64,000 nt of DNA, from positions 404,266 through 468,265 of the forward strand of contig JAHLLG010000002.1 of assembly GCA_020444275.1 (NCBI GenBank), written 5' to 3'. The notes under the pieces are model-generated. The model worked only from the letters and a program-made list of their open reading frames with translations. It ran no database searches and had not been told where the DNA came from. Position 1 is the stretch's first letter; every line of letters starts with the position of its first letter. This document shows, one piece after another, positions 1 to 64,000 of the stretch. The position numbers and the translations under genes were made by a program. Source of the stretch: Bacteroidota bacterium (GTDB lineage: Bacteria > Bacteroidota > Bacteroidia > Bacteroidales > UBA12077).

Positions 1-343
1 CAACACAAAAATTAACACTATTTAATGGCACTTTGGAGTGTAAATTCTTGAATTATTCTATCTACCAGGGAAGCAAAAAAAGCAAAAAATAACAGTCCAA
101 ACATTCGTTTATATAAGAAAAAACTGCGTTCATGAACTATTTTGATACGCTTAAAAAATAATTTTTGATACCAATCTTTTCTTGTTTACTTTTAATGGAG
201 AAAAATAGTATTAATTTGTCTGTTCAAGTTAGTAGTTTATGTTGGTTAAATATTAATTGAACCAATTTGTTATATAATTTGTTTTAAGTCGAAAAAAGTT
301 ATAAATTTATACAACTTGATAAGATATAAACTGTAAAGCCCTT

Positions 344-889
344 ATGAGCTTTAATATTGACGAGCGTTATAAAAAAATGAATAAAGGGGAGGTGCTTCTT
401 GCTTATAAAGGAAGTATAACTGCTGAACTTATTACTAACGTTTTAGGTGTAGTTGAGTCGAAACTCGATCATGTTATATCTAAATCAATTACAAAAAAGA
501 AAATATATAATATACTCGTTGAAAGTTTGCAAAATTTGTATCATCATGTTGACGACTTGCCTGATGAAATAAACGAAGGAATGGATATTCATTTTGGAAT
601 ATTTGTTATTTCCAAAGTAGATGAACAGTATGTGATTAGAACCGGAAATTTTTTAAAAAACGATAAGGTTAAGAAATTAAAGGAACGACTAGATAAAATT
701 AAATCATTATCAAAGGATGAATTAAAAGAGTTATATAAATTTGTACTCAATAATCAAAAGTTCTCAGATAAGGGTGGTGGCGGACTTGGCCTAATAGATA
801 TTGCAAGGAGAACGGATGGTAGAGTTGATTATGAGTTTGACGAATTTGACGATAATTACTCATTCTTTAACCTAAATATTACAATTTAG
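344..889 (+). CDS. SiaB-family / RsbW-SpoIIAB-like small serine-threonine protein kinase (GHKL ATPase fold)
   Basis: 181-aa ORF. It has a C-terminal GHKL G-box-like 'DKGGGGLGLIDIARR' and the size of an anti-sigma-type kinase. A DUF1987/SiaC-like gene follows 33 nt downstream. Confidence 0.6.
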   Translation: MSFNIDERYKKMNKGEVLLAYKGSITAELITNVLGVVESKLDHVISKSITKKKIYNILVESLQNLYHHVDDLPDEINEGMDIHFGIFVISKVDEQYVIRTGNFLKNDKVKKLKERLDKIKSLSKDELKELYKFVLNNQKFSDKGGGGLGLIDIARRTDGRVDYEFDEFDDNYSFFNLNITI

Positions 890-922
890 AACTAAAATAA
901 AAACTTAAAATAAAGCAATAAT

Positions 923-1303
923 ATGGAATCAATTTCAATTGAAGGAACTCCAAAAACTCCAACTGTAAATTTTGATGCCGCAACAGGGATAGTAGAAATT
1001 AAGGGAAGATCAATTCCTGAAAACTCAATTGAGTTTTATCGTCCGCTGGTTGAATGGTTAGAAGAATATTCAAAAGAACCACAAAAACTAACAACGGTTA
1101 ATATACAATTAGAGTATTTTAACACGAGTTCGTCAAAATGTATTTTGGATGTTTTCAAAAAGCTTGAGGCAATTAAAAAAGCCAGAAATGAGGTAGTTAT
1201 TAATTGGTATTACGAAGAGGATGATGAAGACATGCTTGAAGCAGGTGAAGATTATGAATCTATCATTCGTATTCCTTTTAAAATGATAGAGGTAGTTGAT
1301 TAA
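923..1303 (+). CDS. SiaC-family regulatory phosphoprotein (DUF1987)
   Basis: 126-aa ORF. Motifs 'IEGTPKTPTV', 'IPENSIEFYRPLVEWLEEY' and 'YFNTSSSK' match what I recall of P. aeruginosa SiaC/DUF1987. The acidic C-terminal half is also consistent. Confidence 0.65.
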   Translation: MESISIEGTPKTPTVNFDAATGIVEIKGRSIPENSIEFYRPLVEWLEEYSKEPQKLTTVNIQLEYFNTSSSKCILDVFKKLEAIKKARNEVVINWYYEEDDEDMLEAGEDYESIIRIPFKMIEVVD

Positions 1304-1382
1304 GTTTTAATTTTGAGTTAAGTTAAGCTTATTTTGTTTTTGAATTACCGAAAATTCAAAAAGACTTGGACATATAAAAAAT

Positions 1383-1401
1383 ACCCAACACACTGTTGGG
1401 T
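1383..1401. terminator. Bidirectional rho-independent terminator between convergent genes
   Basis: Hairpin ACCCAAC-ACACT-GTTGGGT. It is flanked by an A-run upstream and ATTTTCTTTT downstream, and sits between the + gene ending at 1303 and the - gene ending at 1410. Confidence 0.6.
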
Positions 1402-1409
1402 ATTTTCTT

Positions 1410-4400
1410 TTATTCTTTTTTAAATCTTTGTTGTTCAAAAATGTCTAATGCTTTCTTCAGTAACCTGTATCGCAATACAAACCATAACAGTATACTCATA
1501 GCCCAAATTACAAATATATTAACCCAGAATGTGCTATAATAGTTACCTAAGAATTGCTTGCGTGGTGCATAAAAATGTGCTTTGATAAACTTATTTCTCG
1601 GATCAAGAAATACCGGATCTATTTTCTGGAATAGTTCTCCATTATATTCAATAATCCGGTTAATTTCGTTAGAATTTCTTACCAGCTCTGCTAAATTTTC
1701 ATTAAAATGTTCACGCTTTAGTTTCATAAACTTTTCACGATCTTCTTCGGTTTTTTGTAAGTCGGAGATATGATTGTCTTTTAAGCTATTAGCTTTATTG
1801 TATAGTTTTATATAATACTTATTAAGAATGTCAAAGTATTGTTTTAGAGCTTGAATGGTCTCTTTATTTATTTTATCGTAATATAAGTTATCGTAATATT
1901 TAAATTTGACAATGCGTCCTGATTCCGATTCAAGCTCTTTTCTAATTTCATTTCGCAACAACTCTAAATTTTCCTTTAAGTCATCCAATCTTTCTTCATT
2001 ATCGAAATTACGTTCAATAAAAGCCACTTTATTATTGAGTGTTCGTATCCAATAATTTTTCTTAAAATCGGAAATACTCATAGCCTTGTCATATGCATAG
2101 ATGGGTTCTTCGTATTTGTTTTCTTTATACTGATATACAGCTAATGCTTCGTAAGCCCAACGTGCTGTAATAATTTCTCCATAAAATGGAATATCGCGAG
2201 GATTAGAAATATTAGGATTTAATTTCTCAAATTTAACAATAATACCACTTAAGATTAGCTGAGGAATAATTAAAAACGGAATTAAAATATAGATGGTTAT
2301 TACGGTTTTGAAACTGTCTGAAATAACTAAACCAAGAATATTTGAGAAACACCATGCACTAAATAGTACCAACCAGTACTCAAAATACATACCCTTTATT
2401 TCCATTATGGAGTTTCCAATAATCACAAACAAGAACGACTGAATAGCCGATAAAGTAAATTGAACAGCTACTTTAGAGAAAAGATAACTTGTCCAGCTTA
2501 AATTTAAGAATTTTTCCCGTTTTAAAATTTTCCTGTCTTTAATGATTTCTTCGGCACTAACTGTTAAACCAATAAATAGAGCTACAATTACCGACATAAA
2601 GATGTATACCGGTAAATTGCTATTCTCAATTAATGTATAACCTACCTGGTTGCCAACGTTAATATTATAGTACTTAATGATGTAAGCCAATAGAAATGCC
2701 AGAAAAGGTGCTTCAAGAAAGTTAATTACAAGGTATTGTGTGTTAGCAAGTTTAGAAAGTACATCCCGCTTAACAAATACTAAAAACTGCTTTAGTTTAT
2801 TAGGTGTTTTGAACGAAATTTCAGGCACTTCTCTGTCTGGTGCTGGTGGTTTTGAAGTTTGATCTTTATCCTGCTCTTTTTGATACTCAAAACTACTTCG
2901 CCACTCAGAAGGAGAAATTTTTCTTTCGCTGGTAAAGTTACCGTACTCATCAAGTACCTTGGTTTCAATAATGTTAAAAATCTGTTCCGGATTTACATTA
3001 CCGCAACAGTGGCATTCACTCTCGCTCCAGTTGGCATGTTGTATACTTGACTTAAAGTATATAATAGAATCAATTGGATCGCCATTGTAAATAAGATATC
3101 CCCCATTATCAAGAATAAGCAGCTTATCGAACATTTTAAAAATATCGGATGATGGCTGATGTATAACAACAAAAACCAACTTACCTTTTAAAGTTAGTTC
3201 TTTAAGCAAGTCCATGATATTTTCTGAATCTCTCGATGATAGCCCTGATGTTGGCTCATCAAGAAAAAGAACAGCAGGTTCTCTTATTAATTCAAGTGCA
3301 ATGTTAAGCCTCTTTCGTTGTCCTCCACTAATCTTTTTATTTAAGGGACTACCAACTTCAATATCTCTAATCTCATACAAACCAAGATTTTCTAACACAT
3401 CGAGCACAGCTTCCTGCAATTCTTCTTCTGTATAATTATCGAAGCATAACTTGGCATTATAATAGAGGTTTTGATAAACAGTAAGCTCCTCAATAAGCAG
3501 ATCATCTTGCGAAACGTGTCCAATTAGACCTTCAATTTTTTCTTTTTCAGTATGAATATTTATTCCATTAATCAAAACTTCACCCGATGTAGGAGGAGAG
3601 CTACCGTTTAAAACATTAAGCAATGTGGATTTTCCTGCTCCGCTGGCACCCATAATTCCAACGAGCTTCCCCGATTCTTCGGTAAAACTCATCGTATTTA
3701 AACCAATTGCACCTGTTCTGAATTTATAGCCAATTTCTCTTGCATCAAAAACAATTCGTGTTTTTATCCGGTCAACATTATATTGACTAATAATATCACC
3801 GTAATAAATTGGCTTGATCTTAGGGTTTCTTATGGATGCTCCATTGTTAAGGACATATACCTTTTCTTGTTCAAGTAACTGACCGTTTAAATAAAGTTCA
3901 CTTTTCCCAATGTATTTGATATAATACATGTTAGCCGAAGTCACTTCCAGCACTCTTAACTGTCCAACCAACGAAGTGTTTAACATGTGGTACACATTCT
4001 CGTTATCGAAATTCTCGTTGTTATCAATAACAAGCAGCTTTTTGGTATCCGGAAGTTTATCTTCGCCGAAGAATACAAAATCTTCAAGTTCTTGATATTC
4101 TTCCTGTTGAATATAGAAGCTATCGGCCACAGTTGTTATGAAAGCCATTTCCTGGTCGGTTATTTCACCACCGGATTTTACAAACTCAAGTAACTGAACC
4201 AACACAACATTTTTTTGTCGTTGCGTAAGTTCTTCATTAATTTGAGTGCAAATTTTTAGAACCCTTACAGAACTGGACGAGAAGCGCTTTTTTCGCTTAC
4301 TCTTTTCGCTCAGTTTTTCCTGATGAACTGTGTAGTAATCATCAAAAACCTTTAGATATGTTTTTACAGTTTCCTGATTAAGTTGTCTTTTAAGAAACGA

Positions 4401-4493
4401 TTCAACAATTGCTCTGCGATCTTTGGCATCACTTGTTGGATGTGCAATAATAGCAAAAAGTTGCATTAATGCTTTTAAAATCTGTTCACTCAT
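1410..4493 (-). CDS. ABC transporter ATP-binding/permease fusion (ABCG-like half transporter) with long N- and C-terminal extensions
   Basis: 1027 aa. Walker A is 'GASGAGKSTLLN', the ABC signature is 'SGGQRKRLNIALEL' and Walker B is 'LFLDEPTSGL'. A multi-TM ABC-2-type region follows, then a roughly 200-aa Lys/Glu-rich predicted coiled coil and a terminal TM helix. The N-terminus has a helical domain plus a weak FHA-like segment ('LYLNGQLL...VLNNGASIRN'). Confidence 0.8.
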   Translation of the reverse strand: MSEQILKALMQLFAIIAHPTSDAKDRRAIVESFLKRQLNQETVKTYLKVFDDYYTVHQEKLSEKSKRKKRFSSSSVRVLKICTQINEELTQRQKNVVLVQLLEFVKSGGEITDQEMAFITTVADSFYIQQEEYQELEDFVFFGEDKLPDTKKLLVIDNNENFDNENVYHMLNTSLVGQLRVLEVTSANMYYIKYIGKSELYLNGQLLEQEKVYVLNNGASIRNPKIKPIYYGDIISQYNVDRIKTRIVFDAREIGYKFRTGAIGLNTMSFTEESGKLVGIMGASGAGKSTLLNVLNGSSPPTSGEVLINGINIHTEKEKIEGLIGHVSQDDLLIEELTVYQNLYYNAKLCFDNYTEEELQEAVLDVLENLGLYEIRDIEVGSPLNKKISGGQRKRLNIALELIREPAVLFLDEPTSGLSSRDSENIMDLLKELTLKGKLVFVVIHQPSSDIFKMFDKLLILDNGGYLIYNGDPIDSIIYFKSSIQHANWSESECHCCGNVNPEQIFNIIETKVLDEYGNFTSERKISPSEWRSSFEYQKEQDKDQTSKPPAPDREVPEISFKTPNKLKQFLVFVKRDVLSKLANTQYLVINFLEAPFLAFLLAYIIKYYNINVGNQVGYTLIENSNLPVYIFMSVIVALFIGLTVSAEEIIKDRKILKREKFLNLSWTSYLFSKVAVQFTLSAIQSFLFVIIGNSIMEIKGMYFEYWLVLFSAWCFSNILGLVISDSFKTVITIYILIPFLIIPQLILSGIIVKFEKLNPNISNPRDIPFYGEIITARWAYEALAVYQYKENKYEEPIYAYDKAMSISDFKKNYWIRTLNNKVAFIERNFDNEERLDDLKENLELLRNEIRKELESESGRIVKFKYYDNLYYDKINKETIQALKQYFDILNKYYIKLYNKANSLKDNHISDLQKTEEDREKFMKLKREHFNENLAELVRNSNEINRIIEYNGELFQKIDPVFLDPRNKFIKAHFYAPRKQFLGNYYSTFWVNIFVIWAMSILLWFVLRYRLLKKALDIFEQQRFKKE

Positions 4494-4544
4494 AGGATTC
4501 TATTTGTAAGGAACACGGATATGTTGATATACACGAAAATACGA

Positions 4545-4970
4545 TTATTTTTCTTTAAAACCAATTAACAACATTACTTCATCTGTTAATTGTTCGTTGG
4601 TATCAAATTCAAGTTCTATTATACAATCAATTGTCGATGTAAATGTAAAGTTCCAGTAAGGAGTGTAGTCATGTTCTGAGTTGCAGAAAAGGAGATTTTT
4701 TTCTGTATCGTATAACGACATGATTAAAGGGTACTTTTCTGTATCACTGCATGCAATAAGTCTGTATTGGCTTCCACCATAAAATGTAGTGTAAAATTTG
4801 GCCCTATTGTTTTCATCTGGTTTCGCTATATATTCTTGTCCGTCTGATACAAATCCGGATCCCAGGTAATTATCGCAATTTTTTATGGAGTTTTCCTGTG
4901 AATATGCCGTGCCTATTAGAATGCAACTGATAAGTAGTAAAAATATATATTTTAGGTTAGAGCTATTCAT
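4545..4970 (-). CDS. Hypothetical exported protein
   Basis: 141-aa ORF with an N-terminal hydrophobic signal-like segment 'IFLLLISCILIGTAYSQ'. It is tightly packed between the neighbouring minus-strand genes. No recognisable motif. Confidence 0.5.
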   Translation of the reverse strand: MNSSNLKYIFLLLISCILIGTAYSQENSIKNCDNYLGSGFVSDGQEYIAKPDENNRAKFYTTFYGGSQYRLIACSDTEKYPLIMSLYDTEKNLLFCNSEHDYTPYWNFTFTSTIDCIIELEFDTNEQLTDEVMLLIGFKEK

Positions 4971-4979
4971 AATAAGTTG

Positions 4980-5882
4980 TTAATAAATAATATTATTTCT
5001 GATAGATGAGATTTTATTAGCTATGGTTTTTAAATGATATTCGGATATGATCACATTCGATTTACTTTTTATCAGTGTATGTTTTCTTTCAGGATTTATT
5101 TCAGGTTCTTCGTACGTGTAGCTATAGATAATTCCATCAAATTCATAAGCTAAATCAACTAAGCTATCAATTAGGTCAGAGAACTCTTCAGACTGATAGT
5201 AGTAAGGAGATAAAATTTCAATAAGATTATCTAAAGGATGCTTCTGTTCTCCCAAACGATTAATTAGTTGTCTGTTTTTGCTGTTAACGGCACTATGCGA
5301 GAGAATGTATAAGCTTTCTATCCATCCTCCGGTAATAATTAAAACACCGATATCTTTTCTGTTGTTCTTTTTTAAATACGAATCAAATTGTCTGTATGTG
5401 CCTGTTAGATAATATAGAAGAGAATCTTCATTATCAATATTATTTTCTATTTTATCAATAATCTCAACCTGCAAGGCGTCATCAATTCCCAATTCCTGAC
5501 TTAACTTCTTAATTACGGTAAAATATGATATCACATCCGGGATTTGATCGTAAACGTTTAAATAACCTAAATCAGTTCCATAAATACCTAAATTAACTGC
5601 TTGCTGGAAATTGGTTGTGTAATTCGATACGTTGTTTACCGGATTAAGTAATGTTTTATTGAACTCAATATTACTGTTTTTAATGGAATATGTTGCCTGG
5701 TAAGGCGAGGGTAATGTAAAAAGTGTATTATTTATTTTCAGCAGAACGGTTGATGTATCAATTTCTCGCAGTGGAACGGTATCGGCTTCGGTCTCCTTTT
5801 CTGTTTGTTGTTTACATGAAACAGAAGCAGTGAAAATAATAAAAACAAAAAGTAGTTGTATAGAAGGTATCTTTTTTAACAT
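4980..5882 (-). CDS. Hypothetical lipoprotein
   Basis: 300-aa ORF. Signal peptide with a lipobox-like 'FTASVSC'. It is the first gene of the 5882->1410 co-directional set. Confidence 0.55.
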   Translation of the reverse strand: MLKKIPSIQLLFVFIIFTASVSCKQQTEKETEADTVPLREIDTSTVLLKINNTLFTLPSPYQATYSIKNSNIEFNKTLLNPVNNVSNYTTNFQQAVNLGIYGTDLGYLNVYDQIPDVISYFTVIKKLSQELGIDDALQVEIIDKIENNIDNEDSLLYYLTGTYRQFDSYLKKNNRKDIGVLIITGGWIESLYILSHSAVNSKNRQLINRLGEQKHPLDNLIEILSPYYYQSEEFSDLIDSLVDLAYEFDGIIYSYTYEEPEINPERKHTLIKSKSNVIISEYHLKTIANKISSIRNNIIY

Positions 5883-6053
5883 CTAAAACAGTGTTACTAT
5901 AGTAATATTACTAGATATCAAATATACGAAGATTAATGTATTGCCATAAACCATAGCCTATAAAATTTGCTAAATAAGTAGTTTTAGTTGATAAAATATC
6001 TGTTTTGGCTGATTAGAATTAAACTTTCTATATACTGTGGACTAAAAATAGAT

Positions 6054-6061
6054 TATTTTTG
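6054..6061 (+). promoter_or_regulatory. Candidate Bacteroidetes -7 promoter box (TAnnTTTG)
   Basis: 'TATTTTTG' lies 21-28 nt upstream of the MATE start codon and fits the published Bacteroides sigma-A -7 consensus. Single-motif evidence only. Confidence 0.25.
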
Positions 6062-6081
6062 TGAGCTGATTTAGAAAAAGG

Positions 6082-7419
6082 ATGAGTTTTTATACGACAG
6101 TTACATATAAAGAAATCTGGAAAATTGCTTACCCGATTATTTTGGGTAGTATTGTTCAGAATATTATTAGTGTTACCGATACTGCATTTTTAGGCAGAGT
6201 TGGTGAAATAGAACTGGGTGCTGCTGCAATTGGTGGGGTATTTTATCTTACTCTGATTATGTTAGGATTTGGATTTTCAATTGGTGCTCAAATAATTGTA
6301 GCCCGACGTTTTGGTGAGAACAGGAATCATGAAATCGGAATTATTATTGAGCATTCGCACTATTTTTTGGTATTTCTTGCGTTGCTTCTTATTACCCTTA
6401 TGAAAATACTAATGCCATTTATTTTTGAGCATATTCTGGAATCTGATGAGATACGGGTGGCTACAAAAGAGTATTTAAATTATCGTATTCTGGGTTTGTT
6501 ATTTGCATGTGTAAATTTTGGTTTTAGAGCATTTTACATAGGAGTTGCAAAAACAAAAGTAATTACCTGGACTACAGTGTTTATGGCATTAACTAATGTG
6601 TTTTTCGACTATGTGCTCATTTTTGGGAATTTAGGATTTAAAGAGTATGGAATAGCTGGTGCAGCTATTGCATCTGTTATTGCTGAAATAGCAGCCTGCA
6701 TATTTTTTATTTTATATACCATAAAATTTATTGATACCAGGTTTTATGGTTTATTTCAATACACACGGTTTAGTTTCTCGCTGCTTAAAAGAATTCTTAC
6801 AGTATCACTTCCTATGATGTTGCAGAATTTTATCTCATTTACCGGGTGGTTTTTTTTCTTTTTATTTGTAGAGAAAATGGGTGAGCGTTCTTTGGCCATA
6901 TCGAATGTTATCAGAAGCATTTATGTTGTTATGCTAATTCCTATCTGGGGATTCACTTCTGCTTCAAATACATTAGTTAGTTTTGTTATAGGACGAGGAA
7001 GAACTAATGAGGTGATGGCTGTTGTATTTAAAATCTTAAAATTATGTCTGATAGGTGTGCTAGCATTAGTACTTATCAATATATCTATTCCGGAAAAAGT
7101 TATTTCAATTTATACTAATAATGTAAAATTAATACAGGATACCATACCAGCATTTTATGTAGTAAGTATTTCAGCTATATTTCTAACCATTGGATTTGTT
7201 CTTTTTAGTGGTGTTTCAGGAACAGGAATGACGAAAGTATCATTTGCCATTGAAACAGTAGTTATTATCATGTATGTATTGATAACATACTTATTAGTGA
7301 ACATGAAGAATTCCTCGATTGAAAAGGTGTGGATGGTAGAAGTGTTTTATGGAATTATTATTGGTTTTTTATCTTTTATGTATTTAAAATTTGGGAAATG
7401 GCAGGATAGATCCATTTAA
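6082..7419 (+). CDS. MATE family efflux transporter
   Basis: 445 aa and about 12 hydrophobic segments. The N-terminus 'IWKIAYPIILGSIVQNIISVTDTAFLGRVGEIELGAAAIG' is typical of MATE/NorM proteins. Confidence 0.8.
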   Translation: MSFYTTVTYKEIWKIAYPIILGSIVQNIISVTDTAFLGRVGEIELGAAAIGGVFYLTLIMLGFGFSIGAQIIVARRFGENRNHEIGIIIEHSHYFLVFLALLLITLMKILMPFIFEHILESDEIRVATKEYLNYRILGLLFACVNFGFRAFYIGVAKTKVITWTTVFMALTNVFFDYVLIFGNLGFKEYGIAGAAIASVIAEIAACIFFILYTIKFIDTRFYGLFQYTRFSFSLLKRILTVSLPMMLQNFISFTGWFFFFLFVEKMGERSLAISNVIRSIYVVMLIPIWGFTSASNTLVSFVIGRGRTNEVMAVVFKILKLCLIGVLALVLINISIPEKVISIYTNNVKLIQDTIPAFYVVSISAIFLTIGFVLFSGVSGTGMTKVSFAIETVVIIMYVLITYLLVNMKNSSIEKVWMVEVFYGIIIGFLSFMYLKFGKWQDRSI

Positions 7420-7451
7420 TAGTATAAAAGTTATTATATTCAATACAGTAA

Positions 7452-7476
7452 AAAGGGGCTTAACAAAAGCCCCTTT
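7452..7476. terminator. Bidirectional rho-independent terminator
   Basis: AAAGGGGCT-TAACAAA-AGCCCCTTT hairpin between convergent genes (7419 + end and 7502 - end). Confidence 0.6.
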
Positions 7477-7501
7477 AATATTCTTTTAAACTGTTATGAG
7501 T

Positions 7502-10500
7502 TTACATTAAGCAAGGACCTTCATCAACTGCTCCATTACAGTTATCATCAACTCCATTATCGCAAATTTCAACAGCTGTAGGATTTACATTAATTGCACT
7601 ATCATCACAGTCAGCATCATTTGATACATATCCTTCAGGTTGCTCACAAGTAATTGCTATAGATACGTTAGAACCGTATCCATCTCCATCATTATCAACG
7701 AACCATGTTACACCATCCACAGGATTTTCGTCTATTGATCCATTACAATTATTGTCTTCACCATCGCAAATTTCATCACTATCAAAATTTATTGATGCAT
7801 CATTATCGTTGCAATCAAGGTCAGCAGTGTAACCATCACCATCTTTATCACATAAGCTTTCAGGTAGTACTGTGTGTATACAAGCTCCTGTTGCTGCGTC
7901 GCAAGCATCAGCAGTACAAGGGTCTCCATCATCGCAATTTACAGGTGTTCCAACACATAAACAATCTTCATTTATTTGATCATTTTCAGTACAAGAATTT
8001 CCATCATCACATGCAGCACCAACAATACATCCATCACATATATCGCCAATTCCATTTCCGTCAGAATCTAATTGATTAGGATTAAATTCCGTGGGGCAGT
8101 TGTCGTCTGCATCAATAATACCATCTCCATCTGAATCAATAATACAAGGTGTACAGTCGGGGCCACCGCAATCAACACCTGTTTCATTTCCGTTTTGAAT
8201 ACCATCAGTACATGAAGCTTCCATACAAATGCCATTAACACAAATGCCTGATTCACAATCGCTATTTACGTTACAGAGACTTGCGGTAGAACAAGGTTGA
8301 CAATCAGGACCACCGCAATCTACATCCGTTTCAGCACCGTTTATTATACCATCATTACAAGTTTCAGTATCTGATACACATATTCCACTTATACAGGTTC
8401 CCTCAGAACATTGCATACCATCTGGAGCTGTTTGACCATCACAATTATAATCTACTAAACTACATTCAGGTTCCGGAGCTCCCGGGTAAATCGATGGATT
8501 ATTATCGTCACAATCCATATCGGCAGAGTAACCATCACCATCTGCATCATCTTCGCAAGGACAATCTGACGGACATGTTTCACAGTTTTCACCTGCATCA
8601 CAAATTCCGTCACCACATACCTGATCTTCTTCTAGCTGACATGAAGAGTCACATCCATCACCAGAAGACAAATTGCCATCATCACATTCTTCACAATCTT
8701 CAACAATCCCATTTCCGCATTCGCAGGTACTTGTTTCATCACAAGCATCACCAATACCATCGTCATTTTCATCTTCTTGCATTGGATTATAAGTGTTCGG
8801 GCAATTATCTACTTCATTAGGTATGCCATCTTCATCGCTATCTTCATTACTTCCATCACATTCCGGTGTTCCAATGCAATCTCCATCGTCACAATCTACC
8901 AGGCCATCAGCATCATTGTCCATTCCGTCGGAGCAGTTTGTTTCAGAAGCAACTACTTCTATACAATCTCCATTCATACATATAAAACCAGGAAGGCAAT
9001 CGTCATCTGACTCGCACATTGTAATGGTTCCCTCATCGACTTCTCCATCGCAGTCATTGTCCATACCATCGGTAACTTCTGTTCCTTCTGGATTTACATC
9101 TGGATTATTATCATCACAATCTGAATCATTATTTACATAACCTTCTGGTTGAGTACAGGCCACAATAGTATTATAAGGATCTCCATAACCATCATAGTCC
9201 AAATCTGCAAACCATGTTAATGCATCTACAGCATCTTCATCAATTATTCCATTACAATTGTTATCTATATCATCACAAAATTCGTCCTGATCTGGATTTA
9301 CATTCATGTTTGTATCATCACAGTCGTTGCTAATGCTTACGTAACCTTCTGGTTGTGAACAAGCAAGTATTATTTGATCTGGATTACCGTAACCATCCTC
9401 GTCAGAATCCAGATACCAAGTTGTAATATCAACGGGATTATCATCAATTACGCCATTGCAATCATTATCCATTCCATCACAATATTCATCAACAGAAGGA
9501 TTAATTGATTCGTTTTCATCATCACAGTCATCAGAATTTGTTACATATCCTTCACCAGCATTACAACTTACGATATAATTCTCGGCATTTCCATATCCAT
9601 CATTATCTGAATCTAAATACCAGGTTTGCATGTCTATGGCATCTTCATCTATTTCATTATCACAATCATTATCCATATTATCACAAATCTCATCAGCACT
9701 CGGATATGAATTGCTATTGCTGTCGTCACAGTCATCAGGATTTGTTGTATATCCCTCAGGGGCTTCAGGTGCATAAACTGCTTTATATTTATCACCGTAA
9801 CCATCCTGGTCCTGGTCACCCCAATAAAAATTAAAAGAAGGAGTATTGATTAAACTGTTATAATCACCATCAAAATCATCAGTATTATCTAAATCCAGAT
9901 TTTCAGGAACATCTTTTAGATCCATAAAACTGCCGCTAAAATCATTTGTTGAGTCTGTATCCAAATGAATAGGAGTATTTTGTAGACTTTGAAAGTCCCC
10001 ATCAAAATCATCAGTATTATCTAAATCCAAATTCTCAGGTATATCTTTTAGATCCATAAAACTACCGCTAAAATCATTTGTTGAGTCAGTATCTAAATGA
10101 ATAGGAATGTTTTGTAGATTTTGAAAGTCCCCATCAAAATCGTCAGTATTATCTAAATCCAGGTTTTCTGGGACATTATTAAGATCATTAAAATTACCGC
10201 TAAAAGTATTTCCAGCCATATTAGCATAGAAAGCATAAGGTACACTTAAAATTTGATTGGTTCCTACATGATCTCCATCAATTTTTACTGAAATGAAATA
10301 CGGAACATTTGACCAGTCAATGCTTTGGAAGCTAGTTGTTTCGATTGAACCAATAATTAAATTAATGATCCCATTGGATCCTGTATTTACTTCATGTGTT
10401 TCTTTGAAAATACTACTTCCTGACACAGAGCCTTGTAAGATAGAGATTTCAACTTCAATATCTTCATTTATTTTTAGTTGCCCGTCTGAGCTTCTTGTTA

Positions 10501-10600
10501 CTGCCTGATAGTTAATTCCTTGTGGGGATTGTGCAATGGCAAAAATACACATACACATAACTATAAAGAGAAAAAATAGTTTTTTCATGCTTGAAATCAT
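7502..10600 (-). CDS. Large secreted Cys/Asp-rich repeat protein (MopE-like metal-binding motifs, thrombospondin type-3-like Ca-binding repeats, Cys-rich repeats)
   Basis: 1032 aa with a signal peptide 'MKKLFFLFIVMCMCIFAIAQS' (an alternative start at 10588 is possible). Repeated 'D.D.DGYG...CDD.N..(I/V)NP...E.CDG.DNDC(D/N)G.(I/V)DE' modules. Two 'DSD.DGI.D..DNCP...NP.Q.D.D.(D/N)GIGD.CD' TSP3-like repeats. One 'CGNGIVEDCEECDDGN..SGDGCDSSC' Cys-rich repeat. Confidence 0.75.
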   Translation of the reverse strand: MISSMKKLFFLFIVMCMCIFAIAQSPQGINYQAVTRSSDGQLKINEDIEVEISILQGSVSGSSIFKETHEVNTGSNGIINLIIGSIETTSFQSIDWSNVPYFISVKIDGDHVGTNQILSVPYAFYANMAGNTFSGNFNDLNNVPENLDLDNTDDFDGDFQNLQNIPIHLDTDSTNDFSGSFMDLKDIPENLDLDNTDDFDGDFQSLQNTPIHLDTDSTNDFSGSFMDLKDVPENLDLDNTDDFDGDYNSLINTPSFNFYWGDQDQDGYGDKYKAVYAPEAPEGYTTNPDDCDDSNSNSYPSADEICDNMDNDCDNEIDEDAIDMQTWYLDSDNDGYGNAENYIVSCNAGEGYVTNSDDCDDENESINPSVDEYCDGMDNDCNGVIDDNPVDITTWYLDSDEDGYGNPDQIILACSQPEGYVSISNDCDDTNMNVNPDQDEFCDDIDNNCNGIIDEDAVDALTWFADLDYDGYGDPYNTIVACTQPEGYVNNDSDCDDNNPDVNPEGTEVTDGMDNDCDGEVDEGTITMCESDDDCLPGFICMNGDCIEVVASETNCSDGMDNDADGLVDCDDGDCIGTPECDGSNEDSDEDGIPNEVDNCPNTYNPMQEDENDDGIGDACDETSTCECGNGIVEDCEECDDGNLSSGDGCDSSCQLEEDQVCGDGICDAGENCETCPSDCPCEDDADGDGYSADMDCDDNNPSIYPGAPEPECSLVDYNCDGQTAPDGMQCSEGTCISGICVSDTETCNDGIINGAETDVDCGGPDCQPCSTASLCNVNSDCESGICVNGICMEASCTDGIQNGNETGVDCGGPDCTPCIIDSDGDGIIDADDNCPTEFNPNQLDSDGNGIGDICDGCIVGAACDDGNSCTENDQINEDCLCVGTPVNCDDGDPCTADACDAATGACIHTVLPESLCDKDGDGYTADLDCNDNDASINFDSDEICDGEDNNCNGSIDENPVDGVTWFVDNDGDGYGSNVSIAITCEQPEGYVSNDADCDDSAINVNPTAVEICDNGVDDNCNGAVDEGPCLM
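9026..9829 (-). repeat. Four tandem ~67-aa MopE-like modules (diverged coding repeats); two more copies near the C-terminus
   Basis: Reiterated '(W/Y)..D.D.DGYG........C...EGY......CDD.N....P...E.CD..DN(D/N)C(D/N)..IDE'. Confidence 0.6.
9842..10204 (-). repeat. In-frame tandem repeat, 132-nt (44-aa) unit, about 2.7 copies, with a 22-aa sub-period
   Basis: The unit 'FSGSFMDLKD(I/V)PENLDLDNTDDFDGDF(Q)(N/S)LQN(I/T)PIHLDTDSTND' is repeated. The nucleotide copies are near-identical by eye. Confidence 0.8.
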
Positions 10601-11082
10601 TAGGTTAATAAATAGTGTTTAATTACGATTCTTAAAGTATGTTACGAAAATAACATTATTATTAAATATTTGAAATTCAGATCAAAAAAGTTTTGTGCAA
10701 GATTGTATTCCCTGTTATTTTGACTAAATTGGTTTCGTTTATATTTCTGGCATAGATCGGTTTTTTAATATATCTTGATAATTTAAATTATGTTTTAATA
10801 TTATTTAATCTAAATTTAAATAATATTGAAATTTGGTTTTATCAGAGAACTAATAATGTTAGAAATCAACTTAGTTATAAAAAATAATAAAGATAGTACA
10901 GAATTAAAATAACATTTATATTAAGTATTTGCATATGAACCTAACTAATTTTAAAAAAAATGATTCCATTTTATGTCAGGTTGGCATACAAGGGGCTATA
11001 TTTTTGGTTTGGCAGAGAAATTGTAAATCTAAACATCTAAATATAAATATATATAAATAAAATAATTAAAAACAGGAATGAT

Positions 11083-11478
11083 ATGAATATGGAAATCTAT
11101 TTTGACGGAAATAAAAAAGTAAACGCAAATTGGAATGGAGCAACAATTAAAACGGATCAACCAGCACAAGCTGGAGGTGATGGAACTGCACCGGCACCTT
11201 TTGATCTGTTTCTGGCTTCGATTGGAACTTGCGCAGGTATATATGTTAAGGGATTTTGCGATCAGAGAGGAATCTCAACAGATAATATTAAAATTATTCA
11301 AAAGATGAATTTTAATCCTGCTACTCGCTTAATTGATAAGCTTGATCTTGAAATTCAGTTACCTGCTGATTTCCCTGAAAAATACAAAGAAGCAGTAATT
11401 AATTCTGCAAACTTATGTGCAGTTAAAAGGCACATGCAGCAACCCCCGGAATTCGATGTCTATACTAAAACTGTATAA
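11083..11478 (+). CDS. OsmC family protein (peroxiredoxin-like)
   Basis: 131 aa. The core 'APAPFDLFLASIGTCAGIYVKGFC' and a second Cys in 'ANLCAVKRH' fit the OsmC/Ohr fold pattern. Confidence 0.75.
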   Translation: MNMEIYFDGNKKVNANWNGATIKTDQPAQAGGDGTAPAPFDLFLASIGTCAGIYVKGFCDQRGISTDNIKIIQKMNFNPATRLIDKLDLEIQLPADFPEKYKEAVINSANLCAVKRHMQQPPEFDVYTKTV

Positions 11479-11485
11479 AATGTAT

Positions 11486-11520
11486 ACCCCGATTTTTTGA
11501 GTCGGGGTTTATTTTTTCTT
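11486..11520 (+). terminator. Rho-independent terminator
   Basis: ACCCCGA-(loop)-TCGGGGT hairpin followed by TTATTTTTTCTT, 8 nt after the OsmC stop. Confidence 0.65.
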
Positions 11521-11640
11521 TCTATCAGACTAAAAACTTTCTTATATAGAATTAATTCTGTAAAATTTGCCACAGAAGAATCTAAAATTAAGATAAATCC
11601 TTTTTTCTCATTATTTTTACAATTCAAATAATGAGAGTGA

Positions 11641-12027
11641 ATGGAACATATATTTAAGACCGAAGTAAGAGGTTACGAATTAGATTCGTATGGACATGTT
11701 AATAATGCAGTATATATTAATTATTTGGAACAAGCCCGTTGGGAGATATTGAAAAAAGACGAGGTATTAAAATCGCTGTATCATAAGAATCTGTTGTTGG
11801 TTGTTACCGAAACAAATATTCGCTACATGCGCGAACTAAAATTATTTGATAAGATTGAAATAGAAACTATCATAAAATTTGAAGCACCATACCTAATCTT
11901 TAATCACGATTTGGTTAATGTTTCAGCAAATACAAAATCAGCAAAGGCGGTAGTTAAAACACTGTTAATCGATCAAGACAGGATACCTCAGGATATTCCT
12001 GCAGAATTATTATCATTGGTAAATTAA
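11641..12027 (+). CDS. Hotdog-fold acyl-CoA/acyl-ACP thioesterase (4HBT/YbgC type)
   Basis: 128 aa. N-terminal 'VRGYELDSYGHVNNAVYINYLEQARWE' matches the YbgC/4HBT motif. Confidence 0.75.
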   Translation: MEHIFKTEVRGYELDSYGHVNNAVYINYLEQARWEILKKDEVLKSLYHKNLLLVVTETNIRYMRELKLFDKIEIETIIKFEAPYLIFNHDLVNVSANTKSAKAVVKTLLIDQDRIPQDIPAELLSLVN

Positions 12028-12036
12028 ATCGTATAC

Positions 12037-12774
12037 ATGCAAAAATCAAATATAGTTAGTTGGGAAAGGGAGAATGAAATTGGTATCTTATCTATTTCAA
12101 ATGGTAAGGAAAATTACTTGAATGTACCTGATTTTTTGGATATTTATGATCTAAAAAGATGGATGGAGGAGGAAGGTTTAAAAGGAGTTCTAATTACCGG
12201 GATTGGACGCAATTTTTCTGCTGGTGCCGATTTGGATAAGTTGAAAAGCTTGGTTGCCAGTGCTAACAAATTAGAAGCAAGTCTAAACAAAGGTAAAGAA
12301 ATATTAGATTATATAGAAGATCTAAATATTCCGGTTGTTGCTGCAATCAATGGATTATGTTTTGGAGGCGGTTTGGAAATAGCATTAGCAAGTCACATAC
12401 GAATTGCATCGGAAAGGGCTCTGTTTGCATTTCCGGAAACTAATCATGGGCTAATTCCGGGACTAGGAGGAACATATCGCTTAACAAAGATACTTGGGAA
12501 AAACGCAATAGAGCTTATCTTAAGTGGTGATATGATTAATGCTGATAAGGCTAAGGAATTAGCTTTGGTTCATACCATTGCTAACGAAAAGAATTCTCAG
12601 CAATTTGCAATGGACTATTTAAAAAGATTGGTTGCTGACAGACCTGTTGAAGTTATTCATGCTGCTATGAAAGCAATTCGGAATGCCGATACAATGGGAA
12701 GTGACCAGGCTTTAAAAGCAGAAACAGAACTGTTTTGTAACCTGGCTGTGAATATCAATGATCATGAAGAGTGA
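12037..12774 (+). CDS. Enoyl-CoA hydratase/isomerase (crotonase) family protein
   Basis: 'GRNFSAGADLDKL', 'NGLCFGGGLEIALASHIRIAS' and 'FAFPETNHGLIPGLGGTYRL'. Both catalytic Glu positions appear to be present. Confidence 0.85.
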   Translation: MQKSNIVSWERENEIGILSISNGKENYLNVPDFLDIYDLKRWMEEEGLKGVLITGIGRNFSAGADLDKLKSLVASANKLEASLNKGKEILDYIEDLNIPVVAAINGLCFGGGLEIALASHIRIASERALFAFPETNHGLIPGLGGTYRLTKILGKNAIELILSGDMINADKAKELALVHTIANEKNSQQFAMDYLKRLVADRPVEVIHAAMKAIRNADTMGSDQALKAETELFCNLAVNINDHEE

Positions 12775-13123
12775 AATGCATAAGAAAATAGTACAGGTAA
12801 AATCGGTTGATGAAATAGAAGAAATTTTATTTAAGCACGCCGATGATTATTATTTTATTGATAAAGAGTTGAAATCTGTTGAACATAAAAATACCATAAA
12901 GAGTTTGGGCGCCAGATATCTAATAAAAAAGTCAATACTTGATTTTTTGAACTTGGGCGATGAGTTTAATGATATCGAAATTGAAAACGAGGATACAGGA
13001 AGGCCTTTAGTTAAATATTCAGGAAAAGTTCGTGCTGCAATAACGAGTAAAAATGTTCGTAATGTTCAAATTTCCATTTCGCACTCAAGAAATTATGTTA
13101 CTACATTAGTTGTTATTGAATAA
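12758..13123 (+). CDS. AcpS-like 4'-phosphopantetheinyl transferase homolog, apparently degenerate
   Basis: The C-terminal half aligns with AcpS ('FNDIEIENEDTGRPLV', 'VQISISHSRNYVTTLVVIE'). The N-terminal 'GIG.DI' Asp and the 'AAKEA' Glu are replaced ('VQVKSVDEI', 'LIKKSI'). An alternative start at 12776 would avoid the 17-nt overlap with the upstream gene. Confidence 0.55.
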   Translation: MIMKSEMHKKIVQVKSVDEIEEILFKHADDYYFIDKELKSVEHKNTIKSLGARYLIKKSILDFLNLGDEFNDIEIENEDTGRPLVKYSGKVRAAITSKNVRNVQISISHSRNYVTTLVVIE

Positions 13124-13773
13124 TGTATAAAGTTTTAAATTGGCATATAAAAAAGGATATAGGATATTTAGAGATAAATAATCCACCTTCAAATCCCATG
13201 GATGTTACTTTTTTCAAGGAGTTTTATTGGTGGAGAACTGAATTATCGGAAAAGAAGGAGATAAAAGCTATTATAATTTATGGCAAAGGTCGACATTTTT
13301 CATCGGGTGCTGTGTTAAGCGATTTATTAGGAATTATAAATCGAAGGCATCAGAAAGATGGAGATATTCAGAAGGTAAGTAGTTTTTTAAACCAGAATAG
13401 CAAGCTTTTTTATTCTTTAAAAGAATTAAATATTCCGGTTATTGCTGCAGTTCGCGGAGTATGTTTGGGCTCTGCATTAGAGTTGGCCTTATGTTCCGAT
13501 TATATTGTTTGCGGAGAAAAAGCAGTTTTAGGTTTGCCAGAATCTACTTTTGGATTGATTCCGGGCTGCACCGGGACATACGTTTTACCAAAATTGGTAG
13601 GTAAGGCATTGGCAATTGATATTATTCTTTCCGGGCAAACATTTTCGCCTGCAGAGGCCAAAAATATGGGAATTGTACAACGCGTAGTTCCTACCAAAGA
13701 AGTACTGAAACATGCTGAGCAAATTGCTGAAAGATTAAAGACCAGGTTCTATAAAGAACTTAAATCCATATAA
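13123..13773 (+). CDS. Enoyl-CoA hydratase/isomerase (crotonase) family protein, short form
   Basis: 'GKGRHFSSGA', 'VRGVCLGSALELALCSDYIV' and 'LGLPESTFGLIPGCTGTYVL'. TAATG overlap with the upstream gene suggests translational coupling. Confidence 0.8.
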   Translation: MYKVLNWHIKKDIGYLEINNPPSNPMDVTFFKEFYWWRTELSEKKEIKAIIIYGKGRHFSSGAVLSDLLGIINRRHQKDGDIQKVSSFLNQNSKLFYSLKELNIPVIAAVRGVCLGSALELALCSDYIVCGEKAVLGLPESTFGLIPGCTGTYVLPKLVGKALAIDIILSGQTFSPAEAKNMGIVQRVVPTKEVLKHAEQIAERLKTRFYKELKSI

Positions 13774-13783
13774 AACTATTCAT

Positions 13784-14911
13784 ATGAGTCATAAATTATC
13801 AGACGAAATATATGTTAAATTAATCGGAGCAGGATCTTACTTGCCCGGAAAACCAATTACAATAGAAGAGGTTGATCATTATTTAGGAGAACTTTCGGAA
13901 GCACCAAGAAAAATTCAGAAATGGTTGCACCGCATGAAAAATTTAATGAAAGAGATGCTGGAAGTGGAATATTACCATTATGCCATTGATCCGGAAACGG
14001 GTGAGTTTACCGAGGATAACATTACCATGTCGGTTAAAGCAGCCAAAAATGCCCTAACTAATGCAGGATTAAAACCCGAAGATATTGATTTAATCGTATA
14101 CGGAAGCGCTCATCAGGATCAAATGCCAACAGCATCAGTTCGTATTCAGGAAGCTCTTGGAATTGAACAGTGTGGCGAAATGTCTATCCATGCAAATTGC
14201 ACCTCAGCATATAAAGCATTTTTAGTGGCAAGCGATTTTATTAAATCAGGGCGATATAAAAACGCTTTAGTGCTATCATCCAGTATGTCTTCATCAGAGT
14301 TAAGAGCCGATTATTATAATCAGGAACTTGTTAAAAAGGAGGAATTGTTTTTAAGATATTTCTTAAGCGATGGTGCAGGAGCTTTGGTCTTGCAGGCTGC
14401 AGAATCAAATGTAAATGGTTTGTTTGTAGAACATACATATATGGAGTCAATTGGTGGAAAAAAGCCAGCTGCAATGCTTAATAAACGACCGGCATACTGG
14501 ATGAATCCGAAGAAAGAATTTGAACTTGGATATCATCACCTGGCTCAAATGTTTAACGAGCAATTAAGAACGCATTTTCATGACCATGATGGAAGCGTTT
14601 TTTTAAAAGGATTAAAACGAATGCTCCAGAAGTATCCAATTAATTTAGATCAGTTAAAATATTTCCAGGTTAATTTTCCATCCAAACATATATCTGAGTT
14701 AATAATGGACGAATGTGAGGAAATAGGAATAAACAGAGATACACTCTACACTAAAATGGCTTCCATGGGCTATGCAGGTCCTCCAATGGCTTTTATATCT
14801 ATTGATAAAATTATTTCTGAAGAAAAGTTGCACTCTAATGATATAATTCTGAGCTTTGTAACCGAGGTTAGTAAATTTATGCAGGCCGGATATGTATTAA
14901 AGATGTACTAA
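13784..14911 (+). CDS. KAS III (FabH)-like thiolase-fold condensing enzyme, non-canonical active site
   Basis: 'KLIGAGSYLPG', active-site Cys context 'SIHANCTSAYKAF', and 'LSDGAGALVL'. The FabH 'PHQAN' and 'GNTSAAS' motifs are replaced by 'QVNFPSKH' and 'MGYAGPP'. Confidence 0.7.
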   Translation: MSHKLSDEIYVKLIGAGSYLPGKPITIEEVDHYLGELSEAPRKIQKWLHRMKNLMKEMLEVEYYHYAIDPETGEFTEDNITMSVKAAKNALTNAGLKPEDIDLIVYGSAHQDQMPTASVRIQEALGIEQCGEMSIHANCTSAYKAFLVASDFIKSGRYKNALVLSSSMSSSELRADYYNQELVKKEELFLRYFLSDGAGALVLQAAESNVNGLFVEHTYMESIGGKKPAAMLNKRPAYWMNPKKEFELGYHHLAQMFNEQLRTHFHDHDGSVFLKGLKRMLQKYPINLDQLKYFQVNFPSKHISELIMDECEEIGINRDTLYTKMASMGYAGPPMAFISIDKIISEEKLHSNDIILSFVTEVSKFMQAGYVLKMY

Positions 14912-15000
14912 TTTGGCATAGTTTATGTAAATCAAACAGAATAGAATCTTAATAGAATTTTTATTAACTTACAACAAATTATTAATTAACATTTAGGGTT

Positions 15001-15648
15001 ATGAAAAAGATTTTTACACTACTATTACTGGCTTTATTTGTGCAAGCATCTTTTGCACAGGAAGATGAGAAAGAAAAGCCTAAAAGAGGAGAGGATATAA
15101 ATACCATTTTTACAAAAGAAAATCTTAAGGTTACCGGTGGTTTTATTTCGCCTGAGTTAAAGGTTGGAAATGTTTACGAAGATGCATCCATGTTAGTTGG
15201 AGGTAGAATAGGTATGACATTTAATGATAAATTTAATTTAGGAATGGGAGGTTATGGATTGGTTAATAACAGCAATTTTGAAGCTATTGATTATCCTGGA
15301 ATAGATCAAGCTAGAATAAGTATGGGATATGGTGGACTTACCATGGAGTATGTTTTCTTTACCAATGAAAAAATTCATTTTACTATTCCTGTTCTTATTG
15401 GTGCCGGAGGTGTTTATATTTACGAAGATGTTGACGATTATTTTAATAACGATTGGAATGAATTAGAAAACTCAGCAGCTTTTATTGTTGAGCCTGGTAT
15501 ATATATTGAGTTTAATCTGTTTAAGTTTTTCAGAATAGATTTAGGGGCTTCTTATCGATTAGTAAGAGAAACTGACCTTGTGAATCTATCTGATGATGAT
15601 CTATCGGATTTTACAATAAACGCCGGATTTAAATTTGGATTCTTTTAA
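15001..15648 (+). CDS. Small outer-membrane beta-barrel protein (hypothetical)
   Basis: Signal peptide 'MKKIFTLLLLALFVQASFAQ', Gly/aromatic alternating strands, and a C-terminal 'GFKFGFF' with a terminal Phe. Confidence 0.6.
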   Translation: MKKIFTLLLLALFVQASFAQEDEKEKPKRGEDINTIFTKENLKVTGGFISPELKVGNVYEDASMLVGGRIGMTFNDKFNLGMGGYGLVNNSNFEAIDYPGIDQARISMGYGGLTMEYVFFTNEKIHFTIPVLIGAGGVYIYEDVDDYFNNDWNELENSAAFIVEPGIYIEFNLFKFFRIDLGASYRLVRETDLVNLSDDDLSDFTINAGFKFGFF

Positions 15649-15676
15649 TATTATTAATTGTATAGATGCTAATGTT

Positions 15677-15720
15677 GACTGTTCCTTTTGTATTAAGCGA
15701 ACAGTCTTTTTTTTTTTTTT
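15677..15720 (+). terminator. Strong rho-independent terminator
   Basis: GACTGTTC-(14-nt loop)-GAACAGTC hairpin followed by a run of 14 T. Confidence 0.8.
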
Positions 15721-15767
15721 GAAATAGAACCCGTAAATTTATTACATGAATTGATGTATTGATTGAA

Positions 15768-16769
15768 ATGAATGAGATAAAAATTATAGGTATTATTGGT
15801 AGTGGTAAAATGGGATCAGATTTGTTTAATTATCTTTCCGATTTTAATTTTCAGTTGGTATGGTTTACGCGTAACCTTGATCATAAGCAGCATTTGACAA
15901 AAACATTTCAGAAAAAAATCAAAAGACAACTAAAACATGGTATTATAACTCATGAGGTATTTGATTTTAAAAACCGATACAAGATTACAGACTGTTTAGA
16001 AGATTTGGAAAATGCAGATTTAATTATTGAATCAGTCATAGAAGAAAAAGAAATAAAGCAGGAGTTATTTAAGAAGCTTGATCAGATCGTAAAACCATCC
16101 TGTATATTAGCCTCAAACTCATCGTCTGTACTGCCCTCAGAGCTATCAGAAGTAAAAAGACCGAACAGGATTCTCGCTATACATTTTTTCTTTCCAATAG
16201 CTTTTAAAAATGTTGTTGAATTAATTGCTTCAGAGTTAACTGATGAAATAACGATAGAAAAAACCAGAATATTTCTAAAAGAGATTAAAAGATTTTTTAT
16301 TGAGCAGAATGAGAAAGGCGCTTTTATTCTGAACAGGTTCTTACTGCAATTGCAGATTGAAGCTTATAATTTAATCAAACAATATAATCTTGCATTTAAT
16401 CAGTTGGATGAAGTAAGTAAAGAACTGGTTCCTGAATTTGGTCTCTTTGAAATCATGGATCATGTAGGGCATTATACCATGTTCAATGCAGTAATGAACT
16501 ATTCACGAATGGATAAGGACAAAAAAAACTATGAGCCATTAATGAATGAATTGCAGAACAGGGCAAAGAATACAGGTAAACAAAAAGGACATTTATTTTA
16601 TGATGAACAGAAAGAATGGGCTGGAATAACGCAAGAAGCTAAACAAGAAATTATCGATACTCTTTCTGAAACTGCCAAATCATATTATAAGCAGCTAATA
16701 AACGATTATGAGTTAAATCCTTACCCTCTTAAGAAAGCTTTAGAAGAGTATTGTGGTATAGTTCTGTAA
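15768..16769 (+). CDS. 3-hydroxyacyl-CoA dehydrogenase family protein
   Basis: Rossmann 'IGIIGSGKMGSDL', 'ASNSSS' and 'HFFFPIAFKNVVELI' (HFFNP-type motif). I prefer the ATG at 15768 to the TTG at 15759 used in the ORF track. Confidence 0.8.
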   Translation: MNEIKIIGIIGSGKMGSDLFNYLSDFNFQLVWFTRNLDHKQHLTKTFQKKIKRQLKHGIITHEVFDFKNRYKITDCLEDLENADLIIESVIEEKEIKQELFKKLDQIVKPSCILASNSSSVLPSELSEVKRPNRILAIHFFFPIAFKNVVELIASELTDEITIEKTRIFLKEIKRFFIEQNEKGAFILNRFLLQLQIEAYNLIKQYNLAFNQLDEVSKELVPEFGLFEIMDHVGHYTMFNAVMNYSRMDKDKKNYEPLMNELQNRAKNTGKQKGHLFYDEQKEWAGITQEAKQEIIDTLSETAKSYYKQLINDYELNPYPLKKALEEYCGIVL

Positions 16770-16849
16770 TGAACATTACCTGTATTTAATTTGTCAATTA
16801 TTTTGTTATTTTTGAGCACTGAATCACCGAACCAATAATTGTTTAATAG

Positions 16850-18067
16850 ATGGGTAATAAAGTAGTAGTTACGGGTTTCAATATGATTACAGCCTTAGGA
16901 CTTGATTGGGAAGAAACCTGGAAAAATATACAAGAAGGGAAAAGTGGAGTAAAGAGAATATCCATATTTGATGCTTCTGATTTGCAAACCCAAGTTGCAG
17001 CAGAATTGCCTGCTGAATTTAATGATCTATCCAGAGAAAAGATTAAAAAGAGAATTTCAAAGCAAATGACACGTGTAACACAAATGTCGTATGTATGTGC
17101 ATTAGATGCTATTGAAAAGCACCAAATTGATTTTGAGCAGATAAATAAGAAGCGGGTGGGAGTAATTATGGGTGTTGTAAATACTGGTGATTCAAGTGCA
17201 GAGCAAGGAACAAATCCAAAAAATATGATTATTAAGCGTATGAACAATGCCATGTCGGCATGGATTGGAATGCGCTACAATATTGAAGGACCAAATTATA
17301 CAACATCATCGGCTTGTTCATCCTCAGCATTTGCCATTGCATTGGGGTATGATGCCATTAAAGCCGGGCGTGCCGATATGATGATTGTTGGCGGAGCTGA
17401 TTCTATTATTAATAAAGAAGAAATTGAAGGGTTTAACGAGATCTATGCACTTTCGGTGCAAAATGACAAGCCAGAAAAGGCAAGCTGTCCATTCTCTAAA
17501 AACCGCGATGGGTTTGTGATTGGTGAAGGCGCAGGAATTATGATTTTAGAATCGGAAGAATCAGCAAAAAAACGTGGAGCGACTATATATGCTGAGTTAT
17601 CTGATTATGCGTTTACCAACGAATCATATAACATTATGGCACCAAAACCTGATGGCGAAGGAATGGCAGATACCATGGAATTAGCTTTGCAACATGCCAA
17701 AATTTCAAAGGATGATGTAGATTATATCAATGCGCATGGAACCTCAACGATGCTTAACGATATGTTCGAAACCCAGGCTGTAAAGAAAGTGTTTGGTGAA
17801 CGAGCGTATAAAATTCCGGTATCATCAACCAAATCGATGACTGGACATACGATTGGTGCTGCAGGAGTGATTGAAGGTATAATAAGTGTTTTAGCGATTA
17901 AAGATAGCGTAATTCCTCCTACAATCAACTATAATGAACCTGATCCGGAACTGGATTTGGATTATGTTCCGAATAAGGCCCGAAAACAAGAAATTAAAGT
18001 AGCTTTAAGCAATTCGTTTGCTTTTGGAGGGCATAATGCAACGCTGGTTTTTAAACGGTACAGTTAG
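16850..18067 (+). CDS. Beta-ketoacyl-ACP synthase (FabF/FabB-type KS)
   Basis: Cys-His-His triad contexts: 'TSSACSSSAFAI', 'INAHGTSTMLND' and 'STKSMTGHTIGAAG'. Confidence 0.9.
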   Translation: MGNKVVVTGFNMITALGLDWEETWKNIQEGKSGVKRISIFDASDLQTQVAAELPAEFNDLSREKIKKRISKQMTRVTQMSYVCALDAIEKHQIDFEQINKKRVGVIMGVVNTGDSSAEQGTNPKNMIIKRMNNAMSAWIGMRYNIEGPNYTTSSACSSSAFAIALGYDAIKAGRADMMIVGGADSIINKEEIEGFNEIYALSVQNDKPEKASCPFSKNRDGFVIGEGAGIMILESEESAKKRGATIYAELSDYAFTNESYNIMAPKPDGEGMADTMELALQHAKISKDDVDYINAHGTSTMLNDMFETQAVKKVFGERAYKIPVSSTKSMTGHTIGAAGVIEGIISVLAIKDSVIPPTINYNEPDPELDLDYVPNKARKQEIKVALSNSFAFGGHNATLVFKRYS

Positions 18068-18105
18068 CAAAAACTTATTTATAATAATTATTTAAACATA
18101 ATAAA

Positions 18106-18130
18106 CCCATCCTGATATAGAGAGGATGGG
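18106..18130. terminator. Bidirectional rho-independent terminator
   Basis: CCCATCCT-(loop)-AGGATGGG hairpin followed by TTTTAT, between convergent genes. Confidence 0.65.
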
Positions 18131-18141
18131 TTTTATGCGTA

Positions 18142-19215
18142 TTAGTGTTTGTCACTTAGTTTCTTCTTATCTTTTTTGAAGTTACGAACCATTTTACCAA
18201 ATTCTTTATCTTTCTTTCGCTTTTCGACCACTGTTGATTGGAAGTGAGCTTTTTCTCTTTCCATTTTTAGATAATTATCATAAGCATTTTTATCTAGTTC
18301 GCCATTTTCTAGCGCTTCAATAACTGCACATCCGGTTTCGTTAACATGTTTACAATCTCCGAATTTACAATTTTCAGAAAGCCGGGTAATTTGGTCGAAT
18401 GTAGTATCCAAACCATCTGTTGTATCTGTAATTCCAACTTCACGCATCCCGGGATTATCAATCAATATTCCGCCACTCTCTAAAATAATTAATTCACGGT
18501 GACTTGTAATATGCTTTCCTTTATTGGTGGAATCACTAATGTTACCAGTCTTCATAATCTCCTTACCTGATAAGTTGTTGGATAATGTTGATTTACCAAC
18601 TCCCGATGAGCCAAGCATGCAATAAGTTTTTCCTTTTTCAATAATACTTTTCAGGTCGGTATAACCTTGTTGTGTAATATTGCTTATAGCCAAAACAGAA
18701 ATCTTATGATGTCGCTGCTTTATACTTTTAATAATCTCATGTATTCTCTCACGATCAACTAAATCCGTTTTAGTTAATACAACAATTGGAATTACTCTAG
18801 ATGAATAACATATGGTTAAGTATCTCTCTAACCGATTGATGTTAAAATCACGATCAACGGCCTGAACCACAAAGGCAAAATCTATATTGGCTGCGATTAT
18901 TTGTATTTCGCCATACTGACCTACAGCTTGTCTGCTAAGCATCGAAAAACGAGGAAATACCTTATGAATTATGGCTTGTTCAGTATCATAACTGATAAGT
19001 GCAACCCAATCGCCCACAGCCGGAAAATCTTCACGGTTGTGCGCAGAAAACCTTAAATTACCGGTAATTTCTGCTTCACATTCTCCCTTTTCAGTTTTTA
19101 CAATATATCGCTCTTTATGTTCTGCAATAACGCGTCCAATTTCAAATTCAGTAAGATTATTTTCCTTTCTATATACTTCGAAGGATTTGTTATATCCTAA
19201 ATCTTCTAATTTCAT
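18142..19215 (-). CDS. rsgA: Ribosome small-subunit-dependent GTPase A
   Basis: Circularly permuted GTPase: 'VLTKTDL' (G4) precedes 'GSSGVGKSTLSN' (G1). The C-terminal zinc knuckle is 'CKFGDCKHVNETGCAV'. Confidence 0.9.
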   Translation of the reverse strand: MKLEDLGYNKSFEVYRKENNLTEFEIGRVIAEHKERYIVKTEKGECEAEITGNLRFSAHNREDFPAVGDWVALISYDTEQAIIHKVFPRFSMLSRQAVGQYGEIQIIAANIDFAFVVQAVDRDFNINRLERYLTICYSSRVIPIVVLTKTDLVDRERIHEIIKSIKQRHHKISVLAISNITQQGYTDLKSIIEKGKTYCMLGSSGVGKSTLSNNLSGKEIMKTGNISDSTNKGKHITSHRELIILESGGILIDNPGMREVGITDTTDGLDTTFDQITRLSENCKFGDCKHVNETGCAVIEALENGELDKNAYDNYLKMEREKAHFQSTVVEKRKKDKEFGKMVRNFKKDKKKLSDKH

Positions 19216-19222
19216 TTTCTAA

Positions 19223-19840
19223 TTATTTTAAGTTAGCAATATCTACTTTGGGTTTGCCTTTTTCTTTAAAAGGAAATTGCTTTTCGAACTCTTTCAAAGC
19301 TTCTTCTTGAACATCAAAAGCTTCATCTTCAAAGAATCTTCCTTTAACAGGCTTCAAACTATTTTCATAGAATTCCAGTGCCATAAAAGGATCAAAGTTT
19401 TTATTATTTCTTGTAGATATTTCATATTCTTTTGCATTTTTAAAACCAAATCGATGATAATAGTTTGGATCTCCGAATAAAATCATCCCTTTAAATCCTA
19501 ATTTCTTGGCCTTATCAATAGCGTAATGTATAAGTTTAGAGCCAATTCCTTTTCCCTGAAGCTCAGGAAAAACAGAAATTGGTCCAACACATAATATTTC
19601 ATGCACCTCGTTTTGATCATCGACAACCTTAGCTTTTGTTGATAAAATATGTCCGATGATTTGCTCATTAGCTAAAGCAATCAAATCTAATTCACCAATA
19701 TAGCTATCACTTTTTCTAAGCAGATGCAATACGAGATGTTCTGAGCATCCTGAAGTATATAAATTCCAGAATGTTTCTCTGGTTAAATATTCAGTTGTAT
19801 AATATTCTTTTCTATTGGTTTCTCTTATTTTAATTTCCAT
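19223..19840 (-). CDS. GNAT family N-acetyltransferase
   Basis: 'ELQGKGIGSKLIHYAIDKAKKLGF' acetyl-CoA-binding motif. I set the start at the internal ATG 19840 ('MEIKIRE'), which removes the overlap with the upstream gene. Confidence 0.75.
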   Translation of the reverse strand: MEIKIRETNRKEYYTTEYLTRETFWNLYTSGCSEHLVLHLLRKSDSYIGELDLIALANEQIIGHILSTKAKVVDDQNEVHEILCVGPISVFPELQGKGIGSKLIHYAIDKAKKLGFKGMILFGDPNYYHRFGFKNAKEYEISTRNNKNFDPFMALEFYENSLKPVKGRFFEDEAFDVQEEALKEFEKQFPFKEKGKPKVDIANLK

Positions 19841-19868
19841 GATACAGTTTCTTAAATGTTTATAAGTT

Positions 19869-20423
19869 TTACTCTCTCCAATACTCAGGTTTATCCATAG
19901 CCTTGGCACAAATTATATCTCCTTTTTCTGTTATAAAACCTGTTGAGGTTAAGGATTGAACCATCCATGCATCTTTAACCTCTTCCGGAATGGGATAAGG
20001 AGCAGGATAACCCATTTTTTTGGCATCAGGAATAAAACCATGTTTTGGATAATAGGTAATATGCCCCAATACAAAAACCAGTTTGGAACCCATATCTTTC
20101 AATCTTTTAATACCTTCCTGGATTAACATGCCGCCAATTCCCTGATTTTGATATTCGGGAATAACTGCCAGCGGAGCTAAAATATGAACCAATGTTTCAT
20201 TCTTCATTGAATTGATATAAGCTCTGGTAAACAAGATATGTCCGATAGCTTGCTTATTGTCAAAAGCAAGCAAGGAAAGCACTGGTTCTGCCGATTTATC
20301 TTTTAACAGGTTTGTGGTTAACTGTGCTTCTTCATCACTACCGAATGCTAGTTTTTCAACATGAATAATCTCATTCATATTGTTGAAACTGGTTTCTTTA
20401 ATTTGAATATGTTGTTTTTTCAT
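19869..20423 (-). CDS. GNAT family N-acetyltransferase (paralog of neighbour)
   Basis: 'EYQNQGIGGMLIQEGIKRLKDMG' motif. The likely start is 'MKKQHIQIKE' at 20423. Confidence 0.75.
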   Translation of the reverse strand: MKKQHIQIKETSFNNMNEIIHVEKLAFGSDEEAQLTTNLLKDKSAEPVLSLLAFDNKQAIGHILFTRAYINSMKNETLVHILAPLAVIPEYQNQGIGGMLIQEGIKRLKDMGSKLVFVLGHITYYPKHGFIPDAKKMGYPAPYPIPEEVKDAWMVQSLTSTGFITEKGDIICAKAMDKPEYWRE

Positions 20424-20546
20424 TGTACTTAAAATTAGACTACACAAATATAAAGTGCAAGTGTGCAGTTAATGAATTTAAATGATTTTTAATTATATAT
20501 AAGTGATTATTAAAGCATTAGAGAAACAATGCTTTATAAAATATTC

Positions 20547-20574
20547 GACAGGTGTAAACGTATAATTACCTGTC
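20547..20574 (-). terminator. Candidate terminator hairpin
   Basis: GACAGGT-(14 nt)-ACCTGTC. On the minus strand it is followed by GAATATTTTAT. A second hairpin, AAAGCATT/AATGCTTT, lies at 20512-20535. Confidence 0.4.
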
Positions 20575-20645
20575 TGTTAAACCAGCTCCGAAGTGCTTGA
20601 AGTATGTACGAAATTTTTAATCATCCGGTGCAAAGATAATAATCT

Positions 20646-21065
20646 TTAGATTTTATTCTCCAGGTTGTTTAATAAATTTTCAACTTCGAGTACATTTAAT
20701 TTAAGATTTAATTGCTTAACAGCGCCTTCAACTGTTGAGCAATAATTATCAGTAAAGCCTCTGGTGTGTAATTCTTCTTTATATAAATGCGCAAGAGCAG
20801 TTGCAAAGGGATTAGTTACAATGCGCACATGATCATATTTCTTCTGTATACTTTTTTCTCTAATCTCCGCCAGTTCTTTTATTTGCTCTGTAGTTAGATC
20901 AGAAATTACCTCTCTAAAATCGGATAATACTTTATGAACTGAATTAAAATTTCCCTTGAGTTTAAATTCATCAATTGAATGTTTATAATCATTTAATGAC
21001 CAATTACCGCTAAATTTAAGTAACAGCAGTTTTTCATCTTTAATTATTTGGTATTCAATTTTCAT
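20646..21065 (-). CDS. Hypothetical protein (possibly STAS/SpoIIAA-like)
   Basis: 139-aa ORF with no signal peptide and only a weak resemblance to STAS-type domains. No motif I can name. Confidence 0.45.
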   Translation of the reverse strand: MKIEYQIIKDEKLLLLKFSGNWSLNDYKHSIDEFKLKGNFNSVHKVLSDFREVISDLTTEQIKELAEIREKSIQKKYDHVRIVTNPFATALAHLYKEELHTRGFTDNYCSTVEGAVKQLNLKLNVLEVENLLNNLENKI

Positions 21066-21258
21066 ATACCAGGAAATTAGATAATATAAATGTATTAAAT
21101 AATTTCCTGATAGTCAATACAGTAATTTACTTAAGAATACGAATTTAATTATACATTAAACAGGTAATATTATATTCAGTTCTTTCTTTTATCAATAAAC
21201 ACAACAAGTTTGTTATCAAGAAAGTAAAATATGCTAAACAGACATAGATTTAAAATAG

Positions 21259-22122
21259 TTAATTTTTTACACATCGAATATAATACTCGAAATATTCACT
21301 ATCTTCATATACATCAACGTAGTAACTAAATTGATAATACTTATTATTATAAAAAAGACTAAAATGAACTGGATGTTGAAAAGATTCAATAGTGCTTGTC
21401 CAAAATGAAGTTAGTTCTCCTATACCTTGAAAAGATGATGGACATTCTCCTCCAGGTAGAGCTGAGAATCCACTGCCATTAGTATTTTTTAAGTAATTTT
21501 GCCACAAAGTTGTATCAGATTTTAAGGCATTACCTGGTTCATCACCAATATAATTTATTAAAGTTTCATATTCCTTTCTACTAGGTAAGTGCCAGCCATC
21601 CGGACATGCATTTATAGCTGCAGCATAATTGTACAGAAGCCCATATACATTAGCATTTTCTTCGCTCCACCTATATGCAGTACTTCCTTCTGTTTCATAG
21701 TTAAGATTTTCAGCCATCCACCATTGATTACCAATCTTAACCGTTTTGTAAATTTTACCATCTCTTGTATCCTGAAGGTTTCCAGTAGTTGGAGTAACCT
21801 TAATATAATCTTGCTTTTCAGTATGGTCTCCCCCTTTTTCATTTTTTGCATATAGGGAGACCGTATAATTCCCGGCAAGTTTATAAGTATGAGAGGGATT
21901 TTGTGTTTCAGATGTTGAGTTATCTCCAAAATCCCAATTCCAACCTGTCGGATTATTTTGAGAGATATCGGTGAAATTTACGTTTTCGCCCATTTTAATA
22001 TCCGTTTTATCAGCAACAAATTCTGATTCTGGTACTTTTACTTCATCTTCGTTATTACATCCGATATTTACGATTAATAAACTAATGATTGCAAAACTTA
22101 ATTTAAACTTTCTCATAATCAA
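21259..22122 (-). CDS. Lipoprotein with PKD domain and Fibrobacter-succinogenes-major-paralogous (Fib_succ/TIGR02145-type) domain
   Basis: Lipobox 'IVNIGC'. PKD 'WNWDFGDNSTSETQNPSHTYKLAGNYTVSL'. Fib_succ motifs 'DTRDGKIYKTVKIGNQWWMAENL', 'CPDGWHLPS' and 'NGSGFSALPGG'. Confidence 0.8.
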   Translation of the reverse strand: MIMRKFKLSFAIISLLIVNIGCNNEDEVKVPESEFVADKTDIKMGENVNFTDISQNNPTGWNWDFGDNSTSETQNPSHTYKLAGNYTVSLYAKNEKGGDHTEKQDYIKVTPTTGNLQDTRDGKIYKTVKIGNQWWMAENLNYETEGSTAYRWSEENANVYGLLYNYAAAINACPDGWHLPSRKEYETLINYIGDEPGNALKSDTTLWQNYLKNTNGSGFSALPGGECPSSFQGIGELTSFWTSTIESFQHPVHFSLFYNNKYYQFSYYVDVYEDSEYFEYYIRCVKN

Positions 22123-22221
22123 TTATTTATATTTTAATTCTTTCTTTCTTTTTTTAATAAATACAATAGTTATAATTCTAAATACCTAGAAAATTTAGCT
22201 AAACAAACTTTTCTTATTTGT

Positions 22222-23085
22222 TTAATCCTTTACACAACGAATATAAAATTTAGTCTCATCACTATAGTAGTACTGGTCTATATAATGCACGAATTCGCAT
22301 ATAGAATTATGATCCCAGATTTCAAGATGAACTGGATTAGATCCAACTGTATTAGCAGTCCAAAAAGCTGCACATTCTCCCAATCCTCCCCAAAATGCAC
22401 CGCTTAAATATCCTCCAGGTAATGCTGAGAATCCACTTCCATTAGTATTATTTGAATACGATTTCCATAGGGTTGTGTCTTTTTTTAGTGCATTACCCGG
22501 ATCTGATCCAATATAATTTATTAATGTTTCGTATTCAGTTTTACTTGGTAAATGCCAACCTTCTGGACAGGCTTCATTTGATTCAGAAAAACTATATAGA
22601 AAACCATATAATTCTCCATATTCTTCACTTAATCTGTATGCAATGCAACCATCAGTTTCGTATTTTAAGTTTTCAGCCATCCACCATTGTCTACCAATCT
22701 TAACCGTTTTGTAAATTTTACCATCTCTTGTATCCTGAAGGTTTCCAGTAGTTGGAGTAACCTTAATATAATCTTGCTTTTCAGTATGGTCTCCCCCTTT
22801 TTCATTTTTTGCATATAGGGAGACCGTATAATTCCCGGCAAGTTTATAAGTATGAGAGGGATTTTGTGTTTCAGATGTGGAGTTATCTCCAAAATCCCAG
22901 TTCCATCCTGTCGGATTATTTTGAGAGATATCGGTGAAATTTACATTTTCACCCATTTTAATATCCGTTTTATCAGCAACAAATTCTGATTCTGGCACTT
23001 TTACTTCATCTTCGTTATCACATCCGATACTTACAATTACTAAACTAATAATAGCAAAACTTAATTTAAACTTTCTCATAATCAT
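22222..23085 (-). CDS. Lipoprotein with PKD domain and Fib_succ-type domain (tandem paralog)
   Basis: Same architecture and the same 287-aa length as 21259..22122. Confidence 0.8.
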   Translation of the reverse strand: MIMRKFKLSFAIISLVIVSIGCDNEDEVKVPESEFVADKTDIKMGENVNFTDISQNNPTGWNWDFGDNSTSETQNPSHTYKLAGNYTVSLYAKNEKGGDHTEKQDYIKVTPTTGNLQDTRDGKIYKTVKIGRQWWMAENLKYETDGCIAYRLSEEYGELYGFLYSFSESNEACPEGWHLPSKTEYETLINYIGSDPGNALKKDTTLWKSYSNNTNGSGFSALPGGYLSGAFWGGLGECAAFWTANTVGSNPVHLEIWDHNSICEFVHYIDQYYYSDETKFYIRCVKD

Positions 23086-23108
23086 TTAATTTGGTTAATT
23101 TATTTCGA

Positions 23109-24419
23109 TTATTTTTTTCTTTTATCAATAAACACAACCGGCTTACGTTTTAATTCAGGGAATTTAACTTTGTTAATGTCCTCTTTTGATTCGAACTGAA
23201 TGGTTGGGGCCACTCTTAACTTAGCTCTAAACCGGTCTTTAATTAATTTTTCAAAATTATCTGGTTTATAGCCATTGGTAGCAATTCTAATAAGAATATC
23301 ATCGGTTCCGATTTGGTTTGTAGACACTTCAATAATGTAGTTCTCGATACCTTTCATATCGTTTAGGATATCATATAGTGCAGGAGGGTAGAGCGTAGTT
23401 CCTTTATATTTTATCATTTCGTTTTTACGACCGATAACCGGACCTAAACGCATTGAATTTCGTCCACATTTACATGCTTCAGTATGGTGTTCCACAATAT
23501 CGCCGGTTTTAAAACGGATTAATGGCATTCCTTCTACTCCAAGTGTGGTGATTACCAATTCACCCGGTTCACCATCTTTTACAGGATTGTTATATTCATC
23601 TACAAATTCTGTAATGAGCAGTTCAGGGCGGTGATGACCACCAATTCCTTGCCCACATTCAGCAAATGCAGCACCCATTTCAGTAGATGCATAGGTAGAG
23701 TACAGTTTAATATCCCATTTATCCTTGATTCGTTGTCCTAATGTATTTAAAGTAAAGTCAGGATTTCTCAACGCTTCACCAATGCAAATAGCTTTTTTAA
23801 TACTTGAGTTTTTATAGTCAATACCATTTGCTTCGGCATATTCAATTAGTTTCAATATAAATGAAGGTACGGCTACCAAAGCATTGGGTTTGATTCTTCG
23901 TATGGTATCCCATTGCAGCTCTATCATTCCGTTTCCAACCCGAACCATTCCTGCTCCTAATTTTTTAATTCCAAGAAAGTAGGCTAAACCGGCCATAAAT
24001 CTTCTGTCCAGTGTTACCATTAGTTGGTAAATATCTTCCGGATTTCCATTGGAACATTTAAAAGAAATGTATTCGTTGTATGCTAATCGCTCCAGATCGG
24101 CATCTGTCATAGCAAAAGTTACCGGATCGCCTAATGTTCCCGAAGTGGTAATATAATCAACAATCTGTTTACGATCAACACAGATAAAATCATCGTTTTG
24201 CTCGTATAAATCATCTTTGGTTGTAAAAGGAAGCTTTTGCAGATCTTTCAAAGTTTTTATTGCATTTATATCGATATTCGACTCTTTAAACTGCTCCGAA
24301 TAGAACTTTGAATTCTTGTTTACATACTGTAGAATATCTCTAAGTTGTTCTTCCTGATACTGTTTTATCTCTTCTTTTGATTTGTGATCTATATCTTCCG
24401 GAAACTTTTTCATTTTCAA
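23109..24419 (-). CDS. Phenylacetate-CoA ligase (PaaK)-like adenylate-forming enzyme
   Basis: 436 aa. AMP-binding 'TTSGTLGDPVTF' and 'YASTEMG', with overall PaaK/F390-synthetase-like length and layout. Confidence 0.8.
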   Translation of the reverse strand: MKMKKFPEDIDHKSKEEIKQYQEEQLRDILQYVNKNSKFYSEQFKESNIDINAIKTLKDLQKLPFTTKDDLYEQNDDFICVDRKQIVDYITTSGTLGDPVTFAMTDADLERLAYNEYISFKCSNGNPEDIYQLMVTLDRRFMAGLAYFLGIKKLGAGMVRVGNGMIELQWDTIRRIKPNALVAVPSFILKLIEYAEANGIDYKNSSIKKAICIGEALRNPDFTLNTLGQRIKDKWDIKLYSTYASTEMGAAFAECGQGIGGHHRPELLITEFVDEYNNPVKDGEPGELVITTLGVEGMPLIRFKTGDIVEHHTEACKCGRNSMRLGPVIGRKNEMIKYKGTTLYPPALYDILNDMKGIENYIIEVSTNQIGTDDILIRIATNGYKPDNFEKLIKDRFRAKLRVAPTIQFESKEDINKVKFPELKRKPVVFIDKRKK

Positions 24420-24470
24420 AAATATTTGGAACCTTCAAATTTAATATCTTAAAAATAAAAGCATAAAAAA

Positions 24471-24494
24471 ACCGGGAATTATTTTTGTCCCGGT
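24471..24494 (-). terminator. Rho-independent terminator (minus strand)
   Basis: ACCGGGA/TCCCGGT hairpin. On the minus strand it is followed by TTTTTTTATGC. It lies downstream of the TPR gene. Confidence 0.65.
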
Positions 24495-24507
24495 TTTATA
24501 ATCAGAT

Positions 24508-25383
24508 TTATTTTGCTCGTTTTTCGTAGTATGCTGCTTTTTGTTCGTCTTTGTATCTTGTGTAGATTTGCGACAGGAATTTAGCATATTCTGGTTTTGG
24601 GTCCATTTTATACAATTTTAAGTAGAGGTCTCTGGACTTTTGATAATTCGGCCAAACCTGTTCAAGTGCTTTGAGTAATTTATTATACTGGCTTCTGGTT
24701 CTGTTCTTTTGGTAAGCACTCATTTCCTTTACATAAAGGTTTTCTGCCAACCAGAAATATTTTTCAGCATAATATTCAAGAAATACAATGTTATCAGGAT
24801 CCAGCTTGTAAATTTTTTGTGCAAGCTCTTCGCAAGTGGAAGAGTTTTCAAGGTTTTTATTTACAATCAGAAAGTTTGCTAACATATCAGCATTGGTCTG
24901 AGCTTGTTTTTCAATGCTTGGCCAAAGTTCCACTGCATAATCCCAGTTTTCGCTTTCTACATACGTTTCCAATAATCTTGCATTAACCTTTTCTATTTCT
25001 TCACCCTCCGGATATTTTTTATGATAAGTTTCTAATGCAGTTATTTCTTTGGATAGATTATCAATGGTTTTATATATTTTTGCTAGCGTAGCGTATAGTT
25101 CTGGTGTAGAGTATTGTAAGCCTCTGGCTGATTCAAGATATTTTCGGGCTTTATCTGTTTGTTCTAGCTTAAATGCTGCTAAACCTGCTTTCTCATATAT
25201 CGTAGCTTTTGCTTTTTTACCTGCATTTTCTTTGCTTTCGATAATCTGATCGTATGCTTTTAAAGCTTCTTCGTAGTTACCTTCTGTATACTTTAGATTT
25301 CCTTCTTCTGCTAGTTTTGTTGATGCACACGAATATGCAATAAAAGTGATAAGTACTAATTTTAGAATATTAGATAATTTCAT
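24508..25383 (-). CDS. TPR-repeat lipoprotein
   Basis: Lipobox-like 'FIAYSC'. Repeated Ala/Tyr/Leu helical TPR-like patterns ('YEEALKAYDQII', 'AEKYFWLAENLY'). Confidence 0.6.
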   Translation of the reverse strand: MKLSNILKLVLITFIAYSCASTKLAEEGNLKYTEGNYEEALKAYDQIIESKENAGKKAKATIYEKAGLAAFKLEQTDKARKYLESARGLQYSTPELYATLAKIYKTIDNLSKEITALETYHKKYPEGEEIEKVNARLLETYVESENWDYAVELWPSIEKQAQTNADMLANFLIVNKNLENSSTCEELAQKIYKLDPDNIVFLEYYAEKYFWLAENLYVKEMSAYQKNRTRSQYNKLLKALEQVWPNYQKSRDLYLKLYKMDPKPEYAKFLSQIYTRYKDEQKAAYYEKRAK

Positions 25384-25457
25384 GATTTTCTATTTTAATG
25401 AGGTGGACAAAAATAAGATAAATTTTTATTCTTAAAAATTGCGATTGGCAAGTGCAA

Positions 25458-27146
25458 TTATTCAATAACCTCGTTAAGCTTTTCCTGAATGCTTTCTCTT
25501 TGATAAATATTGGGTATTTCTTTTGAAAGCGCTTTTTTATAAGCTAAAATGGATTTATCTGCTATGTTAAAATGATTGAAATAATCTCCTATATAAACGT
25601 ATGTTTCAAAGAATTCTGGATTCTTCTGTATGATCTCACTCATTAACACATCTTCGTTAGCGATGCGTTGGCTTGTCTTAATTGATCTTTTAATTTGATC
25701 TCTAATTTCTTTAAAACGATTAAAATCTTGAAACTGCTGAGAATACAAAAAACTATCGGCAGGAATTGTTAAATCACTTTCGTAGATTATTTTCTTAGCA
25801 TGACGATTTTCAGCATCCGCAAAAACTTGGTTAAGATCATAACATACATATTCACCAAGCTGGAATGGTGAGGTAGAAACCCAAACTTTCAGTTCTTCGG
25901 GTTTAAAGATAATCGAATGGTGAGCTATGAGTTGATTCACTGCTTTTTCATTTCCCATTCCAATGTTTTCATCCTGTAATCCTTTTTGATCGCGCAATAT
26001 TTCAGCTACATTTTTAACATTTAATTTAGGGTTTTGACTTAAAAGCTCTTCAACCCGCTCTAAACGATAGGTTGTGGCGTAATCAGAGATATCAGCTTTT
26101 TTATAGATATCTTTCTTCATCTCTTTACTCTGGAAATGATTGCTACATATAATATAGTCATTTGATGTTTCAAACAGTGCTTGCTGATCCGGTGATTTCT
26201 CAATAGTAGCTGTTTTGCCATCTTTTGCAGAACCAATAAATAACGACTCAGATACAAACATTTTACGCTTTTCTGCAATTTTATAAGCTTCTTCAATGGT
26301 TGATGCGTACTGAAGAATTTCTCTAGCTACCAATGATACAGGAGTGGCAGCACCAAACGGTATATCCGATTTTGCTGCGTTCAGTGTAACGGTTAATCCC
26401 TGATCGTTCATTCCAGATGTTGCACCAATCATTCCACCCCAGGTTACAATCATAAATTTATGTCCTTTTTCAGGATTACAGAACATAATGATCTTATCTT
26501 CGGCAAATTCATCACCCACATAAAAATCAAAGTTTCTGCCAATAATCAATGAACTGTCTGCTGATTTTGAATCCCAACCCGAAAATGCTGTACATGCAAC
26601 CAGGTTCATATTCTGTAAGGCATGACCAATGTCGTGTGCTGCGTGGTAATTTAAGATCCTATGGTAATTCGTACCGATAAAATCAAACTTCTCTGATGCC
26701 GATTGTGAAATTCCATAAATCTCTTTTTGATATTCAGGAATTACATGTTTATCGATATTTCTGTTAAAAAAGCCTATAAAGCTTTTGAGAAATTTTAAAT
26801 ATGATTCTGAAGGAATCATTACTTTTATTTGATTTACAAAAGCGTCTTCCTGCTTGAAAATTAAATCTTTGGATAGTTTACCATTAATAACACCACGTTC
26901 ATAAGCTTCGCCTTCAATATACATTTCCCAAAGCCCATAATCGTTTTTTTGTAACCAATTTTTATTTAAGGAGCGAAACAGAGAATCTGTTTGGGTTACA
27001 TTCAAACTTTCTAATTCTGTGCTACTCACCTCAGGTGGGTTTACTTTAGTAATGATTTCAAAAATGACAGTTAAAACAATAACCATGAATAAAATCCAAA
27101 GTAGTGTATTTAACAATGCCCTTGCTATTATCTTTATTTTATGCAT
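25458..27146 (-). CDS. C45 family peptidase / acyl-CoA:6-APA acyltransferase-like protein with N-terminal TM anchor
   Basis: 562 aa. N-terminal TM helix, a candidate Ntn-type nucleophile context 'NLVACTAFSGWD', and a C-terminal TPR-like tail. This family recurs in flexirubin/APE loci. Confidence 0.65.
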   Translation of the reverse strand: MHKIKIIARALLNTLLWILFMVIVLTVIFEIITKVNPPEVSSTELESLNVTQTDSLFRSLNKNWLQKNDYGLWEMYIEGEAYERGVINGKLSKDLIFKQEDAFVNQIKVMIPSESYLKFLKSFIGFFNRNIDKHVIPEYQKEIYGISQSASEKFDFIGTNYHRILNYHAAHDIGHALQNMNLVACTAFSGWDSKSADSSLIIGRNFDFYVGDEFAEDKIIMFCNPEKGHKFMIVTWGGMIGATSGMNDQGLTVTLNAAKSDIPFGAATPVSLVAREILQYASTIEEAYKIAEKRKMFVSESLFIGSAKDGKTATIEKSPDQQALFETSNDYIICSNHFQSKEMKKDIYKKADISDYATTYRLERVEELLSQNPKLNVKNVAEILRDQKGLQDENIGMGNEKAVNQLIAHHSIIFKPEELKVWVSTSPFQLGEYVCYDLNQVFADAENRHAKKIIYESDLTIPADSFLYSQQFQDFNRFKEIRDQIKRSIKTSQRIANEDVLMSEIIQKNPEFFETYVYIGDYFNHFNIADKSILAYKKALSKEIPNIYQRESIQEKLNEVIE

Positions 27147-28629
27147 CCTGAATCTTTTTCAATAAATATTCCATTCCCAGTAAATTAGTACATGTAAGAA
27201 CCGAGCCTACAGTAACACCTAAAACTCCGTGTAAATTTACGTTTTGTCCGCTTAATAACAAATTGGGGATTTTTGTCCGTGGAGCTATTCGTGACTTTAA
27301 TGGTTCGTTGCTATCATGTTGGATACCATAAATGGAACCGTTTCGTGTGCCTGTGTAAGAAACCATTGAAAGAGGAGTAGAGGTATAGTAAGTTGTAATA
27401 CTTGATTTGAATCCCGGAAATTGTTTATCAATTTGATCAATAAGTAGTTCAGCTTTATATTTTTTAAATGCCTCGTAATCATCGCCTCGTTTACCAATGC
27501 TTGAATTTTCCCATTGCTTTACTTCACTGTATTTCATGTAGGTCATAGCAGTAGCTGTTTCTGCGTATTTCTTCGACTTACTTGAAGGTAATGTTAAAAA
27601 CAGATATTCCTGGGGCCACCGTTCCGGATCGTAATGCGGAATACTCCATACAGAATCTTCATTAAACTGATAGTAGTTGTAATTTAAATAAGGAAAGCTA
27701 TCTGGCTTAAAGGCAACGTAAATAGCAAATACAGAAATTGTTTCTTCAATATCATGAATCCGGTTACGATATGATTTTCGTAGCAAATGAGTATCTGTCA
27801 TTGCTAAAGTTAGTGTAGGATGTATGGCCGAAATGAAATTATTTGCTTCAATTACCTCGCCACTTTTCAATACGGCAGATTCTACTTTTTCACTTCCTAC
27901 ATTCAATTTAACTACCTCGCTGTCATTTAATAATGTTCCTCCGTTTTTCTGAATGGATTCAATAAGTACATCAGCAATTTGATGACTTCCATCTTCAAAT
28001 CGGTATGCTCCTTCAATTAAGGAATTGGTAATTAATGCATGAATTGCTACCGGAGTTTTATCCGGAATTCCCGCATAAAGCAAATTATTACCAGCCAGCA
28101 CATTTTGCAACGTTCTATTTGATGTAACAGAATTGATAAAGCTACCTACATTCTTTTCGTAGTAAATGTGTTCATCATCTTTTCCAAGGTTTGGTCGCAC
28201 ATTATACAAAGGAAACTCATTACAAATTTTCTTAATTTCATTGGTATACTTTTTTAACGACTCTTTTTCTTCAGGAAAATCCTGGGCTAAAGTTTCAATG
28301 AAATTATCATATCCCTGCGCATATGCATATTTTTTACCTTGAAAGTTTATTTGATCAAAAGAATCTAAATCTAATCTTTCTAACTTTAAGTCATCAATTA
28401 TTCCTGCATATTTAAAATACTGATGAAGGTTTTGACCTTCGCCTAATCCTCCAACGTAGTGAATTCCGGTATCAAATATTTTACCATCGCGCTTGAATGT
28501 TTGCAGGTTACCTCCAAAATGTTTCTGTTTCTCTAATACACAAACACTCATTCCTTCTTTGCTTAGAATATTTGCGCAAAAAAGACCTCCTAAACCACTA
28601 CCAATAATTACAACATCATACTTTGGCAT
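27139..28629 (-). CDS. FAD-dependent oxidoreductase, phytoene desaturase/CrtI-like
   Basis: N-terminal 'YDVVIIGSGLGGLFCANILSKEGMSVCVLEKQKHFGGN' dinucleotide-binding motif. 496 aa. 8-nt overlap with the downstream gene. Confidence 0.8.
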   Translation of the reverse strand: MPKYDVVIIGSGLGGLFCANILSKEGMSVCVLEKQKHFGGNLQTFKRDGKIFDTGIHYVGGLGEGQNLHQYFKYAGIIDDLKLERLDLDSFDQINFQGKKYAYAQGYDNFIETLAQDFPEEKESLKKYTNEIKKICNEFPLYNVRPNLGKDDEHIYYEKNVGSFINSVTSNRTLQNVLAGNNLLYAGIPDKTPVAIHALITNSLIEGAYRFEDGSHQIADVLIESIQKNGGTLLNDSEVVKLNVGSEKVESAVLKSGEVIEANNFISAIHPTLTLAMTDTHLLRKSYRNRIHDIEETISVFAIYVAFKPDSFPYLNYNYYQFNEDSVWSIPHYDPERWPQEYLFLTLPSSKSKKYAETATAMTYMKYSEVKQWENSSIGKRGDDYEAFKKYKAELLIDQIDKQFPGFKSSITTYYTSTPLSMVSYTGTRNGSIYGIQHDSNEPLKSRIAPRTKIPNLLLSGQNVNLHGVLGVTVGSVLTCTNLLGMEYLLKKIQDA

Positions 28630-28633
28630 ATCT

Positions 28634-31600
28634 TTACGATTGGTTCTTCCTTATAATATAAACTATATTCGACGTTAACTTGGTCTGATCAACAATTTCA
28701 ACTTGCATATTGTGTTTATTGAACATTTCCAGGATATCGTCGGATGATAAAAAGTATAACTGTTTTGAGCTATCTTTTGTTTTATTAAAACCAATAATTT
28801 TTGTTGATAAAAACTCCGAGAATTTGGTTCCTTTATGTCGTTCTTTTAGGTTTGTATTGGCATCACGTATTATGATCATTCCTTGGTCATTCAAATTTTT
28901 AATACAATTTGACACCAGAGTTTTCTGATCTTTCTTAGGAAGATAATGCAATACATCACTCAATAAAAAAACATCGGCCGGTTCAAAATTATACGTCGTA
29001 CTATCGGCACATTCAAAATTAACATGCTCGTTTTTTGAAATACAATTATTGGCAACCTGAATTTTTTCGCAATCATAATCGATACCGGTTACTACTCTAT
29101 CTTCAGAAACAAAGTGGAGCATGTATGAAAGGTATCCATAACCACATCCGATATCATAAATTTTTCCAGATCGCGGAATGATAGAATTAAACAATTCATA
29201 ATTGTTTTCCATTATCAGTTTTACTCGCAAATACCATTCTAAGACAGGTCCCTTGTAGGTATAATTCTTGATTAACTGATGTCGATAGTATTTTGTATCT
29301 TCTAACTCAAGGCGCATTTCATTATACATTTTCCGGAAATACCGACCAACCTTTTTCGCTCTTTCTGAATAGCTTTCACCAAACTCTTTATTTTCAGGAG
29401 TAATTCTATCCAAGAATTTTGCAGTTACAGTTCCGTTTTTAAGGAGCAGATCATCGCCTTTTGTCATGCAATATCCTGTCCCATGCAAAACTATTGGAAG
29501 AATATCAATATTAAGTTTCTCGGCTAAATAGAAAGCACCTTTATGGAATCGTTTCATTTTGTAGTTGGTAACACGGGTACCTTCCGGATAAACCAAAATG
29601 GAATATCCTTCATCAATCTTTTTCTGTAGTTTAGGCACAAGTGCTTCATATCCTTCAGAAACCGGATAGAAATCGGCCATTCGCACTACATGACCATAAA
29701 TTTTACTATTTTGAACCCAGTCGTTGGTAAGAATAATAATTTTGGGACTCATCAACATATTGTAAATTAGATCAATATGCGACTGGTGATTGCAAATAAT
29801 AATGCTGGGCTTTTTAAAATCTTCCTTGTTAGGATTAAGAATTACTTTCTTAATATTAAACATGCCATAAAATAGCGATGATGCAGAAAACACAATGGAA
29901 TAATTATATAGCAGCTTAATTTTCTTGTTATTAACATGCAAAATCTTAAATAAGACAAACCCTGTAATTGTAGTAAGAACTGAACCACCTATAAATAAAC
30001 TCCAGGCAAAAGTAGAACTTACAACTTCTTGAAAAGTATATGCAATTTTACCCTTTTTCTTTCGATTTAAAAGGAATAGATTAAACAAAGCAGGTTCTAA
30101 GGTATAGGATATGATAATTACCGATAATATCCCTATAATGGATAAAATAGCCATTGATTTTAAAGCAGGATGCTGCGCAATTATGAGTACTCCAATTCCG
30201 GTAATGGTAGTAACTCCGGATAAGAAAATGGAAGTTTTATATGAATCGAGGTTTTTAATTCCATATTTATAATCCTGCAATAATCCTCGCATGATAAAGA
30301 TAGAGTAATCAATTCCTAAACCGAAAATAAAAGTGGAAATAATGATGTTGAAGATCGTGAACTTAATACCTAAAATTCCCATAATTCCCAGCGTCCATAT
30401 CCATGAAATTGACATTGGGATAAAGGTTAGCAGAGCAAGTTCAATTCTACCAAATGATAATAGAAGGATTAGAAATACAATGGCTAAGGAAAGTTTAACC
30501 AGCAAGTTGAAATCATCCTTGAGCACACGAACCAAATTATCGGTCATATATTTCTTATCGAAAACCAAGAGATTTTGATCATCCGAAAAGGTTTCATAGA
30601 TTTTGTGTTTATCTAACTCATCCGCTTTTAAAACGCTAACCACAGTGGTCATTTTCTTATTTTCAGTAATAAAATCACTTACAAACAGATCTTGTAAATC
30701 TTTCAGTTCATCCTGATTAATTTGAGTGAATTCTTTTTCAAGCAATTGATAAAAATCTGTAAATGCATCACCTTTGAACTTATACTTTTCACCTGCATTT
30801 TGCAGGTTTTCTTTTAACTGATCAACTCTTTGAGTTGTCCAAAAGGCATTCCAACGCTCAATTCTTTTGCGTTGTAACGATTCAGAAATCAATACTGTAC
30901 TTACATTTGTGTATTGGCTAACAACACCACTCTCTTTTAATTTCTGTAGGTAGGGAATAGCTCTTTCATTATGTGTTAGGGCTTCTTCAAGATTATCGCC
31001 TGTACTAATTAAATAAACAGATTTTAAGGTAACATTGGCTATTTTATTCAGATTATCTTCAGCCTTTTTCAACTCTGGTGACAGGTAACTCATCTTATCC
31101 ATATCACCATCGAAGGATGTTTTACCTGAAAAAAAGAACGAAACAATAGTAAATGCAATTATTACAAGGATTAGGAATTTGTTCTTTTCATATGGATAGG
31201 ATGTAATTCTTTCGATGACTGATTTTTTCGAACGTACCTGGTTTTTTTCATAATCTCTTTTTCGCAAGAAATGAGGCAGAACAATCAAAGAAAACAGTGC
31301 TGCAACCGCAACACTAATTGCGGCAAACAGACCTAAATCCTGCAATGCCTTAGAGCTTACAAAAAGCAAGCATAAAAATGCAGAAGCGGTTGTGAGTGTA
31401 CTCATTAAAACAGGAGTGGAGATATCTTGTAAAACCTTTTTAATATCTCCAATGCTTCTGTAATGCGTAAAAAGGTGTAATGAATAATCAACAGTTATAC
31501 CAAGCAATACGGAGCCAATTCCAAGAGATATAGCCGAAATTTGTCCTTTAATCAAAAACAGGATGGCCAGTGATAAACTTCCTCCAAAAATGGCGGGAAG

Positions 31601-32500
31601 AAATAAAATAATGAAAATACTTTTCTTTCTAAAGAACAGACTCATAAATACCAGCAAGATGATAAGTGCAATGGTAACAGTTAGTTTAATGTCCTGCTTA
31701 ATTCTGTTTGCATTACCTACGGCAACTGCTGCTGCACCATAATACTGAATATCAATTGTCTGATTAAATTGTGTTTCAAGACTATCAACTTGTTCATCAA
31801 TAATAGAAATCAGTTCGCCATTTTTCTGGGTTTCGCCCGAAGGATGTGCTGATGTAAGAAATAGACTCAGGTTCTTTTGATCTTTGGTAAAAATTCTGCT
31901 GTTGTATATTTCATAGTTATCGCCAATTTGGAAACTGTTTAATCGGTTAAGAACAATAGGTGTAAAATGAAGTGGATCTTTCATTACATATTGTTTCATA
32001 ACCATGCTGGCCGGCGAAATTAGTGTTTTGAAGTTGTTCTTTATGGCTTGCTCAATAGAAGATTCCTGCAATAAACTATCTATCTTCTGATAATCCTCTT
32101 CTTCTAAAAAAATAGGCAGATTGTGAAAGAAAACATCATAAACTTCATTCATTACCTGGTCGGAAACCTGATAGTTAATCGTTTTTATCAGATCGGATTG
32201 ATGTTTTTCAAGTTTTCTGTTTAAAATATCAGCACACTCAATTAATTGGGCAGGATCTGTTTTTGTGCTATCGGTTAATGAAAAATTGATAATCAACTTA
32301 TCCATGAAGTTGATATTTTGTGATGCTTCACTTATTCGCTGAATATTTTCATCGGACGGAAGCATTCGGGTAATATCCTCTTCGAATTGTATTTTTGAAA
32401 CAAAGTACGCAGACAATCCAAATAAAATCAGGATTATCAAGATTGATGAGACGCTGAATTTTCTGATGAATTTGTATATACCGTAAAATAGATTGGACAT
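28634..32500 (-). CDS. Trifunctional MMPL/RND-type exporter - PlsC-type acyltransferase - class I SAM methyltransferase fusion
   Basis: 1288 aa. Two blocks of roughly 6 TM helices (MMPL-like) come first. The acyltransferase motifs are 'NHQSHIDL' (HX4D, nt ~29772-29795) and 'YPEGTR' (nt ~29580-29600). The C-terminal SAM motif I is 'IYDIGCGYGYLS' (nt ~29135-29160). Confidence 0.85.
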   Translation of the reverse strand: MSNLFYGIYKFIRKFSVSSILIILILFGLSAYFVSKIQFEEDITRMLPSDENIQRISEASQNINFMDKLIINFSLTDSTKTDPAQLIECADILNRKLEKHQSDLIKTINYQVSDQVMNEVYDVFFHNLPIFLEEEDYQKIDSLLQESSIEQAIKNNFKTLISPASMVMKQYVMKDPLHFTPIVLNRLNSFQIGDNYEIYNSRIFTKDQKNLSLFLTSAHPSGETQKNGELISIIDEQVDSLETQFNQTIDIQYYGAAAVAVGNANRIKQDIKLTVTIALIILLVFMSLFFRKKSIFIILFLPAIFGGSLSLAILFLIKGQISAISLGIGSVLLGITVDYSLHLFTHYRSIGDIKKVLQDISTPVLMSTLTTASAFLCLLFVSSKALQDLGLFAAISVAVAALFSLIVLPHFLRKRDYEKNQVRSKKSVIERITSYPYEKNKFLILVIIAFTIVSFFFSGKTSFDGDMDKMSYLSPELKKAEDNLNKIANVTLKSVYLISTGDNLEEALTHNERAIPYLQKLKESGVVSQYTNVSTVLISESLQRKRIERWNAFWTTQRVDQLKENLQNAGEKYKFKGDAFTDFYQLLEKEFTQINQDELKDLQDLFVSDFITENKKMTTVVSVLKADELDKHKIYETFSDDQNLLVFDKKYMTDNLVRVLKDDFNLLVKLSLAIVFLILLLSFGRIELALLTFIPMSISWIWTLGIMGILGIKFTIFNIIISTFIFGLGIDYSIFIMRGLLQDYKYGIKNLDSYKTSIFLSGVTTITGIGVLIIAQHPALKSMAILSIIGILSVIIISYTLEPALFNLFLLNRKKKGKIAYTFQEVVSSTFAWSLFIGGSVLTTITGFVLFKILHVNNKKIKLLYNYSIVFSASSLFYGMFNIKKVILNPNKEDFKKPSIIICNHQSHIDLIYNMLMSPKIIILTNDWVQNSKIYGHVVRMADFYPVSEGYEALVPKLQKKIDEGYSILVYPEGTRVTNYKMKRFHKGAFYLAEKLNIDILPIVLHGTGYCMTKGDDLLLKNGTVTAKFLDRITPENKEFGESYSERAKKVGRYFRKMYNEMRLELEDTKYYRHQLIKNYTYKGPVLEWYLRVKLIMENNYELFNSIIPRSGKIYDIGCGYGYLSYMLHFVSEDRVVTGIDYDCEKIQVANNCISKNEHVNFECADSTTYNFEPADVFLLSDVLHYLPKKDQKTLVSNCIKNLNDQGMIIIRDANTNLKERHKGTKFSEFLSTKIIGFNKTKDSSKQLYFLSSDDILEMFNKHNMQVEIVDQTKLTSNIVYIIRKNQS

Positions 32501-32510
32501 TGTGAATTGA

Positions 32511-33719
32511 TTAATCTTGATAAGATTTTACATACTCTTCCTGTAGAACAGGTTTTTTTCTAAAGATAAGAAGTAAAATATAAGTAACAAAACCAAACGT
32601 TAGGGCCAGGATTACACCAAATACAAGGCTTCCGACCACATATTGAATTAAGTTATCTTTAATTAAATCAAAAGTGATATTTGAATTGAAGCTAAGATTC
32701 AACTTATTCGCATCAATAAACAATTCTCCGGTTTTAAAACTTGCGTAAAGAATAATTGGAATCATAGGAGGAATACTGATATTTGATGTAACCAGTACAA
32801 TTACTTTATTCAATTTTAAAATATGTGCTAAAGCAAAAGCAATCAACATCTGATATCCCCACACAGGAGCAACACCCATAAACAGTCCCAACATAACAGC
32901 AAGTGTAATTTTAATATTGGGTTCTTTGTTTTGAAGTATTTGTACACGTAAGAATTCCTGAATATTTCTTTTGTTTAATCTCTTAACAAAGGCAAACGGT
33001 TTGGTTACCAAAAGAGCATAAAAAACCAGAAAAGTGTTTAAAATGCTTATTCGGGTAAAATCCTTAAACGGGTTAAAATGAGAAACCCGAGTTTCTTTAG
33101 GAGCATAATAAACCTGTATAGGCAAATGTGTTACATCTATTCCTTTCCATGCTGCACGAACAATTACTTCAATTTCGAATTCGTACTTTCTGGTAAAAAA
33201 ATGCATTTTACTTAATGGTTTTAGGGGATAAAGTCTAAAACCAGATTGTGTATCGGGCAAGGATATTCCTGTTTCGAACTTAAACCAGAAATTGGAAAAG
33301 CGGTTACCAAAACTACTCTTACCGGGTATTCCATCCTGCTCCATATTTCGGTTACCGATAATAATTGCATTGGGATTTTCCTCTATAGCTTCTACAAATT
33401 TTGGTAAATCTGAAGCAAAATGTTGTCCATCAGAATCAATGGTAATAGCATACTCATACCCTTTATTCCACGCATGTTTAAAGCCGGTTCTTAAAGCAAA
33501 TCCTTTTCCTTTGTTTTTAGCATAGCTTACCACATCAATTGGATCTATCTGGTTTAAAAGATCCTGGGTATTATCTGTAGAACCGTCGTTTACTACAATA
33601 ACCTGATTAGTGTATTTCAATACATCAGCAACAACTTTTTCAATGGTTTGATGATTATTGTACGTTGGTATGATTACACAGCATTTTCGCTCCCTGAACA
33701 GTTCGTGGTACTTTTCCAA
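32511..33719 (-). CDS. Family 2 glycosyltransferase with C-terminal membrane domain
   Basis: 'CCVIIPTYNNHQTI', 'VVNDGSTDNT' and 'IDSDGQH'. The C-terminal third has several TM helices. Confidence 0.85.
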   Translation of the reverse strand: MEKYHELFRERKCCVIIPTYNNHQTIEKVVADVLKYTNQVIVVNDGSTDNTQDLLNQIDPIDVVSYAKNKGKGFALRTGFKHAWNKGYEYAITIDSDGQHFASDLPKFVEAIEENPNAIIIGNRNMEQDGIPGKSSFGNRFSNFWFKFETGISLPDTQSGFRLYPLKPLSKMHFFTRKYEFEIEVIVRAAWKGIDVTHLPIQVYYAPKETRVSHFNPFKDFTRISILNTFLVFYALLVTKPFAFVKRLNKRNIQEFLRVQILQNKEPNIKITLAVMLGLFMGVAPVWGYQMLIAFALAHILKLNKVIVLVTSNISIPPMIPIILYASFKTGELFIDANKLNLSFNSNITFDLIKDNLIQYVVGSLVFGVILALTFGFVTYILLLIFRKKPVLQEEYVKSYQD

Positions 33720-33737
33720 AATAAGTTCCTCCCCAAA

Positions 33738-34112
33738 TTACTTTGCAGTAAAGTTACCTTTAAATTTATAAAAAACCTGATCTCCAAAATAAGTAACGCT
33801 GTTTACCTTAATAAGGTTTTGTTCATTATCATATTTTACTTTTAGATCAACATGAAGGGTTTGATTAACTTCCGGATTTACTACTGCCATGAACTTAATA
33901 TTATCAGCGTATACAAGCTTTAATTCCTTTTTTTCTGCTGCTTCCATTATTTCTTTAATCAATTGTGTAAGGCAAACCCCCGGAACAACCGGATTGCCCG
34001 GAAAATGACCTTTATACACTTCATGATCTTTGTTCAGATCGATAATGGCTTTCAGGTTCTCTTGATCACTGGTATTTAATTCGGTTAGGGTATAGAAATT
34101 TTTTAAGAGCAT
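33738..34112 (-). CDS. Hotdog-fold 3-hydroxyacyl-ACP dehydratase (FabZ/FabA-like)
   Basis: 'YKGHFPGNPVVPGVCLTQLIKE' matches the FabZ 'HFP..PV.PGV' active-site motif. Confidence 0.75.
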   Translation of the reverse strand: MLLKNFYTLTELNTSDQENLKAIIDLNKDHEVYKGHFPGNPVVPGVCLTQLIKEIMEAAEKKELKLVYADNIKFMAVVNPEVNQTLHVDLKVKYDNEQNLIKVNSVTYFGDQVFYKFKGNFTAK

Positions 34113-34113
34113 T

Positions 34114-34800
34114 TTATTGTATCAGTTTTAAATCCATGTTTAGTTTTATATTATGATGTTCCAGTTTTATTTCTCCTGGTATATCACCCCGGTATGCATA
34201 CAAACCTACTGAAATTTTTTCAGAATTTCGTTTCGATAAGTTCATGTTTACAACCCTTTGAGTATTGATATTTTCTATATAATTATAGTTTAGATTACCT
34301 TTTGCAAACTGCCAGATTCTCTGATTTTGATCTTTATTATCAATTAGATGAATGCCATCAAACTGGTTTTGCATCAAGAGCAGATTAAAATCTGTTTGGA
34401 ATGTATTCAGAATTACTTTTTTATTAAGATACTCAACGCAATATTCAACCTGTAGTTCTCCGTTATTCAGTTCAAAATCAAATAGTTTTAATCCAAACTG
34501 CGTGGTTAAGGCAATCCGGAATACTTTTTCTTCAATCTTCTTTATGATCAACAAGCCACCAATATCATTTTTGTAAAAACGAATATCTGCTTTGTAAATT
34601 AAGGTTTCATCGGAGTGGGGAAGGGCATATGGTATTTTTTGAATATCTGCTTTATTAAGTTTCGTGCTGGGTAGGTTTTTGTATGGATTAGCACAGCTTG
34701 AAAGACATATAAAAATTACAAATATCAAATATCGAATAAGATTCAATTTAATCTGCTGGCATTTTTTTGCAGTGTTTATTATTCGGTGTTCAATATTCAT
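34114..34800 (-). CDS. Hypothetical lipoprotein (APE-locus associated)
   Basis: 228 aa. TM/lipobox 'FICLSSC'. Its position between the dehydratase and LolA-like genes is the same as for unknown lipoproteins in aryl-polyene loci. Confidence 0.5.
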   Translation of the reverse strand: MNIEHRIINTAKKCQQIKLNLIRYLIFVIFICLSSCANPYKNLPSTKLNKADIQKIPYALPHSDETLIYKADIRFYKNDIGGLLIIKKIEEKVFRIALTTQFGLKLFDFELNNGELQVEYCVEYLNKKVILNTFQTDFNLLLMQNQFDGIHLIDNKDQNQRIWQFAKGNLNYNYIENINTQRVVNMNLSKRNSEKISVGLYAYRGDIPGEIKLEHHNIKLNMDLKLIQ

Positions 34801-34915
34801 TTAATTTTAGATTATTAGATATATATTACTTTGTGCTTCTTTTTGACTTGGCGTCTTTGTGGCAAGATTATAATAGCCACTAAGTCTCAAAGACTCTAAA
34901 TTAAACTAAGAATAA

Positions 34916-35554
34916 TTATAAAATAAATTTATCACTATCAATTTTTTGATTCAGTTTTCTATTAATGAAATCAATGCTTGTATAATCATCTGAACTTTCA
35001 ATCATCTTAATTTTGGCAACTGAAATCTCTGATTTATCAATATATATTTTAATTATTTTCAGCATGCTTTTCATTTCTGGTAATTTAGGTTCCAGATCAA
35101 GTAAGTACTGTGTTGAATTTTCGAAATAACTCACATTAAAACGCTCATTATCTGTAAATAAATTACCTTGTATGGTACCAATCATCATATTGTTGATTTC
35201 ACTAAACATTTTGTTCGATTCGGTATCGAAAGTACTGATTTTAGATCCATCTTTAATAAATATATTCTTGTCATTAAACACAATAATATATTCGAATGGT
35301 TCGGAATATTCCCAACGCAGTTTATCAGGACTTTTAAAATAGAATTTACCTTTGGAGATAATGTTCTCTGTTAAAAAACTTAGATGTTTTTCCTGTATAA
35401 ACTGGCTTTGAATGGTTGAGGTGTTTTCTGTTAATTTAGCCAATTCGGTTTTAACCTTTTCAATGTTGTTTACCTTATTGAATCCATTATCTTGTGCTTT
35501 TAAAAAAGCAACAAATATGAGTAAACTTAAAACTGTACTTAATATTTTATTCAT
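34916..35554 (-). CDS. LolA-like outer-membrane lipoprotein carrier protein
   Basis: Signal peptide. 'FIQEKHLSFL....SKGKFYFKSPDKLRWEYSEPFEYIIVFNDKNIFI' is the LolA family pattern. Confidence 0.7.
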   Translation of the reverse strand: MNKILSTVLSLLIFVAFLKAQDNGFNKVNNIEKVKTELAKLTENTSTIQSQFIQEKHLSFLTENIISKGKFYFKSPDKLRWEYSEPFEYIIVFNDKNIFIKDGSKISTFDTESNKMFSEINNMMIGTIQGNLFTDNERFNVSYFENSTQYLLDLEPKLPEMKSMLKIIKIYIDKSEISVAKIKMIESSDDYTSIDFINRKLNQKIDSDKFIL

Positions 35555-36308
35555 ATACTTTAATATCTAAAAGTTCATCGAGCGGAACAATTTTATAATT
35601 CTCTGATTGAGCAAACTCTAAAAATGGTTTTAATATTTCAGTAATTTGTTCCCGGTTATCATGAAATAAGATAATTGCTCCTGGCTTTAATTTATTCTTT
35701 AACCTAAATACGGTTTTTTTAACATGATTAATTGTATCAAAAGAACGAATGCTCCATCCAATAGTGTTAAAATCGAAATTTTTAATGGCTTTTTTCAAAG
35801 AAGGATTGGTAACACCATATGGTGGGCGAAATAATTTCGGTTTTTTACCAATTGTCTCAAATATCAAGCCATTTGTTTTTTCAATTTCCAGCTTCATTTT
35901 TTCAGCAGGATACAGATCGAACCATCGTTCATGCGACCAGCTGTGATTCCCTATTAAATGCCCTTTCTGATCAATTAATTTCAGGGTTTCTTTATTTTCT
36001 TCAATGTGTTTTCCAATACAGAAAAATGTAGCTTTTACATTGAATTGATTTAACAGTTCTAAAACTTGTGGTGTGATTTTAGGATCAGGACCATCGTCAA
36101 AAGTAATGGAGATTTTTCTTTCTGAAGTATCTGCGATACAGTGTGTTTTTATATAAACCTGAGAACAGATAGCGTATGAGCAATATACAAGATGTGCTAA
36201 AAAAAGTGCTGTAATTATACTAAAAAATATCCCTTTCCATGGAAGAAAGAGATAAACCAGGACTAAAACAATGATGTAAAGAACGAATGTAGTTCTTGGT
36301 TTTATCAT
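35547..36308 (-). CDS. Polysaccharide deacetylase (NodB/CE4) family protein, membrane anchored
   Basis: 'ISITFDDGPDP', 'GNHSWSHE' and 'RPPYG' NodB motifs, with N-terminal TM helices. Confidence 0.85.
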   Translation of the reverse strand: MIKPRTTFVLYIIVLVLVYLFLPWKGIFFSIITALFLAHLVYCSYAICSQVYIKTHCIADTSERKISITFDDGPDPKITPQVLELLNQFNVKATFFCIGKHIEENKETLKLIDQKGHLIGNHSWSHERWFDLYPAEKMKLEIEKTNGLIFETIGKKPKLFRPPYGVTNPSLKKAIKNFDFNTIGWSIRSFDTINHVKKTVFRLKNKLKPGAIILFHDNREQITEILKPFLEFAQSENYKIVPLDELLDIKVYE

Positions 36309-37369
36309 TGAGTTAATAAAAATAATGAATGATCAACTTCTCTAAAATGATTATATACCAATACATTCTTGATTGGCTTTTCAGTAAAGTTTTCTTTTCT
36401 GAAACGAGCAACTTCAGGTACTTTCTGATGTTTAATAGTATTTGCAGCAAACCATAATGCAAATGATCCGACGGTATGATAATCGCCCGACAGGTGTTTA
36501 AAGTAAGCGTAATTGGTATTAAAATAGTTATCTGCCAAGTGATAGTAAACATCATCGGTATCAACATTTCCGTTTAATCCTAAAAGTACCAGGTCAATAT
36601 CATCTTTGGTAAGATTATTTTTAGCTAAAAACTCATCAATTTTTGTTTCAATTTCCTGATTATCTTTAGGCTTATAGATGGTTTTGATATCTTGTATTTT
36701 GGCGTAGTTCGCATCAGATTTTTTTCCCGTAAGCGCAAAAAAGCTCACACCTTCGCCTACAATTGTTCCTTGTGTTTTATGATCTAATAGTTCTAAACTA
36801 TTAATAGTTTCCTTTTTTACCCAACGAGTTTTTTTAATAATAGAATGATGCTCTTGGGTTATTTCATCAAATCCACCCACTAAAACATCATCAGCGTCTT
36901 TATTTTCGACCAATAACATACCATCTAACAAAGCACTTTCGAAAGAGAAACCACGATGCGAGTAGGTATTGTTATAATTGAAACATTTTAAGGCAATGGC
37001 AACCTGACCACTTATTGTATTGTGTGTAGACTGAATGAAAGCAGTGGGAGTAAGGAATTCTTCGTTAAAATCTAACACCTGATTTAGGAACTTTTCTGTA
37101 TCACCAACTAATCCCAATCCTGTTCCGGTAATTATAGCACCAGGTTGTTCAATTCCGGCATCCTTTAAGCAAATTTTAGAGGATGCAATTCCCATCTTGA
37201 TTAATTTACTCATCCTACGGAGCTGAATAGGATTTATATATTCCTTGTACTTAGGTTCAACACTTAACAGAAAATCTGTTTCGTGATTAATGATATCATC
37301 TAAAAATACATTAGGATCTGTTGTATTTTGAGGCGAAATATTACCTATGCCTTTTATATAAACTTCCAT
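36305..37369 (-). CDS. KS-like chain-length-factor type protein (no active-site Cys)
   Basis: Thiolase-fold length and pattern, but the KS Cys position reads 'FIQSTHNTISGQ'. 4-nt overlap with the downstream gene, and it sits directly after a true KS. Confidence 0.7.
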   Translation of the reverse strand: MEVYIKGIGNISPQNTTDPNVFLDDIINHETDFLLSVEPKYKEYINPIQLRRMSKLIKMGIASSKICLKDAGIEQPGAIITGTGLGLVGDTEKFLNQVLDFNEEFLTPTAFIQSTHNTISGQVAIALKCFNYNNTYSHRGFSFESALLDGMLLVENKDADDVLVGGFDEITQEHHSIIKKTRWVKKETINSLELLDHKTQGTIVGEGVSFFALTGKKSDANYAKIQDIKTIYKPKDNQEIETKIDEFLAKNNLTKDDIDLVLLGLNGNVDTDDVYYHLADNYFNTNYAYFKHLSGDYHTVGSFALWFAANTIKHQKVPEVARFRKENFTEKPIKNVLVYNHFREVDHSLFLLTQ

Positions 37370-37372
37370 ACT

Positions 37373-38572
37373 CTAATATCTTGAGAAAATTAATGCTGAA
37401 TTATTACCACCAAATCCAAATGAGTTGGATAAAACATGATCGACCTTTACATTTTCTAATAATTCAGTAACCGGCTTGAATTTTAAATCTTTCATTTGAG
37501 TCTTAAAATTCAAATTTGGAAAAATCATATTGTGTTGAAGTGTAAGCACAGAAATAACTGCTTCTACACCACCTGCTGCACTAGTTGTATGACCGGTATA
37601 TGATTTTGTTGAACTTACTTTTGGTATGTTATCACCAAAAATGTTTTCAATTGCTCTGCCTTCTGAAAGGTCATTGTTCTCGGTTCCTGTACCATGTGCA
37701 TTTACATAATCAATATCCTCAGGTTTTAATCCGCTTCTGTCAATGGCTTCTTTCATGGCCGCATAAGCACCTTTACCTTCAGGTGTTGATGCTGTTTGGT
37801 GAAATGCTTCGCACGAATTTCCGTAACCTGTTAACTCAGCCAATACTTTTTTTCCTGATTTTTTAACCATCTCTTCTGATTCAAGTACCAGAAAAGCAGC
37901 ACCTTCACCAAGATTTAAGCCCTGACGGTTTTCGTCAAAGGGTTTACATTGTTCACGGTCAAGTATCATTAAGGTATTAAAACCATTCATATGATACTTG
38001 GTTAACGATTCAATACCACCGGCTATAACCCGATCCAGCATTCCGTTTTTTATCATTCGGGTACCTAATATCATTGAGTTTGCTGCCGAAGAACAAGCCG
38101 TACTTGTGGTTGAAACAAAATCTTTAACACCAATATAATCTGCTATTCGCTCTGTACTATCTCCACAATCATGCGTTTCGATATATTCTATGTGATTTGT
38201 AGTGGAAAGAAGATCTTTATAAAACATTTCGCTTTTATCCATTCCACCAACAGTGGTTCCGGATATCAATCCTGTTTTATATTCAGCCATATCGGTAATT
38301 TGAGCATTTTTAACCGCTTCATTAGCAGCAATGATACCAATTAGTGTTGCACGTGTATATGGCTCACCTTTTGGTAAATTCGCTCTTTCGATAAGCTCTT
38401 CTTCCGACAGCTTTACTTCAGAAACGGGAATCGTTCCCTTATGATTGGTTTCAAGATATTTAATGTCGGTTACACCAGACTTCTTCTCTTTTAAAGATTG
38501 CAGTGTTTCTTCAACATTATTTCCAATTCCGGAAATAATACCTATACCCGTTACAAAAACCCTTTGTGACAT
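37373..38572 (-). CDS. Beta-ketoacyl-ACP synthase (KS)
   Basis: 'TSTACSSAANSM', 'VNAHGTGTENND' and 'STKSYTGHTTSAAG'. Confidence 0.9.
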   Translation of the reverse strand: MSQRVFVTGIGIISGIGNNVEETLQSLKEKKSGVTDIKYLETNHKGTIPVSEVKLSEEELIERANLPKGEPYTRATLIGIIAANEAVKNAQITDMAEYKTGLISGTTVGGMDKSEMFYKDLLSTTNHIEYIETHDCGDSTERIADYIGVKDFVSTTSTACSSAANSMILGTRMIKNGMLDRVIAGGIESLTKYHMNGFNTLMILDREQCKPFDENRQGLNLGEGAAFLVLESEEMVKKSGKKVLAELTGYGNSCEAFHQTASTPEGKGAYAAMKEAIDRSGLKPEDIDYVNAHGTGTENNDLSEGRAIENIFGDNIPKVSSTKSYTGHTTSAAGGVEAVISVLTLQHNMIFPNLNFKTQMKDLKFKPVTELLENVKVDHVLSNSFGFGGNNSALIFSRY

Positions 38573-38598
38573 CTACAAATCCCCTTTTGAAATAGTAA

Positions 38599-38853
38599 TT
38601 ATTTCTTGTGTTCTTCAATATATTCTGCAATGGTTCTAATTGAATAGAAAATCTTTTTACCATCTTTTGGATCTTCTATTTTTAAACCATACTGTTTTTC
38701 CAATAAAACAATTAATTCCAGCGCGTCGATAGAATCAAGTCCTAAACCATCGCCAAATAATGGTGCATCAGTATCTATATCATCTGGTTCAATGTCTTCT
38801 AAGTTTAACACTTCTATAACTTGCTCTTTAATCTTTACTATTAAATCTTCCAT
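38599..38853 (-). CDS. Acyl carrier protein
   Basis: 84 aa, with 'GLGLDSIDALELIVLLE' as the phosphopantetheine Ser motif. Confidence 0.9.
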   Translation of the reverse strand: MEDLIVKIKEQVIEVLNLEDIEPDDIDTDAPLFGDGLGLDSIDALELIVLLEKQYGLKIEDPKDGKKIFYSIRTIAEYIEEHKK

Positions 38854-38859
38854 TTCTCT

Positions 38860-39495
38860 TTACTTAATTATTCTATTAATGATTTCGGGTTTAAAACTAA
38901 TATTATCTTTTTTATTTTCCTTATTTTTTTCAACTAAAAACAGCATTGCACAATAATCGCCATCAATATAATCTACCCAACCTGTTATGCATGCATCAAT
39001 TTTATTTTTATCCATCAACTCATTAACATATTCACATACAAACTCAGGATCGAATTGTTTGGCAATGAAACAGGTATTTTCACCCTGAAATTTATTGCGA
39101 ATACAGATTTCACCAATCATCACATTAGGTAGGGTATAAACAAATACCGCAGGACTGGGAAAGTAGTTTGATTTATCTTTTATGGTTTCGTAATACTTTT
39201 GATCAGTATCCAGTGAAGAGTGTGCATTTTGCAAAATAACGCCTACTTTGGTCGGATCCAGGTTTTTAAGGTGCTCATTACTCTGTAGAACAATTTCTGA
39301 AGCAACAAAAGCAAGCTTACAAAGATTATCCATTTTAAAATACTTTGGATATTTTATTTCGTAGTGCTTGTATACTGATTTCAGAAAAGCTCCAAATTCA
39401 TTTTTATCCGGATCAGTATATGCCGTTTCTCCATCAACAATTACTTGATGTGGCTTTATAATACAATATTTAGATATACTATTTTCCATAATCAT
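38860..39495 (-). CDS. Small KS-N-terminal-like protein typical of aryl-polyene loci
   Basis: 211 aa with no catalytic triad recognisable. Its position between an ACP and a KS is as in APE clusters. The call is mainly by context. Confidence 0.5.
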   Translation of the reverse strand: MIMENSISKYCIIKPHQVIVDGETAYTDPDKNEFGAFLKSVYKHYEIKYPKYFKMDNLCKLAFVASEIVLQSNEHLKNLDPTKVGVILQNAHSSLDTDQKYYETIKDKSNYFPSPAVFVYTLPNVMIGEICIRNKFQGENTCFIAKQFDPEFVCEYVNELMDKNKIDACITGWVDYIDGDYCAMLFLVEKNKENKKDNISFKPEIINRIIK

Positions 39496-39501
39496 TCTTA
39501 A

Positions 39502-40662
39502 TTAATCGGCATTTAATTCGGAAAAGTATAGCGCAGCATTACTTCCTCCAAAACCTGATGCTGTTTTTAAGAAATTATTTATTTTCGTTTCTTTAAACTC
39601 GGTGATAACATTTATCGACTCGGTTACGCCATGCTCATTATATCCTTGGGTTTTAATCAAGCAGTTTTCTTTAATAGAATGAATTCCTGCAATGCTTTCA
39701 ATAATTCCGGCTGCACCTAGTGTATGTCCCCAGTATCCTTTCAGACTATTAACTGGCACATGCTTAAGTTCAGCCCAGGCAATTGCTTTCGATTCCATTT
39801 CATCGTTGTACGGAGTAGCTGTTCCATGACCTGATATATAATCTATTTCTGTATCCTTTTTATTGGACTCCTTCAGTGCATTTCTGATTGCATAATACAA
39901 CCCGTCGCCAGTTCTGGAAGGTCCAGAAATATGATTTGCATCGTTTGTATTTGCTCCACCTCTGAATATTACCGGATTATCTTCCTTAACAAGCATTTTA
40001 TCGTTGGTTAAGATAATTGTTCCGGCTGCCTCGCCGAGTGTAATTCCAGTTCTGTTAGTATCAAAAGGTTTACAAGGTTCACTGCTAACTGCCTTGAAAG
40101 ATTGAAAACCAGAAGGTGTAAATTCAGAGATAATATCACCACCACAAACAACCGCATTGGTATATTTTTTCTGTTTTAAATATTGTGCAGCTGTTATCAG
40201 GGCAGTTGCACCCGATATGCATGCATTGGAAACAAAAATTGGATTGTTCTTTGCATTGAAAAAATTACATACTGTTTCCGATATTGCCCAAAGATTAATC
40301 CGATCTTTTTCAAAGGCATGATTTTCATTTTCAATTAAATCTATATTTCCTTTAACAGATGAAAACACAAATAATGTATCATTTTGCGACGGATCAATTC
40401 CCGATTGCTTTATACAGTCAGTTATGGATAATATCATTAATTTTTCTAAACGGGTAAACTGATCTGGATCACCAATTTTAGAAAACTCCGAATTTAATCT
40501 TTCAGAATCAATTTGAGAGCAGGGCATAGGTGTTTGTGTAATTTTTGGATCATTACTTATTTCTATACCCGATTCAGATTGTTTAAGTTTATGGAAGTTT
40601 TCATTACTTGTAAACCCAAGTGAAGATATTATATTATCAGCTATTGTGTAAATTGTTTCCAT
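39502..40662 (-). CDS. Beta-ketoacyl synthase (KS)
   Basis: 'VSNACISGATAL', 'ISGHGTATPYND' and 'LKGYWGHTLGAAG'. Confidence 0.85.
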   Translation of the reverse strand: METIYTIADNIISSLGFTSNENFHKLKQSESGIEISNDPKITQTPMPCSQIDSERLNSEFSKIGDPDQFTRLEKLMILSITDCIKQSGIDPSQNDTLFVFSSVKGNIDLIENENHAFEKDRINLWAISETVCNFFNAKNNPIFVSNACISGATALITAAQYLKQKKYTNAVVCGGDIISEFTPSGFQSFKAVSSEPCKPFDTNRTGITLGEAAGTIILTNDKMLVKEDNPVIFRGGANTNDANHISGPSRTGDGLYYAIRNALKESNKKDTEIDYISGHGTATPYNDEMESKAIAWAELKHVPVNSLKGYWGHTLGAAGIIESIAGIHSIKENCLIKTQGYNEHGVTESINVITEFKETKINNFLKTASGFGGSNAALYFSELNAD

Positions 40663-40673
40663 ACAAGCTTAAA

Positions 40674-41102
40674 TTATTCTATTAATCCCATTTTTCGTTT
40701 CCATTCAAGGAAAAAATCAGGAGCAATCAATACCAGTTCTCTGTCTAAATTTAAGAACACCTGAATGCTTGCTCCGGTTGCTGCTATTTTATTATTCTTT
40801 TTGTTATAAATGGTATATTCAAAATGAATTTTTGCAGCATCATGATCGATATATCTGGTTTCAATAATTGCTGTATCGCCATACTCGAGAGGAGTTTTAT
40901 ATTCGAAATCAAGCTTAACCAAAGGTGTTAAATGTTTGTTTGCATAAACATCCAAATAACTTAATCCTAAAGCTTTACCAAATGCTTCTCGTCCGTCTTC
41001 AAAGTACTTGGCATAATTTCCATGCCATACAATTCCCATGGAATCTACTTCACTAAATCTTATGATTATCTCGGTTCTGTGTATAAGGGGTTTTTTCTCC
41101 AA
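40674..41102 (-). CDS. Hotdog-fold thioesterase (4HBT/YbgC type)
   Basis: 'IRFSEVDSMGIVWHGNYAKYFEDGREAF'. The only in-frame start upstream of this motif is TTG at 41102, with a stop 3 codons further up. Confidence 0.75.
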   Translation of the reverse strand: MEKKPLIHRTEIIIRFSEVDSMGIVWHGNYAKYFEDGREAFGKALGLSYLDVYANKHLTPLVKLDFEYKTPLEYGDTAIIETRYIDHDAAKIHFEYTIYNKKNNKIAATGASIQVFLNLDRELVLIAPDFFLEWKRKMGLIE

Positions 41103-41342
41103 TTCTTTTCAAATTTTAACAAATCGCTAATTTAAACTGTATGATTTAAAAATTAGCATATTATGATTCTATTTATTAACAAAATTTCAAATATTAATTT
41201 CAAATTCCAGATTTAACTCCTTTTGATACTCACTGCGTTCGTGAGAACGCTTCGCTTAGTTCGTTGAGCTTGCTTTGCTTGGTTCAGAGTCCTTATTTGT
41301 TAATGGTTATTTGAAGAATTAAATCTGAAACCTGAGATCGCG

Positions 41343-42626
41343 TTATTTTGTTTTTGTGTAATTATTATAAACAACTGCTATGATGAGCATAATAACAAAA
41401 AACAGCAAAAGCTTTGCACTTTCGGCAAGTATTACCGAAATATCGCCACCACGAAGAAATATATCGTAAAAGCCATTTAATCCCCAATGCAGAGGCGAAA
41501 ACTGGCTAATAATTCTAATGTTAGCTGGCATTACATAGGTTGGAACCCAAATTCCTCCCAAGGCAGCAAAAATAATGATAGAAACTGATCCAAATGTTGC
41601 GGCTTGCTCGTGACTGGTTGCAATGGTTCCTAAAGTAACACCATATCCAGTTGCTGCTAATCCGGAAGATAATGCCATAATACCAAGTGCAATTTTATGC
41701 GGACCAATTTCTAACTGAGGCAGGCCTAATAACGGCATTATATAAACTCCTACTGCAAGCATTAAAATAAGCTGAATAAAGGCAACACCAAGAAATATAA
41801 ATATTTTACTGAACATTACGGTAATAAATGATCCCGGCATGGTCTTTAGTCTGAATGCACTTCCATCTTCGCGTTCTTTAATGATATTTCCTGCCAGTGG
41901 AAGAACTATAAAAAACATGGCAAACATGGTCCAGGCGGGAACATTATGCTGAACTGAATTGGGAACGATATTATCTTCCTTTGTTGATGCATATACCTGT
42001 TCATACTTTATGGTTTCAAAGCTTTCAAATTCAATAGGATTTTGGCCGGGCATTAACTGGGCCATGGCTTCCGAGAAATTCTTAAAAAACATCTCAATTT
42101 CCAGTTGTGATGTGAATTCTTTAAGTGAGCTCATCACCATATTCTTGAATGAAACACTTGTTGCCGGATCGATATAAATAGTTACATTAATTGTGCTCTT
42201 TTTTGTTCTTTTTTTAAGTCCGGGAACATTGAATGATTTGAACGATTTATTGATAAGTGCATCAACGTTTCCACGAATAGCGTCCGTAGCTCTTTCCGGT
42301 ATAATTACACCGATTTTGTATTTTCCCCGGGCAACTAATTCTCTAGCTTTTTCTTCGGTAATTTTTTCACCATCAATTTCTTCAACAATATCGAAGTAAT
42401 CTGATGCATATAAGCCTTCGCTAATGGCTTCCCCTAAGCTATCTTTATCATTATTTACCAGGACCATCGAAATATCAACTTCATTTACTGTCCTGAACGT
42501 TGCATCCTGAATCAAGGTCATGATAATAATGAGCACCAAAGGCATTAAAAATAAGATAATTAAACCTGCACGGTCTCTTATTAAAACTAAAAACTCTTTA
42601 TATATTGATGATAATAATCGTATCAT
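41343..42626 (-). CDS. ABC-2 type transporter permease
   Basis: 427 aa. N-terminal TM, large extracytoplasmic loop, then 5 C-terminal TM helices. It is adjacent to the ABC ATPase. Confidence 0.8.
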   Translation of the reverse strand: MIRLLSSIYKEFLVLIRDRAGLIILFLMPLVLIIIMTLIQDATFRTVNEVDISMVLVNNDKDSLGEAISEGLYASDYFDIVEEIDGEKITEEKARELVARGKYKIGVIIPERATDAIRGNVDALINKSFKSFNVPGLKKRTKKSTINVTIYIDPATSVSFKNMVMSSLKEFTSQLEIEMFFKNFSEAMAQLMPGQNPIEFESFETIKYEQVYASTKEDNIVPNSVQHNVPAWTMFAMFFIVLPLAGNIIKEREDGSAFRLKTMPGSFITVMFSKIFIFLGVAFIQLILMLAVGVYIMPLLGLPQLEIGPHKIALGIMALSSGLAATGYGVTLGTIATSHEQAATFGSVSIIIFAALGGIWVPTYVMPANIRIISQFSPLHWGLNGFYDIFLRGGDISVILAESAKLLLFFVIMLIIAVVYNNYTKTK

Positions 42627-42637
42627 ATTTTTAAAAT

Positions 42638-43399
42638 TTATTCGTCGCGTAATGCTCTTCCTGTTATATGTAAGAAAATACTTTCCAAATCGGTGTATTC
42701 CGGTTTGCTATTGACCAACTCTTTTGGTCTGCCAACTGTAAGAATTTCTCCTTTATCAATAATGGCTACTTTGGAACAAAAGTTTTCAGCCTCTTCCATG
42801 TAATGCGAAGTGTAAATAATTGTTGTTCCTTCTTTATTGATTGTTCTGAGATGATCTAATATGACCGTTCTGGATTGTACATCAACACCAACAGTTGGTT
42901 CATCTAAATAGATAATTTTTGGTTTATGAAGAATACCTGCTATCAGGTTGATTCTTCTTTTCATTCCTCCGGAAAAAGTTTTAATCCGACGATTGGCATT
43001 TTTTTCCAAACCAAACAGTTCAAGGCATTCGTTTATTCGACTCTTAAGTTCCTTACCTTTTAATCCGTACATGTGTCCAAAGAACGTAAGATTTTCTCTG
43101 GCGGTTAATAAAGGGTACAAGGCTATTTCCTGCGGAACTACACCAATTATATTTTTTATTTTTTCTCTTGAATGCTGGTATTCCATTCCATCAATAAAAA
43201 CATTGCCTGATGTTGGCCCAAATAGCCCGCATAAGATGGAAATTGTGGTTGTCTTACCAGCACCATTGGGGCCAAGTAAACCATATATTTCGCCTTTGTC
43301 AATATTCAAACTGATATTATCAATGGCAGGAACATTTGAGCCTTTATAGTACTTGGTAAGATATTTTAATTCAATAATATGATTATTTTCCTGCATCAC
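42638..43399 (-). CDS. ABC transporter ATP-binding protein
   Basis: 'GLLGPNGAGKTT', 'FSGGMKRRINL' and 'IIYLDEPTVGVD'. Confidence 0.9.
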   Translation of the reverse strand: MMQENNHIIELKYLTKYYKGSNVPAIDNISLNIDKGEIYGLLGPNGAGKTTTISILCGLFGPTSGNVFIDGMEYQHSREKIKNIIGVVPQEIALYPLLTARENLTFFGHMYGLKGKELKSRINECLELFGLEKNANRRIKTFSGGMKRRINLIAGILHKPKIIYLDEPTVGVDVQSRTVILDHLRTINKEGTTIIYTSHYMEEAENFCSKVAIIDKGEILTVGRPKELVNSKPEYTDLESIFLHITGRALRDE

Positions 43400-44399
43400 T
43401 TATTAATTTCTTTAGTTCAGTAAAAAATCTTTCTTCATCGTCGGCTATTTCCAGCATTAAATTAGCCACTGTATTGTAACCATCCGGGTCGGATGATCGG
43501 CCTTTGCATGTTTGTGCTGCCAATGAAGAAAATTTTCTCCATTTATCACCAATATTAGTCATCTCTTTTGAGATTTCGAAATATCTAGGATCATCAAATA
43601 CTTCAGAAACCTCCTGAAGGAATGCTGCATAAATAAAGCGAAATCCGGCTCCTCCTGTTCCAATTTCTTCGAGCATTCTTACCAACTGAGCCAGGTAGGA
43701 AGCAGCCTTACGAGCACCTAATTTATCGGGCCATTTGCGAACTCTTTTTGAGAGATACCGGATACCTTTAACTCCAAACAACGGAACAGGAATGGTTAAC
43801 ATCCAGTCGCATGTTTGTTTAATTCCTTTTAAAATGGCTGGCTTTAATTCAATATCTTCAGGGATATCGATTGGGTAATACATCTTACCATTCGGACTTA
43901 GCGGTCCTTTTGCAAATCGCGCCTTTTTAAGTTCTTGGTGAGTTAGGGTAGTTGGATATTCCATAACCGGATCACTAATATGATACGTTCCGTTTTCTTT
44001 TCCAAAAACTGTTAAGTTATGTGCATTAAAGTGAAAACGATAAGCAGGAGGAAAGTAGGATAAATGATAAACTCCGGTTTGAACACCAACAGGTAGTTTC
44101 TTTTCAAGAACCTTATCGAGCTCGTCCATTGCCCTCTTGGGTTGTTTCCGAAAGGTTTGCTTTTTCATTTTAATTCCCAGGCGTTTTGCTGCCCGGGCAA
44201 AAATCATTCCCGGAACAGGACGGAACGAGGCTAAAGGAATGCCATTTACTTTTACAAAAGGCATATAAGCAAAAAAGTAGCCACTGCCAATTCCGAAAAT
44301 CATCGCTTCGCTTAAGTTTAAACCGTGATACCGTAATAAGCTGGAGATTACTCCATTTTCACAGTGTCCGGCTGGTATATGTTCGAAATCAAGTTTCAT
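43383..44399 (-). CDS. BtrH N-terminal-domain (papain-like fold) protein, DUF4872-type C-terminus
   Basis: 338 aa. N-terminal 'AGHCENGVISSLL' (candidate nucleophile Cys) and 'FNAHNLTVFG' (candidate His). It is a paralog of 52205..53218. Confidence 0.65.
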   Translation of the reverse strand: MKLDFEHIPAGHCENGVISSLLRYHGLNLSEAMIFGIGSGYFFAYMPFVKVNGIPLASFRPVPGMIFARAAKRLGIKMKKQTFRKQPKRAMDELDKVLEKKLPVGVQTGVYHLSYFPPAYRFHFNAHNLTVFGKENGTYHISDPVMEYPTTLTHQELKKARFAKGPLSPNGKMYYPIDIPEDIELKPAILKGIKQTCDWMLTIPVPLFGVKGIRYLSKRVRKWPDKLGARKAASYLAQLVRMLEEIGTGGAGFRFIYAAFLQEVSEVFDDPRYFEISKEMTNIGDKWRKFSSLAAQTCKGRSSDPDGYNTVANLMLEIADDEERFFTELKKLISDAGK

Positions 44400-44403
44400 T
44401 TAT

Positions 44404-44805
44404 CTATTCTGGTTTAAAATTTACTAATTCGTTTACACTAATATTGAATACTTTTGCGTACTTATCTAGTTGTTCTGATTTTAATTTCTTGAATGCTTTG
44501 GGTTTTAAATGTCTTTTAACTTTCCATTTGGAAAGCTCAACATAATCGGCTAATAAAGTGACATTCATCTGGTTTTTAGCCATAAAGTGCATAATAGGGC
44601 TGGCTTTTCCCGCTTTTATTTTTTCATCAGCCTCATCAACTTGCTCCTGGATATCTTCCCAGGCTAATTCATTTACAATATTTTTTGGTTCCCAACCTTT
44701 GCTGAACGTTTTTACATATTTACCATCTTTATCAACAGCATATTGCACTTCGCGGGTAACACCTCCGGTTATTCCCTCATCTTGTGGTACTTTATCTTTT
44801 TCCAT
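44404..44805 (-). CDS. Small HTH-containing protein (XRE-like), cluster regulator candidate
   Basis: 133 aa. The C-terminal 'MNVTLLADYVELSKWKVKRHLK...LDKYAKVFNISVNELVNF' resembles an XRE HTH. It is a paralog of 51708..52205. Confidence 0.5.
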   Translation of the reverse strand: MEKDKVPQDEGITGGVTREVQYAVDKDGKYVKTFSKGWEPKNIVNELAWEDIQEQVDEADEKIKAGKASPIMHFMAKNQMNVTLLADYVELSKWKVKRHLKPKAFKKLKSEQLDKYAKVFNISVNELVNFKPE

Positions 44806-44831
44806 AGCAATGTGATTAAGTTAGGTTGGAG

Positions 44832-45278
44832 CTAATTTTCTTTTTCATCCAGAAAGATTTTCATCGTACAATCAGCAATTAATTCATTATCGCATGTAAT
44901 CTTTCCATTAATGAGTGTTGTGTTAAAAACTTTGTGTTCAACATTTATTTCTGTGATAATACTTTTACCAATTTCCGGTAGTTTATGAATCGTTAGTTTC
45001 TGAACTGCACCAATGTATCCTGTTGGCACTTCTTTGTCGGCATTTCTATATTCAAATCCAACACCTACAGCAGCTGTTTGAGCTATATTTTCAATTAATC
45101 CGGGTTCTTGTAAAACTCCGTCGCTGCAAAAAATATTTTCTTTTTTTATCTCAAAACTGCCAATGGTCTGACCACCTTCTGCTTTATGCAATTTCTCTAC
45201 CATAACCATTGGTGCTCTTTGAGGGATAAATTTTAAAATATCTTCTCCCGTAGCAATTACATTGTCATATATTCCCAT
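44832..45278 (-). CDS. Hotdog-fold dehydratase (FabZ-like, APE type)
   Basis: 'ILKFIPQRAPMVMVEKL' corresponds to the FabZ 'LPHRYPFLLVD' N-terminal motif with His replaced by Gln. 148 aa. Confidence 0.6.
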   Translation of the reverse strand: MGIYDNVIATGEDILKFIPQRAPMVMVEKLHKAEGGQTIGSFEIKKENIFCSDGVLQEPGLIENIAQTAAVGVGFEYRNADKEVPTGYIGAVQKLTIHKLPEIGKSIITEINVEHKVFNTTLINGKITCDNELIADCTMKIFLDEKEN

Positions 45279-46615
45279 AATGGTCCTTTTTTTCCTCGCT
45301 GTCTAAGCTTGTTGGTAATTATTGTGGTATCTTCATCAGGAAATACCCAACGTTTTCTTGTTTTATATGCCCTTTCTTTTAGTGTGTCGTAATTTACATC
45401 TTTGGAAAGGTAATATTTTGGTTCTAATAAGTTATCATTTGCATCTATAAAACCTTCCTGTATAGCATATTCCTGAAGTTTAGTTCCGGGATATATTCGC
45501 ATTCCCACAAAGGTAAAGAATACCGAATTATCAATATGTTTCGAATTTTCAAAGGTTTCATCTACAGTTTCATCAGTTTCTCCGTAACCTCCTGTAATTA
45601 AAAAGTGAGCAAAATCGATATCCAATTTATTACACAATGCAGATTTTTCAATAACATCCTGAACTGTAAAATTCTTTCCGTAGGTTTTAAGGCACTTCTC
45701 AGAAATTGCCTCTGTTCCAAATTCGACATGCTGTAAACCCGATTTCTTTAATATCTTAAGTAAGTTTTCATCCAGATTTTTAAAGGTGAAATAGCCTCCC
45801 CAATGAATTTTAATTCCACTGGCAATTATTTTTTCTGCAAGCTCGTAGTTGTAGTCATTCTTAATATTAAAAACCGAATCGGTAAAGAAAACATAATCGA
45901 TACCCTTTTGGTAGTACAGTTTTTTTAATGTTTCAACAATTTTATCCGTATTTAAGGTACGCACCTTTTTACCTTCAATTAAAGGGTAGGTGCAATAAAT
46001 GCAGCTATATGGACAACCACGCTTTGTTTGAACATTTAGCATCCCGCTTTTCTGCCAGTAAAAATCAATCAAATCTTTATCAAAATCTAAATCCAGATCA
46101 CTGAAATAACTTTCGTTTTTATTGAAAACACATTGACCGTTTTTTTTGTAAACTAGTCTGCTTATTCCTGTAAAATCCTCGTTGTTATCCAGTGTATTAA
46201 TTAAGTTCAGGATAGTTTGTTCTCCTTCTCCGTATACCCCGAAATCAGGATTTAATCTGTCAAACATCAGTTCCGGAAAAATTGAAAAACCTGAACCACC
46301 AACAATAATTTTAGCATCTGATACTATACGCAGATGATCAATTACATTTTTGTAATGCGTAACAAATTCTTCGCGGTTATATGAGTTAACATCATCAATG
46401 TTTCTGAACGAAACACCAATATATTTAGGGCTATACTCTTTAGTAAGTGATTGCAATTCTTCAACGTTGGTAAAGTTGAGATCAACAACCTTTATTTCGT
46501 AGTTGGGTAATCGGTCTTGTAAATATGTTGTAATATAAGATAATCCAATAGGATAAACCGGATAAGGATTTACATGTTGATTTGCCGAAATAAATAGTAT
46601 CTTGTTTTCTTTCAT
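45257..46615 (-). CDS. B12-binding-domain radical SAM protein
   Basis: N-terminal flavodoxin-like B12-binding region. The CX3CX2C motif is 'GCPYSCIYCTYP'. 452 aa. Confidence 0.85.
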   Translation of the reverse strand: MKENKILFISANQHVNPYPVYPIGLSYITTYLQDRLPNYEIKVVDLNFTNVEELQSLTKEYSPKYIGVSFRNIDDVNSYNREEFVTHYKNVIDHLRIVSDAKIIVGGSGFSIFPELMFDRLNPDFGVYGEGEQTILNLINTLDNNEDFTGISRLVYKKNGQCVFNKNESYFSDLDLDFDKDLIDFYWQKSGMLNVQTKRGCPYSCIYCTYPLIEGKKVRTLNTDKIVETLKKLYYQKGIDYVFFTDSVFNIKNDYNYELAEKIIASGIKIHWGGYFTFKNLDENLLKILKKSGLQHVEFGTEAISEKCLKTYGKNFTVQDVIEKSALCNKLDIDFAHFLITGGYGETDETVDETFENSKHIDNSVFFTFVGMRIYPGTKLQEYAIQEGFIDANDNLLEPKYYLSKDVNYDTLKERAYKTRKRWVFPDEDTTIITNKLRQRGKKGPLWEYMTM

Positions 46616-46618
46616 AAC

Positions 46619-47515
46619 TTACTCTTCTTTCCAAAACTGATAGTAGTTGAACCACTGGTTTGGATACATTCTTAAAATTCGTTCGAACTCTTTTGCATAT
46701 TTCTTAGCAAAATGCTCCAATTCCTGTTCTTGTTTTTCAGGATCTCTATAACGCTTTACAGTTTCTGGCGCTGAAGCATAAAAATGATAGTGTGTTTTTG
46801 TTTCTTTCATGGCAAATGCAAATGTAACCGGAACGCCAAACCGGGCTGCCAAATAAAACGGACCTGTAGGAAACATTGCCTTTTTACCCATGAAATCAAC
46901 TTCAACAACTTTACTTTCTTCAATAAACCGATCACCAGCCATGGCTATAAGTTCTTTATTTATTAGAGCTTCGCTTATAGGTATAATGTGCGAAAAATCA
47001 TTCTGAATTGCAATTATGTTTACATCACGATTAACCATTACATCGGAGAGATATTTTTTTATATTTTGATGCTCTGCATCGAGCATTAATACGTTAATTT
47101 TTGTATTTAACCTTTCCAGTAACTGTCCTGCAATTTCAAAATTCCCGATATGCGCGTTTACAATAATTCCGCCTGTTTTTCCCTGAGCCATTTCACGTAA
47201 ATAGTTTTCTCCATCGAAATTGTAGGAGAATTTTCCTTTTAATCCTCCCAGAATTGCAATTTTATCGAGTAGTATTTGTCCAAAAACAAAATAGTTTTTA
47301 TAAACACTCCACTTAGCTTTAAGAGGGGAGTATTTTAAAATCTTATGAAAGTAATAATATGTTGATTCTGAACTTTTTTTAGAAAACAGGAAATAATAGA
47401 AAGCTACAAAAATGAGAATAAAATAGGCAAAAGATAATCCCAGATGTTTTAATGTAAAAACAAATATTTTATATCCTAATACGTTTCCGCGGGACTTTCC
47501 TTTCCATGATGGCAT
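46619..47515 (-). CDS. LpxL/HtrB-like (lysophospholipid/lipid A) acyltransferase
   Basis: N-terminal TM helix and the 'NAHIGNFE' HX4(D/E) motif. 298 aa. Confidence 0.75.
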   Translation of the reverse strand: MPSWKGKSRGNVLGYKIFVFTLKHLGLSFAYFILIFVAFYYFLFSKKSSESTYYYFHKILKYSPLKAKWSVYKNYFVFGQILLDKIAILGGLKGKFSYNFDGENYLREMAQGKTGGIIVNAHIGNFEIAGQLLERLNTKINVLMLDAEHQNIKKYLSDVMVNRDVNIIAIQNDFSHIIPISEALINKELIAMAGDRFIEESKVVEVDFMGKKAMFPTGPFYLAARFGVPVTFAFAMKETKTHYHFYASAPETVKRYRDPEKQEQELEHFAKKYAKEFERILRMYPNQWFNYYQFWKEE

Positions 47516-47548
47516 GTAAAACCCTCCAATTTGGTTTTAACAGGGGAT

Positions 47549-47797
47549 TTAATTCTCTTGTGCTCGTTTTATAATATAGTCATAAAAATCTTGAAGTGAT
47601 TTTATATTTGCAAAATCTTCGCCTTTTACTTTAAAACCAAAATTCTTTTCGATAATCACAACAAGGTCAACATAATCGAGGCTGTCAATTTCCAAGGTTT
47701 CTTTTAAACTAGCTGAGGGAATAAGTTGATCTTCTTCCAGTTCGAATTCATCAATTAAGAAGTCATTCACTTTATTAATTATCTCCTGATTCTCCAT
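47549..47797 (-). CDS. Acyl carrier protein
   Basis: 82 aa, with 'LEIDSLDYVDLVVIIE'. Confidence 0.85.
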   Translation of the reverse strand: MENQEIINKVNDFLIDEFELEEDQLIPSASLKETLEIDSLDYVDLVVIIEKNFGFKVKGEDFANIKSLQDFYDYIIKRAQEN

Positions 47798-47824
47798 ATT
47801 TCCAATAATCTCCCAGTTAAATAC

Positions 47825-49048
47825 TTATTTTATTTTTTTTACAATCAATGATGAGTTTGTACCACCAAACCCAAAAGAGTTTGACAAAAATATATCAATA
47901 TTATGATTTTTTATAGTTTCGACTGCAATATTTAATTTTGCTGAATATTCATCGGGATTTTCAAAATTAATATTTGGTGCAACATACGAGTTTTGCATCA
48001 TTAATATGGAATAAATGATCTCGCTTGCACCTCCCATCCACATTTCATGTCCGGTCATCGATTTTGTTGAGCTAACATAAGGTGTTTTAGCTCCAAAAAC
48101 CTTACTAATAGCTTGTGCTTCATTTAAGTCGCCAACCGGTGTGGCTGTTGCATGTGCATTAATATAATCAATATCTTTTGCGTTGAGTTTGGCATCTTTA
48201 AGTGCCATTTCCAATGATTTTGCAGGACCTTCTACGTTAGGAACTGAAATATGATCGCCATTGGATGAGAATCCATAACCTATTACTTCGGCAATAATCG
48301 GCGCTCCTCTTTTAATAGCCGATTCATAACTTTCAAGAATTACTGTTGCAGCTCCTCCACTTGGAACTAAACCATCCCGATCTCGATCAAACGGGCGACA
48401 AGCTTTTTGAGGTTCATTTTCACGAATAGAGAATGCTCCTAAACCATCGAAGCTTCCCATGGAGTGAAAGTTAATTTCTTGACCTCCGCCACATATGATA
48501 ACGTCCTGTAATCCACTTTGTATAAAATGGTATCCCATGCCAATGGCATGCGATCCGCTCGCACAGGCTGCACTTATTGTTAAGTTAATACCTCGTAATC
48601 TGAATATGGTTGATAAATTCATTGTAATTGTAGAATTCATCGACTGGAAAATTGCACCTGAACCTAATAAAGCAGTATCCTTTTTTTCTTTTAGTAAATC
48701 ATAAGAATCTACAACTGATCTGGCAGAACTATCGTTACCGTATAGAATTCCAACATCATTTTTATCCAAGAAGTCATCGTCAATTTTGGCCTGATTTAGA
48801 GCCTCAACAGTTGCAATATAGGCATATTCACCTTCTTCTGCCATTCCCACACGTTGCCGTCTCTTTAATAGTCCTTTTAGGTTTGGTTTTTCAAGAACAC
48901 CTGTTAATCCTGATCTAAAGCCAAGCTCTTTTCTTTCTTGTTCAAAACCGATTCCTGATTTTCCCAAATAAAGAGAATTGTTAACTTCTTCAATATTTTT
49001 GCCGATCGTGGAATAGATTCCCATTCCTGTGATTACCACTCTGTTCAT
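47825..49048 (-). CDS. Beta-ketoacyl-ACP synthase (KS)
   Basis: 'ISAACASGSHAIG', 'INAHATATPVGD' and 'STKSMTGHEMWMGG'. Confidence 0.9.
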   Translation of the reverse strand: MNRVVITGMGIYSTIGKNIEEVNNSLYLGKSGIGFEQERKELGFRSGLTGVLEKPNLKGLLKRRQRVGMAEEGEYAYIATVEALNQAKIDDDFLDKNDVGILYGNDSSARSVVDSYDLLKEKKDTALLGSGAIFQSMNSTITMNLSTIFRLRGINLTISAACASGSHAIGMGYHFIQSGLQDVIICGGGQEINFHSMGSFDGLGAFSIRENEPQKACRPFDRDRDGLVPSGGAATVILESYESAIKRGAPIIAEVIGYGFSSNGDHISVPNVEGPAKSLEMALKDAKLNAKDIDYINAHATATPVGDLNEAQAISKVFGAKTPYVSSTKSMTGHEMWMGGASEIIYSILMMQNSYVAPNINFENPDEYSAKLNIAVETIKNHNIDIFLSNSFGFGGTNSSLIVKKIK

Positions 49049-49074
49049 AGGTCTGTATTACAGTGTTTTACATG

Positions 49075-49803
49075 TTATGTATATAGTCCTCCATTTACAG
49101 ATATTACTTCACCGGTAACGTAAGATGCATTTGGTGAAGCTAAAAATGACACTACATGAGCAACTTCTTCCGCTTTACCGAATCTGCTCATCGGAATTAT
49201 TCGTTTGTAATCTTTCTCCTCCAGTTCCTGTGTCATGTCTGTTTTAATAAATCCCGGGGCAACACAATTTACTGTAACATTTTTCTTGGCAACTTCCTGA
49301 GCTAAAGCTTTACTTGCTGCAATAACTCCTCCCTTAGCAGCAGAATAATTGGTTTGGCCCGGTAAACCTTTAATACCAGATAATGAAACTACATTAACAA
49401 TTCTTCCATATTTGTTAACAATCATATCTTGTACTAAATGTTTTGTAATATAATAAAAACTATCGAGATTTGTATTTAATACATCCTTCCAGTCTTCATC
49501 TTTCATCCACATAATAAGCGCATCTTTTCTAATACCGGCATTATTTACAAGCACCTCGATTACAGCATCCGGATTCTTTTCTTTCCATTGATTAATTGCT
49601 GCTTTTATTCCTTCAGGATCAGAAACATCAAATGGCATTAACTCACCTGAACCTCCGTTTTCTTTTATTTGGTTCAGGGTGTTTTGTGCTTCTTCGATAT
49701 TACTTCTGTAGTTGATTAATACATGGTATCCCAACTTTGATATTTCAAGGCATATAGCCTTGCCAATTCCTCTTGATCCTCCTGTAACTAATGCAAATTT
49801 CAT
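49075..49803 (-). CDS. 3-oxoacyl-ACP reductase (FabG-like SDR)
   Basis: 'VTGGSRGIGKAI', 'NNAGI' and the 'YSAAKGG' catalytic Tyr-x3-Lys. Confidence 0.9.
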   Translation of the reverse strand: MKFALVTGGSRGIGKAICLEISKLGYHVLINYRSNIEEAQNTLNQIKENGGSGELMPFDVSDPEGIKAAINQWKEKNPDAVIEVLVNNAGIRKDALIMWMKDEDWKDVLNTNLDSFYYITKHLVQDMIVNKYGRIVNVVSLSGIKGLPGQTNYSAAKGGVIAASKALAQEVAKKNVTVNCVAPGFIKTDMTQELEEKDYKRIIPMSRFGKAEEVAHVVSFLASPNASYVTGEVISVNGGLYT

Positions 49804-49810
49804 TTTGATA

Positions 49811-51352
49811 TTATTTTAAAATATTTGGCTTATTTTCAACTAAATAGTTGTTAATATTTTCGATATGCTTATATAATGGTTCGTCTTTTGTGATTGTTGG
49901 CACTAATTTTCTTAACTCATGATATACTTCTTTTCCTGTTGCAGATAATCTATCTTTAAATTTCATGTAATCTACTATCTGTAACAGACTTAAAAACTTA
50001 ATGGCTAAAACCTGAAATGAATTCTCGATTACTTTTTTTGTAATTAATGCTGCGTTTGTTCCCATACTTACAATATCCTGGTTATCACCATTATTAGGTA
50101 TACTGTGAACGTACATAGGGTTTGACAACATTTGACTCTCTGCTGTTGTGCTGGTAGCAGTAAATTGAGCAGCTTGTAATCCAAGGTCAAGACCAACAAC
50201 TCCTAAATTTGCAAATGGAGGGAATTTTTCATTAATCTTGTTATTATACAGGTAATTAATTTGTCGTTCAACCAACATGGTAAGCTTAGTAATAACAATT
50301 TTTAACTTATCCATCTCAAGCGAAACATAATCACCATGGAAATTTCCACCATGAAGTACGTCGATGTTTTCATTTTCGATGATCGGATTATCGTTCACTG
50401 AGTTGATTTCATTAATCAAAACTTCTTCCACATGATTAAGTGTTTCGTAAACCGGCCCTAAAACTTGTGGAACACATCGCAGTGAATAATACTCCTGAAC
50501 TTTAACCTTTATAACACCTACACCAATATTATTATCGTAGAATAGATCTGCTCTTTTTTGAATCAAATCACTTGATTCAACAATTTTACGCATTTGCTCT
50601 GCAATAACATTTTGTCCCTTATGAAGTTTTACCTGGTTAAGTTCTTTTGAAAAATGATCATCTACAGACTCAACAACTTCATTGATCATGGTTGATGAAA
50701 TTAATGCCCAGTTTAAAAGATTTTTGGCATGAAGTAGATTAATTAATCCTATACCTGTCATACATGATGTTCCATTGATTAAAGCCAACCCTTCTCTCAA
50801 GTGGATTTGTAATGGTTCAAGGTTATTTGCCTTAAATACTTCTTTTGCAGGACGATACTTTCCATCGTAAAAGATTTCACCTTCTCCAATCAAATTTAGC
50901 GCCAGATGCGCTAATTGCACTAGGTCGCCACTGGCTCCAACTCCACCATGTTCAAAAATCTTTGGATAAATATCTCTGTTAATGAACTCTTTTAGCAAGT
51001 AGATAGCATCAGTATGAACACCGGAATATCCACGCATAAAAGTATTCAACCGTCCAATCATTAATGCTTTTACATAGATGTTTGGCAGAGGATTTCCTGT
51101 ACCCGCAGCATGACTGCGAATAAGGTTGTACTGAAGTAGTTTTTGGTCCTCGTCGCTAATCTTGTATTGAGCCATTGGACCAAAGCATGTATTAATGCCG
51201 TATATTACTTTATCCTTGGAAAAATCTTCTAGAAAATTATAATTCTTTTCAACTTTATGTAATGATTCAGAATCTAAGTCTATTTTTTCTCCTTCATAAA
51301 GTGCTTTGTAAAAATCATTTAGATTGAGATTCTTACCCCCTAATATTATCAT
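49811..51352 (-). CDS. MIO-dependent aromatic amino acid ammonia-lyase (tyrosine ammonia-lyase of the flexirubin type)
   Basis: 'GGVGASGDLVQLAH' (Ala-Ser-Gly MIO triad). Long stretches resemble my recollection of the Flavobacterium johnsoniae TAL ('QYNLIRSH..GTG', 'NGTS.MTGIG', 'QEYYSLRCVPQ.LGP', 'TATSTTAESQMLSNPMYVHSIPNN'). Confidence 0.9.
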   Translation of the reverse strand: MIILGGKNLNLNDFYKALYEGEKIDLDSESLHKVEKNYNFLEDFSKDKVIYGINTCFGPMAQYKISDEDQKLLQYNLIRSHAAGTGNPLPNIYVKALMIGRLNTFMRGYSGVHTDAIYLLKEFINRDIYPKIFEHGGVGASGDLVQLAHLALNLIGEGEIFYDGKYRPAKEVFKANNLEPLQIHLREGLALINGTSCMTGIGLINLLHAKNLLNWALISSTMINEVVESVDDHFSKELNQVKLHKGQNVIAEQMRKIVESSDLIQKRADLFYDNNIGVGVIKVKVQEYYSLRCVPQVLGPVYETLNHVEEVLINEINSVNDNPIIENENIDVLHGGNFHGDYVSLEMDKLKIVITKLTMLVERQINYLYNNKINEKFPPFANLGVVGLDLGLQAAQFTATSTTAESQMLSNPMYVHSIPNNGDNQDIVSMGTNAALITKKVIENSFQVLAIKFLSLLQIVDYMKFKDRLSATGKEVYHELRKLVPTITKDEPLYKHIENINNYLVENKPNILK

Positions 51353-51707
51353 TTCAGTTCTTTGGTTAAGCGTTAAAGTGGTTTAAACCTATAAATTTTT
51401 TATGCTCTTTTTTGTAAAAATGCAAATTTAATAAATACTTTGAATAAACCTTAGTTACTTTTTTGTTTTAATCAACATTTTTATAAATAATCAAAAATCT
51501 ATGATAAATGTAATGTAATGCTCAAAGAACACTTGAGCTGTCATATGAAGGTCCTAAAATCTTAAACAATCAATGTTACGTTTTGTTTACTAAATATTTA
51601 TTTTGGCATAAATTTATTTTGATATAATTTAGTAGGCTTAAATTTTGATTGAATGCTTTGATTATTTGGAACGAAAGCAAAGAGTTATACACTTCAATTT
51701 TGTTATA
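51353..51707. promoter_or_regulatory. Divergent intergenic control region between the APE core operon and the accessory sub-cluster
   Basis: 355-nt AT-rich spacer between divergent gene starts. It contains a GCTCAA-(7 nt)-TTGAGC inverted repeat at 51520-51538, and an HTH gene lies next to it. No promoter was mapped. Confidence 0.3.
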
Positions 51708-52205
51708 ATGAAAGAAAAAGACGCTTATGTCGATTTTGAACCACAGCAACTTATAATGTATGTTGAAAAGGAAGATGGAACCTATGGTCCAATTCAAACT
51801 GGTTCATATATATCAAAAAATTATTTGGATGATTTTTGGGAAAAGACTGTAAGACTTAGAAGCATGTTGCTCGATAAACTTAAAAAGAATGAAATTACAT
51901 CGATATATTTTTATAAATTAATTCACGATTTTAATGATGTTGAACTATCGCGCAGAACAGGAATATCCGTGCGGAGAGTAAAAAAGCATCAGAAAGTGGA
52001 TTGTTTTAAAAGGGCTCGCTTGTCAGATCTCCGGAAATATGCTTATGCGTTTGATATTCCTGTATCTAATTTACTTCAAACGATTGTTGTGGGAGAAGAA
52101 GAGCAAAATCCAGATATAGAAAGTGAAAAGCGTCAAGTAAAAGTAAAGCAATCGAGAACGGAAAATCCATTTTTAGTTATTACCAAAATAGATCTTAATA
52201 CATAA
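51708..52205 (+). CDS. Small HTH-containing protein (XRE-like), paralog of 44404..44805
   Basis: 'DVELSRRTGISVRRVKKHQK...LSDLRKYAYAFDIPVSNLLQ'. I prefer the ATG at 51708 ('MKEKDAYV') by comparison with the paralog; the ORF track starts at 51645. The stop overlaps the next start (TAATG). Confidence 0.55.
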   Translation: MKEKDAYVDFEPQQLIMYVEKEDGTYGPIQTGSYISKNYLDDFWEKTVRLRSMLLDKLKKNEITSIYFYKLIHDFNDVELSRRTGISVRRVKKHQKVDCFKRARLSDLRKYAYAFDIPVSNLLQTIVVGEEEQNPDIESEKRQVKVKQSRTENPFLVITKIDLNT

Positions 52206-53218
52206 TGATAATAGATTCTTTTAAACACAATATGGCGGCTCACTGTGAGTCGGGTACATTAACCGCTTTATTAAAACATAAAGGTTTAGAGATAACCGAA
52301 CCTATGATATTTGGTTTAGGAAGCGGTTTATACTTCGGGTATCTTAGTCATACGCCAAATTTAAGTTTTCCGATGTTTATTTTAAGAACGAAGCCTGGAA
52401 AACTTCGCAAGAAGATTGCAAAAAGAACTGATATAAAATTTAATACTCAGAGGTTTAAAAGCGAAGATAAAGCAGAACAGGAATTAGATGAACTAATAAG
52501 TAAGGGTATTCCTGTAGCTTGTCAGGTGGATTTTTACTACATGGATTATATTCCACAGTGGGAGAGAGTTCATGCTAACATTCACTTTATTACGGTTGTT
52601 GGAAAAGAGGGCGATGAATATCTTGTTAGTGATAGTTATTTTCCAAAATTAGCGCGTATTCACAAAGATAAATTAAGAAAAGCTCGATTTGCAGGAGGCT
52701 ATTTAGCACCAAAAGGTTTTCGATATTTTATTGAATCTGTTCCGGAAACTATTAATTATGAAAAATTAATACCAGTTTCAATAAAAAACACCATTAATAA
52801 TATGATCGGAGTGCAACCTCCTTTTATTGGGGTGCGTGGTATTAGAACTTTTGCAAAAAAATTGCAGGGTTGGCCTAAAATTACACGAGATATTGATCAC
52901 CTTTCACACGAAGTGATGAAAATTAATGTATTTTTGGAAGACCAGGGAACCGGTGGTGGAGGATTTCGATATTTATATGCAACATTCCTTAGACAATGTG
53001 CTGATAAAATATCAAATAAGGAGTTAGAAGAGATGTCGAAAAAGATGATGGAAATCGGCGATGGTTGGCGAAATATTTCTTACTTTGCAGCCAAAATAGG
53101 AAAGAACAGAGATTTAGGAGCTGATAAACTTAAGGAGCTTGGAGATATGATTAACGAAAGAGCTGATGCCGAAGAAGCATTTTATAAGGAGTTGAAAGTA
53201 GTTATAAATAATATTTAA
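52205..53218 (+). CDS. BtrH N-terminal-domain (papain-like fold) protein, DUF4872-type C-terminus
   Basis: 337 aa, with 'AAHCESGTLTALL' and 'HANIHFITVVG'. It is colinear with 43383..44399 along its whole length, including 'GTGG.GFR..YA.FL'. Confidence 0.65.
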   Translation: MIIDSFKHNMAAHCESGTLTALLKHKGLEITEPMIFGLGSGLYFGYLSHTPNLSFPMFILRTKPGKLRKKIAKRTDIKFNTQRFKSEDKAEQELDELISKGIPVACQVDFYYMDYIPQWERVHANIHFITVVGKEGDEYLVSDSYFPKLARIHKDKLRKARFAGGYLAPKGFRYFIESVPETINYEKLIPVSIKNTINNMIGVQPPFIGVRGIRTFAKKLQGWPKITRDIDHLSHEVMKINVFLEDQGTGGGGFRYLYATFLRQCADKISNKELEEMSKKMMEIGDGWRNISYFAAKIGKNRDLGADKLKELGDMINERADAEEAFYKELKVVINNI

Positions 53219-53231
53219 TTTTTCAGATATA

Positions 53232-53507
53232 ATGGGAGAACATAATGGTACAGAGTTGAAGGCGGATATTAAAAAGATGATTATTGAAACATTGAATATG
53301 CAAGATATTACGCCCGAAGATATAGATGATGATTTACCGCTTTTTGGTGGTGATAATACTTTAGGTCTTGATTCTATTGATGCAATTGAGTTGGTAATGT
53401 CTGTTCAGCGCCAGTTCAAAGTACGTATTGATGATCAGAATTTAGCCCGTGAGGTGTTAAAAGATGTAAATTCTATTGCAGAATTTATTCAAAGTAAGGC
53501 TGAGTAA
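53232..53507 (+). CDS. Acyl carrier protein
   Basis: 91 aa, with 'LGLDSIDAIELVMSVQ'. Confidence 0.85.
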   Translation: MGEHNGTELKADIKKMIIETLNMQDITPEDIDDDLPLFGGDNTLGLDSIDAIELVMSVQRQFKVRIDDQNLAREVLKDVNSIAEFIQSKAE

Positions 53508-53545
53508 GTCTTTTTCTTTTATTTAAAATCCGAACCAAACTAATT

Positions 53546-54634
53546 ATGAAAAGTGCTTACCTGATAGCAGGTATGAGACTATCCAGATTCATAAAACTTA
53601 TGATGAAAAATGGAATGTCTGTTCGTCCAAAATTCTTGGTTCGCTTTTTATTTCTTTTCCAGAATGGTATCTGGGCTTCAATTTTTTATCGCAAGGAGAA
53701 ATCAATCTATAAAGATCTTATTAAAAAACACAGATTACCCGATGATCCAATTATTATTGTAGGACATTGGAGAACTGGTAGTACTTTTTTGCACCAACTG
53801 TTAGCTCTTGATCCAAATATTGTAACTTCTAATGTTTTTCAGGGGTCAATACCTGATAGTTTCCTGACTTCCAGAAAGTCGTATGAGCCAATAATGGGCA
53901 GAGCGCTTAAAGGTACTCGCCCAATGGATCAGGTTAAGTTGAGTATGGACGAACCATTGGAAGATGAATATGCCTTATTTCGTTTATGCAGCTATTCACC
54001 ACTCGAAGGAGTTATTTTTCCTAAACAGGACGGATATTTTTTAAATCACTTTCCGGGATTTTTACCTGAAGATGAAAAATTAGAACAATGGAAAAGTGCA
54101 CTTAAATATTTTTATAAAAAATTAACTATAAACAACAACTCAAGAATATTAATTAAAAATCCTTTTCATTCTTTTCGAATTAAAGTTTTAAACGAAATAT
54201 TCCCCAATGCAAAGTATATTCATATCATCAGGCACCCACATAAAGTGGTGCCATCTACTATTCGCATGTGGGATATAGTAGGATCCCAAAATGCAATGAA
54301 TACCAAATGGAGAAAGCCTACAGCTGGCGAGGTAAGTGATGTTTTTAATAAAATGATTCTGCAAATAGAAAAAGATTTTAAAGGTCTTTCTGCAGAAAGG
54401 TATTATGAGTTGAAGTTTGAAGATTTGGAGAAAAATCCAATAAACGAGATAAAGGCAATCTATAAGCATTTAAATGTTCAATTTTCTGATGAATTTGAGC
54501 AACAAATATTACAATTTTTAAATTCGGTAAAAGGGTACAAAAAAAATAAATATACAATTCCGGAATCGGATAAACTGGAAATCAATAACATCCTGAAATC
54601 ATGGATGCAAGCGAAAGATTATAGTTTGGATTAG
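53546..54634 (+). CDS. PAPS-dependent sulfotransferase family protein
   Basis: 5'-PSB loop 'VGHWRTGSTFLHQLL' and a 3'-PB-like 'IIRHPHKVVPST'. 362 aa. Confidence 0.8.
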   Translation: MKSAYLIAGMRLSRFIKLMMKNGMSVRPKFLVRFLFLFQNGIWASIFYRKEKSIYKDLIKKHRLPDDPIIIVGHWRTGSTFLHQLLALDPNIVTSNVFQGSIPDSFLTSRKSYEPIMGRALKGTRPMDQVKLSMDEPLEDEYALFRLCSYSPLEGVIFPKQDGYFLNHFPGFLPEDEKLEQWKSALKYFYKKLTINNNSRILIKNPFHSFRIKVLNEIFPNAKYIHIIRHPHKVVPSTIRMWDIVGSQNAMNTKWRKPTAGEVSDVFNKMILQIEKDFKGLSAERYYELKFEDLEKNPINEIKAIYKHLNVQFSDEFEQQILQFLNSVKGYKKNKYTIPESDKLEINNILKSWMQAKDYSLD

Positions 54635-54686
54635 TTTATTTTTTTGATACTTTTAACCATTAAATTAAGAAGAAAACAAAGAACGT

Positions 54687-55961
54687 ATGAAATTTCAATT
54701 AATATTTCCCAAGTGGAGAAAGCTGGAAGGACAAACAACATTTAATTTACCACCACATGGTGCGATTGTATTTGCATCAACCATTCCTGAAGAGTTTGAA
54801 GTTGAATTTATAGATGAAAATCTTGAGGAAATGAGATTCGATGATGATGTTGATTTTGTGGGAATATCCATGTTGTTAACAACACAAATAAAACGAGGTT
54901 GGGCAATAGCCGACGAGTATAGAAAAAGAGGCAAGAAAGTTATATTTGGTGGTATTGCAACCATGCTGCATGCCGAAGAAACGATGGAACATGCCGATAG
55001 TGTTTTCCTTGGAGAAGCTGAAGGACACATGGATCAGGTTTTCAAAGATTTCAAGAATGGAGAATTGAAGAAATTTTATAATTTCATGAATGATCTTCCG
55101 CCGATTGAAATTGTTGGTCCTGCACGAAGAGAGCTTTACAACAGAGATTTGTATTATCATAAAGGAGTTCAAATGGTTGACTTATTCCATGCTTCGCGTG
55201 GTTGTCGCTATAGTTGTTATCCTTGTGCAGTTTCTTATTTAGGTGGTCGTCAGTTTCGACCAAGACCCATTGATAAATCCATTGAAGAGCTGGAGACAAT
55301 AGATAATAACAGACTATTTATTGTAGATAATTCGCTGGCACAAGATACTCAATGGGAAAAGGATCTGTTTAAGGCAATGATTCCACTTAAGAAAAAATGG
55401 TGTAGTCATACAATTGAAGATAAGCCAGAGGTTCTTGATTTGGCAGCGCAAGCTGGTGCATGGTATGTTTACCAGGCTGTTTTTGATACTTCGGACTATA
55501 TTAAAAATCGTGTAAAACGATATCATGATTACGGAATTGGAGTAGAAGGTACTATTTTATTAGGTCTAGATAACCAAACAGAGGATGATATTAAGCGATT
55601 AATTGATTTCTTACTGGAGATTGATCTTGACCTGGCCGAATTTACAGTATTGGCACCATTCCCACATACTAAAGCCTGGACCGATTTAAGAAAACAAAAC
55701 AGAATTTTCGATTACAACTGGGATAACTACAATGCTGGTCAGGTGGTTTATCACCCAAAACACATGAGTGCTGAGCGTTTACAAGAGTTGTATCAGTATG
55801 CATGGGATACATTCTATAAAGATGAAACGCAGGAAGAAAAGATGTTTAAACTCTTGAAAAAGGTTGTTTCAAGAGAAATGGAAGATGGAACTTTCAGAAA
55901 GCGCCGACAGGATCTTTCAAAATCCAGCTTTGGAAAAAATGTTAAACATAAAATTGCATAA
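54687..55961 (+). CDS. B12-binding-domain radical SAM protein
   Basis: N-terminal B12-binding-like region. CX3CX2C motif 'GCRYSCYPCAV'. 424 aa. Confidence 0.85.
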   Translation: MKFQLIFPKWRKLEGQTTFNLPPHGAIVFASTIPEEFEVEFIDENLEEMRFDDDVDFVGISMLLTTQIKRGWAIADEYRKRGKKVIFGGIATMLHAEETMEHADSVFLGEAEGHMDQVFKDFKNGELKKFYNFMNDLPPIEIVGPARRELYNRDLYYHKGVQMVDLFHASRGCRYSCYPCAVSYLGGRQFRPRPIDKSIEELETIDNNRLFIVDNSLAQDTQWEKDLFKAMIPLKKKWCSHTIEDKPEVLDLAAQAGAWYVYQAVFDTSDYIKNRVKRYHDYGIGVEGTILLGLDNQTEDDIKRLIDFLLEIDLDLAEFTVLAPFPHTKAWTDLRKQNRIFDYNWDNYNAGQVVYHPKHMSAERLQELYQYAWDTFYKDETQEEKMFKLLKKVVSREMEDGTFRKRRQDLSKSSFGKNVKHKIA

Positions 55962-55975
55962 TTGTTGATTGTACG

Positions 55976-56353
55976 ATGGAAACAAAAACAAGTAAATATC
56001 AGGATCAATTGTATCATTTTAAGGGATTATGGGATCTTCCATCAGTTTGTGGGTTGAAAATTGTAAAAAAAGCTGATCAAGCAATTATCATTGCTACTGA
56101 TTTGTTTGATGAAAACCCCGGAACTTCTATTACGGAATGGAATACAAAGTTAGCGAAAGAGCTGTGCGATAATCATGATATAAATTACCAGGATTTAATT
56201 TATATTGAGCATACCCCAAATAAGGATACCAAGTTATCGTTTAACAGAGAAACATTTTATAAAGTTAATTTTGATATTAGCGACAATGGATTTGATAATC
56301 CACAGTGGGAGGAGTTAACAAAAAGTGAAGTAGATAAATTATTAACAGAATAA
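55976..56353 (+). CDS. Hypothetical protein
   Basis: 125-aa ORF, tightly packed in the operon. No motif recognised. Confidence 0.5.
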   Translation: METKTSKYQDQLYHFKGLWDLPSVCGLKIVKKADQAIIIATDLFDENPGTSITEWNTKLAKELCDNHDINYQDLIYIEHTPNKDTKLSFNRETFYKVNFDISDNGFDNPQWEELTKSEVDKLLTE

Positions 56354-56363
56354 ACAAAATATA

Positions 56364-56666
56364 ATGGCTAAAATTACTGATAACACAAGAAATGAGGTTA
56401 AAGAAATCGTTCTGGATTTTTTTGCAGAGGAGTGTGAGGTTGATGCAGAAGAGATATCAGAAGATGCAAATATTATTAGTGATCTGGATGGTGATTCTTT
56501 AATGTTTCTTGAGCTTATTGAAATATTTAAAAAGAAATATAATTTAAATATAGAATTAAAAACAATTGGTAAATATGCGGTTAAGCATCCGGTAAAAACT
56601 ATTGGAGAGCTTATCGATATGCAAATGCTTATCATTGAGCACGAAAATAATATTTTGGATTTGTAA
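56364..56666 (+). CDS. Acyl carrier protein (divergent)
   Basis: 100 aa, with 'SDLDGDSLMFLELIEIF' as an ACP-like DSL motif. Confidence 0.75.
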   Translation: MAKITDNTRNEVKEIVLDFFAEECEVDAEEISEDANIISDLDGDSLMFLELIEIFKKKYNLNIELKTIGKYAVKHPVKTIGELIDMQMLIIEHENNILDL

Positions 56667-56681
56667 GATACTATTCAGTGG

Positions 56682-57050
56682 ATGATATTAAGTTGTGGTA
56701 TTGATATTGAAGAGATAGAACGATTTAATAAGCACTACTTTCACAAAGGAAAGTTGTCTGATTTAATGTACGATATTTTTACTACTAAGGAGATAGATAA
56801 TTTGTCTGTTTTCGGTAAAGAAGCCTTTTTAAAAGGCTTTTGTTTTAAGGAGGCATTCTATAAGGCCATAAATAATACAAATGTAGGTTTCTTGGATATT
56901 CAGATTATTTTTAGCAGTGAAAAAAGTTTTGAAATTTTAAAGTCGAAAGAACTTGATAATATCTTAAATAGTTTGGCCATAAAAGAGATTCAGGTAGAAT
57001 TTCAAACAGAGAAACAATACATCATTTCAAAGGTTTTATTAGTACACTAA
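56682..57050 (+). CDS. AcpS-type 4'-phosphopantetheinyl transferase
   Basis: 'CGIDIEEIERF', 'FTTKE' and 'CFKEAFYKAI'. Both AcpS Mg-ligand positions (Asp, Glu) are conserved. Confidence 0.75.
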   Translation: MILSCGIDIEEIERFNKHYFHKGKLSDLMYDIFTTKEIDNLSVFGKEAFLKGFCFKEAFYKAINNTNVGFLDIQIIFSSEKSFEILKSKELDNILNSLAIKEIQVEFQTEKQYIISKVLLVH

Positions 57051-57940
57051 TGAAAAAGAAAGCATATATTTTCCCTGCATTTATTACTGAATTTACAGGT
57101 AAAGAAATATCTTTTCTTGAAGATCATAACATTGATATCAATACGTATCTGTCCAATATTTCCGAATCTTTAGCTATTGAATTACCAACTTTTTCTTATG
57201 AGCACGAATTTTATAAAGAAGAGCTAAATTCTCAATTAATTGCTTACTCGTTTAGCTGTGCTTTTTCCGATATTTTAAAATCTAAACAGATTATTCCTGA
57301 TTATATCGCCGGATACAGTATGGGAATTTATGCTTCACTTTATGCTTCTGGCAGCATCGATTTTATTCAGGGAGCTCAAATAATATTTAAAGCATATAAT
57401 CTGGTTAAAGCTCTTTCTGACGAAGGATTACACGGTATGGGAGCAGTTGTTGGGTTAACGTATTCAGAATTAAATGAGTTAATCTTAAAACATAATTATG
57501 CTCTGGAGATAATAAACACCAACAACGAGCACTCGTTAGTTCTAGCCGGAAAGAAGAACGATCTTAAAGAACTTTTAACCATAGCTAAAGATTTAGGTGC
57601 ATTATCTGCAGGAGATTTAACCGTAAATACACCATATCATTCCAGATTTTTAAAGCAGTTTGCTGCTCCATTCAGGTGCTTTTTAGATCAGTTGAATATT
57701 TCTGATAGTAAACTGCCTCTAATATCCACGTATGATCAAAAGCTTGTGTTCAAAGTTTCGGATGTAAAGTTGGAGTTAGTAATTAACTTAACGGAATCTA
57801 TTAACTGGGGAAGAACCATGCTTAAATTAATTGATCTTGGAGTGGAAGAGATGTACGAATGTGGAGCAGGTAAGGATTTAAAAAAGATATCGCGTTTTAT
57901 TCATGGTAATTACAAAATCAAATCGGTATATAATATATAA
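57050..57940 (+). CDS. FabD-like acyl-CoA:ACP transacylase, non-canonical specificity residues
   Basis: It aligns to E. coli FabD: 'AGYSMGIYASL' (Ser nucleophile kept, GHSLG becomes GYSMG), 'TPYHSRFL' (His kept) and 'YECGAGK'. 'GQGSQ' is replaced by 'AFITEF', and the Arg of 'EMRGKFM' is replaced in 'IFKAYNLV'. Confidence 0.75.
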   Translation: MKKKAYIFPAFITEFTGKEISFLEDHNIDINTYLSNISESLAIELPTFSYEHEFYKEELNSQLIAYSFSCAFSDILKSKQIIPDYIAGYSMGIYASLYASGSIDFIQGAQIIFKAYNLVKALSDEGLHGMGAVVGLTYSELNELILKHNYALEIINTNNEHSLVLAGKKNDLKELLTIAKDLGALSAGDLTVNTPYHSRFLKQFAAPFRCFLDQLNISDSKLPLISTYDQKLVFKVSDVKLELVINLTESINWGRTMLKLIDLGVEEMYECGAGKDLKKISRFIHGNYKIKSVYNI

Positions 57941-57944
57941 AAAA

Positions 57945-57965
57945 GGAACCTAATTTTGAGGTTCC
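57945..57965. terminator. Bidirectional rho-independent terminator
   Basis: GGAACC-(9 nt)-GGTTCC hairpin, flanked by AAAA upstream and TTTTTTGTTT downstream, between convergent genes. Confidence 0.7.
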
Positions 57966-57989
57966 TTTTTTGTTTAAAATAGTTAATTC

Positions 57990-58604
57990 CTATTTAAAAG
58001 CTTTTTTTACTAAATAAGCACCGAATTCTTTTCCACCTTTTGCATAGGCTTCTGAAATTCTGTAACCAGTATCATAATCATTACCCATAGCGTCGCGTCC
58101 GGGAACTTTTTCCATGGTCATTACGGCTAAAACATTATCACGGTTTTCTGTTTCAGCAAATACAATTTCAAGGTCAATCATTGCATCTTTTCTCATAACG
58201 CCAACATTAAATCCTGGTTCTGTAAACGTAACTTTTACAACCGCAACATATTTTGCATTAATATTGGTTTGATCAATATTGCAATTGGCTTTTGCTAAGT
58301 ATTTATTAGCAAGTTCTTCGAATTTAGGATGGAAACGTCCTTCTCTGTCTGCAACCCAGCTTTCTGCCCATTCATCACCTTTGCCAGGCTCTTTTTCGTT
58401 GTACTCAGCTACTTTTTTGGCTACATAGTCTTCTTCTCTCTCAAATTTGCCAACAGCCATATTACTGTAATCATATTCCACCAATAATTCCGTTTGGCCT
58501 TTCAGGAAATCTAAGTCGCCACGTACAACTTTGATTTTTTGTGCTTGAACATTTGTTGCAACAACTACAATTAGTGCAACTAAAACAGTTTTTAAAATTT
58601 TCAT
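57990..58604 (-). CDS. Hypothetical secreted protein
   Basis: 204 aa with signal peptide 'MKILKTVLVALIVVVATNVQAQ'. No recognisable motif. Confidence 0.55.
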   Translation of the reverse strand: MKILKTVLVALIVVVATNVQAQKIKVVRGDLDFLKGQTELLVEYDYSNMAVGKFEREEDYVAKKVAEYNEKEPGKGDEWAESWVADREGRFHPKFEELANKYLAKANCNIDQTNINAKYVAVVKVTFTEPGFNVGVMRKDAMIDLEIVFAETENRDNVLAVMTMEKVPGRDAMGNDYDTGYRISEAYAKGGKEFGAYLVKKAFK

Positions 58605-58641
58605 ACGAAGTAATTTTTTGTTTGTAATTAAATATTTAAAA

Positions 58642-58818
58642 TTATATAAAAATTGCTAGGGTGCCATGAACCATCGCTGTTATGAATAAAGTAATGCCCA
58701 AACGTCGGTGTAAAGTAAATTTTACTTTAATGATGCGTAGTCCACTTAAAAGTTGAAATAATGCCAGAATAAAATTGATTATTCCTAACCATAAGATGAT
58801 ATTAATTCCAAAAATCAT
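58642..58818 (-). CDS. Small (58-aa) two-TM membrane protein, not in the supplied ORF track
   Basis: My manual translation is MIFGINIILWLGIINFILALFQLLSGLRIIKVKFTLHRRLGITLFITAMVHGTLAIFI*. It has two hydrophobic helices, each followed by or containing a His. It starts 11 nt after the stop of the upstream SOR-like gene. Confidence 0.45.
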   Translation of the reverse strand: MIFGINIILWLGIINFILALFQLLSGLRIIKVKFTLHRRLGITLFITAMVHGTLAIFI

Positions 58819-58829
58819 ATGTTTATGTT

Positions 58830-59207
58830 TTATTTTATTTCAATTTTGACCGAATCAAGGCCTTTAGAACCATGCAGGTTACAATTCCCTTTTGCTTCTA
58901 TGGTTGTTGGGGCGTCAATTTTTAAGGTAAACTCAAGTGTGAAGTTTTCTTCCTCAGGTTTGCTAAAACCACCATATTCCCACTTTTTATATTCTTTGTC
59001 ATTTACTTTTACCCAAACCCAGTTGGTATGATGCAAAAAGTTATTACCACTATGAGTTACTTCAATTTTAATAGTTACTTCAGATCCTTTTTCAACTTTT
59101 TCTGGGGCATCTATTTTTACTGAAGTTTCATTTGCTAGCGAATGAAGAGAGAAAATTAGAATCAATAATAATGAGATTGTACTTGCTTGTAATAATTTCT
59201 TTTTCAT
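58830..59207 (-). CDS. Exported desulfoferrodoxin/neelaredoxin (superoxide reductase)-like domain protein
   Basis: 125 aa with a signal peptide. 'EVTHSGNNFLHHTNWVWVKV' and 'GNCNLHGSKG' parallel the SOR 'H-x6-HH(I/Y)..I' and 'CN.HG' Fe-ligand motifs. 'PEKVEKG' sits where SOR has 'EKHVP'. Confidence 0.6.
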   Translation of the reverse strand: MKKKLLQASTISLLLILIFSLHSLANETSVKIDAPEKVEKGSEVTIKIEVTHSGNNFLHHTNWVWVKVNDKEYKKWEYGGFSKPEEENFTLEFTLKIDAPTTIEAKGNCNLHGSKGLDSVKIEIK

Positions 59208-59243
59208 AATATTTTAGTTTGAATTTGAATTATTGGTCAAGTA

Positions 59244-59621
59244 TTATTCTACACTAACAGTAAATTTATCTTCTCCTTTAGATCCATGTTTGTTGCAATT
59301 ACCTTCTGCAACTATTTCGAGGTTAGCATTGGCAATTATTTTATATTCTAAAGTGAAGTTTTGGTCGTCAGGCAGGTTGTCTTTTGAATATTCCCATCGC
59401 TTAACTTCTTCGCCGTTAACTTTCAACGAAACCCAGTCGGTGTAGTGTCCTTTTGTATTTCCAATATGTTTAACTTCAATTTTAACAGTTACTTCTGTCC
59501 CTTTTTTTACTTTTTCCGGAGCAACAATTGTTACAGATGTTTTATTGGCAAAAACTCCTGAAGAGATTAGCAGAAGAGCCATTAATGCAAAAATACCTAA
59601 TAAAGTGTTTTTTCTTTTCAT
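59244..59621 (-). CDS. Exported desulfoferrodoxin/neelaredoxin-like domain protein (tandem paralog)
   Basis: 125 aa with a signal peptide. Motifs 'EVKHIGNTKGHYTDWVSLKV', 'GNCNKHGSKG' and 'PEKVKKG'. Confidence 0.6.
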   Translation of the reverse strand: MKRKNTLLGIFALMALLLISSGVFANKTSVTIVAPEKVKKGTEVTVKIEVKHIGNTKGHYTDWVSLKVNGEEVKRWEYSKDNLPDDQNFTLEYKIIANANLEIVAEGNCNKHGSKGEDKFTVSVE

Positions 59622-59652
59622 AGTATGATTCCCCTTTTTAGTGATAAGCTAA

Positions 59653-59721
59653 TTTACTAAAAAAAGAATATAAATGGTTATTTTTTATGAAATTGGGATT
59701 AATTTTTACTAAAAAAAGAAT
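59653..59721. repeat. 17-nt exact direct repeat pair in an intergenic region
   Basis: TTTACTAAAAAAAGAAT occurs at 59653-59669 and again at 59705-59721, between the rSAM gene and the first SOR-like gene. Confidence 0.7.
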
Positions 59722-59740
59722 CATACAAATACTTTAAGTA

Positions 59741-61081
59741 TTAAATTACATCTGTACCTTTCTTTATTAACCATAGCTTACCAACATTTTCATAAAATTT
59801 TTCCAGAGGTAACTTGGTTTTAAGAACACTATTGAAAAAGTTATATTTTGTGAGATCAAAATCAATAATTTGCTCTTTTACTTCATCATAGAAAGGTGTA
59901 CCAGGCATTGGTGTTAAAATGGTATATCCGGCATACGTTACTTTGTGAGAGCTGGTATATTCAGATAAGGCTTTAAAGTCAGATTCATCGTAATCATTAG
60001 GTATTACATAATTACCTCTTAGCATGATGTCATTTTTATGAAAAATATCAATAGCTTCATGTATTAACCTAGCTTCGGCACTTTTGTTATATCTTTTCAA
60101 CTCTTCTTCTCTAAACGATTCAAAACCACAGATCACTACTTTTAAACCATTCCTTGCTAGTTTTTCAATTAATTTTGGATGTTTAACAGCCGTATCTGTT
60201 CTAATGTCCATGATATAGGTTTTCTTAATACCTTCCTGTTCTATTCTATCAAACAGATAATCAATAACCTTTTCGTTAACAATGGTATTGGCATCGGCAA
60301 AACGAACAATGTTATAGTCAATCTGCTTTAACTCGGTGATTATACTTTCCACATCACGCTGCAAATATTTTCCATGATACTGGCACCAAATAGAGCAAAA
60401 AGTACATTTGTATGGACAACCCAATGAAGTAAACAAATAAGTTGATGGTTCATTTGCATTTCCTACAATATAGCTGTCCCGCCAGGGCTCAACTAATTTT
60501 CGGTTCGGCATCAAAAAATCTTCTTTGGCCGAGTTAAAATCATATCTCCTTAGTTTCGTTTTTTTTAGCTCACCATTATGATTGATGATGATTCCCGGAA
60601 TATGATCAAATGTCTTATTTTTTTCTTTAGCTTGTATAACTTCTCTGAAAATGTGCGCTGATTGTCCTGGAAGAACAAGGTCTACCGATGGATCTGAAAA
60701 ATCGGTGGGAGATGAGGTAGCATGTAGTCCGCCGGCTACAGTTAAAATTTGAGGATTGAACGATTTTACAGTTTTAAAAATTTCTATGGCGTAATCAAAT
60801 TCTGAAGCAATGGTAGTTGTTCCAACAACATCGGGTTGATGTTCATTTAATAATTTAAGTACTAACTCTTGTAATGGTGGAGTAGTTTCCGGGTACAAAT
60901 CATACTGACCTTTAGTTTCAAAAAAAACTACATCATAATCTTTAACTGCTTCGGCAACGGTTAATAGTCCTAATGGCGGACCAATTAATTTTTTATGAAT
61001 ATATTTTTTGGCTTCTGCAGGTGCAGATTCAAGAATCATATTATGAGGTGAACGCGGTGTATTAATTAATAGAATTTTCAT
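59741..61081 (-). CDS. B12-binding-domain radical SAM protein
   Basis: N-terminal B12-binding-like region ('MKILLINTP...'). CX3CX2C motif 'GCPYKCTFCSIW'. 446 aa. Confidence 0.85.
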   Translation of the reverse strand: MKILLINTPRSPHNMILESAPAEAKKYIHKKLIGPPLGLLTVAEAVKDYDVVFFETKGQYDLYPETTPPLQELVLKLLNEHQPDVVGTTTIASEFDYAIEIFKTVKSFNPQILTVAGGLHATSSPTDFSDPSVDLVLPGQSAHIFREVIQAKEKNKTFDHIPGIIINHNGELKKTKLRRYDFNSAKEDFLMPNRKLVEPWRDSYIVGNANEPSTYLFTSLGCPYKCTFCSIWCQYHGKYLQRDVESIITELKQIDYNIVRFADANTIVNEKVIDYLFDRIEQEGIKKTYIMDIRTDTAVKHPKLIEKLARNGLKVVICGFESFREEELKRYNKSAEARLIHEAIDIFHKNDIMLRGNYVIPNDYDESDFKALSEYTSSHKVTYAGYTILTPMPGTPFYDEVKEQIIDFDLTKYNFFNSVLKTKLPLEKFYENVGKLWLIKKGTDVI

Positions 61082-61159
61082 GCTAACCGAAGTAAAACGT
61101 AAGCTGCGAATATACTAAAAAGATTATTAAAGATTAGAATTACGACTTTTCAGTTGTCT

Positions 61160-63514
61160 TTAAAATTGTATTCTGTAGCTTGCCATAGGATACAATGCCA
61201 TTTCGTAATTATGATAAATTTTACCTGTTAATGGATCAATTCTTTGTTCGTAAACACTGGTATAGTTTGTTCGATACTGGAGATCCATAGCAATTTCAAC
61301 GTTGAATTTTGGCTTATTTCTACGTATCCCCAATCGTAAGTTAACTCTAAAATAATCTTCTTGTCTGTGTTCATACGCATGGTCCCAATCTAAAACTTCT
61401 TCGCGTTGAGCAATAGTTGCTTCCACATCGTATGGTACATAAGGGCGCCCACCTGCATATGTGGTCTTCAGACCTATAATAAAAGCGTTGGTTTTGCGCA
61501 GTGGTATTTCATAACCACCAAGCACATTAATAGCAAAATTACCATTAAATGCTGTATTCCTTTCCTTACCATCATATCCTCTATAAGTTGATTCGTAGAG
61601 TGATGTTGTAAGTAAGAAGTAGAAATTATCTTCAAAAAATCGCTCTAATGTGAGCTCGATACCATAGTTTTCACCAGTTCCATCATTGGTTAAGCTATCC
61701 ACTCGTTCGATAAAATATTCTGCGCCAAAATTAAGTACCGAATATTCCGGTTGACTGGGTTTTACAGGAATATCGTAAAGGTACTGATAGTACGTTTCGA
61801 ACTTTAATCTGAGATTATCGCTAAACAGATGATCATATCCAATAACAAACTGGTGACTCTTTGTTAAATCAAGATTTTTATTGGTATATACATAAGATCC
61901 ATCGTCCAATTTTGTTTGTGTAAAATAGATTACGCGCAGTTGCGCCTGACTGTGCAATCCATAACCCATTTTAAATGAGTTTCTGGAATTTATAGTCCAG
62001 TTAAAACCTAAGCGTGGTTCGATGGAATAAGTGTCGTTTAAATCTAAATACTGAAAGTTAATTCCGGAATAGAGATCAATGTAATTTGTAAATTTGTGTT
62101 TAAACTGCGCATATGCCTGAAACATATCAAACTGTTCATTTCTTACGTCAGTATCAACTTGAAAAACGCCATTGTTAATGGTGCTATCTTCAAAACTTAC
62201 AAAATAACGATCTACCTTTATACCGTAATTCAGAATGTTTTTATTATTAAGCTTGGTATTTATATGTGATGTCAGACTAGCTTTTACTTCAGATGATTTT
62301 TCACCTGCCCAGTTACCAATTAGCTCAGGATCGAGATAGAATGTGTCAATTTGTGTTGTAACAGCTGATCCATAAAGTGATACTGCGGTTTGCATACGTG
62401 TTTTTGTTCCAAAGAAATGAACATATGACAGAGCCAATGAACCTATGTCAGAACCATTACTGAGATCTTCTCCCCAGTCATCAAATGACCATTCACTTTG
62501 ATCATCATTAGAATCAAACATTTCAATATAGCTTTTCCCGCCCAAACCAACCAGGCTTAATCTTCCTTTTTTCATTGGAAAATTAAGTTTAACGGTTAAG
62601 TCCTGGTATTTTGTAGTTTCCACTTCGGCACCCAAAAGATCAATAATGTCAACCATCGAATATCGATAGGAAATTAAATATGATGCATTGGAATTTTTAG
62701 AGAAAGGTCCTTCGGTTCCAAATTCTAAACCATTATAACCAAATTCCAACCAGTGTTCTCTTTTTTCGTTATTTCCGGTGCGCATTTTCATATCAAAAAC
62801 ACCTGCTAAAGCATTACCATATTCAGCAGGAAATGCTCCGGTAAAGAAATCTGAATTGCTTAACAAATTATTATTCAAAATAGTTATTGGTCCTCCTGTG
62901 GTCCCCGATGCAGCAAAATGATTCGGATTCGGAATTTCAATACCATCTAATCGCCATAGTAATCCTGTGGATGAATTACCACGAATAATAATATCATTTC
63001 TGTTATCGCGTACCGACATAACTCCTGCATAGTTTGCAGCCATGCGTGCCGGATCATCATAACTTCCGGGGTATCTGCTCGTTTCTTCAACGGTAAATGA
63101 CCGGGCACTTACAGTTGCCATTTTATTGATAGGTTTGTCTTTTTGAACGGTAGCTTTTATAACAACTTCATCGAGCTCGGTAACTGATTCTTCTAATTCT
63201 ATTTTAAGGATTTTTTCTTTAGCTGAGCTAATGGTAATATTGTCAAGAGCTTGTGTTTTGTAACCTACGTAGCTGGCTTGAATAGTTTGCCTGCCCACAG
63301 GAACATTATCAAAACGAAAGGTTCCATTCTCATCACTTATGGTACCTTGTTGCGGACTTGTATTTGGCAAAATGATATTCACCCCGGAAAGTGGTATCTG
63401 AGTTTCTCTGTCTACTACAACACCTCGTAATGTTTGTGTAAGTATTTTTTGTGCAAAACCAGATAAAACAGGTATGCTAACTAAACAGATAAGCAACAAA
63501 AGTTTTTGCTTCAT
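61160..63514 (-). CDS. TonB-dependent receptor with N-terminal carboxypeptidase-regulatory-like domain
   Basis: 784 aa. Signal peptide, then 'LRGVVVDRETQIPLSGVNIILPN...GTFRFDNVPVG' (CarboxypepD_reg). The plug region has 'IIIRGNSSTGLLWRLDGIEI'. The beta-barrel ends in 'SYRIQF'. Confidence 0.9.
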   Translation of the reverse strand: MKQKLLLLICLVSIPVLSGFAQKILTQTLRGVVVDRETQIPLSGVNIILPNTSPQQGTISDENGTFRFDNVPVGRQTIQASYVGYKTQALDNITISSAKEKILKIELEESVTELDEVVIKATVQKDKPINKMATVSARSFTVEETSRYPGSYDDPARMAANYAGVMSVRDNRNDIIIRGNSSTGLLWRLDGIEIPNPNHFAASGTTGGPITILNNNLLSNSDFFTGAFPAEYGNALAGVFDMKMRTGNNEKREHWLEFGYNGLEFGTEGPFSKNSNASYLISYRYSMVDIIDLLGAEVETTKYQDLTVKLNFPMKKGRLSLVGLGGKSYIEMFDSNDDQSEWSFDDWGEDLSNGSDIGSLALSYVHFFGTKTRMQTAVSLYGSAVTTQIDTFYLDPELIGNWAGEKSSEVKASLTSHINTKLNNKNILNYGIKVDRYFVSFEDSTINNGVFQVDTDVRNEQFDMFQAYAQFKHKFTNYIDLYSGINFQYLDLNDTYSIEPRLGFNWTINSRNSFKMGYGLHSQAQLRVIYFTQTKLDDGSYVYTNKNLDLTKSHQFVIGYDHLFSDNLRLKFETYYQYLYDIPVKPSQPEYSVLNFGAEYFIERVDSLTNDGTGENYGIELTLERFFEDNFYFLLTTSLYESTYRGYDGKERNTAFNGNFAINVLGGYEIPLRKTNAFIIGLKTTYAGGRPYVPYDVEATIAQREEVLDWDHAYEHRQEDYFRVNLRLGIRRNKPKFNVEIAMDLQYRTNYTSVYEQRIDPLTGKIYHNYEMALYPMASYRIQF

Positions 63515-63560
63515 TACTATTTTGGTTCTTAATTAGATATGTAAAGCAAATATATAAGAA

Positions 63561-64000
63561 TTATTGATTTGTTTTGATAGAAAATCCTGCCTGTTCCAGA
63601 ATATTTCCCAGCTGAACATATTTTCCATGCGAATAGGCCATGAGTTCGTTGTGTTGCATATTAATCGTATTATTCGTATCGATATAATCTTCAGCAACCT
63701 GGATATTAACCACTTCAGCCAAAAACATATCATGTGATCCCAACTCTTTTATTTCTGTTACTTTACATTCAATATTGATAGGCGATTCTTTAATAACAGG
63801 CGCGCTAACTTCTTTTCCTTTTTCCGGGGTTAAATTCATCTCTTTGAATTTATTATAGTCACGTCCTGATCTGCGTCCGCAAAAATCGGCTGCTCTAACC
63901 AAATCTTTGGTAGAATAATTAATAACAAACTCTTTGTTTCGTTCGATAATTGCATGTGAGTGCCTGTCTTTCCGAATAGAAACATAACACATTGGTGGTA
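63561..64000 (-). CDS. Flavin reductase-like (FMN-binding split-barrel) protein, 5' end beyond window
   Basis: The reading frame stays open to the window edge ('..PPMCYVSIRKDRHSH..'). 'FVINYSTKDL' and 'SPINIECKV' fit the flavin reductase domain pattern. Confidence 0.65.
   Translation of the reverse strand, partial: PPMCYVSIRKDRHSHAIIERNKEFVINYSTKDLVRAADFCGRRSGRDYNKFKEMNLTPEKGKEVSAPVIKESPINIECKVTEIKELGSHDMFLAEVVNIQVAEDYIDTNNTINMQHNELMAYSHGKYVQLGNILEQAGFSIKTNQ

Follow-up and report, generated by a model that had tools for sequence, protein, structure and literature searches.

Which product could the gene row at 11641-18067 make, and does it serve the flexirubin-type aryl-polyene cluster of the same window, i.e., the whole 64-kb stretch of DNA analyzed here? 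The initial annotation described the row as an ACP-less arm, possibly displaced from the pigment locus. Our results indicate that it is one half of a carrier-protein-dependent module for acyl or lipid building, the other half being located at 51645-61081. In the reading that we prefer, with a probability of about 0.4, the module would use its own ACP to produce 3-oxo- and 2-enoyl-acyl thioesters, which a DarB-like enzyme would fuse to a hydroxylated ring that pairs with the polyene.

The nine features of 11641-18067 are all on the plus strand, and verification of their coordinates confirmed the gene order first given: thioesterase, crotonase, AcpS-like protein, crotonase, KAS III-like enzyme, outer membrane (OM) barrel, hairpin with T14, 3-hydroxyacyl-thioester dehydrogenase (HADH), and FabF-like ketosynthase (KS). 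The first gene (11641..12027; PF13279, 4.2e-18) codes for a hotdog acyl-thioester thioesterase of the YbgC/FadM type, with E. coli YbaW/FadM as its best solved homologue (1njk, 5.7e-12) and a YELDSYGHVNNAVY motif carrying the family Asp. It opens a four-gene core of thioesterase, ECH1, ECH2, and KAS3. Crotonase 1 (12037..12774; PF00378, 1.2e-33) is of the enoyl-thioester hydratase/dehydratase type, and its GGGLEIAL and FPETNHG motifs, aligned to solved hydratases, contain both catalytic Glu residues. Crotonase 2 (13123..13773; PF00378, 4.6e-41), a C-terminally short protein of 216 aa, also keeps both in ALELAL and LPESTFG. The AcpS-like gene between them (12758..13123) is at its annotated place and weakly resembles AcpS (PF22624, 5.6e-5), but it lacks the N-terminal GxDIxEIxR and KEA motifs in an alignment to V. 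cholerae AcpS (3qmn). All its AcpS matches are below threshold (top NCBIfam match, 41.9 bits vs. a cut-off of 107). This degenerate, lineage-restricted protein, detected in 27 of 80 loci, is probably a pseudo-PPTase, judging from its sequence.

The KAS III-like gene (13784..14911; PF08545, 3e-8) is followed here by a small OM beta-barrel (15001..15648; PF13505, 6.9e-7), whereas most other lineages have a B12 radical-SAM gene between KAS3 and HADH. The barrel is a lineage-specific insert found in 22 of 80 loci, with two copies in L006 and L008. The terminator reported after it is genuine in both its parts, hairpin and T-run (15677..15720, plus strand). Read directly off the sequence, the arms are GACTGTTC (15677-15684) and GAACAGTC (15699-15706), with 14 T at 15707-15720; a consensus terminator scan overlooked the hairpin at 15677-15706 because its loop is 14 nt long. 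HADH (15768..16769; PF02737, 7.9e-38, and PF00725) has a complete set of motifs, namely GxGxxG together with its His (IHFFFP), Glu (VVELI), and Asn (ILNRF). The ATG at 15768, called as the start in L001, is likelier than the alternative TTG at 15759. The FabF-like elongating KS (16850..18067; PF00109, PF02801; NF005589, 459.5 bits vs. a cut-off of 387) retains an intact triad by motif reading, Cys156-His296-His332.

The term ACP-less holds for 11641-18067, where no ACP gene is present, but not for the window, which has ACP genes at 53232-53507 and 56364-56666. The local absence is explained by rearrangement and splitting of the module: in most relatives, ACP2, the PPTase, and the FabD-like gene (56.3-57.9 kb here) are directly 3' of KS, and both halves are contiguous in L083 and in other Bacteroidales. 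ACP2 (56364..56666; DGDSLMFLEL motif) is the cognate carrier protein of the module, being 70-80% identical between species (63-80% over 41 loci) and adjoining the module KS in 36 of the 41 loci. It is followed by a functional-looking AcpS-type PPTase (56682..57050; PF01648, 8e-11) with GIDIEEIERF and FKEA motifs aligned to 3qmn, and by a divergent FabD-like malonyl-CoA:ACP transacylase (57050..57940; TIGR00128, 134.8 bits vs. a cut-off of 260.9), found 3' of ACP2 in 39 loci. The genes described for this half are on the plus strand, except a B12-binding radical SAM gene on the minus strand (59741..61081; PF04055, PF02310). About 28 module loci have an orthologue of the latter (58-70% identity), and it is 44% (L171) and 34% (L172) identical to the radical SAM gene directly 3' of the KAS III-like gene. 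It thus travels with the KAS III-like gene across deep divergence.

The second half begins with a distant DarG-like protein, a second DarG copy of uncertain start codon (51645..52205; NF053536, 40.7 bits, below the cut-off of 70), paired here and in L083 with DarH2, a second BtrH-related acyltransferase (52205..53218; NF053550, 324.7 bits vs. a cut-off of 300). ACP1 (53232..53507) carries an LGLDSIDAIEL motif, and its orthologue beside DarH2 in L083 matches PF00550. Next is a tailoring sulfotransferase (53546..54634; PF13469, 2.6e-31), whose orthologue in L084 adjoins APS kinase, CysD-like, and CysN-like genes. Another B12-binding radical SAM enzyme (54687..55961) has orthologues with 72-77% identity, which in L046, L055, and L064 are directly 5' of the thioesterase. 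The conserved 125-aa protein after it (55976..56353) has no Pfam match and no assigned function; in these three loci, its orthologues (47-48% identity) separate the radical SAM gene from the thioesterase, and one adjoins the radical SAM gene in L084.

Of 80 species-level loci, 72 have the thioesterase-ECH-ECH-KAS III genes side by side in unchanged order, and 62 contain HADH and KS, so the gene row is not due to chance. By sequence comparison, the module is widely conserved. Our literature search found no publication describing this gene composition, in agreement with the earlier remark that it had not been seen described. At 38-52% identity, the genes for KS, ACP, the KAS III-like protein, a B12 radical-SAM enzyme, HADH, a crotonase, and FabD are still grouped in relatives; in distant relatives (L169-L172) Dar genes were not seen nearby. 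In the window, L083, and L084, a sulfotransferase adjoins the module, with PAPS-supply genes beside it in L084. A phenolic-type O-methyltransferase is beside the module in L002 and L167, and a UDP-glycosyltransferase in L172. Hydroxyl groups are the target of all these tailoring enzymes. FlxY-like ligases adjoin the module in L084, L167, and several close relatives.

The flexirubin-type cluster of the window, from TAL to FlxY (23109..51352, minus strand), retains DarG1/DarH1 and the ABC genes. DarA and DarB are absent from it, as first annotated: comparison with L086, L113, and L160, which have the canonical order LpxL-DarA-DarB-ApeP-DarG-DarH-ABC, places a B12 radical-SAM gene (45257-46615) in the DarA-DarB slot. 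The order LpxL-rSAM-ApeP-DarG-DarH-ABC without DarAB is shared by the window, L087, L088, L093-L095, L104, and L116. A tblastn search of the 64 kb with two L048 queries, a bona fide DarB and the adjacent DarA, found only the KAS III-like gene, at 26% identity, and a DarA-like aromatase was found neither in the window nor in the module loci. The darAB genes may be elsewhere in this genome, beyond the 64-kb window.

The proposed link to flexirubin chemistry is borne out on its genetic side. A flexirubin-cluster gene is located within 10 kb of the module in 57 of 80 loci, and in all 34 informative loci the module begins directly 3' of a FabA-like dehydratase, inside the flexirubin-type cluster. 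In the window, by contrast, it is outside the pigment cluster, and the word displaced is therefore apt. The flanks of L002 and L003 are free of pigment genes within 10 kb. In L104 and L116, an additional DarG-DarH pair accompanies the in-cluster module. In L139 and L143, the module is also 3' of the FabA-like gene, and the visible range, which ends short of the DarAB slot, contains one DarG-DarH pair in the former and three in the latter. In L048, a bona fide DarB (551.8 bits) and a DarA-position gene adjoin the module, followed by DarG-DarH, and in L101 DarAB coexist with the radical-SAM gene of the slot. Given these two loci, the module does not strictly substitute for DarAB, and simple replacement is unproven.

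The KAS III-like enzyme, a full-length paralogue within the StlD/DarB family, is neither a FabH nor an HMGS. It scores 126 bits with StlD/DarB, 98.6 with DarB, 85 with FabH, and 27-44 with HMGS models, although the first two are far under the curated cut-offs (450 and 550). Alignment to the DarB profile by hhalign gave a probability of 99.85% over 341 columns, and the top Foldseek match was StlD (TM 0.80, vs. about 0.66 for FabH). Thus, three methods place it in the StlD/DarB lineage and not with housekeeping FabH. The DarB active site is Cys-His-Asn, whereas in this family the catalytic His is replaced by Asn297 and the Asn by Tyr330, giving Cys139/Asn297/Tyr330 in 121 of 121 members, with an invariant His251-His252. 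The importance of this His is indicated by StlD, whose His302 was mutated for structural work (5gk2). The lineage of a DarB-type enzyme, as first proposed, is therefore present, but DarB-type chemistry should not be assumed. The protein is 70-99% identical among the best 120 homologues listed.

From the observed gene content, residues, and linkage, we infer a chemistry of six steps. ACP2 would be activated by the PPTase and loaded with malonyl by FabD, as their family membership suggests, and KS would form a 3-oxoacyl thioester by elongating an acyl starter. HADH would reduce this to a 3-hydroxyacyl thioester, which the two crotonases would dehydrate to a 2-enoyl thioester; the catalytic residues of all three are intact, and their substrates could be either ACP or CoA thioesters. 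Since the module has no enoyl reductase, the line would halt at 3-oxoacyl and 2-enoyl chains, the two substrate types of DarB/StlD. The StlD/DarB-family enzyme would then take one chain on Cys139 and fuse the two chains head-to-head, closing a cyclohexanedione-, resorcinol-, or pyrone-type ring that bears a free enol or phenol OH. Of the six steps, this one is the weakest, since the His and Asn of DarB are replaced. The FadM-like thioesterase would free the product, and its methylation or oxidation by a B12 radical-SAM enzyme may follow. Finally, DarH-type acyltransferases would form an ester between the product and the ACP-bound polyene, and the sulfotransferase would decorate a leftover OH. 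The earlier view of a coherent resorcinol-forming set is supported in part, but is weakened by the missing aromatase, the altered active site, and the coexistence with DarAB in L048.

The main rival, somewhat less probable and itself doubtful, is a private FAS-like line in which the KAS III-like enzyme takes the FabH position and initiates with an unusual starter, such as a branched acyl-CoA or an aryl-CoA supplied by FlxY. The KS, ACP2, and FabD would elongate, HADH and the crotonases would replace FabG and FabZ, and the B12 radical-SAM enzyme would methylate a linear unsaturated or hydroxylated chain, passed on by DarH or freed by the thioesterase. Apart from the enoyl reductase, the genes map one-to-one to type II FAS roles, no other initiator is present, and KS, ACP, PPTase, FabD, and the KAS III-like gene stay linked in distant relatives without Dar genes; the neighbouring FlxY-like ligases agree with an aryl starter. 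However, the His-Asn pair for KAS III malonyl decarboxylation is missing from all members, the protein is less close to FabH than to StlD/DarB, a lineage that does not elongate, and the missing DAR source of the DarG/DarH-bearing clusters would be left unexplained. It is unlikely that the module merely feeds a canonical DarAB encoded elsewhere in the genome with dedicated 3-oxoacyl and 2-enoyl thioesters, with the KAS III-like enzyme in priming or acyl transfer. The DarA-DarB-DarG-DarH genes immediately beside the module in L048 would fit such a role, but the canonical slot is without DarAB in the window and nine related clusters, and large contigs with the KAS III-like gene (e.g., 4.6, 3.5, and 2.9 Mb) are absent among the best 120 DarB relatives, which is a weak negative.

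Two further explanations are both improbable. EncI and EncJ provide a beta-oxidative route to benzoyl-CoA for enterocin, and a comparable CoA-dependent shortening of 4-coumaroyl-CoA (from TAL and FlxY) to 4-hydroxybenzoyl-CoA or 4-hydroxybenzoate would use crotonase, HADH, a thiolase-like cleavage, and a 4HBT-type thioesterase. These enzyme types fit a hydratase-dehydrogenase-thiolase-thioesterase series, TAL and FlxY are encoded in the window, and FlxY-like ligases adjoin the module in several genomes. However, the thiolase-fold protein resembles KAS III/StlD and is no thiolase, the crotonases resemble generic short-/medium-chain hydratases, with no hydroxycinnamoyl-CoA hydratase-lyase noticed among the 60 best solved matches listed, and the route does not account for the elongating KS, ACP2, and FabD, all of them tightly linked. 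Housekeeping or unrelated lipid metabolism, beside the pigment locus by chance, would agree with the unusual conservation of the KAS III-like protein and KS (60-88%) and with the pigment-free flanks of L002 and L003, but not with the same in-cluster junction in every informative locus, an ACP and FabD divergent from housekeeping types, or the rarity of the family (1.84 billion representatives yielded only 36 clusters at 50% identity and E<=1e-30). A beta-branching cassette, the alternative named in the initial annotation, was rejected and has hardly any probability left. Its HMG synthase, ECH1 dehydratase, ECH2 decarboxylase, and decarboxylating KS match the gene types superficially, but the KS retains Cys156 and its His pair and is thus no Cys-to-Ser KS0, both crotonases keep the hydratase Glu pair, the HMGS scores are far below that for StlD/DarB, and a PKS assembly line to branch is absent nearby.

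Taken together, the formation of a ring partner by a carrier-protein line and a DarB-like enzyme accounts best for these data. The module accompanies flexirubin-type aryl-polyene clusters without DarA and DarB, and we regard it as an accessory of these clusters.

With good confidence, the gene row at 11641-18067 makes up one half of a conserved, ACP-dependent module found alongside flexirubin-type clusters without DarAB. Every gene that the initial annotation had listed there was recovered on the plus strand by ORF calling and Pfam/NCBIfam scans. The row contains a hotdog thioesterase (TE) closest to E. coli FadM/YbaW (11641-12027, +), crotonase ECH1 (12037-12774, +), a weak AcpS-like protein (12758-13123, +), the short crotonase ECH2 (13123-13773, +), a KAS III-like protein (KAS3, 13784-14911, +), an outer-membrane (OM) β-barrel (15001-15648, +), a 3-hydroxyacyl-CoA dehydrogenase (HADH, 15759/15768-16769, +), and a FabF-like ketosynthase (KS, 16850-18067, +). 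Direct reading of the sequence also bore out the hairpin and T14 run at 15677-15720, which the consensus terminator scan passed over because the 14-nt loop was too long. The G+C content of the window is about 33%, the nearest relatives of its genes are in uncultured Bacteroidales MAGs, including Prolixibacteraceae and Draconibacterium, and a 10-kb contig identical to its sequence is present in a public run.

The KS has Cys156 in SSACSSS, His296 in HGTST, and His332 in GHTIGAAG, which makes it an elongating, malonyl-dependent enzyme. In HADH, both the nucleotide-binding and the catalytic motifs are in place. The two crotonases are similar to generic enoyl-CoA hydratases, and each, when aligned to solved hydratases, keeps the hydratase Glu pair. 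AcpS enzymes have two conserved motifs, N-terminal Asp and KEA, which are taken as Mg-binding/catalytic. Both are missing from the AcpS-like protein at 12758-13123 when it is aligned to 3qmn, both are present in the other PPTase of the window, and the best NCBIfam score is 41.9 bits against a cut-off of 107. The annotated gene does code for a weak AcpS-like protein, but a functional PPTase at this position was ruled out on the missing motifs, and the product, judged from its sequence, is probably not a transferase.

The row had been described as lacking an ACP, and none was found within 11641-18067. However, a divergent operon beyond the pigment locus, at 51645-57940, codes for a DarG-like protein (DarG2), a second DarH (DarH2), ACP1, a sulfotransferase, a B12 radical-SAM enzyme, and a 125-aa protein without known function. 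ACP2, an AcpS-type PPTase whose motifs are intact, and a divergent FabD complete the operon, and 59741-61081 holds one more B12 radical-SAM gene. Two tandem 125-aa paralogs with signal-peptide-like N-termini (58830-59207 and 59244-59621, minus strand) separate the FabD-like gene from this conserved radical-SAM gene; at the thresholds applied, the fetched loci showed no homolog of either. A comparison anchored at the KAS III-like gene covered 80 species-level loci. TE, ECH1, ECH2, and KAS3 were contiguous in 72 of them, and HADH and KS were found in 62. Orthologs of ACP2 (63-80% identical) occurred in 41 of the 80 loci and adjoined the KS gene in 36 of these; FabD was found in 39 loci and the 59741-type radical-SAM gene in about 28. 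In locus L083, from another genome, both halves are contiguous, together with the sulfotransferase, ACP1, DarH2, and DarG2. The apparent lack of an ACP is thus only local and results from a rearrangement.

The module begins directly after a FabA-like dehydratase gene in all 34 loci where that gene is visible, and the most frequent layout has a GT2 gene a few genes beyond the far end of the module. In the window, the FabA-like (33738-34112) and GT2 (32511-33719) genes adjoin, with the module outside; which arrangement is ancestral is a matter of inference. The OM barrel (22 of 80 loci) and the AcpS-like gene (27 of 80) are lineage-specific, and most other lineages have a B12 radical-SAM gene between KAS3 and HADH. 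The small OM β-barrel gene after the KAS III-like gene is tandemly duplicated in the close relatives L006 and L008 (about 11150-12800).

Flexirubin-type pigments are chemotaxonomic markers of Bacteroidota, and their resorcinol half is thought to be DarAB-dependent. The minus strand at 23109-51352 carries a flexirubin-type aryl-polyene cluster, with genes for TAL, KR, several KS/CLF, two ACPs, an LpxL-type acyltransferase, an ApeP/FabZ-like dehydratase, DarG, DarH, an ABC transporter, a thioesterase, LolA, LolB2, the FabA-like dehydratase, GT2, an MMPL fusion, an FAD oxidase, AAT, and FlxY. Its assignment to the flexirubin type rests on the genes for TAL (PF00221, 9.8e-158), FlxY (715.8 bits, cut-off 520), LolB2 (143.6 bits, cut-off 60), DarG (family model, 164.6 bits, cut-off 70), and DarH (461.6 bits, cut-off 300). 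The reported absence of darA and darB from this locus was upheld by tblastn with the DarB of comparison locus L048 and its DarA-position neighbor, since in the 64 kb only the KAS III-like gene matched, with 26% identity. The L048 DarB is bona fide (NF005293, 530.7 bits; NF053539, 551.8 bits; cut-offs 450 and 550). A tblastn search of the window and 81 further loci gave no match to the L048 DarA-position protein, nor did this protein significantly resemble the Flavodoxin_5 protein encoded near the module of L172.

The canonical order LpxL-DarA-DarB-ApeP-DarG-DarH-ABC was seen in L086, L113, and L160. In the window and its close relatives L087, L088, and L093-L095, the DarA-DarB slot between the LpxL-type and ApeP-like genes is occupied by a B12 radical-SAM gene; that of the window (45257-46615, minus strand) matches the TIGR04072 'lipid biosynthesis' B12 radical-SAM model with 422.7 bits (cut-off 360). 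In L101 the slot radical-SAM gene occurs together with DarAB, and one therefore does not exclude the other. The module is embedded in L104, L116, and L143 together with two or three DarG-DarH pairs, and in L139 with one pair within a shorter range, and no DarAB is in view in these four loci. The canonical DarAB clusters observed have a single DarG-DarH pair. Two or three tandem pairs also occur in the flexirubin-type clusters of L129, L118, L102, and L138, where the view stops short of the module region.

A relation of the KAS III-like protein to DarB had been proposed, and our results support it as to lineage and full-length homology, but His and Asn are replaced, DarA is missing, and the scores are below the cut-offs. 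The best NCBIfam model was StlD/DarB (NF005293) with 126.2 bits (cut-off 450); the DarB model NF053539 gave 98.6 bits (cut-off 550), FabH (TIGR00747) 84.9 bits (cut-off 292.1), and the HMGS models, below the StlD/DarB and FabH models, 26.9-44.4 bits (cut-offs 244-360). The homology to StlD/DarB is full-length and includes the N-terminal extension that is absent from FabH. Alignment to the DarB profile with hhalign gave a probability of 99.85% (E 1e-30) over 341 aligned columns. StlD is the best solved relative by sequence (1.4e-16), with a phmmer alignment from residue 5, and most FabH matches begin near residue 77. Foldseek gave a TM of 0.80 for StlD versus about 0.66 for FabH, using a structure model with a mean pLDDT of 81.5 in which residues 225-266 are of low confidence.

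All 120 DarBs examined have Cys/His/Asn. In all 121 members of the KAS III-like family, Cys139 is retained, the DarB His is replaced by Asn297 and the DarB Asn by Tyr330, leaving the Cys-His-Asn triad of StlD/DarB and FabH incomplete, and His110, His251, His252, and His302 do not vary. When 1.84 billion cluster representatives were searched exhaustively, no more than 36 clusters reached E ≤ 1e-30. Nearly all full-length relatives, to as low as about 30% identity, keep Cys139, His251-His252, and Tyr330, and position 297 is variable. The family is a rare and separate clade that is strongly constrained and has a rewired active site; it is not a decayed copy. Placement with housekeeping FabH, which the initial annotation had named as a refuting outcome, is ruled out by the scores, the triad, and the rarity of the family.

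We favor a ring-forming role for the module, at a probability of about 0.4 for the mechanism as a whole. KS, ACP2, and FabD would produce a 3-oxoacyl thioester, and HADH and the crotonases, with no enoyl reductase present, would convert it to the 2-enoyl form. The StlD/DarB-lineage enzyme, whose family forms a carboxy-cyclohexanedione from a β-ketoacyl and a 2-enoyl thioester, might then join two chains into one hydroxylated ring, which DarH acyltransferases would esterify to the polyene and the sulfotransferase may decorate. The published substrate pair of DarB fits this proposed supply (PMC6836626). A ring made by a DarB-lineage enzyme would explain the persistence of DAR-handling genes without DarAB. 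However, substantial evidence speaks against this mechanism: the active site is altered, an aromatase is missing, L048 has true DarAB together with the module, and distant lineages carry the module without Dar genes.

The closest known systems are mixed in their likeness. In Chitinophaga pinensis and Flavobacterium johnsoniae, DarA/DarB supply the dialkylresorcinol arm in flexirubin biosynthesis (PMC3992019, PMC6836626). Similarly, the KAS III-like enzyme is of DarB lineage, with the N-terminal extension and the catalytic Cys, the module lies in or beside an aryl-polyene cluster that has TAL/FlxY as well as DarG, DarH, and ABC genes, and its enzymes could make both DarB substrate types. In contrast, it has the family-specific His251-His252 besides Asn297/Tyr330, scores far under the curated DarB cut-offs, and coexists with true DarAB in L048, and the module is without the DarA aromatase and brings its own KS, ACP, FabD, PPTase, HADH, crotonases, and B12 radical-SAM enzymes. 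DarB homologs without DarA are also known in cyanobacteria, where the products are unknown and a reactivity unlike that of DarB is suspected (PMC6836626); these share a DarB-lineage enzyme without an adjacent aromatase, but the phylum and gene context differ. The Photorhabdus stilbene enzymes StlC/StlD/StlE are similar in that StlD (5gk0-5gk2) is the best solved match in both sequence and fold. In stilbene formation, an ammonia-lyase and a ligase give an aryl-CoA, one ACP-based extension leads to an enoyl thioester, and a head-to-head cyclization follows. TAL, FlxY, KS, ACP2, FabD, HADH, and ECH fit this logic, but the module has Asn in place of StlD His302, no StlC aromatase, and β-oxidation-type HADH/crotonases instead of FAS-type KR/DH, and its setting is a pigment cluster of Bacteroidales.

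A dedicated FAS-like line that the KAS III-like enzyme initiates is a possible, although tentative, alternative. The module offers one-to-one counterparts of type II FAS (FabD, FabH, FabF, FabG, FabZ, AcpP, AcpS) for the transacylase, the KAS III-fold enzyme in the initiator position, the elongating KS, the carrier, and the PPTase, but HADH and crotonases replace the SDR ketoreductase and hotdog dehydratase, there is no enoyl reductase, B12 radical-SAM partners are present, and the initiator-position enzyme is without the His-Asn pair. Pigment genes are missing from the KS-ACP-(PPTase)-KAS3-rSAM-FabD-HADH-ECH arrangements in which relatives at 38-52% identity lie, and the KAS3-adjacent radical-SAM (rSAM) gene of these relatives is orthologous to window 59741-61081. 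It is improbable that the module supplies substrates to a DarAB pair encoded elsewhere, as the coexistence in L048 would allow; of at least 7,896 DarB relatives, the 120 best shared no large contig with the KAS III-like match list, which is a weak negative.

β-Oxidative shortening of coumaroyl-CoA would employ HADH and the crotonases, but is very unlikely. Nor does the module match a β-oxidation operon of the FadBA/FadE type: it contains neither thiolase nor ACAD but a malonyl-dependent KS, to which the ACP and FabD are linked in 36-41 loci. Chance adjacency of the module to the pigment locus is equally hard to credit. The β-branching cassette raised at first as an alternative shares a thiolase-fold enzyme, two crotonases, and a KS with HMGS cassettes (PksF/G/H/I, CurD/E/F type), but every diagnostic residue state fails. 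The KS keeps Cys156 and is not a KS0, both crotonases retain both Glu and neither is an ECH2-type decarboxylase, and the thiolase-fold enzyme is not HMGS-like by model scores. This reading was rejected on residue states and model scores and is highly improbable.

FlxY-like ligases often adjoin the module. Tailoring genes beside the module vary by lineage, but all are of hydroxyl-acting types: a sulfotransferase in the window, L083, and L084, a phenolic-type O-methyltransferase in L002 and L167, and a UDP-glycosyltransferase in L172. In L084, genes for APS kinase, a PAPS_reduct-family (CysD-like) protein, and a CysN-like GTPase (15527-18361) lie directly beside the module-linked sulfotransferase and look like a built-in PAPS supply; no aryl-polyene genes were found within 10 kb of them. 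The close relatives L002 (6623-7729) and L167 (6631-7731) have an inserted gene for a small-molecule O-methyltransferase of plant type (PF08100 and PF00891) between OsmC and the module thioesterase; in the window, this gap is only 160 bp and contains a terminator-like hairpin (11486-11508).

Several other features of the window were observed. Two tandem 287-aa paralogs with PKD and Fib_succ_major domains (21259-22122 and 22222-23085, minus strand) lie between the module and FlxY, and their near-identical domain coordinates suggest a recent duplication. Directly downstream of RsgA are two GNAT acetyltransferase ORFs overlapping by about 40 bp (19223-20447, minus strand), the upstream one with a GTG start in the mechanical ORF list; the gene call in L001 is shorter. 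A 1032-aa protein at 7502-10600 (minus strand) carries seven repeats of the MopE type, putatively metal-binding, together with a Dictyostelium-type repeat, in a region of raised G+C (0.387) and strongly negative GC skew (-0.288). A gene for a SiaC-family regulatory phosphoprotein lies within about 10 kb of the module in the window (344-1303, with DUF6272 upstream) and in L084 (5539-5922), which may be a coincidence in two distantly related genomes.

The gene composition had been called undescribed, and literature searches on the gene combination and on DarG/DarH naming turned up no description of the module, only the 2014 Azoarcus and Chitinophaga studies and a cyanobacterial review, which do not cover it. 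What is new in this flexirubin/DAR-type cluster is the StlD/DarB-derived ketosynthase clade, whose chemistry is unproven. We tentatively propose, as a rather doubtful extension, that this unrecognized clade (Cys, His-His, and Tyr), together with β-oxidation-type HADH/crotonases, a private ACP, and a co-evolving B12 radical-SAM enzyme, builds a new non-DarAB ring head group, giving sulfated, methylated, or glycosylated flexirubin-like pigments without DarA in anaerobic Bacteroidales.

Relatives of the KAS III-like gene were recovered from 163 stretches of species-representative genomes. In a large group of uncultured Bacteroidales, flexirubin-type clusters keep DAR-handling genes without DarAB in the cluster, and these bacteria carry a conserved nine-to-fifteen-gene module around a DarB paralog whose active site is different and fixed. 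These clusters will escape genome-mining rules that depend on DarB cut-offs. Either reading leads to a concrete, testable gene set. If the KAS III-like enzyme is an initiator, it would be a KAS III working without the His-Asn pair; if it still forms rings, it would give head-to-head ketosynthases a catalytic solution of a new kind, and the pigment a new type of head group.

Follow-up and report, generated by a model that had tools for sequence, protein, structure and literature searches.

Why does a single pigment/lipid gene cluster carry the same kind of two-gene unit twice, once on each strand, and what does a small helix-turn-helix (HTH) protein do beside a BtrH-like enzyme gene in both? 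The cluster belongs to an anaerobic Bacteroidales bacterium and lies in a 64,000-nt stretch of DNA that was analysed in full, here called the window. The explanation that we favour, which taken as a whole leans just past even, is that a conserved unit, DarG–DarH, is present in the window in two copies that diverged long ago, and that each copy serves its own branch, tethered to a carrier protein, of a flexirubin-like aryl-polyene/lipid pathway. DarH would be a transacylase, and DarG would more likely be its obligate partner than a regulator of the operon.

The pair itself is already known from sequence: DarG and DarH are named in NCBIfam (NF053536, NF053545 and NF053550), where the function of the family is a predicted one. 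The names darG and darH are also used in C. pinensis (PMC12968099), and darD/darE of Azoarcus BH72 are probably the same pair, judging by the matching gene order in PMC3949708 rather than by sequence. A literature search for papers on Fjoh_1097/1098 or on the C. pinensis DarG/DarH genes found none, and neither did one for a description of a DarG–DarH–ACP–sulfotransferase variant. It is this second, type-2 variant, with an ACP and a sulfotransferase as partners, that appears to be new.

The left pair is the canonical DarG–DarH(–ABC) module of flexirubin/dialkylresorcinol clusters. DarG1 (44404..44805, minus strand, 133 aa) begins with a hairpin region, continues through a linker helix and ends in an XRE-type HTH. 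It scores 164.6 bits on the NCBIfam model DarG_fam (cut-off 70), 163.3 on flexirubin_DarG, slightly below the cut-off of 170, and 26.5 on Pfam HTH_26, above the cut-off of 22. A 4-nt gap (TAG-ATAA-ATG) separates it from DarH1 (43383..44399, minus strand, 338 aa), a predicted BtrH_N + DUF4872 papain-fold transacylase of the canonical flexirubin type, with HCENG and NAH motifs and 461.6 bits on the NCBIfam model DarH_acyl (cut-off 300). The end of DarH1 is overlapped by 17 nt by the start of a DarI-like ABC transporter ATPase (42638..43399, minus strand; Pfam ABC_tran, NCBIfam drrA-like), which is followed by a DarJ-like ABC-2 permease (41343..42626, minus strand; Pfam ABC2_membrane_3). This gene order, permease included, is kept across type-1 loci, and an ABC ATPase comes next after DarH1-type genes in 28 of 37 loci.

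Upstream of DarG1 lies the core of the minus-strand operon (44832..51352). In transcription order, it consists of the tyrosine ammonia-lyase FlxA (49811..51352; 819.5 bits on the FlxA model, cut-off 700), a KR (49075..49803), a KS (47825..49048), an ACP (47549..47797), an LpxL-like acyltransferase (46619..47515), a B12-radical SAM protein (45257..46615; rSAM_ladder_B12, 422.7 bits, cut-off 360) and a FabZ/ApeP-like gene (44832..45278), which ends 26 nt before DarG1. In canonical loci, the slot between the LpxL and FabZ genes is occupied by a DarA-like gene and DarB, and in the window by the radical SAM gene. DarA and canonical DarB are absent from the window, so that DarH1 has no evident acceptor here, a point against the explanation that we favour. 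Canonical DarB is found at most 6 kb away in 32 of 37 type-1 loci, and the dar cluster, not the polyene cluster, is home to the pair in C. pinensis and to its probable equivalent in Azoarcus (PMC12968099, PMC3949708), which together link the pair to the resorcinol branch. The DarH1 module probably couples a final acyl transfer to export; in flexirubin producers, this transfer would form the ester that joins the aryl-polyene acid to the resorcinol. A published proposal assigns the joining instead to FlxW, an Ntn-hydrolase-type enzyme (PMC3992019), and the presence of a FlxW relative at 25458..27146 counts against the DarH explanation.

The right pair belongs to a separate clade and a separate cassette. 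DarG2 (51708..52205, plus strand, 165 aa, beginning MKEKD) also starts with a hairpin, which a long helix follows; its XRE HTH spans residues 65–122, and a beta extension specific to the clade makes up the C terminus. The ORF as listed begins at a TTG at 51645, but the real start is the ATG at 51708, since homologues have 165–166 aa and the same beginning. The homologues, of 165–170 aa overall, are “hypothetical proteins” from Bacteroidales MAGs. DarG2 reaches 41–43 bits on the NCBIfam DarG models, under both cut-offs, and 17.7 bits on HTH_26, again under the cut-off. The C-terminal HTH described for both small proteins in the first-pass annotation thus applies to DarG1; in DarG2, the domain is central and followed by the extension of about 40 aa. 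A TAATG overlap (52203–52207) joins DarG2 to DarH2 (52205..53218, plus strand, 337 aa), a predicted BtrH_N + DUF4872 transacylase of the type-2 clade with 324.7 bits on DarH_acyl.

DarH2 is followed by a dedicated ACP (53232..53507, plus strand; Pfam PP-binding; charge −11.4 at pH 7), as DarH2-type genes are in 33 of 39 loci, and by a sulfotransferase (53546..54634, plus strand; Pfam Sulfotransfer_3 and Sulfotransfer_1), whose position as the fourth gene of the cassette is conserved. The best sequence matches of the latter among solved structures are the CurM ST (4gbm, E 3.2e-9) and an olefin-synthase ST (4gox, E 1.6e-7), although the likeness to CurM is modest, extending over about 140 residues. 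A B12-binding radical SAM protein (54687..55961) and a 125-aa protein of no known family (55976..56353), both on the plus strand, are frequent followers of the type-2 cassette. The plus-strand operon ends with a second ACP (56364..56666), a phosphopantetheinyl transferase (56682..57050) and a FabD-like acyltransferase (57050..57940), in an order that is identical in loci L001, L005 and L006. The type-2 clade is common in anaerobic Bacteroidales and occurs in other phyla as well, with the order DarG–DarH–ACP–sulfotransferase (CurM-like) in most loci. This cassette probably handles a second acyl chain on its own ACP, a chain that would be sulfated or activated by sulfation.

The coupling of the two genes is general. 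Of 84 loci fetched from several phyla, 83 have a DarG-like ORF directly upstream of DarH and in the same orientation. Among 76 non-redundant pairs, the genes overlap or are separated by at most 16 nt in 67, with junction lengths peaking at −4, −1 and 0 nt. The tight coupling proposed in the first-pass annotation is thereby borne out, as are the two junctions and the different partners that it gave for the window. Pairwise identities of DarG and DarH correlate within each type (r 0.94 and 0.85, reached by 0 of 2000 permutations), a correlation to which shared species history contributes. With 488 representatives among 1.84 billion, DarG forms a small, specific family. No DarG–DarH fusion occurs among the best 150 representatives, where the sole fusion seen is with a radical SAM domain.

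DarG is, on its structural model, a genuine XRE-type HTH protein. The AlphaFold2 (AF2) model of DarG2 contains a five-helix XRE domain (residues 65–122, pLDDT >95) that in Foldseek superposes at 1.5–2.5 Å on C.BclI, SinR, HipB, DdrO and 434 Cro, and that is structurally indistinguishable from DNA-binding XRE regulators. ClgR is also among the nearest folds. The domain is basic, with a charge of +7 to +8 in the window copies and a family mean of +4.0. No polar patch of the protein is better conserved than the recognition helix (V-K-R/K-H), which is near-invariant across phyla and would suit DNA binding too. DarG might thus be an ordinary XRE transcription factor, each copy sensing its own intermediate and controlling its own branch, with the adjacency to DarH a matter of operon history, and some sources do annotate homologues as HTH transcriptional regulators. 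We consider this possible, though rather unlikely.

The location of darG2 fits such a role: it is the first gene after a divergent intergenic region of 355 nt between flxA and darG2 (51353..51707), in which two blocks (about 51400–51445 and 51590–51632) are conserved in alignments with the close relatives L001, L005 and L006. On the reverse complement, the first block contains TAAATTTG, which matches the Bacteroidetes −7 consensus TAnnTTTG. Searches of the region gave no Rfam match and no notable palindrome, and neither block has a copy elsewhere in the window. Against a regulator, the 26 nt upstream of darG1 (44806..44831) cannot accommodate a promoter, and in 47 of 73 loci (30 of 35 for type 1), darG is mid-operon, with a same-strand gene at most 50 nt upstream. 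Despite the near-invariant recognition helix, no common inverted repeat or shared operator was found in 47 inferred promoter regions, nor such a repeat elsewhere in the window. Furthermore, the strict stop–start coupling to one enzyme gene extends over several phyla and both cassette types, and the conserved N-terminal part of DarG has none of the folds known for ligand binding.

The mid-operon position and the lack of a shared operator in these promoter regions indirectly favour a dedicated partner over a classical regulator, the first of the two readings offered in the first-pass annotation; the normal, basic HTH and the lack of fusions keep regulation in play. A two-protein complex is also how AziU3, the nearest structural neighbour of DarH2, works. 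We consider DarG more likely an obligate partner of DarH. It could, for example, be a basic subunit that docks a very acidic ACP or confers specificity for it (the four ACPs of the cluster have charges of −11 to −13), or a local sensor.

By homology and modelling, DarH is predicted to be a thiotemplated transacylase of the CtaG/BtrH class, with a papain fold and a Cys-His-Asp triad. BtrH_N and DUF4872 are present in both window proteins (E 1e-41 to 6e-60), and both pass the NCBIfam model “BtrH-related acyltransferase DarH”. The AF2 model of DarH2 (pLDDT 90.1, pTM 0.89) has a papain-like domain at the N terminus and a helical one at the C terminus, and its Foldseek matches include AziU3 (the best, E 2e-11), CtaG (TM 0.70/0.76) and CcbD, also in its PCP complex. 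The HCE(N/S)G and NxH motifs, singled out earlier from the window alone, are invariant in the family (H13, C14, E15 and G17; N125 and H127). The triad Cys14–His127–Asp143 is likewise invariant, is intact in the model and has the same spacing as Cys11/His128/Asp144 of CtaG, a triad that acts on carrier-protein substrates in a ping-pong fashion through an acyl-enzyme (PMC12865890). The adjoining ACP gene in 33 of 39 type-2 loci fits such a role, and in L003, L087 and L088 an AMP-ligase gene follows. Of the two activities first suggested, transferase or peptidase, these matches and the intact triad point to the transferase. Most likely, DarH takes an acyl group from an ACP and delivers it to an acceptor: the acyl group would pass from the phosphopantetheinyl carrier protein to Cys14 and from there to a nucleophile of the acceptor molecule.

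An XRE gene adjoining a peptidase-fold gene also recalls the repressor/protease switches ImmR/ImmA, DdrO/IrrE and CapH/CapP, and DarH might accordingly cleave DarG on a signal and de-repress the pathway. DdrO and CapH are among the Foldseek neighbours of DarG, and C39-like peptidases and PCAT1 are weak neighbours of DarH. However, the known switches employ metallopeptidases, whereas DarH has a cysteine papain fold whose strong neighbours are the carrier-protein-dependent transacylases CtaG and CcbD and AziU3, a subunit of an aziridine-forming enzyme, rather than peptidases. DarH is also tied to ACPs, most clearly by the one dedicated to DarH2, and the Gly-Gly of DarG1 (residues 14–15) is not conserved in the family. 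Such a switch is thus improbable. Even less probable is that the pairs are toxin–antitoxin or anti-phage modules embedded in the cluster by chance. Their overlapping, HTH-first layout does resemble type II toxin–antitoxin systems, and there are weak PADLOC HTH matches (E 1e-4 to 6e-4), but DarH has no PADLOC match, the pair is confined to the same biosynthetic context in 84 of 84 loci, and it is vertically conserved along with its cluster.

The two copies are paralogues, as proposed, with both ORFs of each pair confirmed. DarH1 and DarH2 are 37% identical over 332 aa (E 2e-77), and DarG1 and DarG2 are 26% identical over 109 aa (E 2e-9); in the comparison that includes other genomes, the values are 36% and 23%. 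A profile–profile comparison of the DarG clades (hhalign, 99.7% probability, E 2.5e-26, 113 columns) takes in the N-terminal part and not the HTH alone. The DarH proteins of Flavobacterium-type loci share 58–60% identity with DarH1, and type-2 DarH from Chlorobiota and Lentimicrobiaceae MAGs shares 58% with DarH2. The opposite orientations around the core had suggested a mirror-image duplication; the orientation stands, but a recent local inverted duplication is rejected, because each copy resembles its counterparts elsewhere much more closely than the other copy in the window and retains the partners typical of its own clade, and because a blastn comparison of one module with the other, reverse-complemented, gives just a 45-nt patch at 78% identity. 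On these sequence comparisons, the copies are ancient paralogues that come from different cassettes. The full double arrangement is also found in L001/L002, and L005 and L006 match it up to the limits of their flanks.

Among known systems, AziU3/AziU2 of the azinomycin pathway (PDB 7WUW, 7WUX and 8GS1) offers a parallel to the right module. As cited in PMC11168924 and PMC12865890, the work of Kurosawa et al. 2022 describes a two-protein, aziridine-forming complex that acts on an O-sulfated substrate, which may be set beside DarG2–DarH2 and the sulfotransferase, known here from their genes. However, AziU3 carries out sulfate elimination, not acyl transfer, and is considered functionally unrelated (PMC12865890); AziU2 is not among the listed structural neighbours of DarG. 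The ACP–ST–TE offloading unit of CurM and the olefin synthase (OLS) likewise places a sulfotransferase directly after an ACP, together with a thioester-handling enzyme. In the type-2 cassette, each of these components is a protein of its own and not part of a single chain, and the thioester-handling enzyme has a papain fold and not the alpha/beta-hydrolase fold of the TE.

DarH shares its bipartite fold with CtaG (closthioamide), BtrH (butirosin) and AsbE (petrobactin), papain-like thiotemplated ligases/transacylases (PMC12865890). Further points in common are a triad with near-identical spacing and an adjoining carrier-protein gene. The sequence identity is only about 15%, and the profile match to CtaG is marginal (E 0.003). 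DarH differs from these enzymes in its DUF4872-type C-terminal domain and in that, belonging to a lipid/polyene pathway, it would be expected to O-acylate rather than to form an amide. An HTH partner has been reported for none of the three.

The closest relatives are the canonical DarG/DarH(/DarI/DarJ) systems of the C. pinensis dar cluster and F. johnsoniae Fjoh_1098-1095. DarG1 passes the DarG_fam model and DarH1 the DarH model, and the left pair has the same order (DarG–DarH–ABC ATPase–permease–TE–KS–ACP) as at least 28 Flavobacterium-type loci, but has the B12-radical SAM gene instead of an adjoining DarA and canonical DarB. On the right, DarH2 passes the DarH model while DarG2 fails both DarG models, and where the left pair has an ABC exporter, the right pair has an ACP and a sulfotransferase. 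In contrast to the canonical clusters, that of the window holds both types together.

The two gene pairs that flank the biosynthetic core of the window consist of the four open reading frames that the first-pass annotation had drawn, with lengths of 133 and 338 aa on the left (DarG1, 44404..44805, and DarH1, 43383..44399, both on the minus strand) and 165 and 337 aa on the right (DarG2, 51708..52205, and DarH2, 52205..53218, both on the plus strand). An ORF finder starts the small right-hand frame at a TTG at 51645, but since its homologues are 165–166 aa long and begin with MKEKD, 51708 is taken as the real start of DarG2. The tight junctions within the pairs were also borne out, the left one reading TAG-ATAA-ATG and the right one being an overlapping TAATG. 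Pairwise alignment upheld the proposed paralogy: DarH1 and DarH2 align over 332 residues with 37% identity (E 2e-77), DarG1 and DarG2 over 109 residues with 26% identity (E 2e-9). When the type 1 (left) and type 2 (right) DarG clades are compared profile to profile, they match with 99.7% probability (E 2.5e-26) over 113 columns that include the N-terminal part. Both DarH proteins contain BtrH_N and DUF4872 (E 1e-41 to 6e-60), and the helix-turn-helix (HTH) predicted for the small proteins is matched by Pfam HTH_26, above threshold in DarG1 and below it in DarG2.

The arrangement had been described as a mirror-image duplication. The opposed gene orientation stands, since the pairs lie in two divergent operons: the left pair sits inside a long minus-strand operon that starts at flxA, and the right pair provides the opening genes of a plus-strand operon. 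The duplication does not stand. A recent local inverted duplication is rejected, as the window copies are only 36% (DarH) and 23% (DarG) identical and show no DNA similarity by blastn. DarH1 is 58–60% identical to Flavobacterium-type DarH, and DarH2 is 58% identical to type 2 proteins from other lineages. Since each copy is thus nearer to its foreign counterparts, and the modules share no DNA similarity, the window holds two ancient paralogous cassettes that were brought together, type 1 on the left and type 2 on the right. This double layout is kept in two related loci (L001 and L002), whose DarG2 homologue shows about 72% identity, and two others (L005 and L006) agree with it as far as their flanks extend.

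A scan with one genome per species yielded 582 DarH relatives, from which 80 loci were fetched; four more came from exact look-ups, for a total of 84. Their ORFs were called in-house, and the HMMs applied to them were derived from the window proteins. The expected synteny of the pair held in 83 of the 84 loci and in both window copies, with a DarG-like frame directly upstream of DarH on the same strand. The sole exception has a truncated DarH. Among 76 non-redundant pairs, the two genes overlap or lie ≤16 nt apart in 67, with modes at −4, −1 and 0.

Type 1 loci occur in Flavobacterium, Maribacter, Aequorivita and Sphingobacteriia, as well as in some Desulfobacterota and Campylobacterota, in the order KS-ACP-LpxL-[DarA-like]-DarB-FabZ-FabZ-DarG-DarH-ABC ATPase-permease-TE-KS-ACP. 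One type 1 DarG-DarH pair, beside radical SAM genes, is found on a contig labelled “MAG: Klebsiella pneumoniae” (L059, CAMDRJ010000013.1), which may reflect a binning error or an unusual host. Type 2 loci occur in Bacteroidales, Lentimicrobiaceae, Prolixibacteraceae, Fibrobacterota, Spirochaetota and Chlorobiota MAGs, and read [ABC ATPase-permease]-DarG-DarH-ACP-sulfotransferase-[B12 radical SAM-125-aa protein], some with an additional AMP-ligase, O-methyltransferase and CarboxypepD_reg outer-membrane protein. An ACP follows DarH in 33 of the 39 type 2 loci. Within 6 kb of the pair, a canonical DarB (566–667 bits, cut-off 550) is present in 32 of 37 type 1 loci and in 0 of 39 type 2 loci; a nearby canonical DarA was likewise found in none of these 39. 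In three loci (L010, L016 and L017), a type 2 DarG-DarH-ACP-sulfotransferase set directly follows the LpxL/FabZ genes of an aryl-polyene operon. Because this is the usual place of type 1, the two types may fill equivalent positions and be able to substitute for each other.

DarG-DarH is a known and already named gene family. Both DarH proteins pass the cut-off of 300 bits for NCBIfam NF053550 (BtrH-related acyltransferase DarH), with 461.6 bits for DarH1 and 324.7 for DarH2. For NF053536 (DarG_fam, cut-off 70), DarG1 scores above the cut-off at 164.6 bits and DarG2 below it at 41.1; for NF053545 (flexirubin_DarG, cut-off 170), DarG1 falls just short at 163.3 bits and DarG2 well below at 43.5. 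The name matched by DarG1 is “DarG family dialkylresorcinol biosynthesis protein”. DarG1-DarH1 is an ordinary family member in an unusual setting devoid of DarA and DarB, and DarG2-DarH2 is a divergent clade with other wiring. For C. pinensis, darG is listed as hypothetical, darH by its BtrH N-terminal domain and darI/J as ABC genes, all without an assigned function, with Fjoh_1098 to Fjoh_1095 as the F. johnsoniae counterparts (PMC12968099). In Azoarcus BH72, a conserved hypothetical gene, darD, and a BtrH-like peptidase gene, darE, stand ahead of an ABC ATPase gene (PMC3949708); we equate darD and darE with DarG and DarH by gene order only. A literature search found no functional study of DarG or DarH and nothing on DUF4872, Fjoh_1097/1098 or flexirubin esterification, and the searchable literature yielded no description of the right-copy clade or the type 2 cassette.

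Judged from profile matches, the genes around both pairs form a flexirubin-type aryl-polyene cluster. The FlxA tyrosine ammonia-lyase (819.5 bits, cut-off 700) is followed by KR, KS, ACP, an LpxL-like acyltransferase and a FabZ/ApeP-like dehydratase, and farther genes encode LolA, LolB2_flexi, an FlxW-like Ntn-hydrolase, an AMP-ligase and a 1288-aa fusion of MMPL transporter, lysophospholipid-type acyltransferase and SAM methyltransferase (28634..32500, minus strand). Such a trifunctional protein is listed for flexirubin clusters (PMC12968099). A 211-aa frame that lies between a KS and an ACP (38860..39495, minus strand) resembles FabF only faintly (E 1e-5) and could represent a KS of chain-length-factor type that has been truncated. 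The slot between LpxL and FabZ, which holds a DarA-like gene and DarB in canonical flexirubin loci, is occupied in the window by a B12-binding radical SAM gene (45257..46615, minus strand) that matches TIGR04072, “lipid biosynthesis B12-binding/radical SAM protein”, at 422.7 bits (cut-off 360). Neither DarA nor a canonical DarB is present in the window.

A lipid-type sub-cluster lies apart from these genes on the plus strand (11083..18067). It includes two enoyl-CoA hydratases (12037..12774 and 13123..13773), a KS III (13784..14911), a 3-hydroxyacyl-CoA dehydrogenase (15759..16769) and FabF (16850..18067). The KS III is only distantly related to StlD/DarB (126 and 98.6 bits, far under the cut-offs) and 24% identical to canonical DarB; the DarB relative aligned at 13796..14446 is 27.6% identical. 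At the other end of the window, two tandem desulfoferrodoxin-domain genes of 125 aa each (58830..59207 and 59244..59621, minus strand) adjoin another B12-radical SAM gene (59741..61081) and the gene for an outer-membrane protein of CarboxypepD_reg/Plug type (61160..63514); the corresponding place in L001 holds a single desulfoferrodoxin-domain gene. The desulfoferrodoxin genes and the several B12-radical SAM genes point to an anaerobic host. The G+C content is about 33%, and the closest relatives are Bacteroidales/Marinilabiliales MAGs.

DarH had been guessed to have a papain fold, and the AlphaFold2 model of DarH2 (pLDDT 90.1, pTM 0.89) agrees, with a papain-like α/β N-terminal domain and a helical C-terminal domain. 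The best structural neighbor in Foldseek is AziU3 of the AziU3/U2 complex (E 2e-11, TM ~0.65), followed by CtaG (E about 1e-9, TM 0.70/0.76) and CcbD, also in complex with a PCP domain (TM about 0.65); C39-like peptidases rank after these as weak neighbors. The DarH2 sequence alone found nothing useful among PDB chains, and CtaG was reached by profile and fold search only.

The DarG family is small. A profile search of 1.84 billion representatives found 488 at E ≤1e-3, almost all stand-alone proteins of 130–170 aa. The N-terminal part has a conserved Y-(A/V)-x-x-x-x-G-x-Y, modelled as a β hairpin and followed by a long helix, and the best conserved positions of the HTH are S-P-x-x-Y-x-M, L-A, V-K-(R/K)-H and Y-A-x-x-F. 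Type 2 proteins have an additional β region at the C-terminal end. In the AlphaFold2 model of DarG2 (pLDDT 79.5 overall), residues 65–122 form a five-helix domain with pLDDT >95, about 60 residues of which fit C.BclI, C.AhdI, SinR, HipB and 434 Cro at 1.5–2.5 Å in Foldseek; DdrO and ClgR are also among the classical XRE DNA-binding domains that superpose on it. A Rosetta-stone profile search of the same 1.84 billion representatives found no DarG-DarH fusion among the best 150 matches. The long DarG-profile matches are generic multi-HTH repeat proteins and one 446-aa protein (P0340) that begins with a radical SAM domain and ends in a DarG-like HTH. No other DarG fusion is among the matches listed, and this one could be real or the product of a missed stop codon.

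The first-pass annotation offered two options, that the small protein is a dedicated partner of DarH or that each branch is regulated separately, and this interpretation of the pairs is partly supported. A dedicated partner is somewhat more likely than not. The stop-start coupling of darG to darH is invariant. The gene also lies mid-operon in 47 of 73 loci (30 of 35 for type 1), with an upstream gap of just 26 nt for darG1, and the HTH is basic (+7 to +8 in the window proteins, family mean +4) while the ACPs are very acidic (−11 to −13), all of which favors a partner. Finally, the recognition helix is conserved, yet the 47 inferred promoter regions have no palindrome in common: an exact-match palindrome and k-mer scan of these found no shared inverted repeat above shuffled controls and only a promoter-like −7 motif.

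That DarG is instead an XRE-type DNA-binding regulator is less likely, although its modelled fold is indistinguishable from that of DNA-binding XRE proteins. The regulator reading also draws on the 355-nt divergent intergenic region between flxA and darG2, where two blocks (51400..51445 and 51590..51632) are conserved in the close relatives L001, L005 and L006. The first contains, on the minus strand, TAAATTTG, which matches the Bacteroidetes −7 box consensus, and this block may simply be the flxA promoter. Neither block recurs elsewhere in the window, a repeat, palindrome and promoter scan of 51340..51720 gave nothing beyond chance, and an Rfam search of the intergenic region up to an E-value of 1 matched no riboswitch or other RNA. 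A defense or toxin-antitoxin module was rejected, since PADLOC gave no match for DarH and only weak generic HTH matches for DarG, as was a double-glycine cleavage site in DarG1, proposed by analogy to C39, which is not conserved.

In the type 2 cassette, the sulfotransferase (53546..54634, plus strand in the window) directly follows the ACP at nearly all loci. Its best solved sequence relatives are the CurM sulfotransferase (4gbm, E 3.2e-9) and an olefin-synthase sulfotransferase (4gox, 1.6e-7), with mycobacterial sulfotransferases next. In the CurM and olefin-synthase systems, the sulfotransferase modifies a β-hydroxyacyl chain on an ACP, and the sulfate then acts as the leaving group in offloading. 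AziU3/U2 is made up of two proteins; it binds a substrate that is O-sulfated and, by eliminating the sulfate, turns it into an aziridine (PMC11168924, PMC12865890). Together, these sulfotransferase relatives and the AziU3/U2 neighbor of DarH2 point, as a lead and not a result, to a sulfated intermediate on a carrier protein that the DarG2-DarH2-ACP-sulfotransferase unit would handle.

In two other loci (L085 and L086), the cassette has as neighbors two enoyl-CoA hydratases, a KS III, a 3-hydroxyacyl-CoA dehydrogenase and a 4HBT thioesterase, along with several B12-radical SAM enzymes, LolA and an outer-membrane protein. The same gene set is present in the window, divided between 11–18 kb and 57–63.5 kb. 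Because the genes of the sub-cluster flank the cassette in L085 and L086, the 11083..18067 region and the type 2 cassette region are probably one system that is split within the window. DarB-type condensation needs enoyl and β-ketoacyl thioesters, which the hydratases and the dehydrogenase could supply. Speculatively, the type 2 system may be the anaerobic equivalent of the branch that makes dialkylresorcinols. The unit, which often has B12-radical SAM enzymes, an outer-membrane protein and an AMP-ligase beside it, is found widely in anaerobic Bacteroidota, Fibrobacterota, Spirochaetota and Chlorobiota, including many uncultured anaerobes. With its own ACP and CurM-like sulfotransferase, it may point to new sulfated or sulfate-activated lipids.

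Taken jointly, these observations could be accommodated by a reading that is unlikely to hold in full. DarG would be an HTH-fold subunit and not a transcription factor, its basic “recognition” surface docking the acidic carrier protein onto DarH or setting acceptor specificity; DarG-DarH would be a two-component thiotemplated transacylase; and the type 2 unit would be an undescribed sulfate-dependent lipid tailoring or offloading system, which in the window would share its scaffold with the flexirubin-type module. Should DarG prove to be a subunit, it would be an unusual case of an XRE fold firmly tied to a biosynthetic enzyme, the transacylase DarH, in several phyla. Since both cassettes are present without DarA and a canonical DarB, the window is a natural test case for the contribution of each pair. 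Three testable ideas emerge: that DarH may be the missing transacylase of flexirubin-type pathways, that DarG may be its partner with an HTH fold, and that anaerobes widely carry a cassette linked to a sulfotransferase.

Among the classic chemotaxonomic markers of Bacteroidota are the flexirubin-type pigments. For the enzyme linking their aryl-polyene acid with the resorcinol, DarH is a concrete candidate that can be tested, because it is invariably present, its CtaG-like triad is intact and an exporter is coupled to it. For this joining step, FlxW has been proposed instead, without evidence (PMC3992019). The CtaG-like fold and the invariant triad suggest that DarH would receive the acyl group of an ACP thioester on its Cys14 before passing it to an acceptor; in its surroundings are the adjoining ACP, in those 33 of 39 type 2 loci, and AMP-ligases. 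The constant company of DarA/DarB and the ABC exporter suggests that in type 1 this acceptor would be the resorcinol, making the transfer the ester-forming step of flexirubin biosynthesis. CtaG itself is a papain-like ligase that uses Cys11-His128-Asp144 in a ping-pong acyl-enzyme mechanism between carrier proteins, and its structural homologues BtrH and AsbE have a carrier-bound donor and a free acceptor (PMC12865890). The DarH2 model shares the bipartite papain-like and helical fold of this CtaG/BtrH class, and C14, H127 and D143, which are invariant in 56 DarH sequences covering both types, have the same spacing as the CtaG triad.

Follow-up and report, generated by a model that had tools for sequence, protein, structure and literature searches.

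A second DarG/DarH pair with its own acyl carrier protein and sulfotransferase beside a flexirubin-type aryl-polyene locus of uncultured Bacteroidales

Introduction

Chitinophaga pinensis and Flavobacterium johnsoniae carry a flexirubin/dialkylresorcinol gene set (flxA-Y, darA-J) that is among the closest described counterparts of the locus presented here; its FlxY acts as 4-coumarate-CoA ligase (PMC3992019). In the literature that could be searched, no biochemical characterisation of any DarG or DarH protein was found. In butirosin biosynthesis, BtrH moves an acyl group bound to an acyl carrier protein (ACP) onto an amine, and enzymes of the BtrH family are transferases, not decarboxylating hydrolases. 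Among PAPS-type sulfotransferases (STs), the mycobacterial Stf1 and Stf9 have, to our knowledge, no known substrate.

Sulfation of carrier-bound intermediates has precedents in CurM and olefin synthase (OLS) (PMC3903477) and in SulN of sulfazecin biosynthesis (PMC11298585). The claim of a preliminary description of this DNA, that no pathway joining carrier-protein chemistry to a sulfotransferase had been described, was thus too strong. Its claim that the pathway itself is undescribed agrees with our literature searches, in which no publication on the cassette was found.

Materials and Methods

Open reading frames of the window, the whole 64-kb stretch of DNA that was analysed, were assigned with the Pfam and NCBIfam profile libraries, and scores were set against the respective cutoffs. 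A total of 205 species genomes matched, and gene neighbourhoods were compared in 72 informative loci taken from them. Full loci are referred to as close if their sulfotransferase identity is 60% or more (n = 13) and as distant otherwise (n = 31). Since the source genomes are mostly MAGs, some gene orders may reflect assembly.

Results and Discussion

Nine open reading frames (g1 to g9) were confirmed on the plus strand at 51708-57940 with gaps of -1 to 52 bp, forming the tight operon described previously. It is divergent from the flexirubin-type core, with a 355-bp intergenic region between g1 and the FlxA gene (Table 1). As had also been stated, profile searches detected no KS, KR or DH among the nine genes, and the calls of two ACPs, an AcpS-type phosphopantetheinyl transferase, a PAPS-type sulfotransferase and a FabD-like protein all passed their profile cutoffs. 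The operon matches its flanks in base composition, and genes for PAPS synthesis were not seen in the window. The right flank is kept beside the operon in 11-12 of the 13 close loci; in the distant loci the outer-membrane protein accompanies the cassette in 20/31 and the 204-aa protein in 17/31.

Table 1: Positions of the operon and its surroundings in the window. Bit scores are given against the profile cutoff.
Feature	Position	Strand	Remarks
g1, DarG-like small protein (DarG′), 165 aa	51708..52205	+	NCBIfam DarG 43.5 bits; stop overlaps g2 start
g2, DarH-type BtrH-family acyltransferase (DarH′), 337 aa	52205..53218	+	BtrH_N 1.8e-41, DUF4872 9.4e-45
g3, dedicated acyl carrier protein (ACP1), 91 aa	53232..53507	+	PP-binding 35.4 bits vs 20.8; LDSxD serine
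g4, PAPS-type sulfotransferase, Stf1/Stf9-like, 362 aa	53546..54634	+	Sulfotransfer_3 2.6e-31 (110 bits vs 27)
g5, B12-binding-domain radical SAM (rSAM) enzyme, 424 aa	54687..55961	+	Conserved CxxxCxxC; most conserved gene of the operon
g6, orphan alpha/beta protein, 125 aa	55976..56353	+	Constant partner of g5
g7, second acyl carrier protein (ACP2), 100 aa	56364..56666	+	PP-binding 35.4 bits vs 20.8
g8, AcpS-type phosphopantetheinyl transferase, 122 aa	56682..57050	+	ACPS 42.4 bits vs 25
g9, atypical FabD-like acyltransferase, 296 aa	57050..57940	+	Acyl_transf_1 35.6 bits vs 32.7
Thioesterase (TE)/ECH/AcpS-like/ECH/KSIII/outer-membrane protein/3-hydroxyacyl-CoA dehydrogenase/FabF operon	11641..18067	+	KSIII weakly StlD/DarB-like
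Flexirubin-type aryl-polyene core	23109..51352	-	NCBIfam equivalogs above cutoffs; no DarA or DarB. FlxY, C45 acyltransferase, desaturase, MMPL-acyltransferase-methyltransferase fusion, GT2, LolB2/LolA2, KS/CLF/ACP genes, thioesterase, DarJ/I/H/G, dehydratase, TIGR04072 rSAM, LPLAT, ACP, KS, FlxB, FlxA
Canonical DarH	43383-44399	-	DarH 461.6 bits vs 300; paralog of g2
Canonical DarG	44404-44805	-	DarG_fam 164.6 bits vs 70; paralog of g1
FlxA (tyrosine ammonia-lyase)	49811-51352	-	Divergent neighbour of g1
Bidirectional hairpin	57939-57971		13-bp stem, A-run and T-run either side; between g9 and convergent 204-aa gene
Right flank, syntenic	57990..63514	-	204-aa secreted protein, two 125-aa paralogs, HpnR-like B12 rSAM, outer-membrane protein
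HpnR-like B12 rSAM	59741-61081	-	In right flank
CarboxypepD_reg/Plug outer-membrane protein	61160-63514	-	In right flank

The core was clearly identified by NCBIfam equivalogs (FlxA 819 bits, FlxB 403, FlxY 716, LolA2 222, LolB2 144), its DarG falling just short of the flexirubin_DarG equivalog cutoff (163.3 bits vs 170). Equivalogs of DarA or DarB were not detected anywhere in the 64-kb window.

The first two genes of the operon are a second, diverged DarG/DarH pair, as judged from profile scores and alignments; the canonical pair lies ~7 kb from the operon. The g2 product exceeds the NCBIfam DarH cutoff (324.7 bits vs 300) and is 37% identical to the core DarH. "BtrH-like", as it had been called, holds for the N-terminal domain and is made more precise by the DarH family. 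Its putative catalytic Cys14 lies in the motif HCESG, and AHCEsG is kept across 75 orthologs. The g1 product had been taken for an HTH protein, and this assignment was given up, as the HTH_26 match is sub-threshold (17.7 bits vs 22) and a diverged DarG paralog is the better description: it aligns to the core DarG with 26% identity (E = 2e-9), its DarG score lies below both NCBIfam cutoffs (170 and 70), and DarG′ is encoded directly upstream of DarH′ in 71/72 loci.

A relative of the g4 sulfotransferase is encoded by 205 species genomes, and g1-g4 occur together in 71/72 informative loci; the cassette is present in more than 200 species of uncultured Bacteroidales. The order DarG′-DarH′-ACP-sulfotransferase is near-invariant, with short gaps or overlaps, over sulfotransferase identities from 42% to 85%. 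The ACP1 gene lies between those of DarH′ and the sulfotransferase, directly before the latter in 71/72 loci, and the ACP1 serine motif is kept in 81 orthologs. Across 16 diverse homologs, the sulfotransferase motifs GHWRTGST (73-80) and R229...PS(236-237) show no variation. In one locus (L088) the cassette lies within an aryl-polyene core and runs in the same direction; in another (L077) it comes directly after FlxA-FlxB-KS-LPLAT. Among the distant loci, a DarI/J-like ABC transporter adjoins it in 19/31 and a FlxY equivalog (718 bits vs 520) in 18/31, although the latter might only mean that the cassette was inserted in an array of g5-g6-FlxY, as one locus (L091) carries a g5-g6-ligase array without the cassette.

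Co-conservation of the nine genes, which the preliminary description had proposed as a check, was found together with the FlxA/KS core in 13/13 close loci, whereas among the distant loci only g1-g4 stay together (31/31), with AcpS in 0/31 and ACP2/FabD-like genes in 4/31. The nine-gene operon is best read as three modules, g1-g4, g5-g6 and g7-g9, that became fused in this lineage.

We read g5-g6 as a pair that assists flexirubin-like clusters of Bacteroidales in general and is not specific to sulfation. The call of g5 as a B12 radical SAM enzyme was partly borne out: both Pfam scores are just below threshold (B12-binding 31.8 bits vs 32.1; Radical_SAM 26.8 vs 29.5), but the CxxxCxxC motif (GCRYSCYPC) is kept in 59 relatives, and most close homologs carry both domains in precomputed Pfam annotation. 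At E <= 1e-20 there are more than 6,202 relatives, a family more than ten times the size of the sulfotransferase family, and g5 is 70-79% identical in loci where the sulfotransferase is only ~45% identical. It immediately follows the sulfotransferase gene in 42/71 loci. Two flexirubin-like clusters without g1-g4 (L091, L092) encode g5 and g6 (76-77% and 45-47% identity), in Odoribacter (L092) in the same slot divergent from FlxA. The g6 gene follows g5 in loci with and without the sulfotransferase. Its product had been listed as unknown, and it matched nothing in Pfam or NCBIfam; a search of the PDB with its model (pLDDT 79.7) gave no significant neighbour (best E = 7.5e-3, TM 0.32).

The genes g7-g9 join the cassette operon only in this lineage, with AcpS confined to the clade of the close loci. 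The ACP2 motif DGDSLMFLEL is highly conserved, and the AcpS motifs CGIDIEE and FKEAFYKA are kept in 25 orthologs. The g9 protein is of the same fold family as FabD malonyl-CoA:ACP transacylase and retains the Ser-His pair, but it scores below the FabD cutoff (TIGR00128 134.8 bits vs 260.9) and carries FPAFITEF in place of the FabD motif FPGQGSQ. Alignment to 6mhp showed the atypical residues: GHSLG is replaced by GYSMG and KRGE by KAYN, HS of the His motif is kept, and the malonyl-binding Arg is a Tyr. As these departures are kept in 30 orthologs, the substrate of g9 is probably not malonyl.

ACP2 is paired with the FabD-like gene in six loci (L006, L041, L044, L045, L048, L080). In three of them (L006, L045, L048) an HpnR-like rSAM and the same TE-ECH-ECH-KSIII set as in the operon at 11641..18067 of the window lie alongside, and in L041 and L044 part of the set does. 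The operon at 11641..18067 is likely the working partner of g7-g9. In this scheme AcpS would prime ACP2, which the Arg-less FabD-like enzyme would load with a non-malonyl acyl group, probably feeding the KSIII/ECH/thioesterase operon; the latter may build an alkyl partner in place of dialkylresorcinol. The earlier idea of a lipid replacing dialkylresorcinol would suit g7-g9 together with that operon better than the sulfotransferase.

We suggest, with about an even chance of being right, that the three modules serve a flexirubin-type aryl-polyene lipid pathway without dialkylresorcinol genes in the window, to which g1-g4 add a unit with a retained sulfate. The molecule that receives this sulfated unit is probably a pigment lipid of the outer membrane. 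ACP1 would hold a hydroxylated acyl or hydroxyaryl-acyl group as a thioester, and DarH′ would accept this group on Cys14 and acylate the pigment or its lipid anchor at a hydroxyl or amine. The sulfotransferase would esterify a hydroxyl of the unit with sulfate, either before the transfer, on the carrier, or afterwards. The resulting anionic pigment lipid may leave by way of the DarI/J-type ABC transporter, LolA2/LolB2 and the outer-membrane protein of CarboxypepD type.

If the enzymes instead worked like CurM/OLS, the sulfotransferase would sulfonate a beta-hydroxyacyl chain on ACP1 purely to create a leaving group, and DarH′ would act as a thioesterase, offloading the chain with or without decarboxylation to give an alkene free of sulfate. 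This chemistry is established for CurM and OLS (PMC3903477), and the ACP gene lies directly before the sulfotransferase gene as noted. A PDB sequence search with g4 gave four matches, with CurM ST (4gbm, 3.2e-9) on top and OLS ST (4gox, 1.6e-7) among them, so that a leaving-group role has to be reckoned with. The match to CurM is, however, limited to residues 179-319. The predicted g4 structure (pLDDT 90.3) is clearly closer to Stf9 (2z6v) and Stf1 (2zq5), with TM 0.60-0.62 over ~355 columns (E ~1e-12), than to the CurM ST fold with TM 0.40-0.42 (query-normalised; E ~1e-7), which favours a sulfate kept in the product. Moreover, the cassette contains no alpha/beta-hydrolase thioesterase, KS or KR, and the BtrH family consists of transferases. 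We therefore regard a CurM/OLS-like activation as unlikely.

The preliminary description had seen in the nine genes one carrier-protein line dedicated to a single rSAM-modified (e.g. methylated), sulfated acyl unit. The tight, co-conserved operon of the close relatives and the frequent position of g5 after the sulfotransferase agree with it, but g5-g6 also occur without a sulfotransferase, and in distant loci AcpS is missing and ACP2/FabD-like genes are rare (4/31) and keep company with a different operon, which makes a single line quite improbable. The sulfotransferase might also act on a free lipid from outside the cluster, such as a hydroxy fatty acid or a hydroxylated quinone, like ErSULT and Stf3, its linkage to DarG′, DarH′ and the ACP then reflecting common regulation or export and not common chemistry. 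JGI labels family members with the Stf3-type EC number (EC 2.8.2.40-type), which is also that of ErSULT, an enzyme that sulfates free hydroxy fatty acids, and the nearest folds are those of stand-alone mycobacterial enzymes. An automatic EC label is no test, however, and the near-invariant gene order of the cassette argues for a functional unit; action on a free lipid thus appears rather doubtful.

The g4 protein resembles Stf1, Stf9 and Stf3 in its PAPS loops and, for the two former, in its full length, N-terminal helices included; it differs from them in its low identity (16-17%), and the Stf enzymes stand alone, with neither an ACP nor a BtrH-type transferase encoded beside them. With CurM, OLS and SulN the cassette would share PAPS-dependent sulfonation of a carrier-protein-bound intermediate. 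It departs from them in its discrete sulfotransferase without the thioesterase domain of the ACP-ST-TE arrangement, in the Stf-like fold and in the cysteine-type BtrH-family transferase encoded instead; in CurM and OLS the sulfate is lost, and the product of SulN is a peptide N-sulfamate. The pair BtrH/BtrI has in common a BtrH_N-domain protein encoded beside a small ACP, an arrangement that implies an acceptor to which the ACP-bound acyl group is passed. All that g2 shares with BtrH is the family of the N-terminal domain; its C-terminal domain is DUF4872, and no aminoglycoside context surrounds it. The flexirubin gene set is matched by FlxA, FlxB, FlxY, LolA2, LolB2 and DarH above equivalog cutoffs, by a DarI/J-like ABC transporter, KS/CLF/ACP genes, dehydratases, LPLAT and the MMPL fusion, and by g1 and g2 as DarG and DarH homologs. 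In contrast to that set from aerobic Flavobacteriia or Chitinophagia, the window, from an uncultured, probably anaerobic member of the Bacteroidales, is devoid of DarA and DarB equivalogs and carries extra rSAM enzymes and, linked to a sulfotransferase and an ACP of its own, a further diverged DarG/DarH pair.

Organization of the nine-gene operon

The nine plus-strand open reading frames claimed in the preliminary description were found exactly where it had placed them. They encode a DarG-like protein (g1, DarG′), a DarH-type protein (g2, DarH′), an acyl carrier protein (g3, ACP1), a sulfotransferase (g4, ST), a probable B12-type radical SAM enzyme (g5, rSAM), an orphan 125-aa protein (g6), a second carrier protein (g7, ACP2), an AcpS-type PPTase (g8) and a FabD-like acyltransferase (g9). 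Gaps between the genes range from −1 to 52 bp; the operon begins 355 bp from the divergent FlxA gene and is closed by a 13-bp bidirectional hairpin common to the convergent gene. Its base composition equals that of the flanks, and a composition bias indicating horizontal transfer was rejected as the GC content is unremarkable in comparison. A second PKS/FAS was likewise discarded, since no KS, KR or DH is present among the nine genes. A sigma-70 promoter scan, which is uninformative for Bacteroidota, returned fewer sites than were obtained in shuffled sequences.

Most of the original domain calls (g2, g3, g7, g4, g8 and g9) were supported by profile searches, with PP-binding above threshold for both carrier proteins, but two proved weaker than stated. 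The HTH call for g1 rests on 17.7 bits, which is under the cutoff, and the B12-binding and Radical_SAM domains of g5 scored just below gathering (31.8 versus 32.1 bits and 26.8 versus 29.5 bits). A CxxxCxxC motif is present in g5 and conserved in its homologs, most of which, among the close ones, have both domains on record. The protein g6 was matched by no profile library searched.

Features of the window referred to in the text
Feature	Coordinates	Strand
SiaB-family protein kinase and SiaC-like phosphoprotein	344-1303	+
1032-aa repeat protein	7502-10600	-
TE/ECH/ECH/KSIII-type operon	11641-18067	
Second short AcpS-like PPTase	12758-13123	+
DarB-like KSIII	13784-14911	
Two tandem FISUMP-domain proteins	21259-23085	-
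Flexirubin-type cluster	23109-51352	-
TIGR04072-type rSAM	45257-46615	-
Nine-gene operon (g1-g9)	51708-57940	+
g5 rSAM	54687-55961	+
Bidirectional hairpin	57939-57971	
Tandem 125-aa paralogs	58830-59207, 59244-59621	-
HpnR-like rSAM	59741-61081	

The flexirubin-type neighborhood

Flexirubin-type pigments serve as a hallmark of Bacteroidota in chemotaxonomy. The minus-strand cluster divergent from the operon is of this type, as it contains a type II KS set together with the tyrosine ammonia-lyase FlxA (819.5 bits, cutoff 700), FlxB (403.5, cutoff 340), the ligase FlxY (715.8, cutoff 520), LolA2 (222.1, cutoff 125) and LolB2 (143.6, cutoff 60), all of which, like the core DarH, pass the respective NCBIfam equivalog cutoffs. 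The core DarG exceeded the DarG-family cutoff (164.6 versus 70 bits) and stayed just below that of the flexirubin_DarG equivalog (163.3 versus 170). The same cluster further encodes a DarI/J-type ABC transporter, KS, CLF and ACP genes, dehydratases, an LPLAT, a TIGR04072 rSAM and an MMPL-acyltransferase-methyltransferase fusion. The naming follows C. pinensis, where DarG is listed as hypothetical, DarH as a protein with a BtrH N-terminal domain and DarI/J as an ABC transporter (PMC12968099); FlxY is a characterised 4-coumarate-CoA ligase (PMC3992019), and the Azoarcus DAR cluster served for comparison (PMC3949708). No DarA/DarB equivalog was detected in the window by profile search of nearly every ORF of 90 aa or more, the sole DarB-like protein being a KSIII with 98.6 bits against a cutoff of 550.

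Two tandem 287-aa proteins with the Fibrobacter succinogenes major paralogous (FISUMP) domain directly adjoin FlxY. Farther left, the stretch in which the window reaches its highest GC content (0.387) and its most negative GC skew encodes a 1032-aa protein that combines acidic double-disulfide repeats with an Omp28-related segment. The left end is occupied by a SiaB/SiaC-like pair, which is a biofilm-regulation module.

A second DarG/DarH pair

DarH′ reached 324.7 bits on the DarH model NF053550 (BtrH-related acyltransferase, NCBIfam cutoff 300), covering residues 6-331 of 337, compared to 461.6 bits for the core DarH. It shows the DarH architecture of BtrH_N (1.8e-41) and DUF4872 (9.4e-45) in Pfam, and its Cys14 within HCESG is kept in 75 orthologs; the core DarH, only 37% identical, carries HCENG at that point. 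The association of the DarH family with DarA/DarB was not found for g2 in the window. With 41.1 and 43.5 bits on NF053536 and NF053545, DarG′ remained under the family (70) and equivalog (170) cutoffs, and it is homologous to the core DarG with only 26% identity (E = 2e-9). Since g2 passes the DarH cutoff and g1 is homologous to the core DarG, both genes are, as judged from their sequences, assigned as a second DarG/DarH pair. Searching the PDB by sequence with DarH′ turned up no meaningful match, and no functional test of DarG or DarH was found in the searched literature.

In one of the loci compared from other genomes (L068), a canonical-like DarG-DarH-ACP-KS set lies on one strand, with DarI-DarJ-DarG′-DarH′-ACP-ST adjoining it on the opposite one. 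With 46% identity to g3, the ACP next to the canonical pair suggests an origin of the cassette g1-g4 (DarG′-DarH′-ACP1-ST) from a DarG-DarH-ACP triad.

Conservation of the cassette

At E ≤ 1e-10 the ST has 463 relatives, nearly all from uncultured Bacteroidales, and when one genome was scanned for each GTDB species, 205 genomes were found to encode a relative. Eighty loci from Bacteroidales, Marinilabiliales, Prolixibacteraceae, Lentimicrobiaceae and Rikenellaceae MAGs were fetched and each was searched with the proteins of the window. Among the 72 with enough sequence, 71 carry g1-g2-g3 directly upstream of the ST. All nine genes and the FlxA/KS core were present in 13 of 13 full loci with at least 60% ST identity, in which the right flank of the operon is usually kept as well. 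The 31 full loci below 60% all retain g1-g3, together with the g5 rSAM (21/31), g6 (20/31), a CarboxypepD-type outer-membrane protein (20/31), a DarJ-like ABC permease (19/31) and a FlxY-like ligase (18/31); ACP2 with the FabD-like gene (4/31), an adjacent FlxA core (1/31) and AcpS (0/31) are rare or missing.

Distant genomes, too, keep the cassette linked to aryl-polyene machinery. L088 has it co-directional among KS, ACP, LPLAT, O-methyltransferase, ApeP-like and ApeI-like dehydratases and LolA. In L077 the cassette comes after FlxA-FlxB-KS-LPLAT, and in L089 and L090 it is accompanied by LPLAT, a Methyltransf_2 O-methyltransferase and an ABC permease. The ligase of L007 is a FlxY equivalog (718 bits versus 520) and 62% identical to FlxY of the window. 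The idea that this ligase, found after the ST in the 18 distant loci, loads ACP1 was dropped as inseparable from simple cluster membership, because L091 has g5, g6 and the ligase without the cassette.

In L088 (7923-9932), the DarH′ gene was called as fragments and a nucleotidyltransferase/HepT-like toxin-antitoxin pair occupies the usual carrier-protein slot just upstream of the ST; an insertion or a faulty assembly could account for this. MAGs labelled Thiohalospira sp., Chlorobiota and Fibrobacterota (L004/L026, L036 and L063) also contain Bacteroidales-like forms of the cluster, and L026 has the full nine-gene operon and the FlxA core. These labels likely reflect binning contamination. No match was obtained in an exact-sequence look-up of the window's ST, the sulfotransferases labelled Draconibacterium in the look-up were metagenome-derived records only and from no cultured strain, and no cultured carrier of the cassette was identified.

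Accessory pair and proposed loading module

The nine genes had been proposed to form a single pathway, a reading that is only partly supported. The 13 close loci have all of them, but in distant loci only g1-g4 are constant. The most conserved gene of the operon is g5, with 70-79% identity where the ST is down to ~45%, and its more than 6,202 relatives at E ≤ 1e-20 are far above the number for the ST. No close characterised relative of g5 was found: the top NCBIfam score was 55.8 bits (cutoff 251), and the top PDB match was AprD4 (E = 0.0017). In L091 (a 6.7-Mb genome) and L092 (Odoribacter sp.), g5-g6 lie inside flexirubin-like clusters, and tblastn confirmed that g1-g4 are absent within 10 kb. 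In Odoribacter, the slot divergent from FlxA, which the nine-gene operon takes up in the window, holds a desaturase, g5 and g6. The model of g6 represents a small alpha/beta protein (pLDDT 79.7), for which the fold search gave no significant structural neighbour.

ACP2 and the FabD-like gene adjoin an HpnR-like B12 rSAM and a thioesterase/ECH/ECH/KSIII/3-hydroxyacyl-CoA-dehydrogenase operon in L006, L045 and L048, and partly in L041, L044 and L080; the window has counterparts of both. Because g5-g6 are found without g1-g4, and ACP2 and the FabD-like gene are associated with this other operon, the operon reads as a putative composite of three parts, the cassette g1-g4 being inserted ahead of the accessory pair g5-g6 and the loading module g7-g9 appended after it.

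For g9, Acyl_transf_1 was above the Pfam threshold, and the score on the FabD model TIGR00128 (134.8 bits) was below the cutoff of 260.9. Alignment with 6mhp revealed GYSMG in place of GHSLG and Tyr in place of the malonyl-binding Arg, with Ser and His kept. Both changes are conserved in 30 orthologs, bearing out the description of this acyltransferase as atypical and arguing against a degenerate gene; malonyl appears unlikely as its substrate. The PPTase g8 is of the AcpS type (PF01648, 42.4 bits, gathering 25), and D8 (CGIDIEE) and E57/K61 (FKEAFYKA), presumably Mg ligands and the Lys by analogy with AcpS, are conserved in 25 orthologs. With 30.7 bits it is below the holo-ACP synthase equivalog cutoff (59.8) and therefore not the housekeeping AcpS. 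Within the 11.6-18 kb operon, a second short AcpS-like gene is flanked by the two enoyl-CoA hydratase genes, and the window thus has two dedicated PPTases.

Three rSAMs with B12-binding domains (putative in g5), namely g5, the TIGR04072 'lipid biosynthesis' type and the HpnR-like enzyme, are encoded in one 16-kb stretch and are only marginally alike. To the right of the operon, tandem 125-aa paralogs with signal-peptide-like N-termini match weakly an iron-binding domain of the desulfoferrodoxin/neelaredoxin type; a homolog is kept beside the operon in most related loci.

Sulfotransferase and proposed product

The assignment of g4 as a PAPS-dependent sulfotransferase is supported by Sulfotransfer_3 (2.6e-31, 110 bits, gathering 27) and by GHWRTGST and R229/S237 of the PAPS-binding loops, which are invariant in 16 homologs of 46-85% identity. 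A PDB sequence search gave four matches, the CurM ST, Stf1, an olefin-synthase (OLS) ST and Stf9, the CurM match being limited to residues 179-319 of g4. The structure model (pLDDT 90.3, pTM 0.90) matched sulfotransferases with probability 1.0. Stf9 (2z6v) and Stf1 (2zq5) ranked first, aligning over ~355 columns including the N-terminal helices (TM 0.60-0.62, E ~1e-12), compared to E ~1e-7 for the CurM and OLS STs with TM 0.40-0.42 query-normalised and 0.50-0.53 normalised to these shorter targets.

Gene content, conserved catalytic motifs, the near-invariant order of the cassette and its recurrent placement in aryl-polyene-type lipid clusters with exporters form the basis of the following model. 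ACP1 would carry a hydroxylated acyl or hydroxyaryl-acyl thioester, and DarH′ may use its Cys14 to pass this group to an acceptor located on the pigment or on the pigment's anchor. The Stf-like enzyme would leave a sulfate ester on the acyl unit, and the product would then be exported. It is conceivable, though in our view less likely than not, that in uncultured anaerobic Bacteroidales the cassette produces sulfated aryl-polyene outer-membrane lipids of a class not seen before, with a sulfate-bearing acyl or alkyl unit in place of dialkylresorcinol; DarH-type enzymes would in that case catalyze the long-sought ester- or amide-forming step of flexirubin assembly.

The preliminary description knew of no pathway that joins ACP-tethered chemistry, a sulfotransferase and a cobalamin rSAM beside a flexirubin-type locus. 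Carrier-protein-bound substrates are, however, sulfated by CurM/OLS (PMC3903477) and SulN (PMC11298585), so the pairing of carrier protein and sulfotransferase alone is not new; the enzyme families are all known, and the surrounding pathway is of a known type. The novelty lies in the conserved link between a DarG/DarH-type pair, a dedicated ACP and an Stf-like ST, found in flexirubin-like clusters without nearby dialkylresorcinol genes. No description of the cassette or of any sulfated flexirubin-type lipid was found in the literature on DarH/flexirubin, BtrH/sulfotransferase and aryl polyene/sulfotransferase. In more than 200 species, the cassette supplies a DarH-type transferase with a dedicated carrier protein and an ST, offering a defined four-protein system for reconstituting the DarH reaction. 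Should the product prove to be a sulfated pigment lipid, abundant anaerobes of sediment and marine habitats would carry on their surface a bacterial sulfolipid of a new kind. The split into three modules tells experimenters which genes belong in joint deletions, and the widespread rSAM/g6 pair is a separate question bearing on many more genomes, including Odoribacter.

We prefer a sulfate that is retained in the product over one acting as leaving group, because the fold of g4 is Stf-like, the ST is not accompanied by a thioesterase, KS or KR, and BtrH-family enzymes are transferases. The ST possibly acts on a free lipid instead: ErSULT, which sulfates free hydroxy fatty acids (PMC13449962), shares with the g4 family the automatic EC 2.8.2.40 label, assigned to the latter by JGI. 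A leaving-group role of the CurM type is also possible. The activating CurM and OLS enzymes are organized as ACP-ST-TE with an alpha/beta-hydrolase thioesterase and an upstream KS/KR making the beta-hydroxyacyl-ACP. In contrast, g4 is a discrete protein, thioesterase, KS and KR are missing from the cassette at all 72 loci, and its closest structural relatives are Stf9 and Stf1 rather than the CurM and OLS STs, leaving only the adjacency of an ACP in common.
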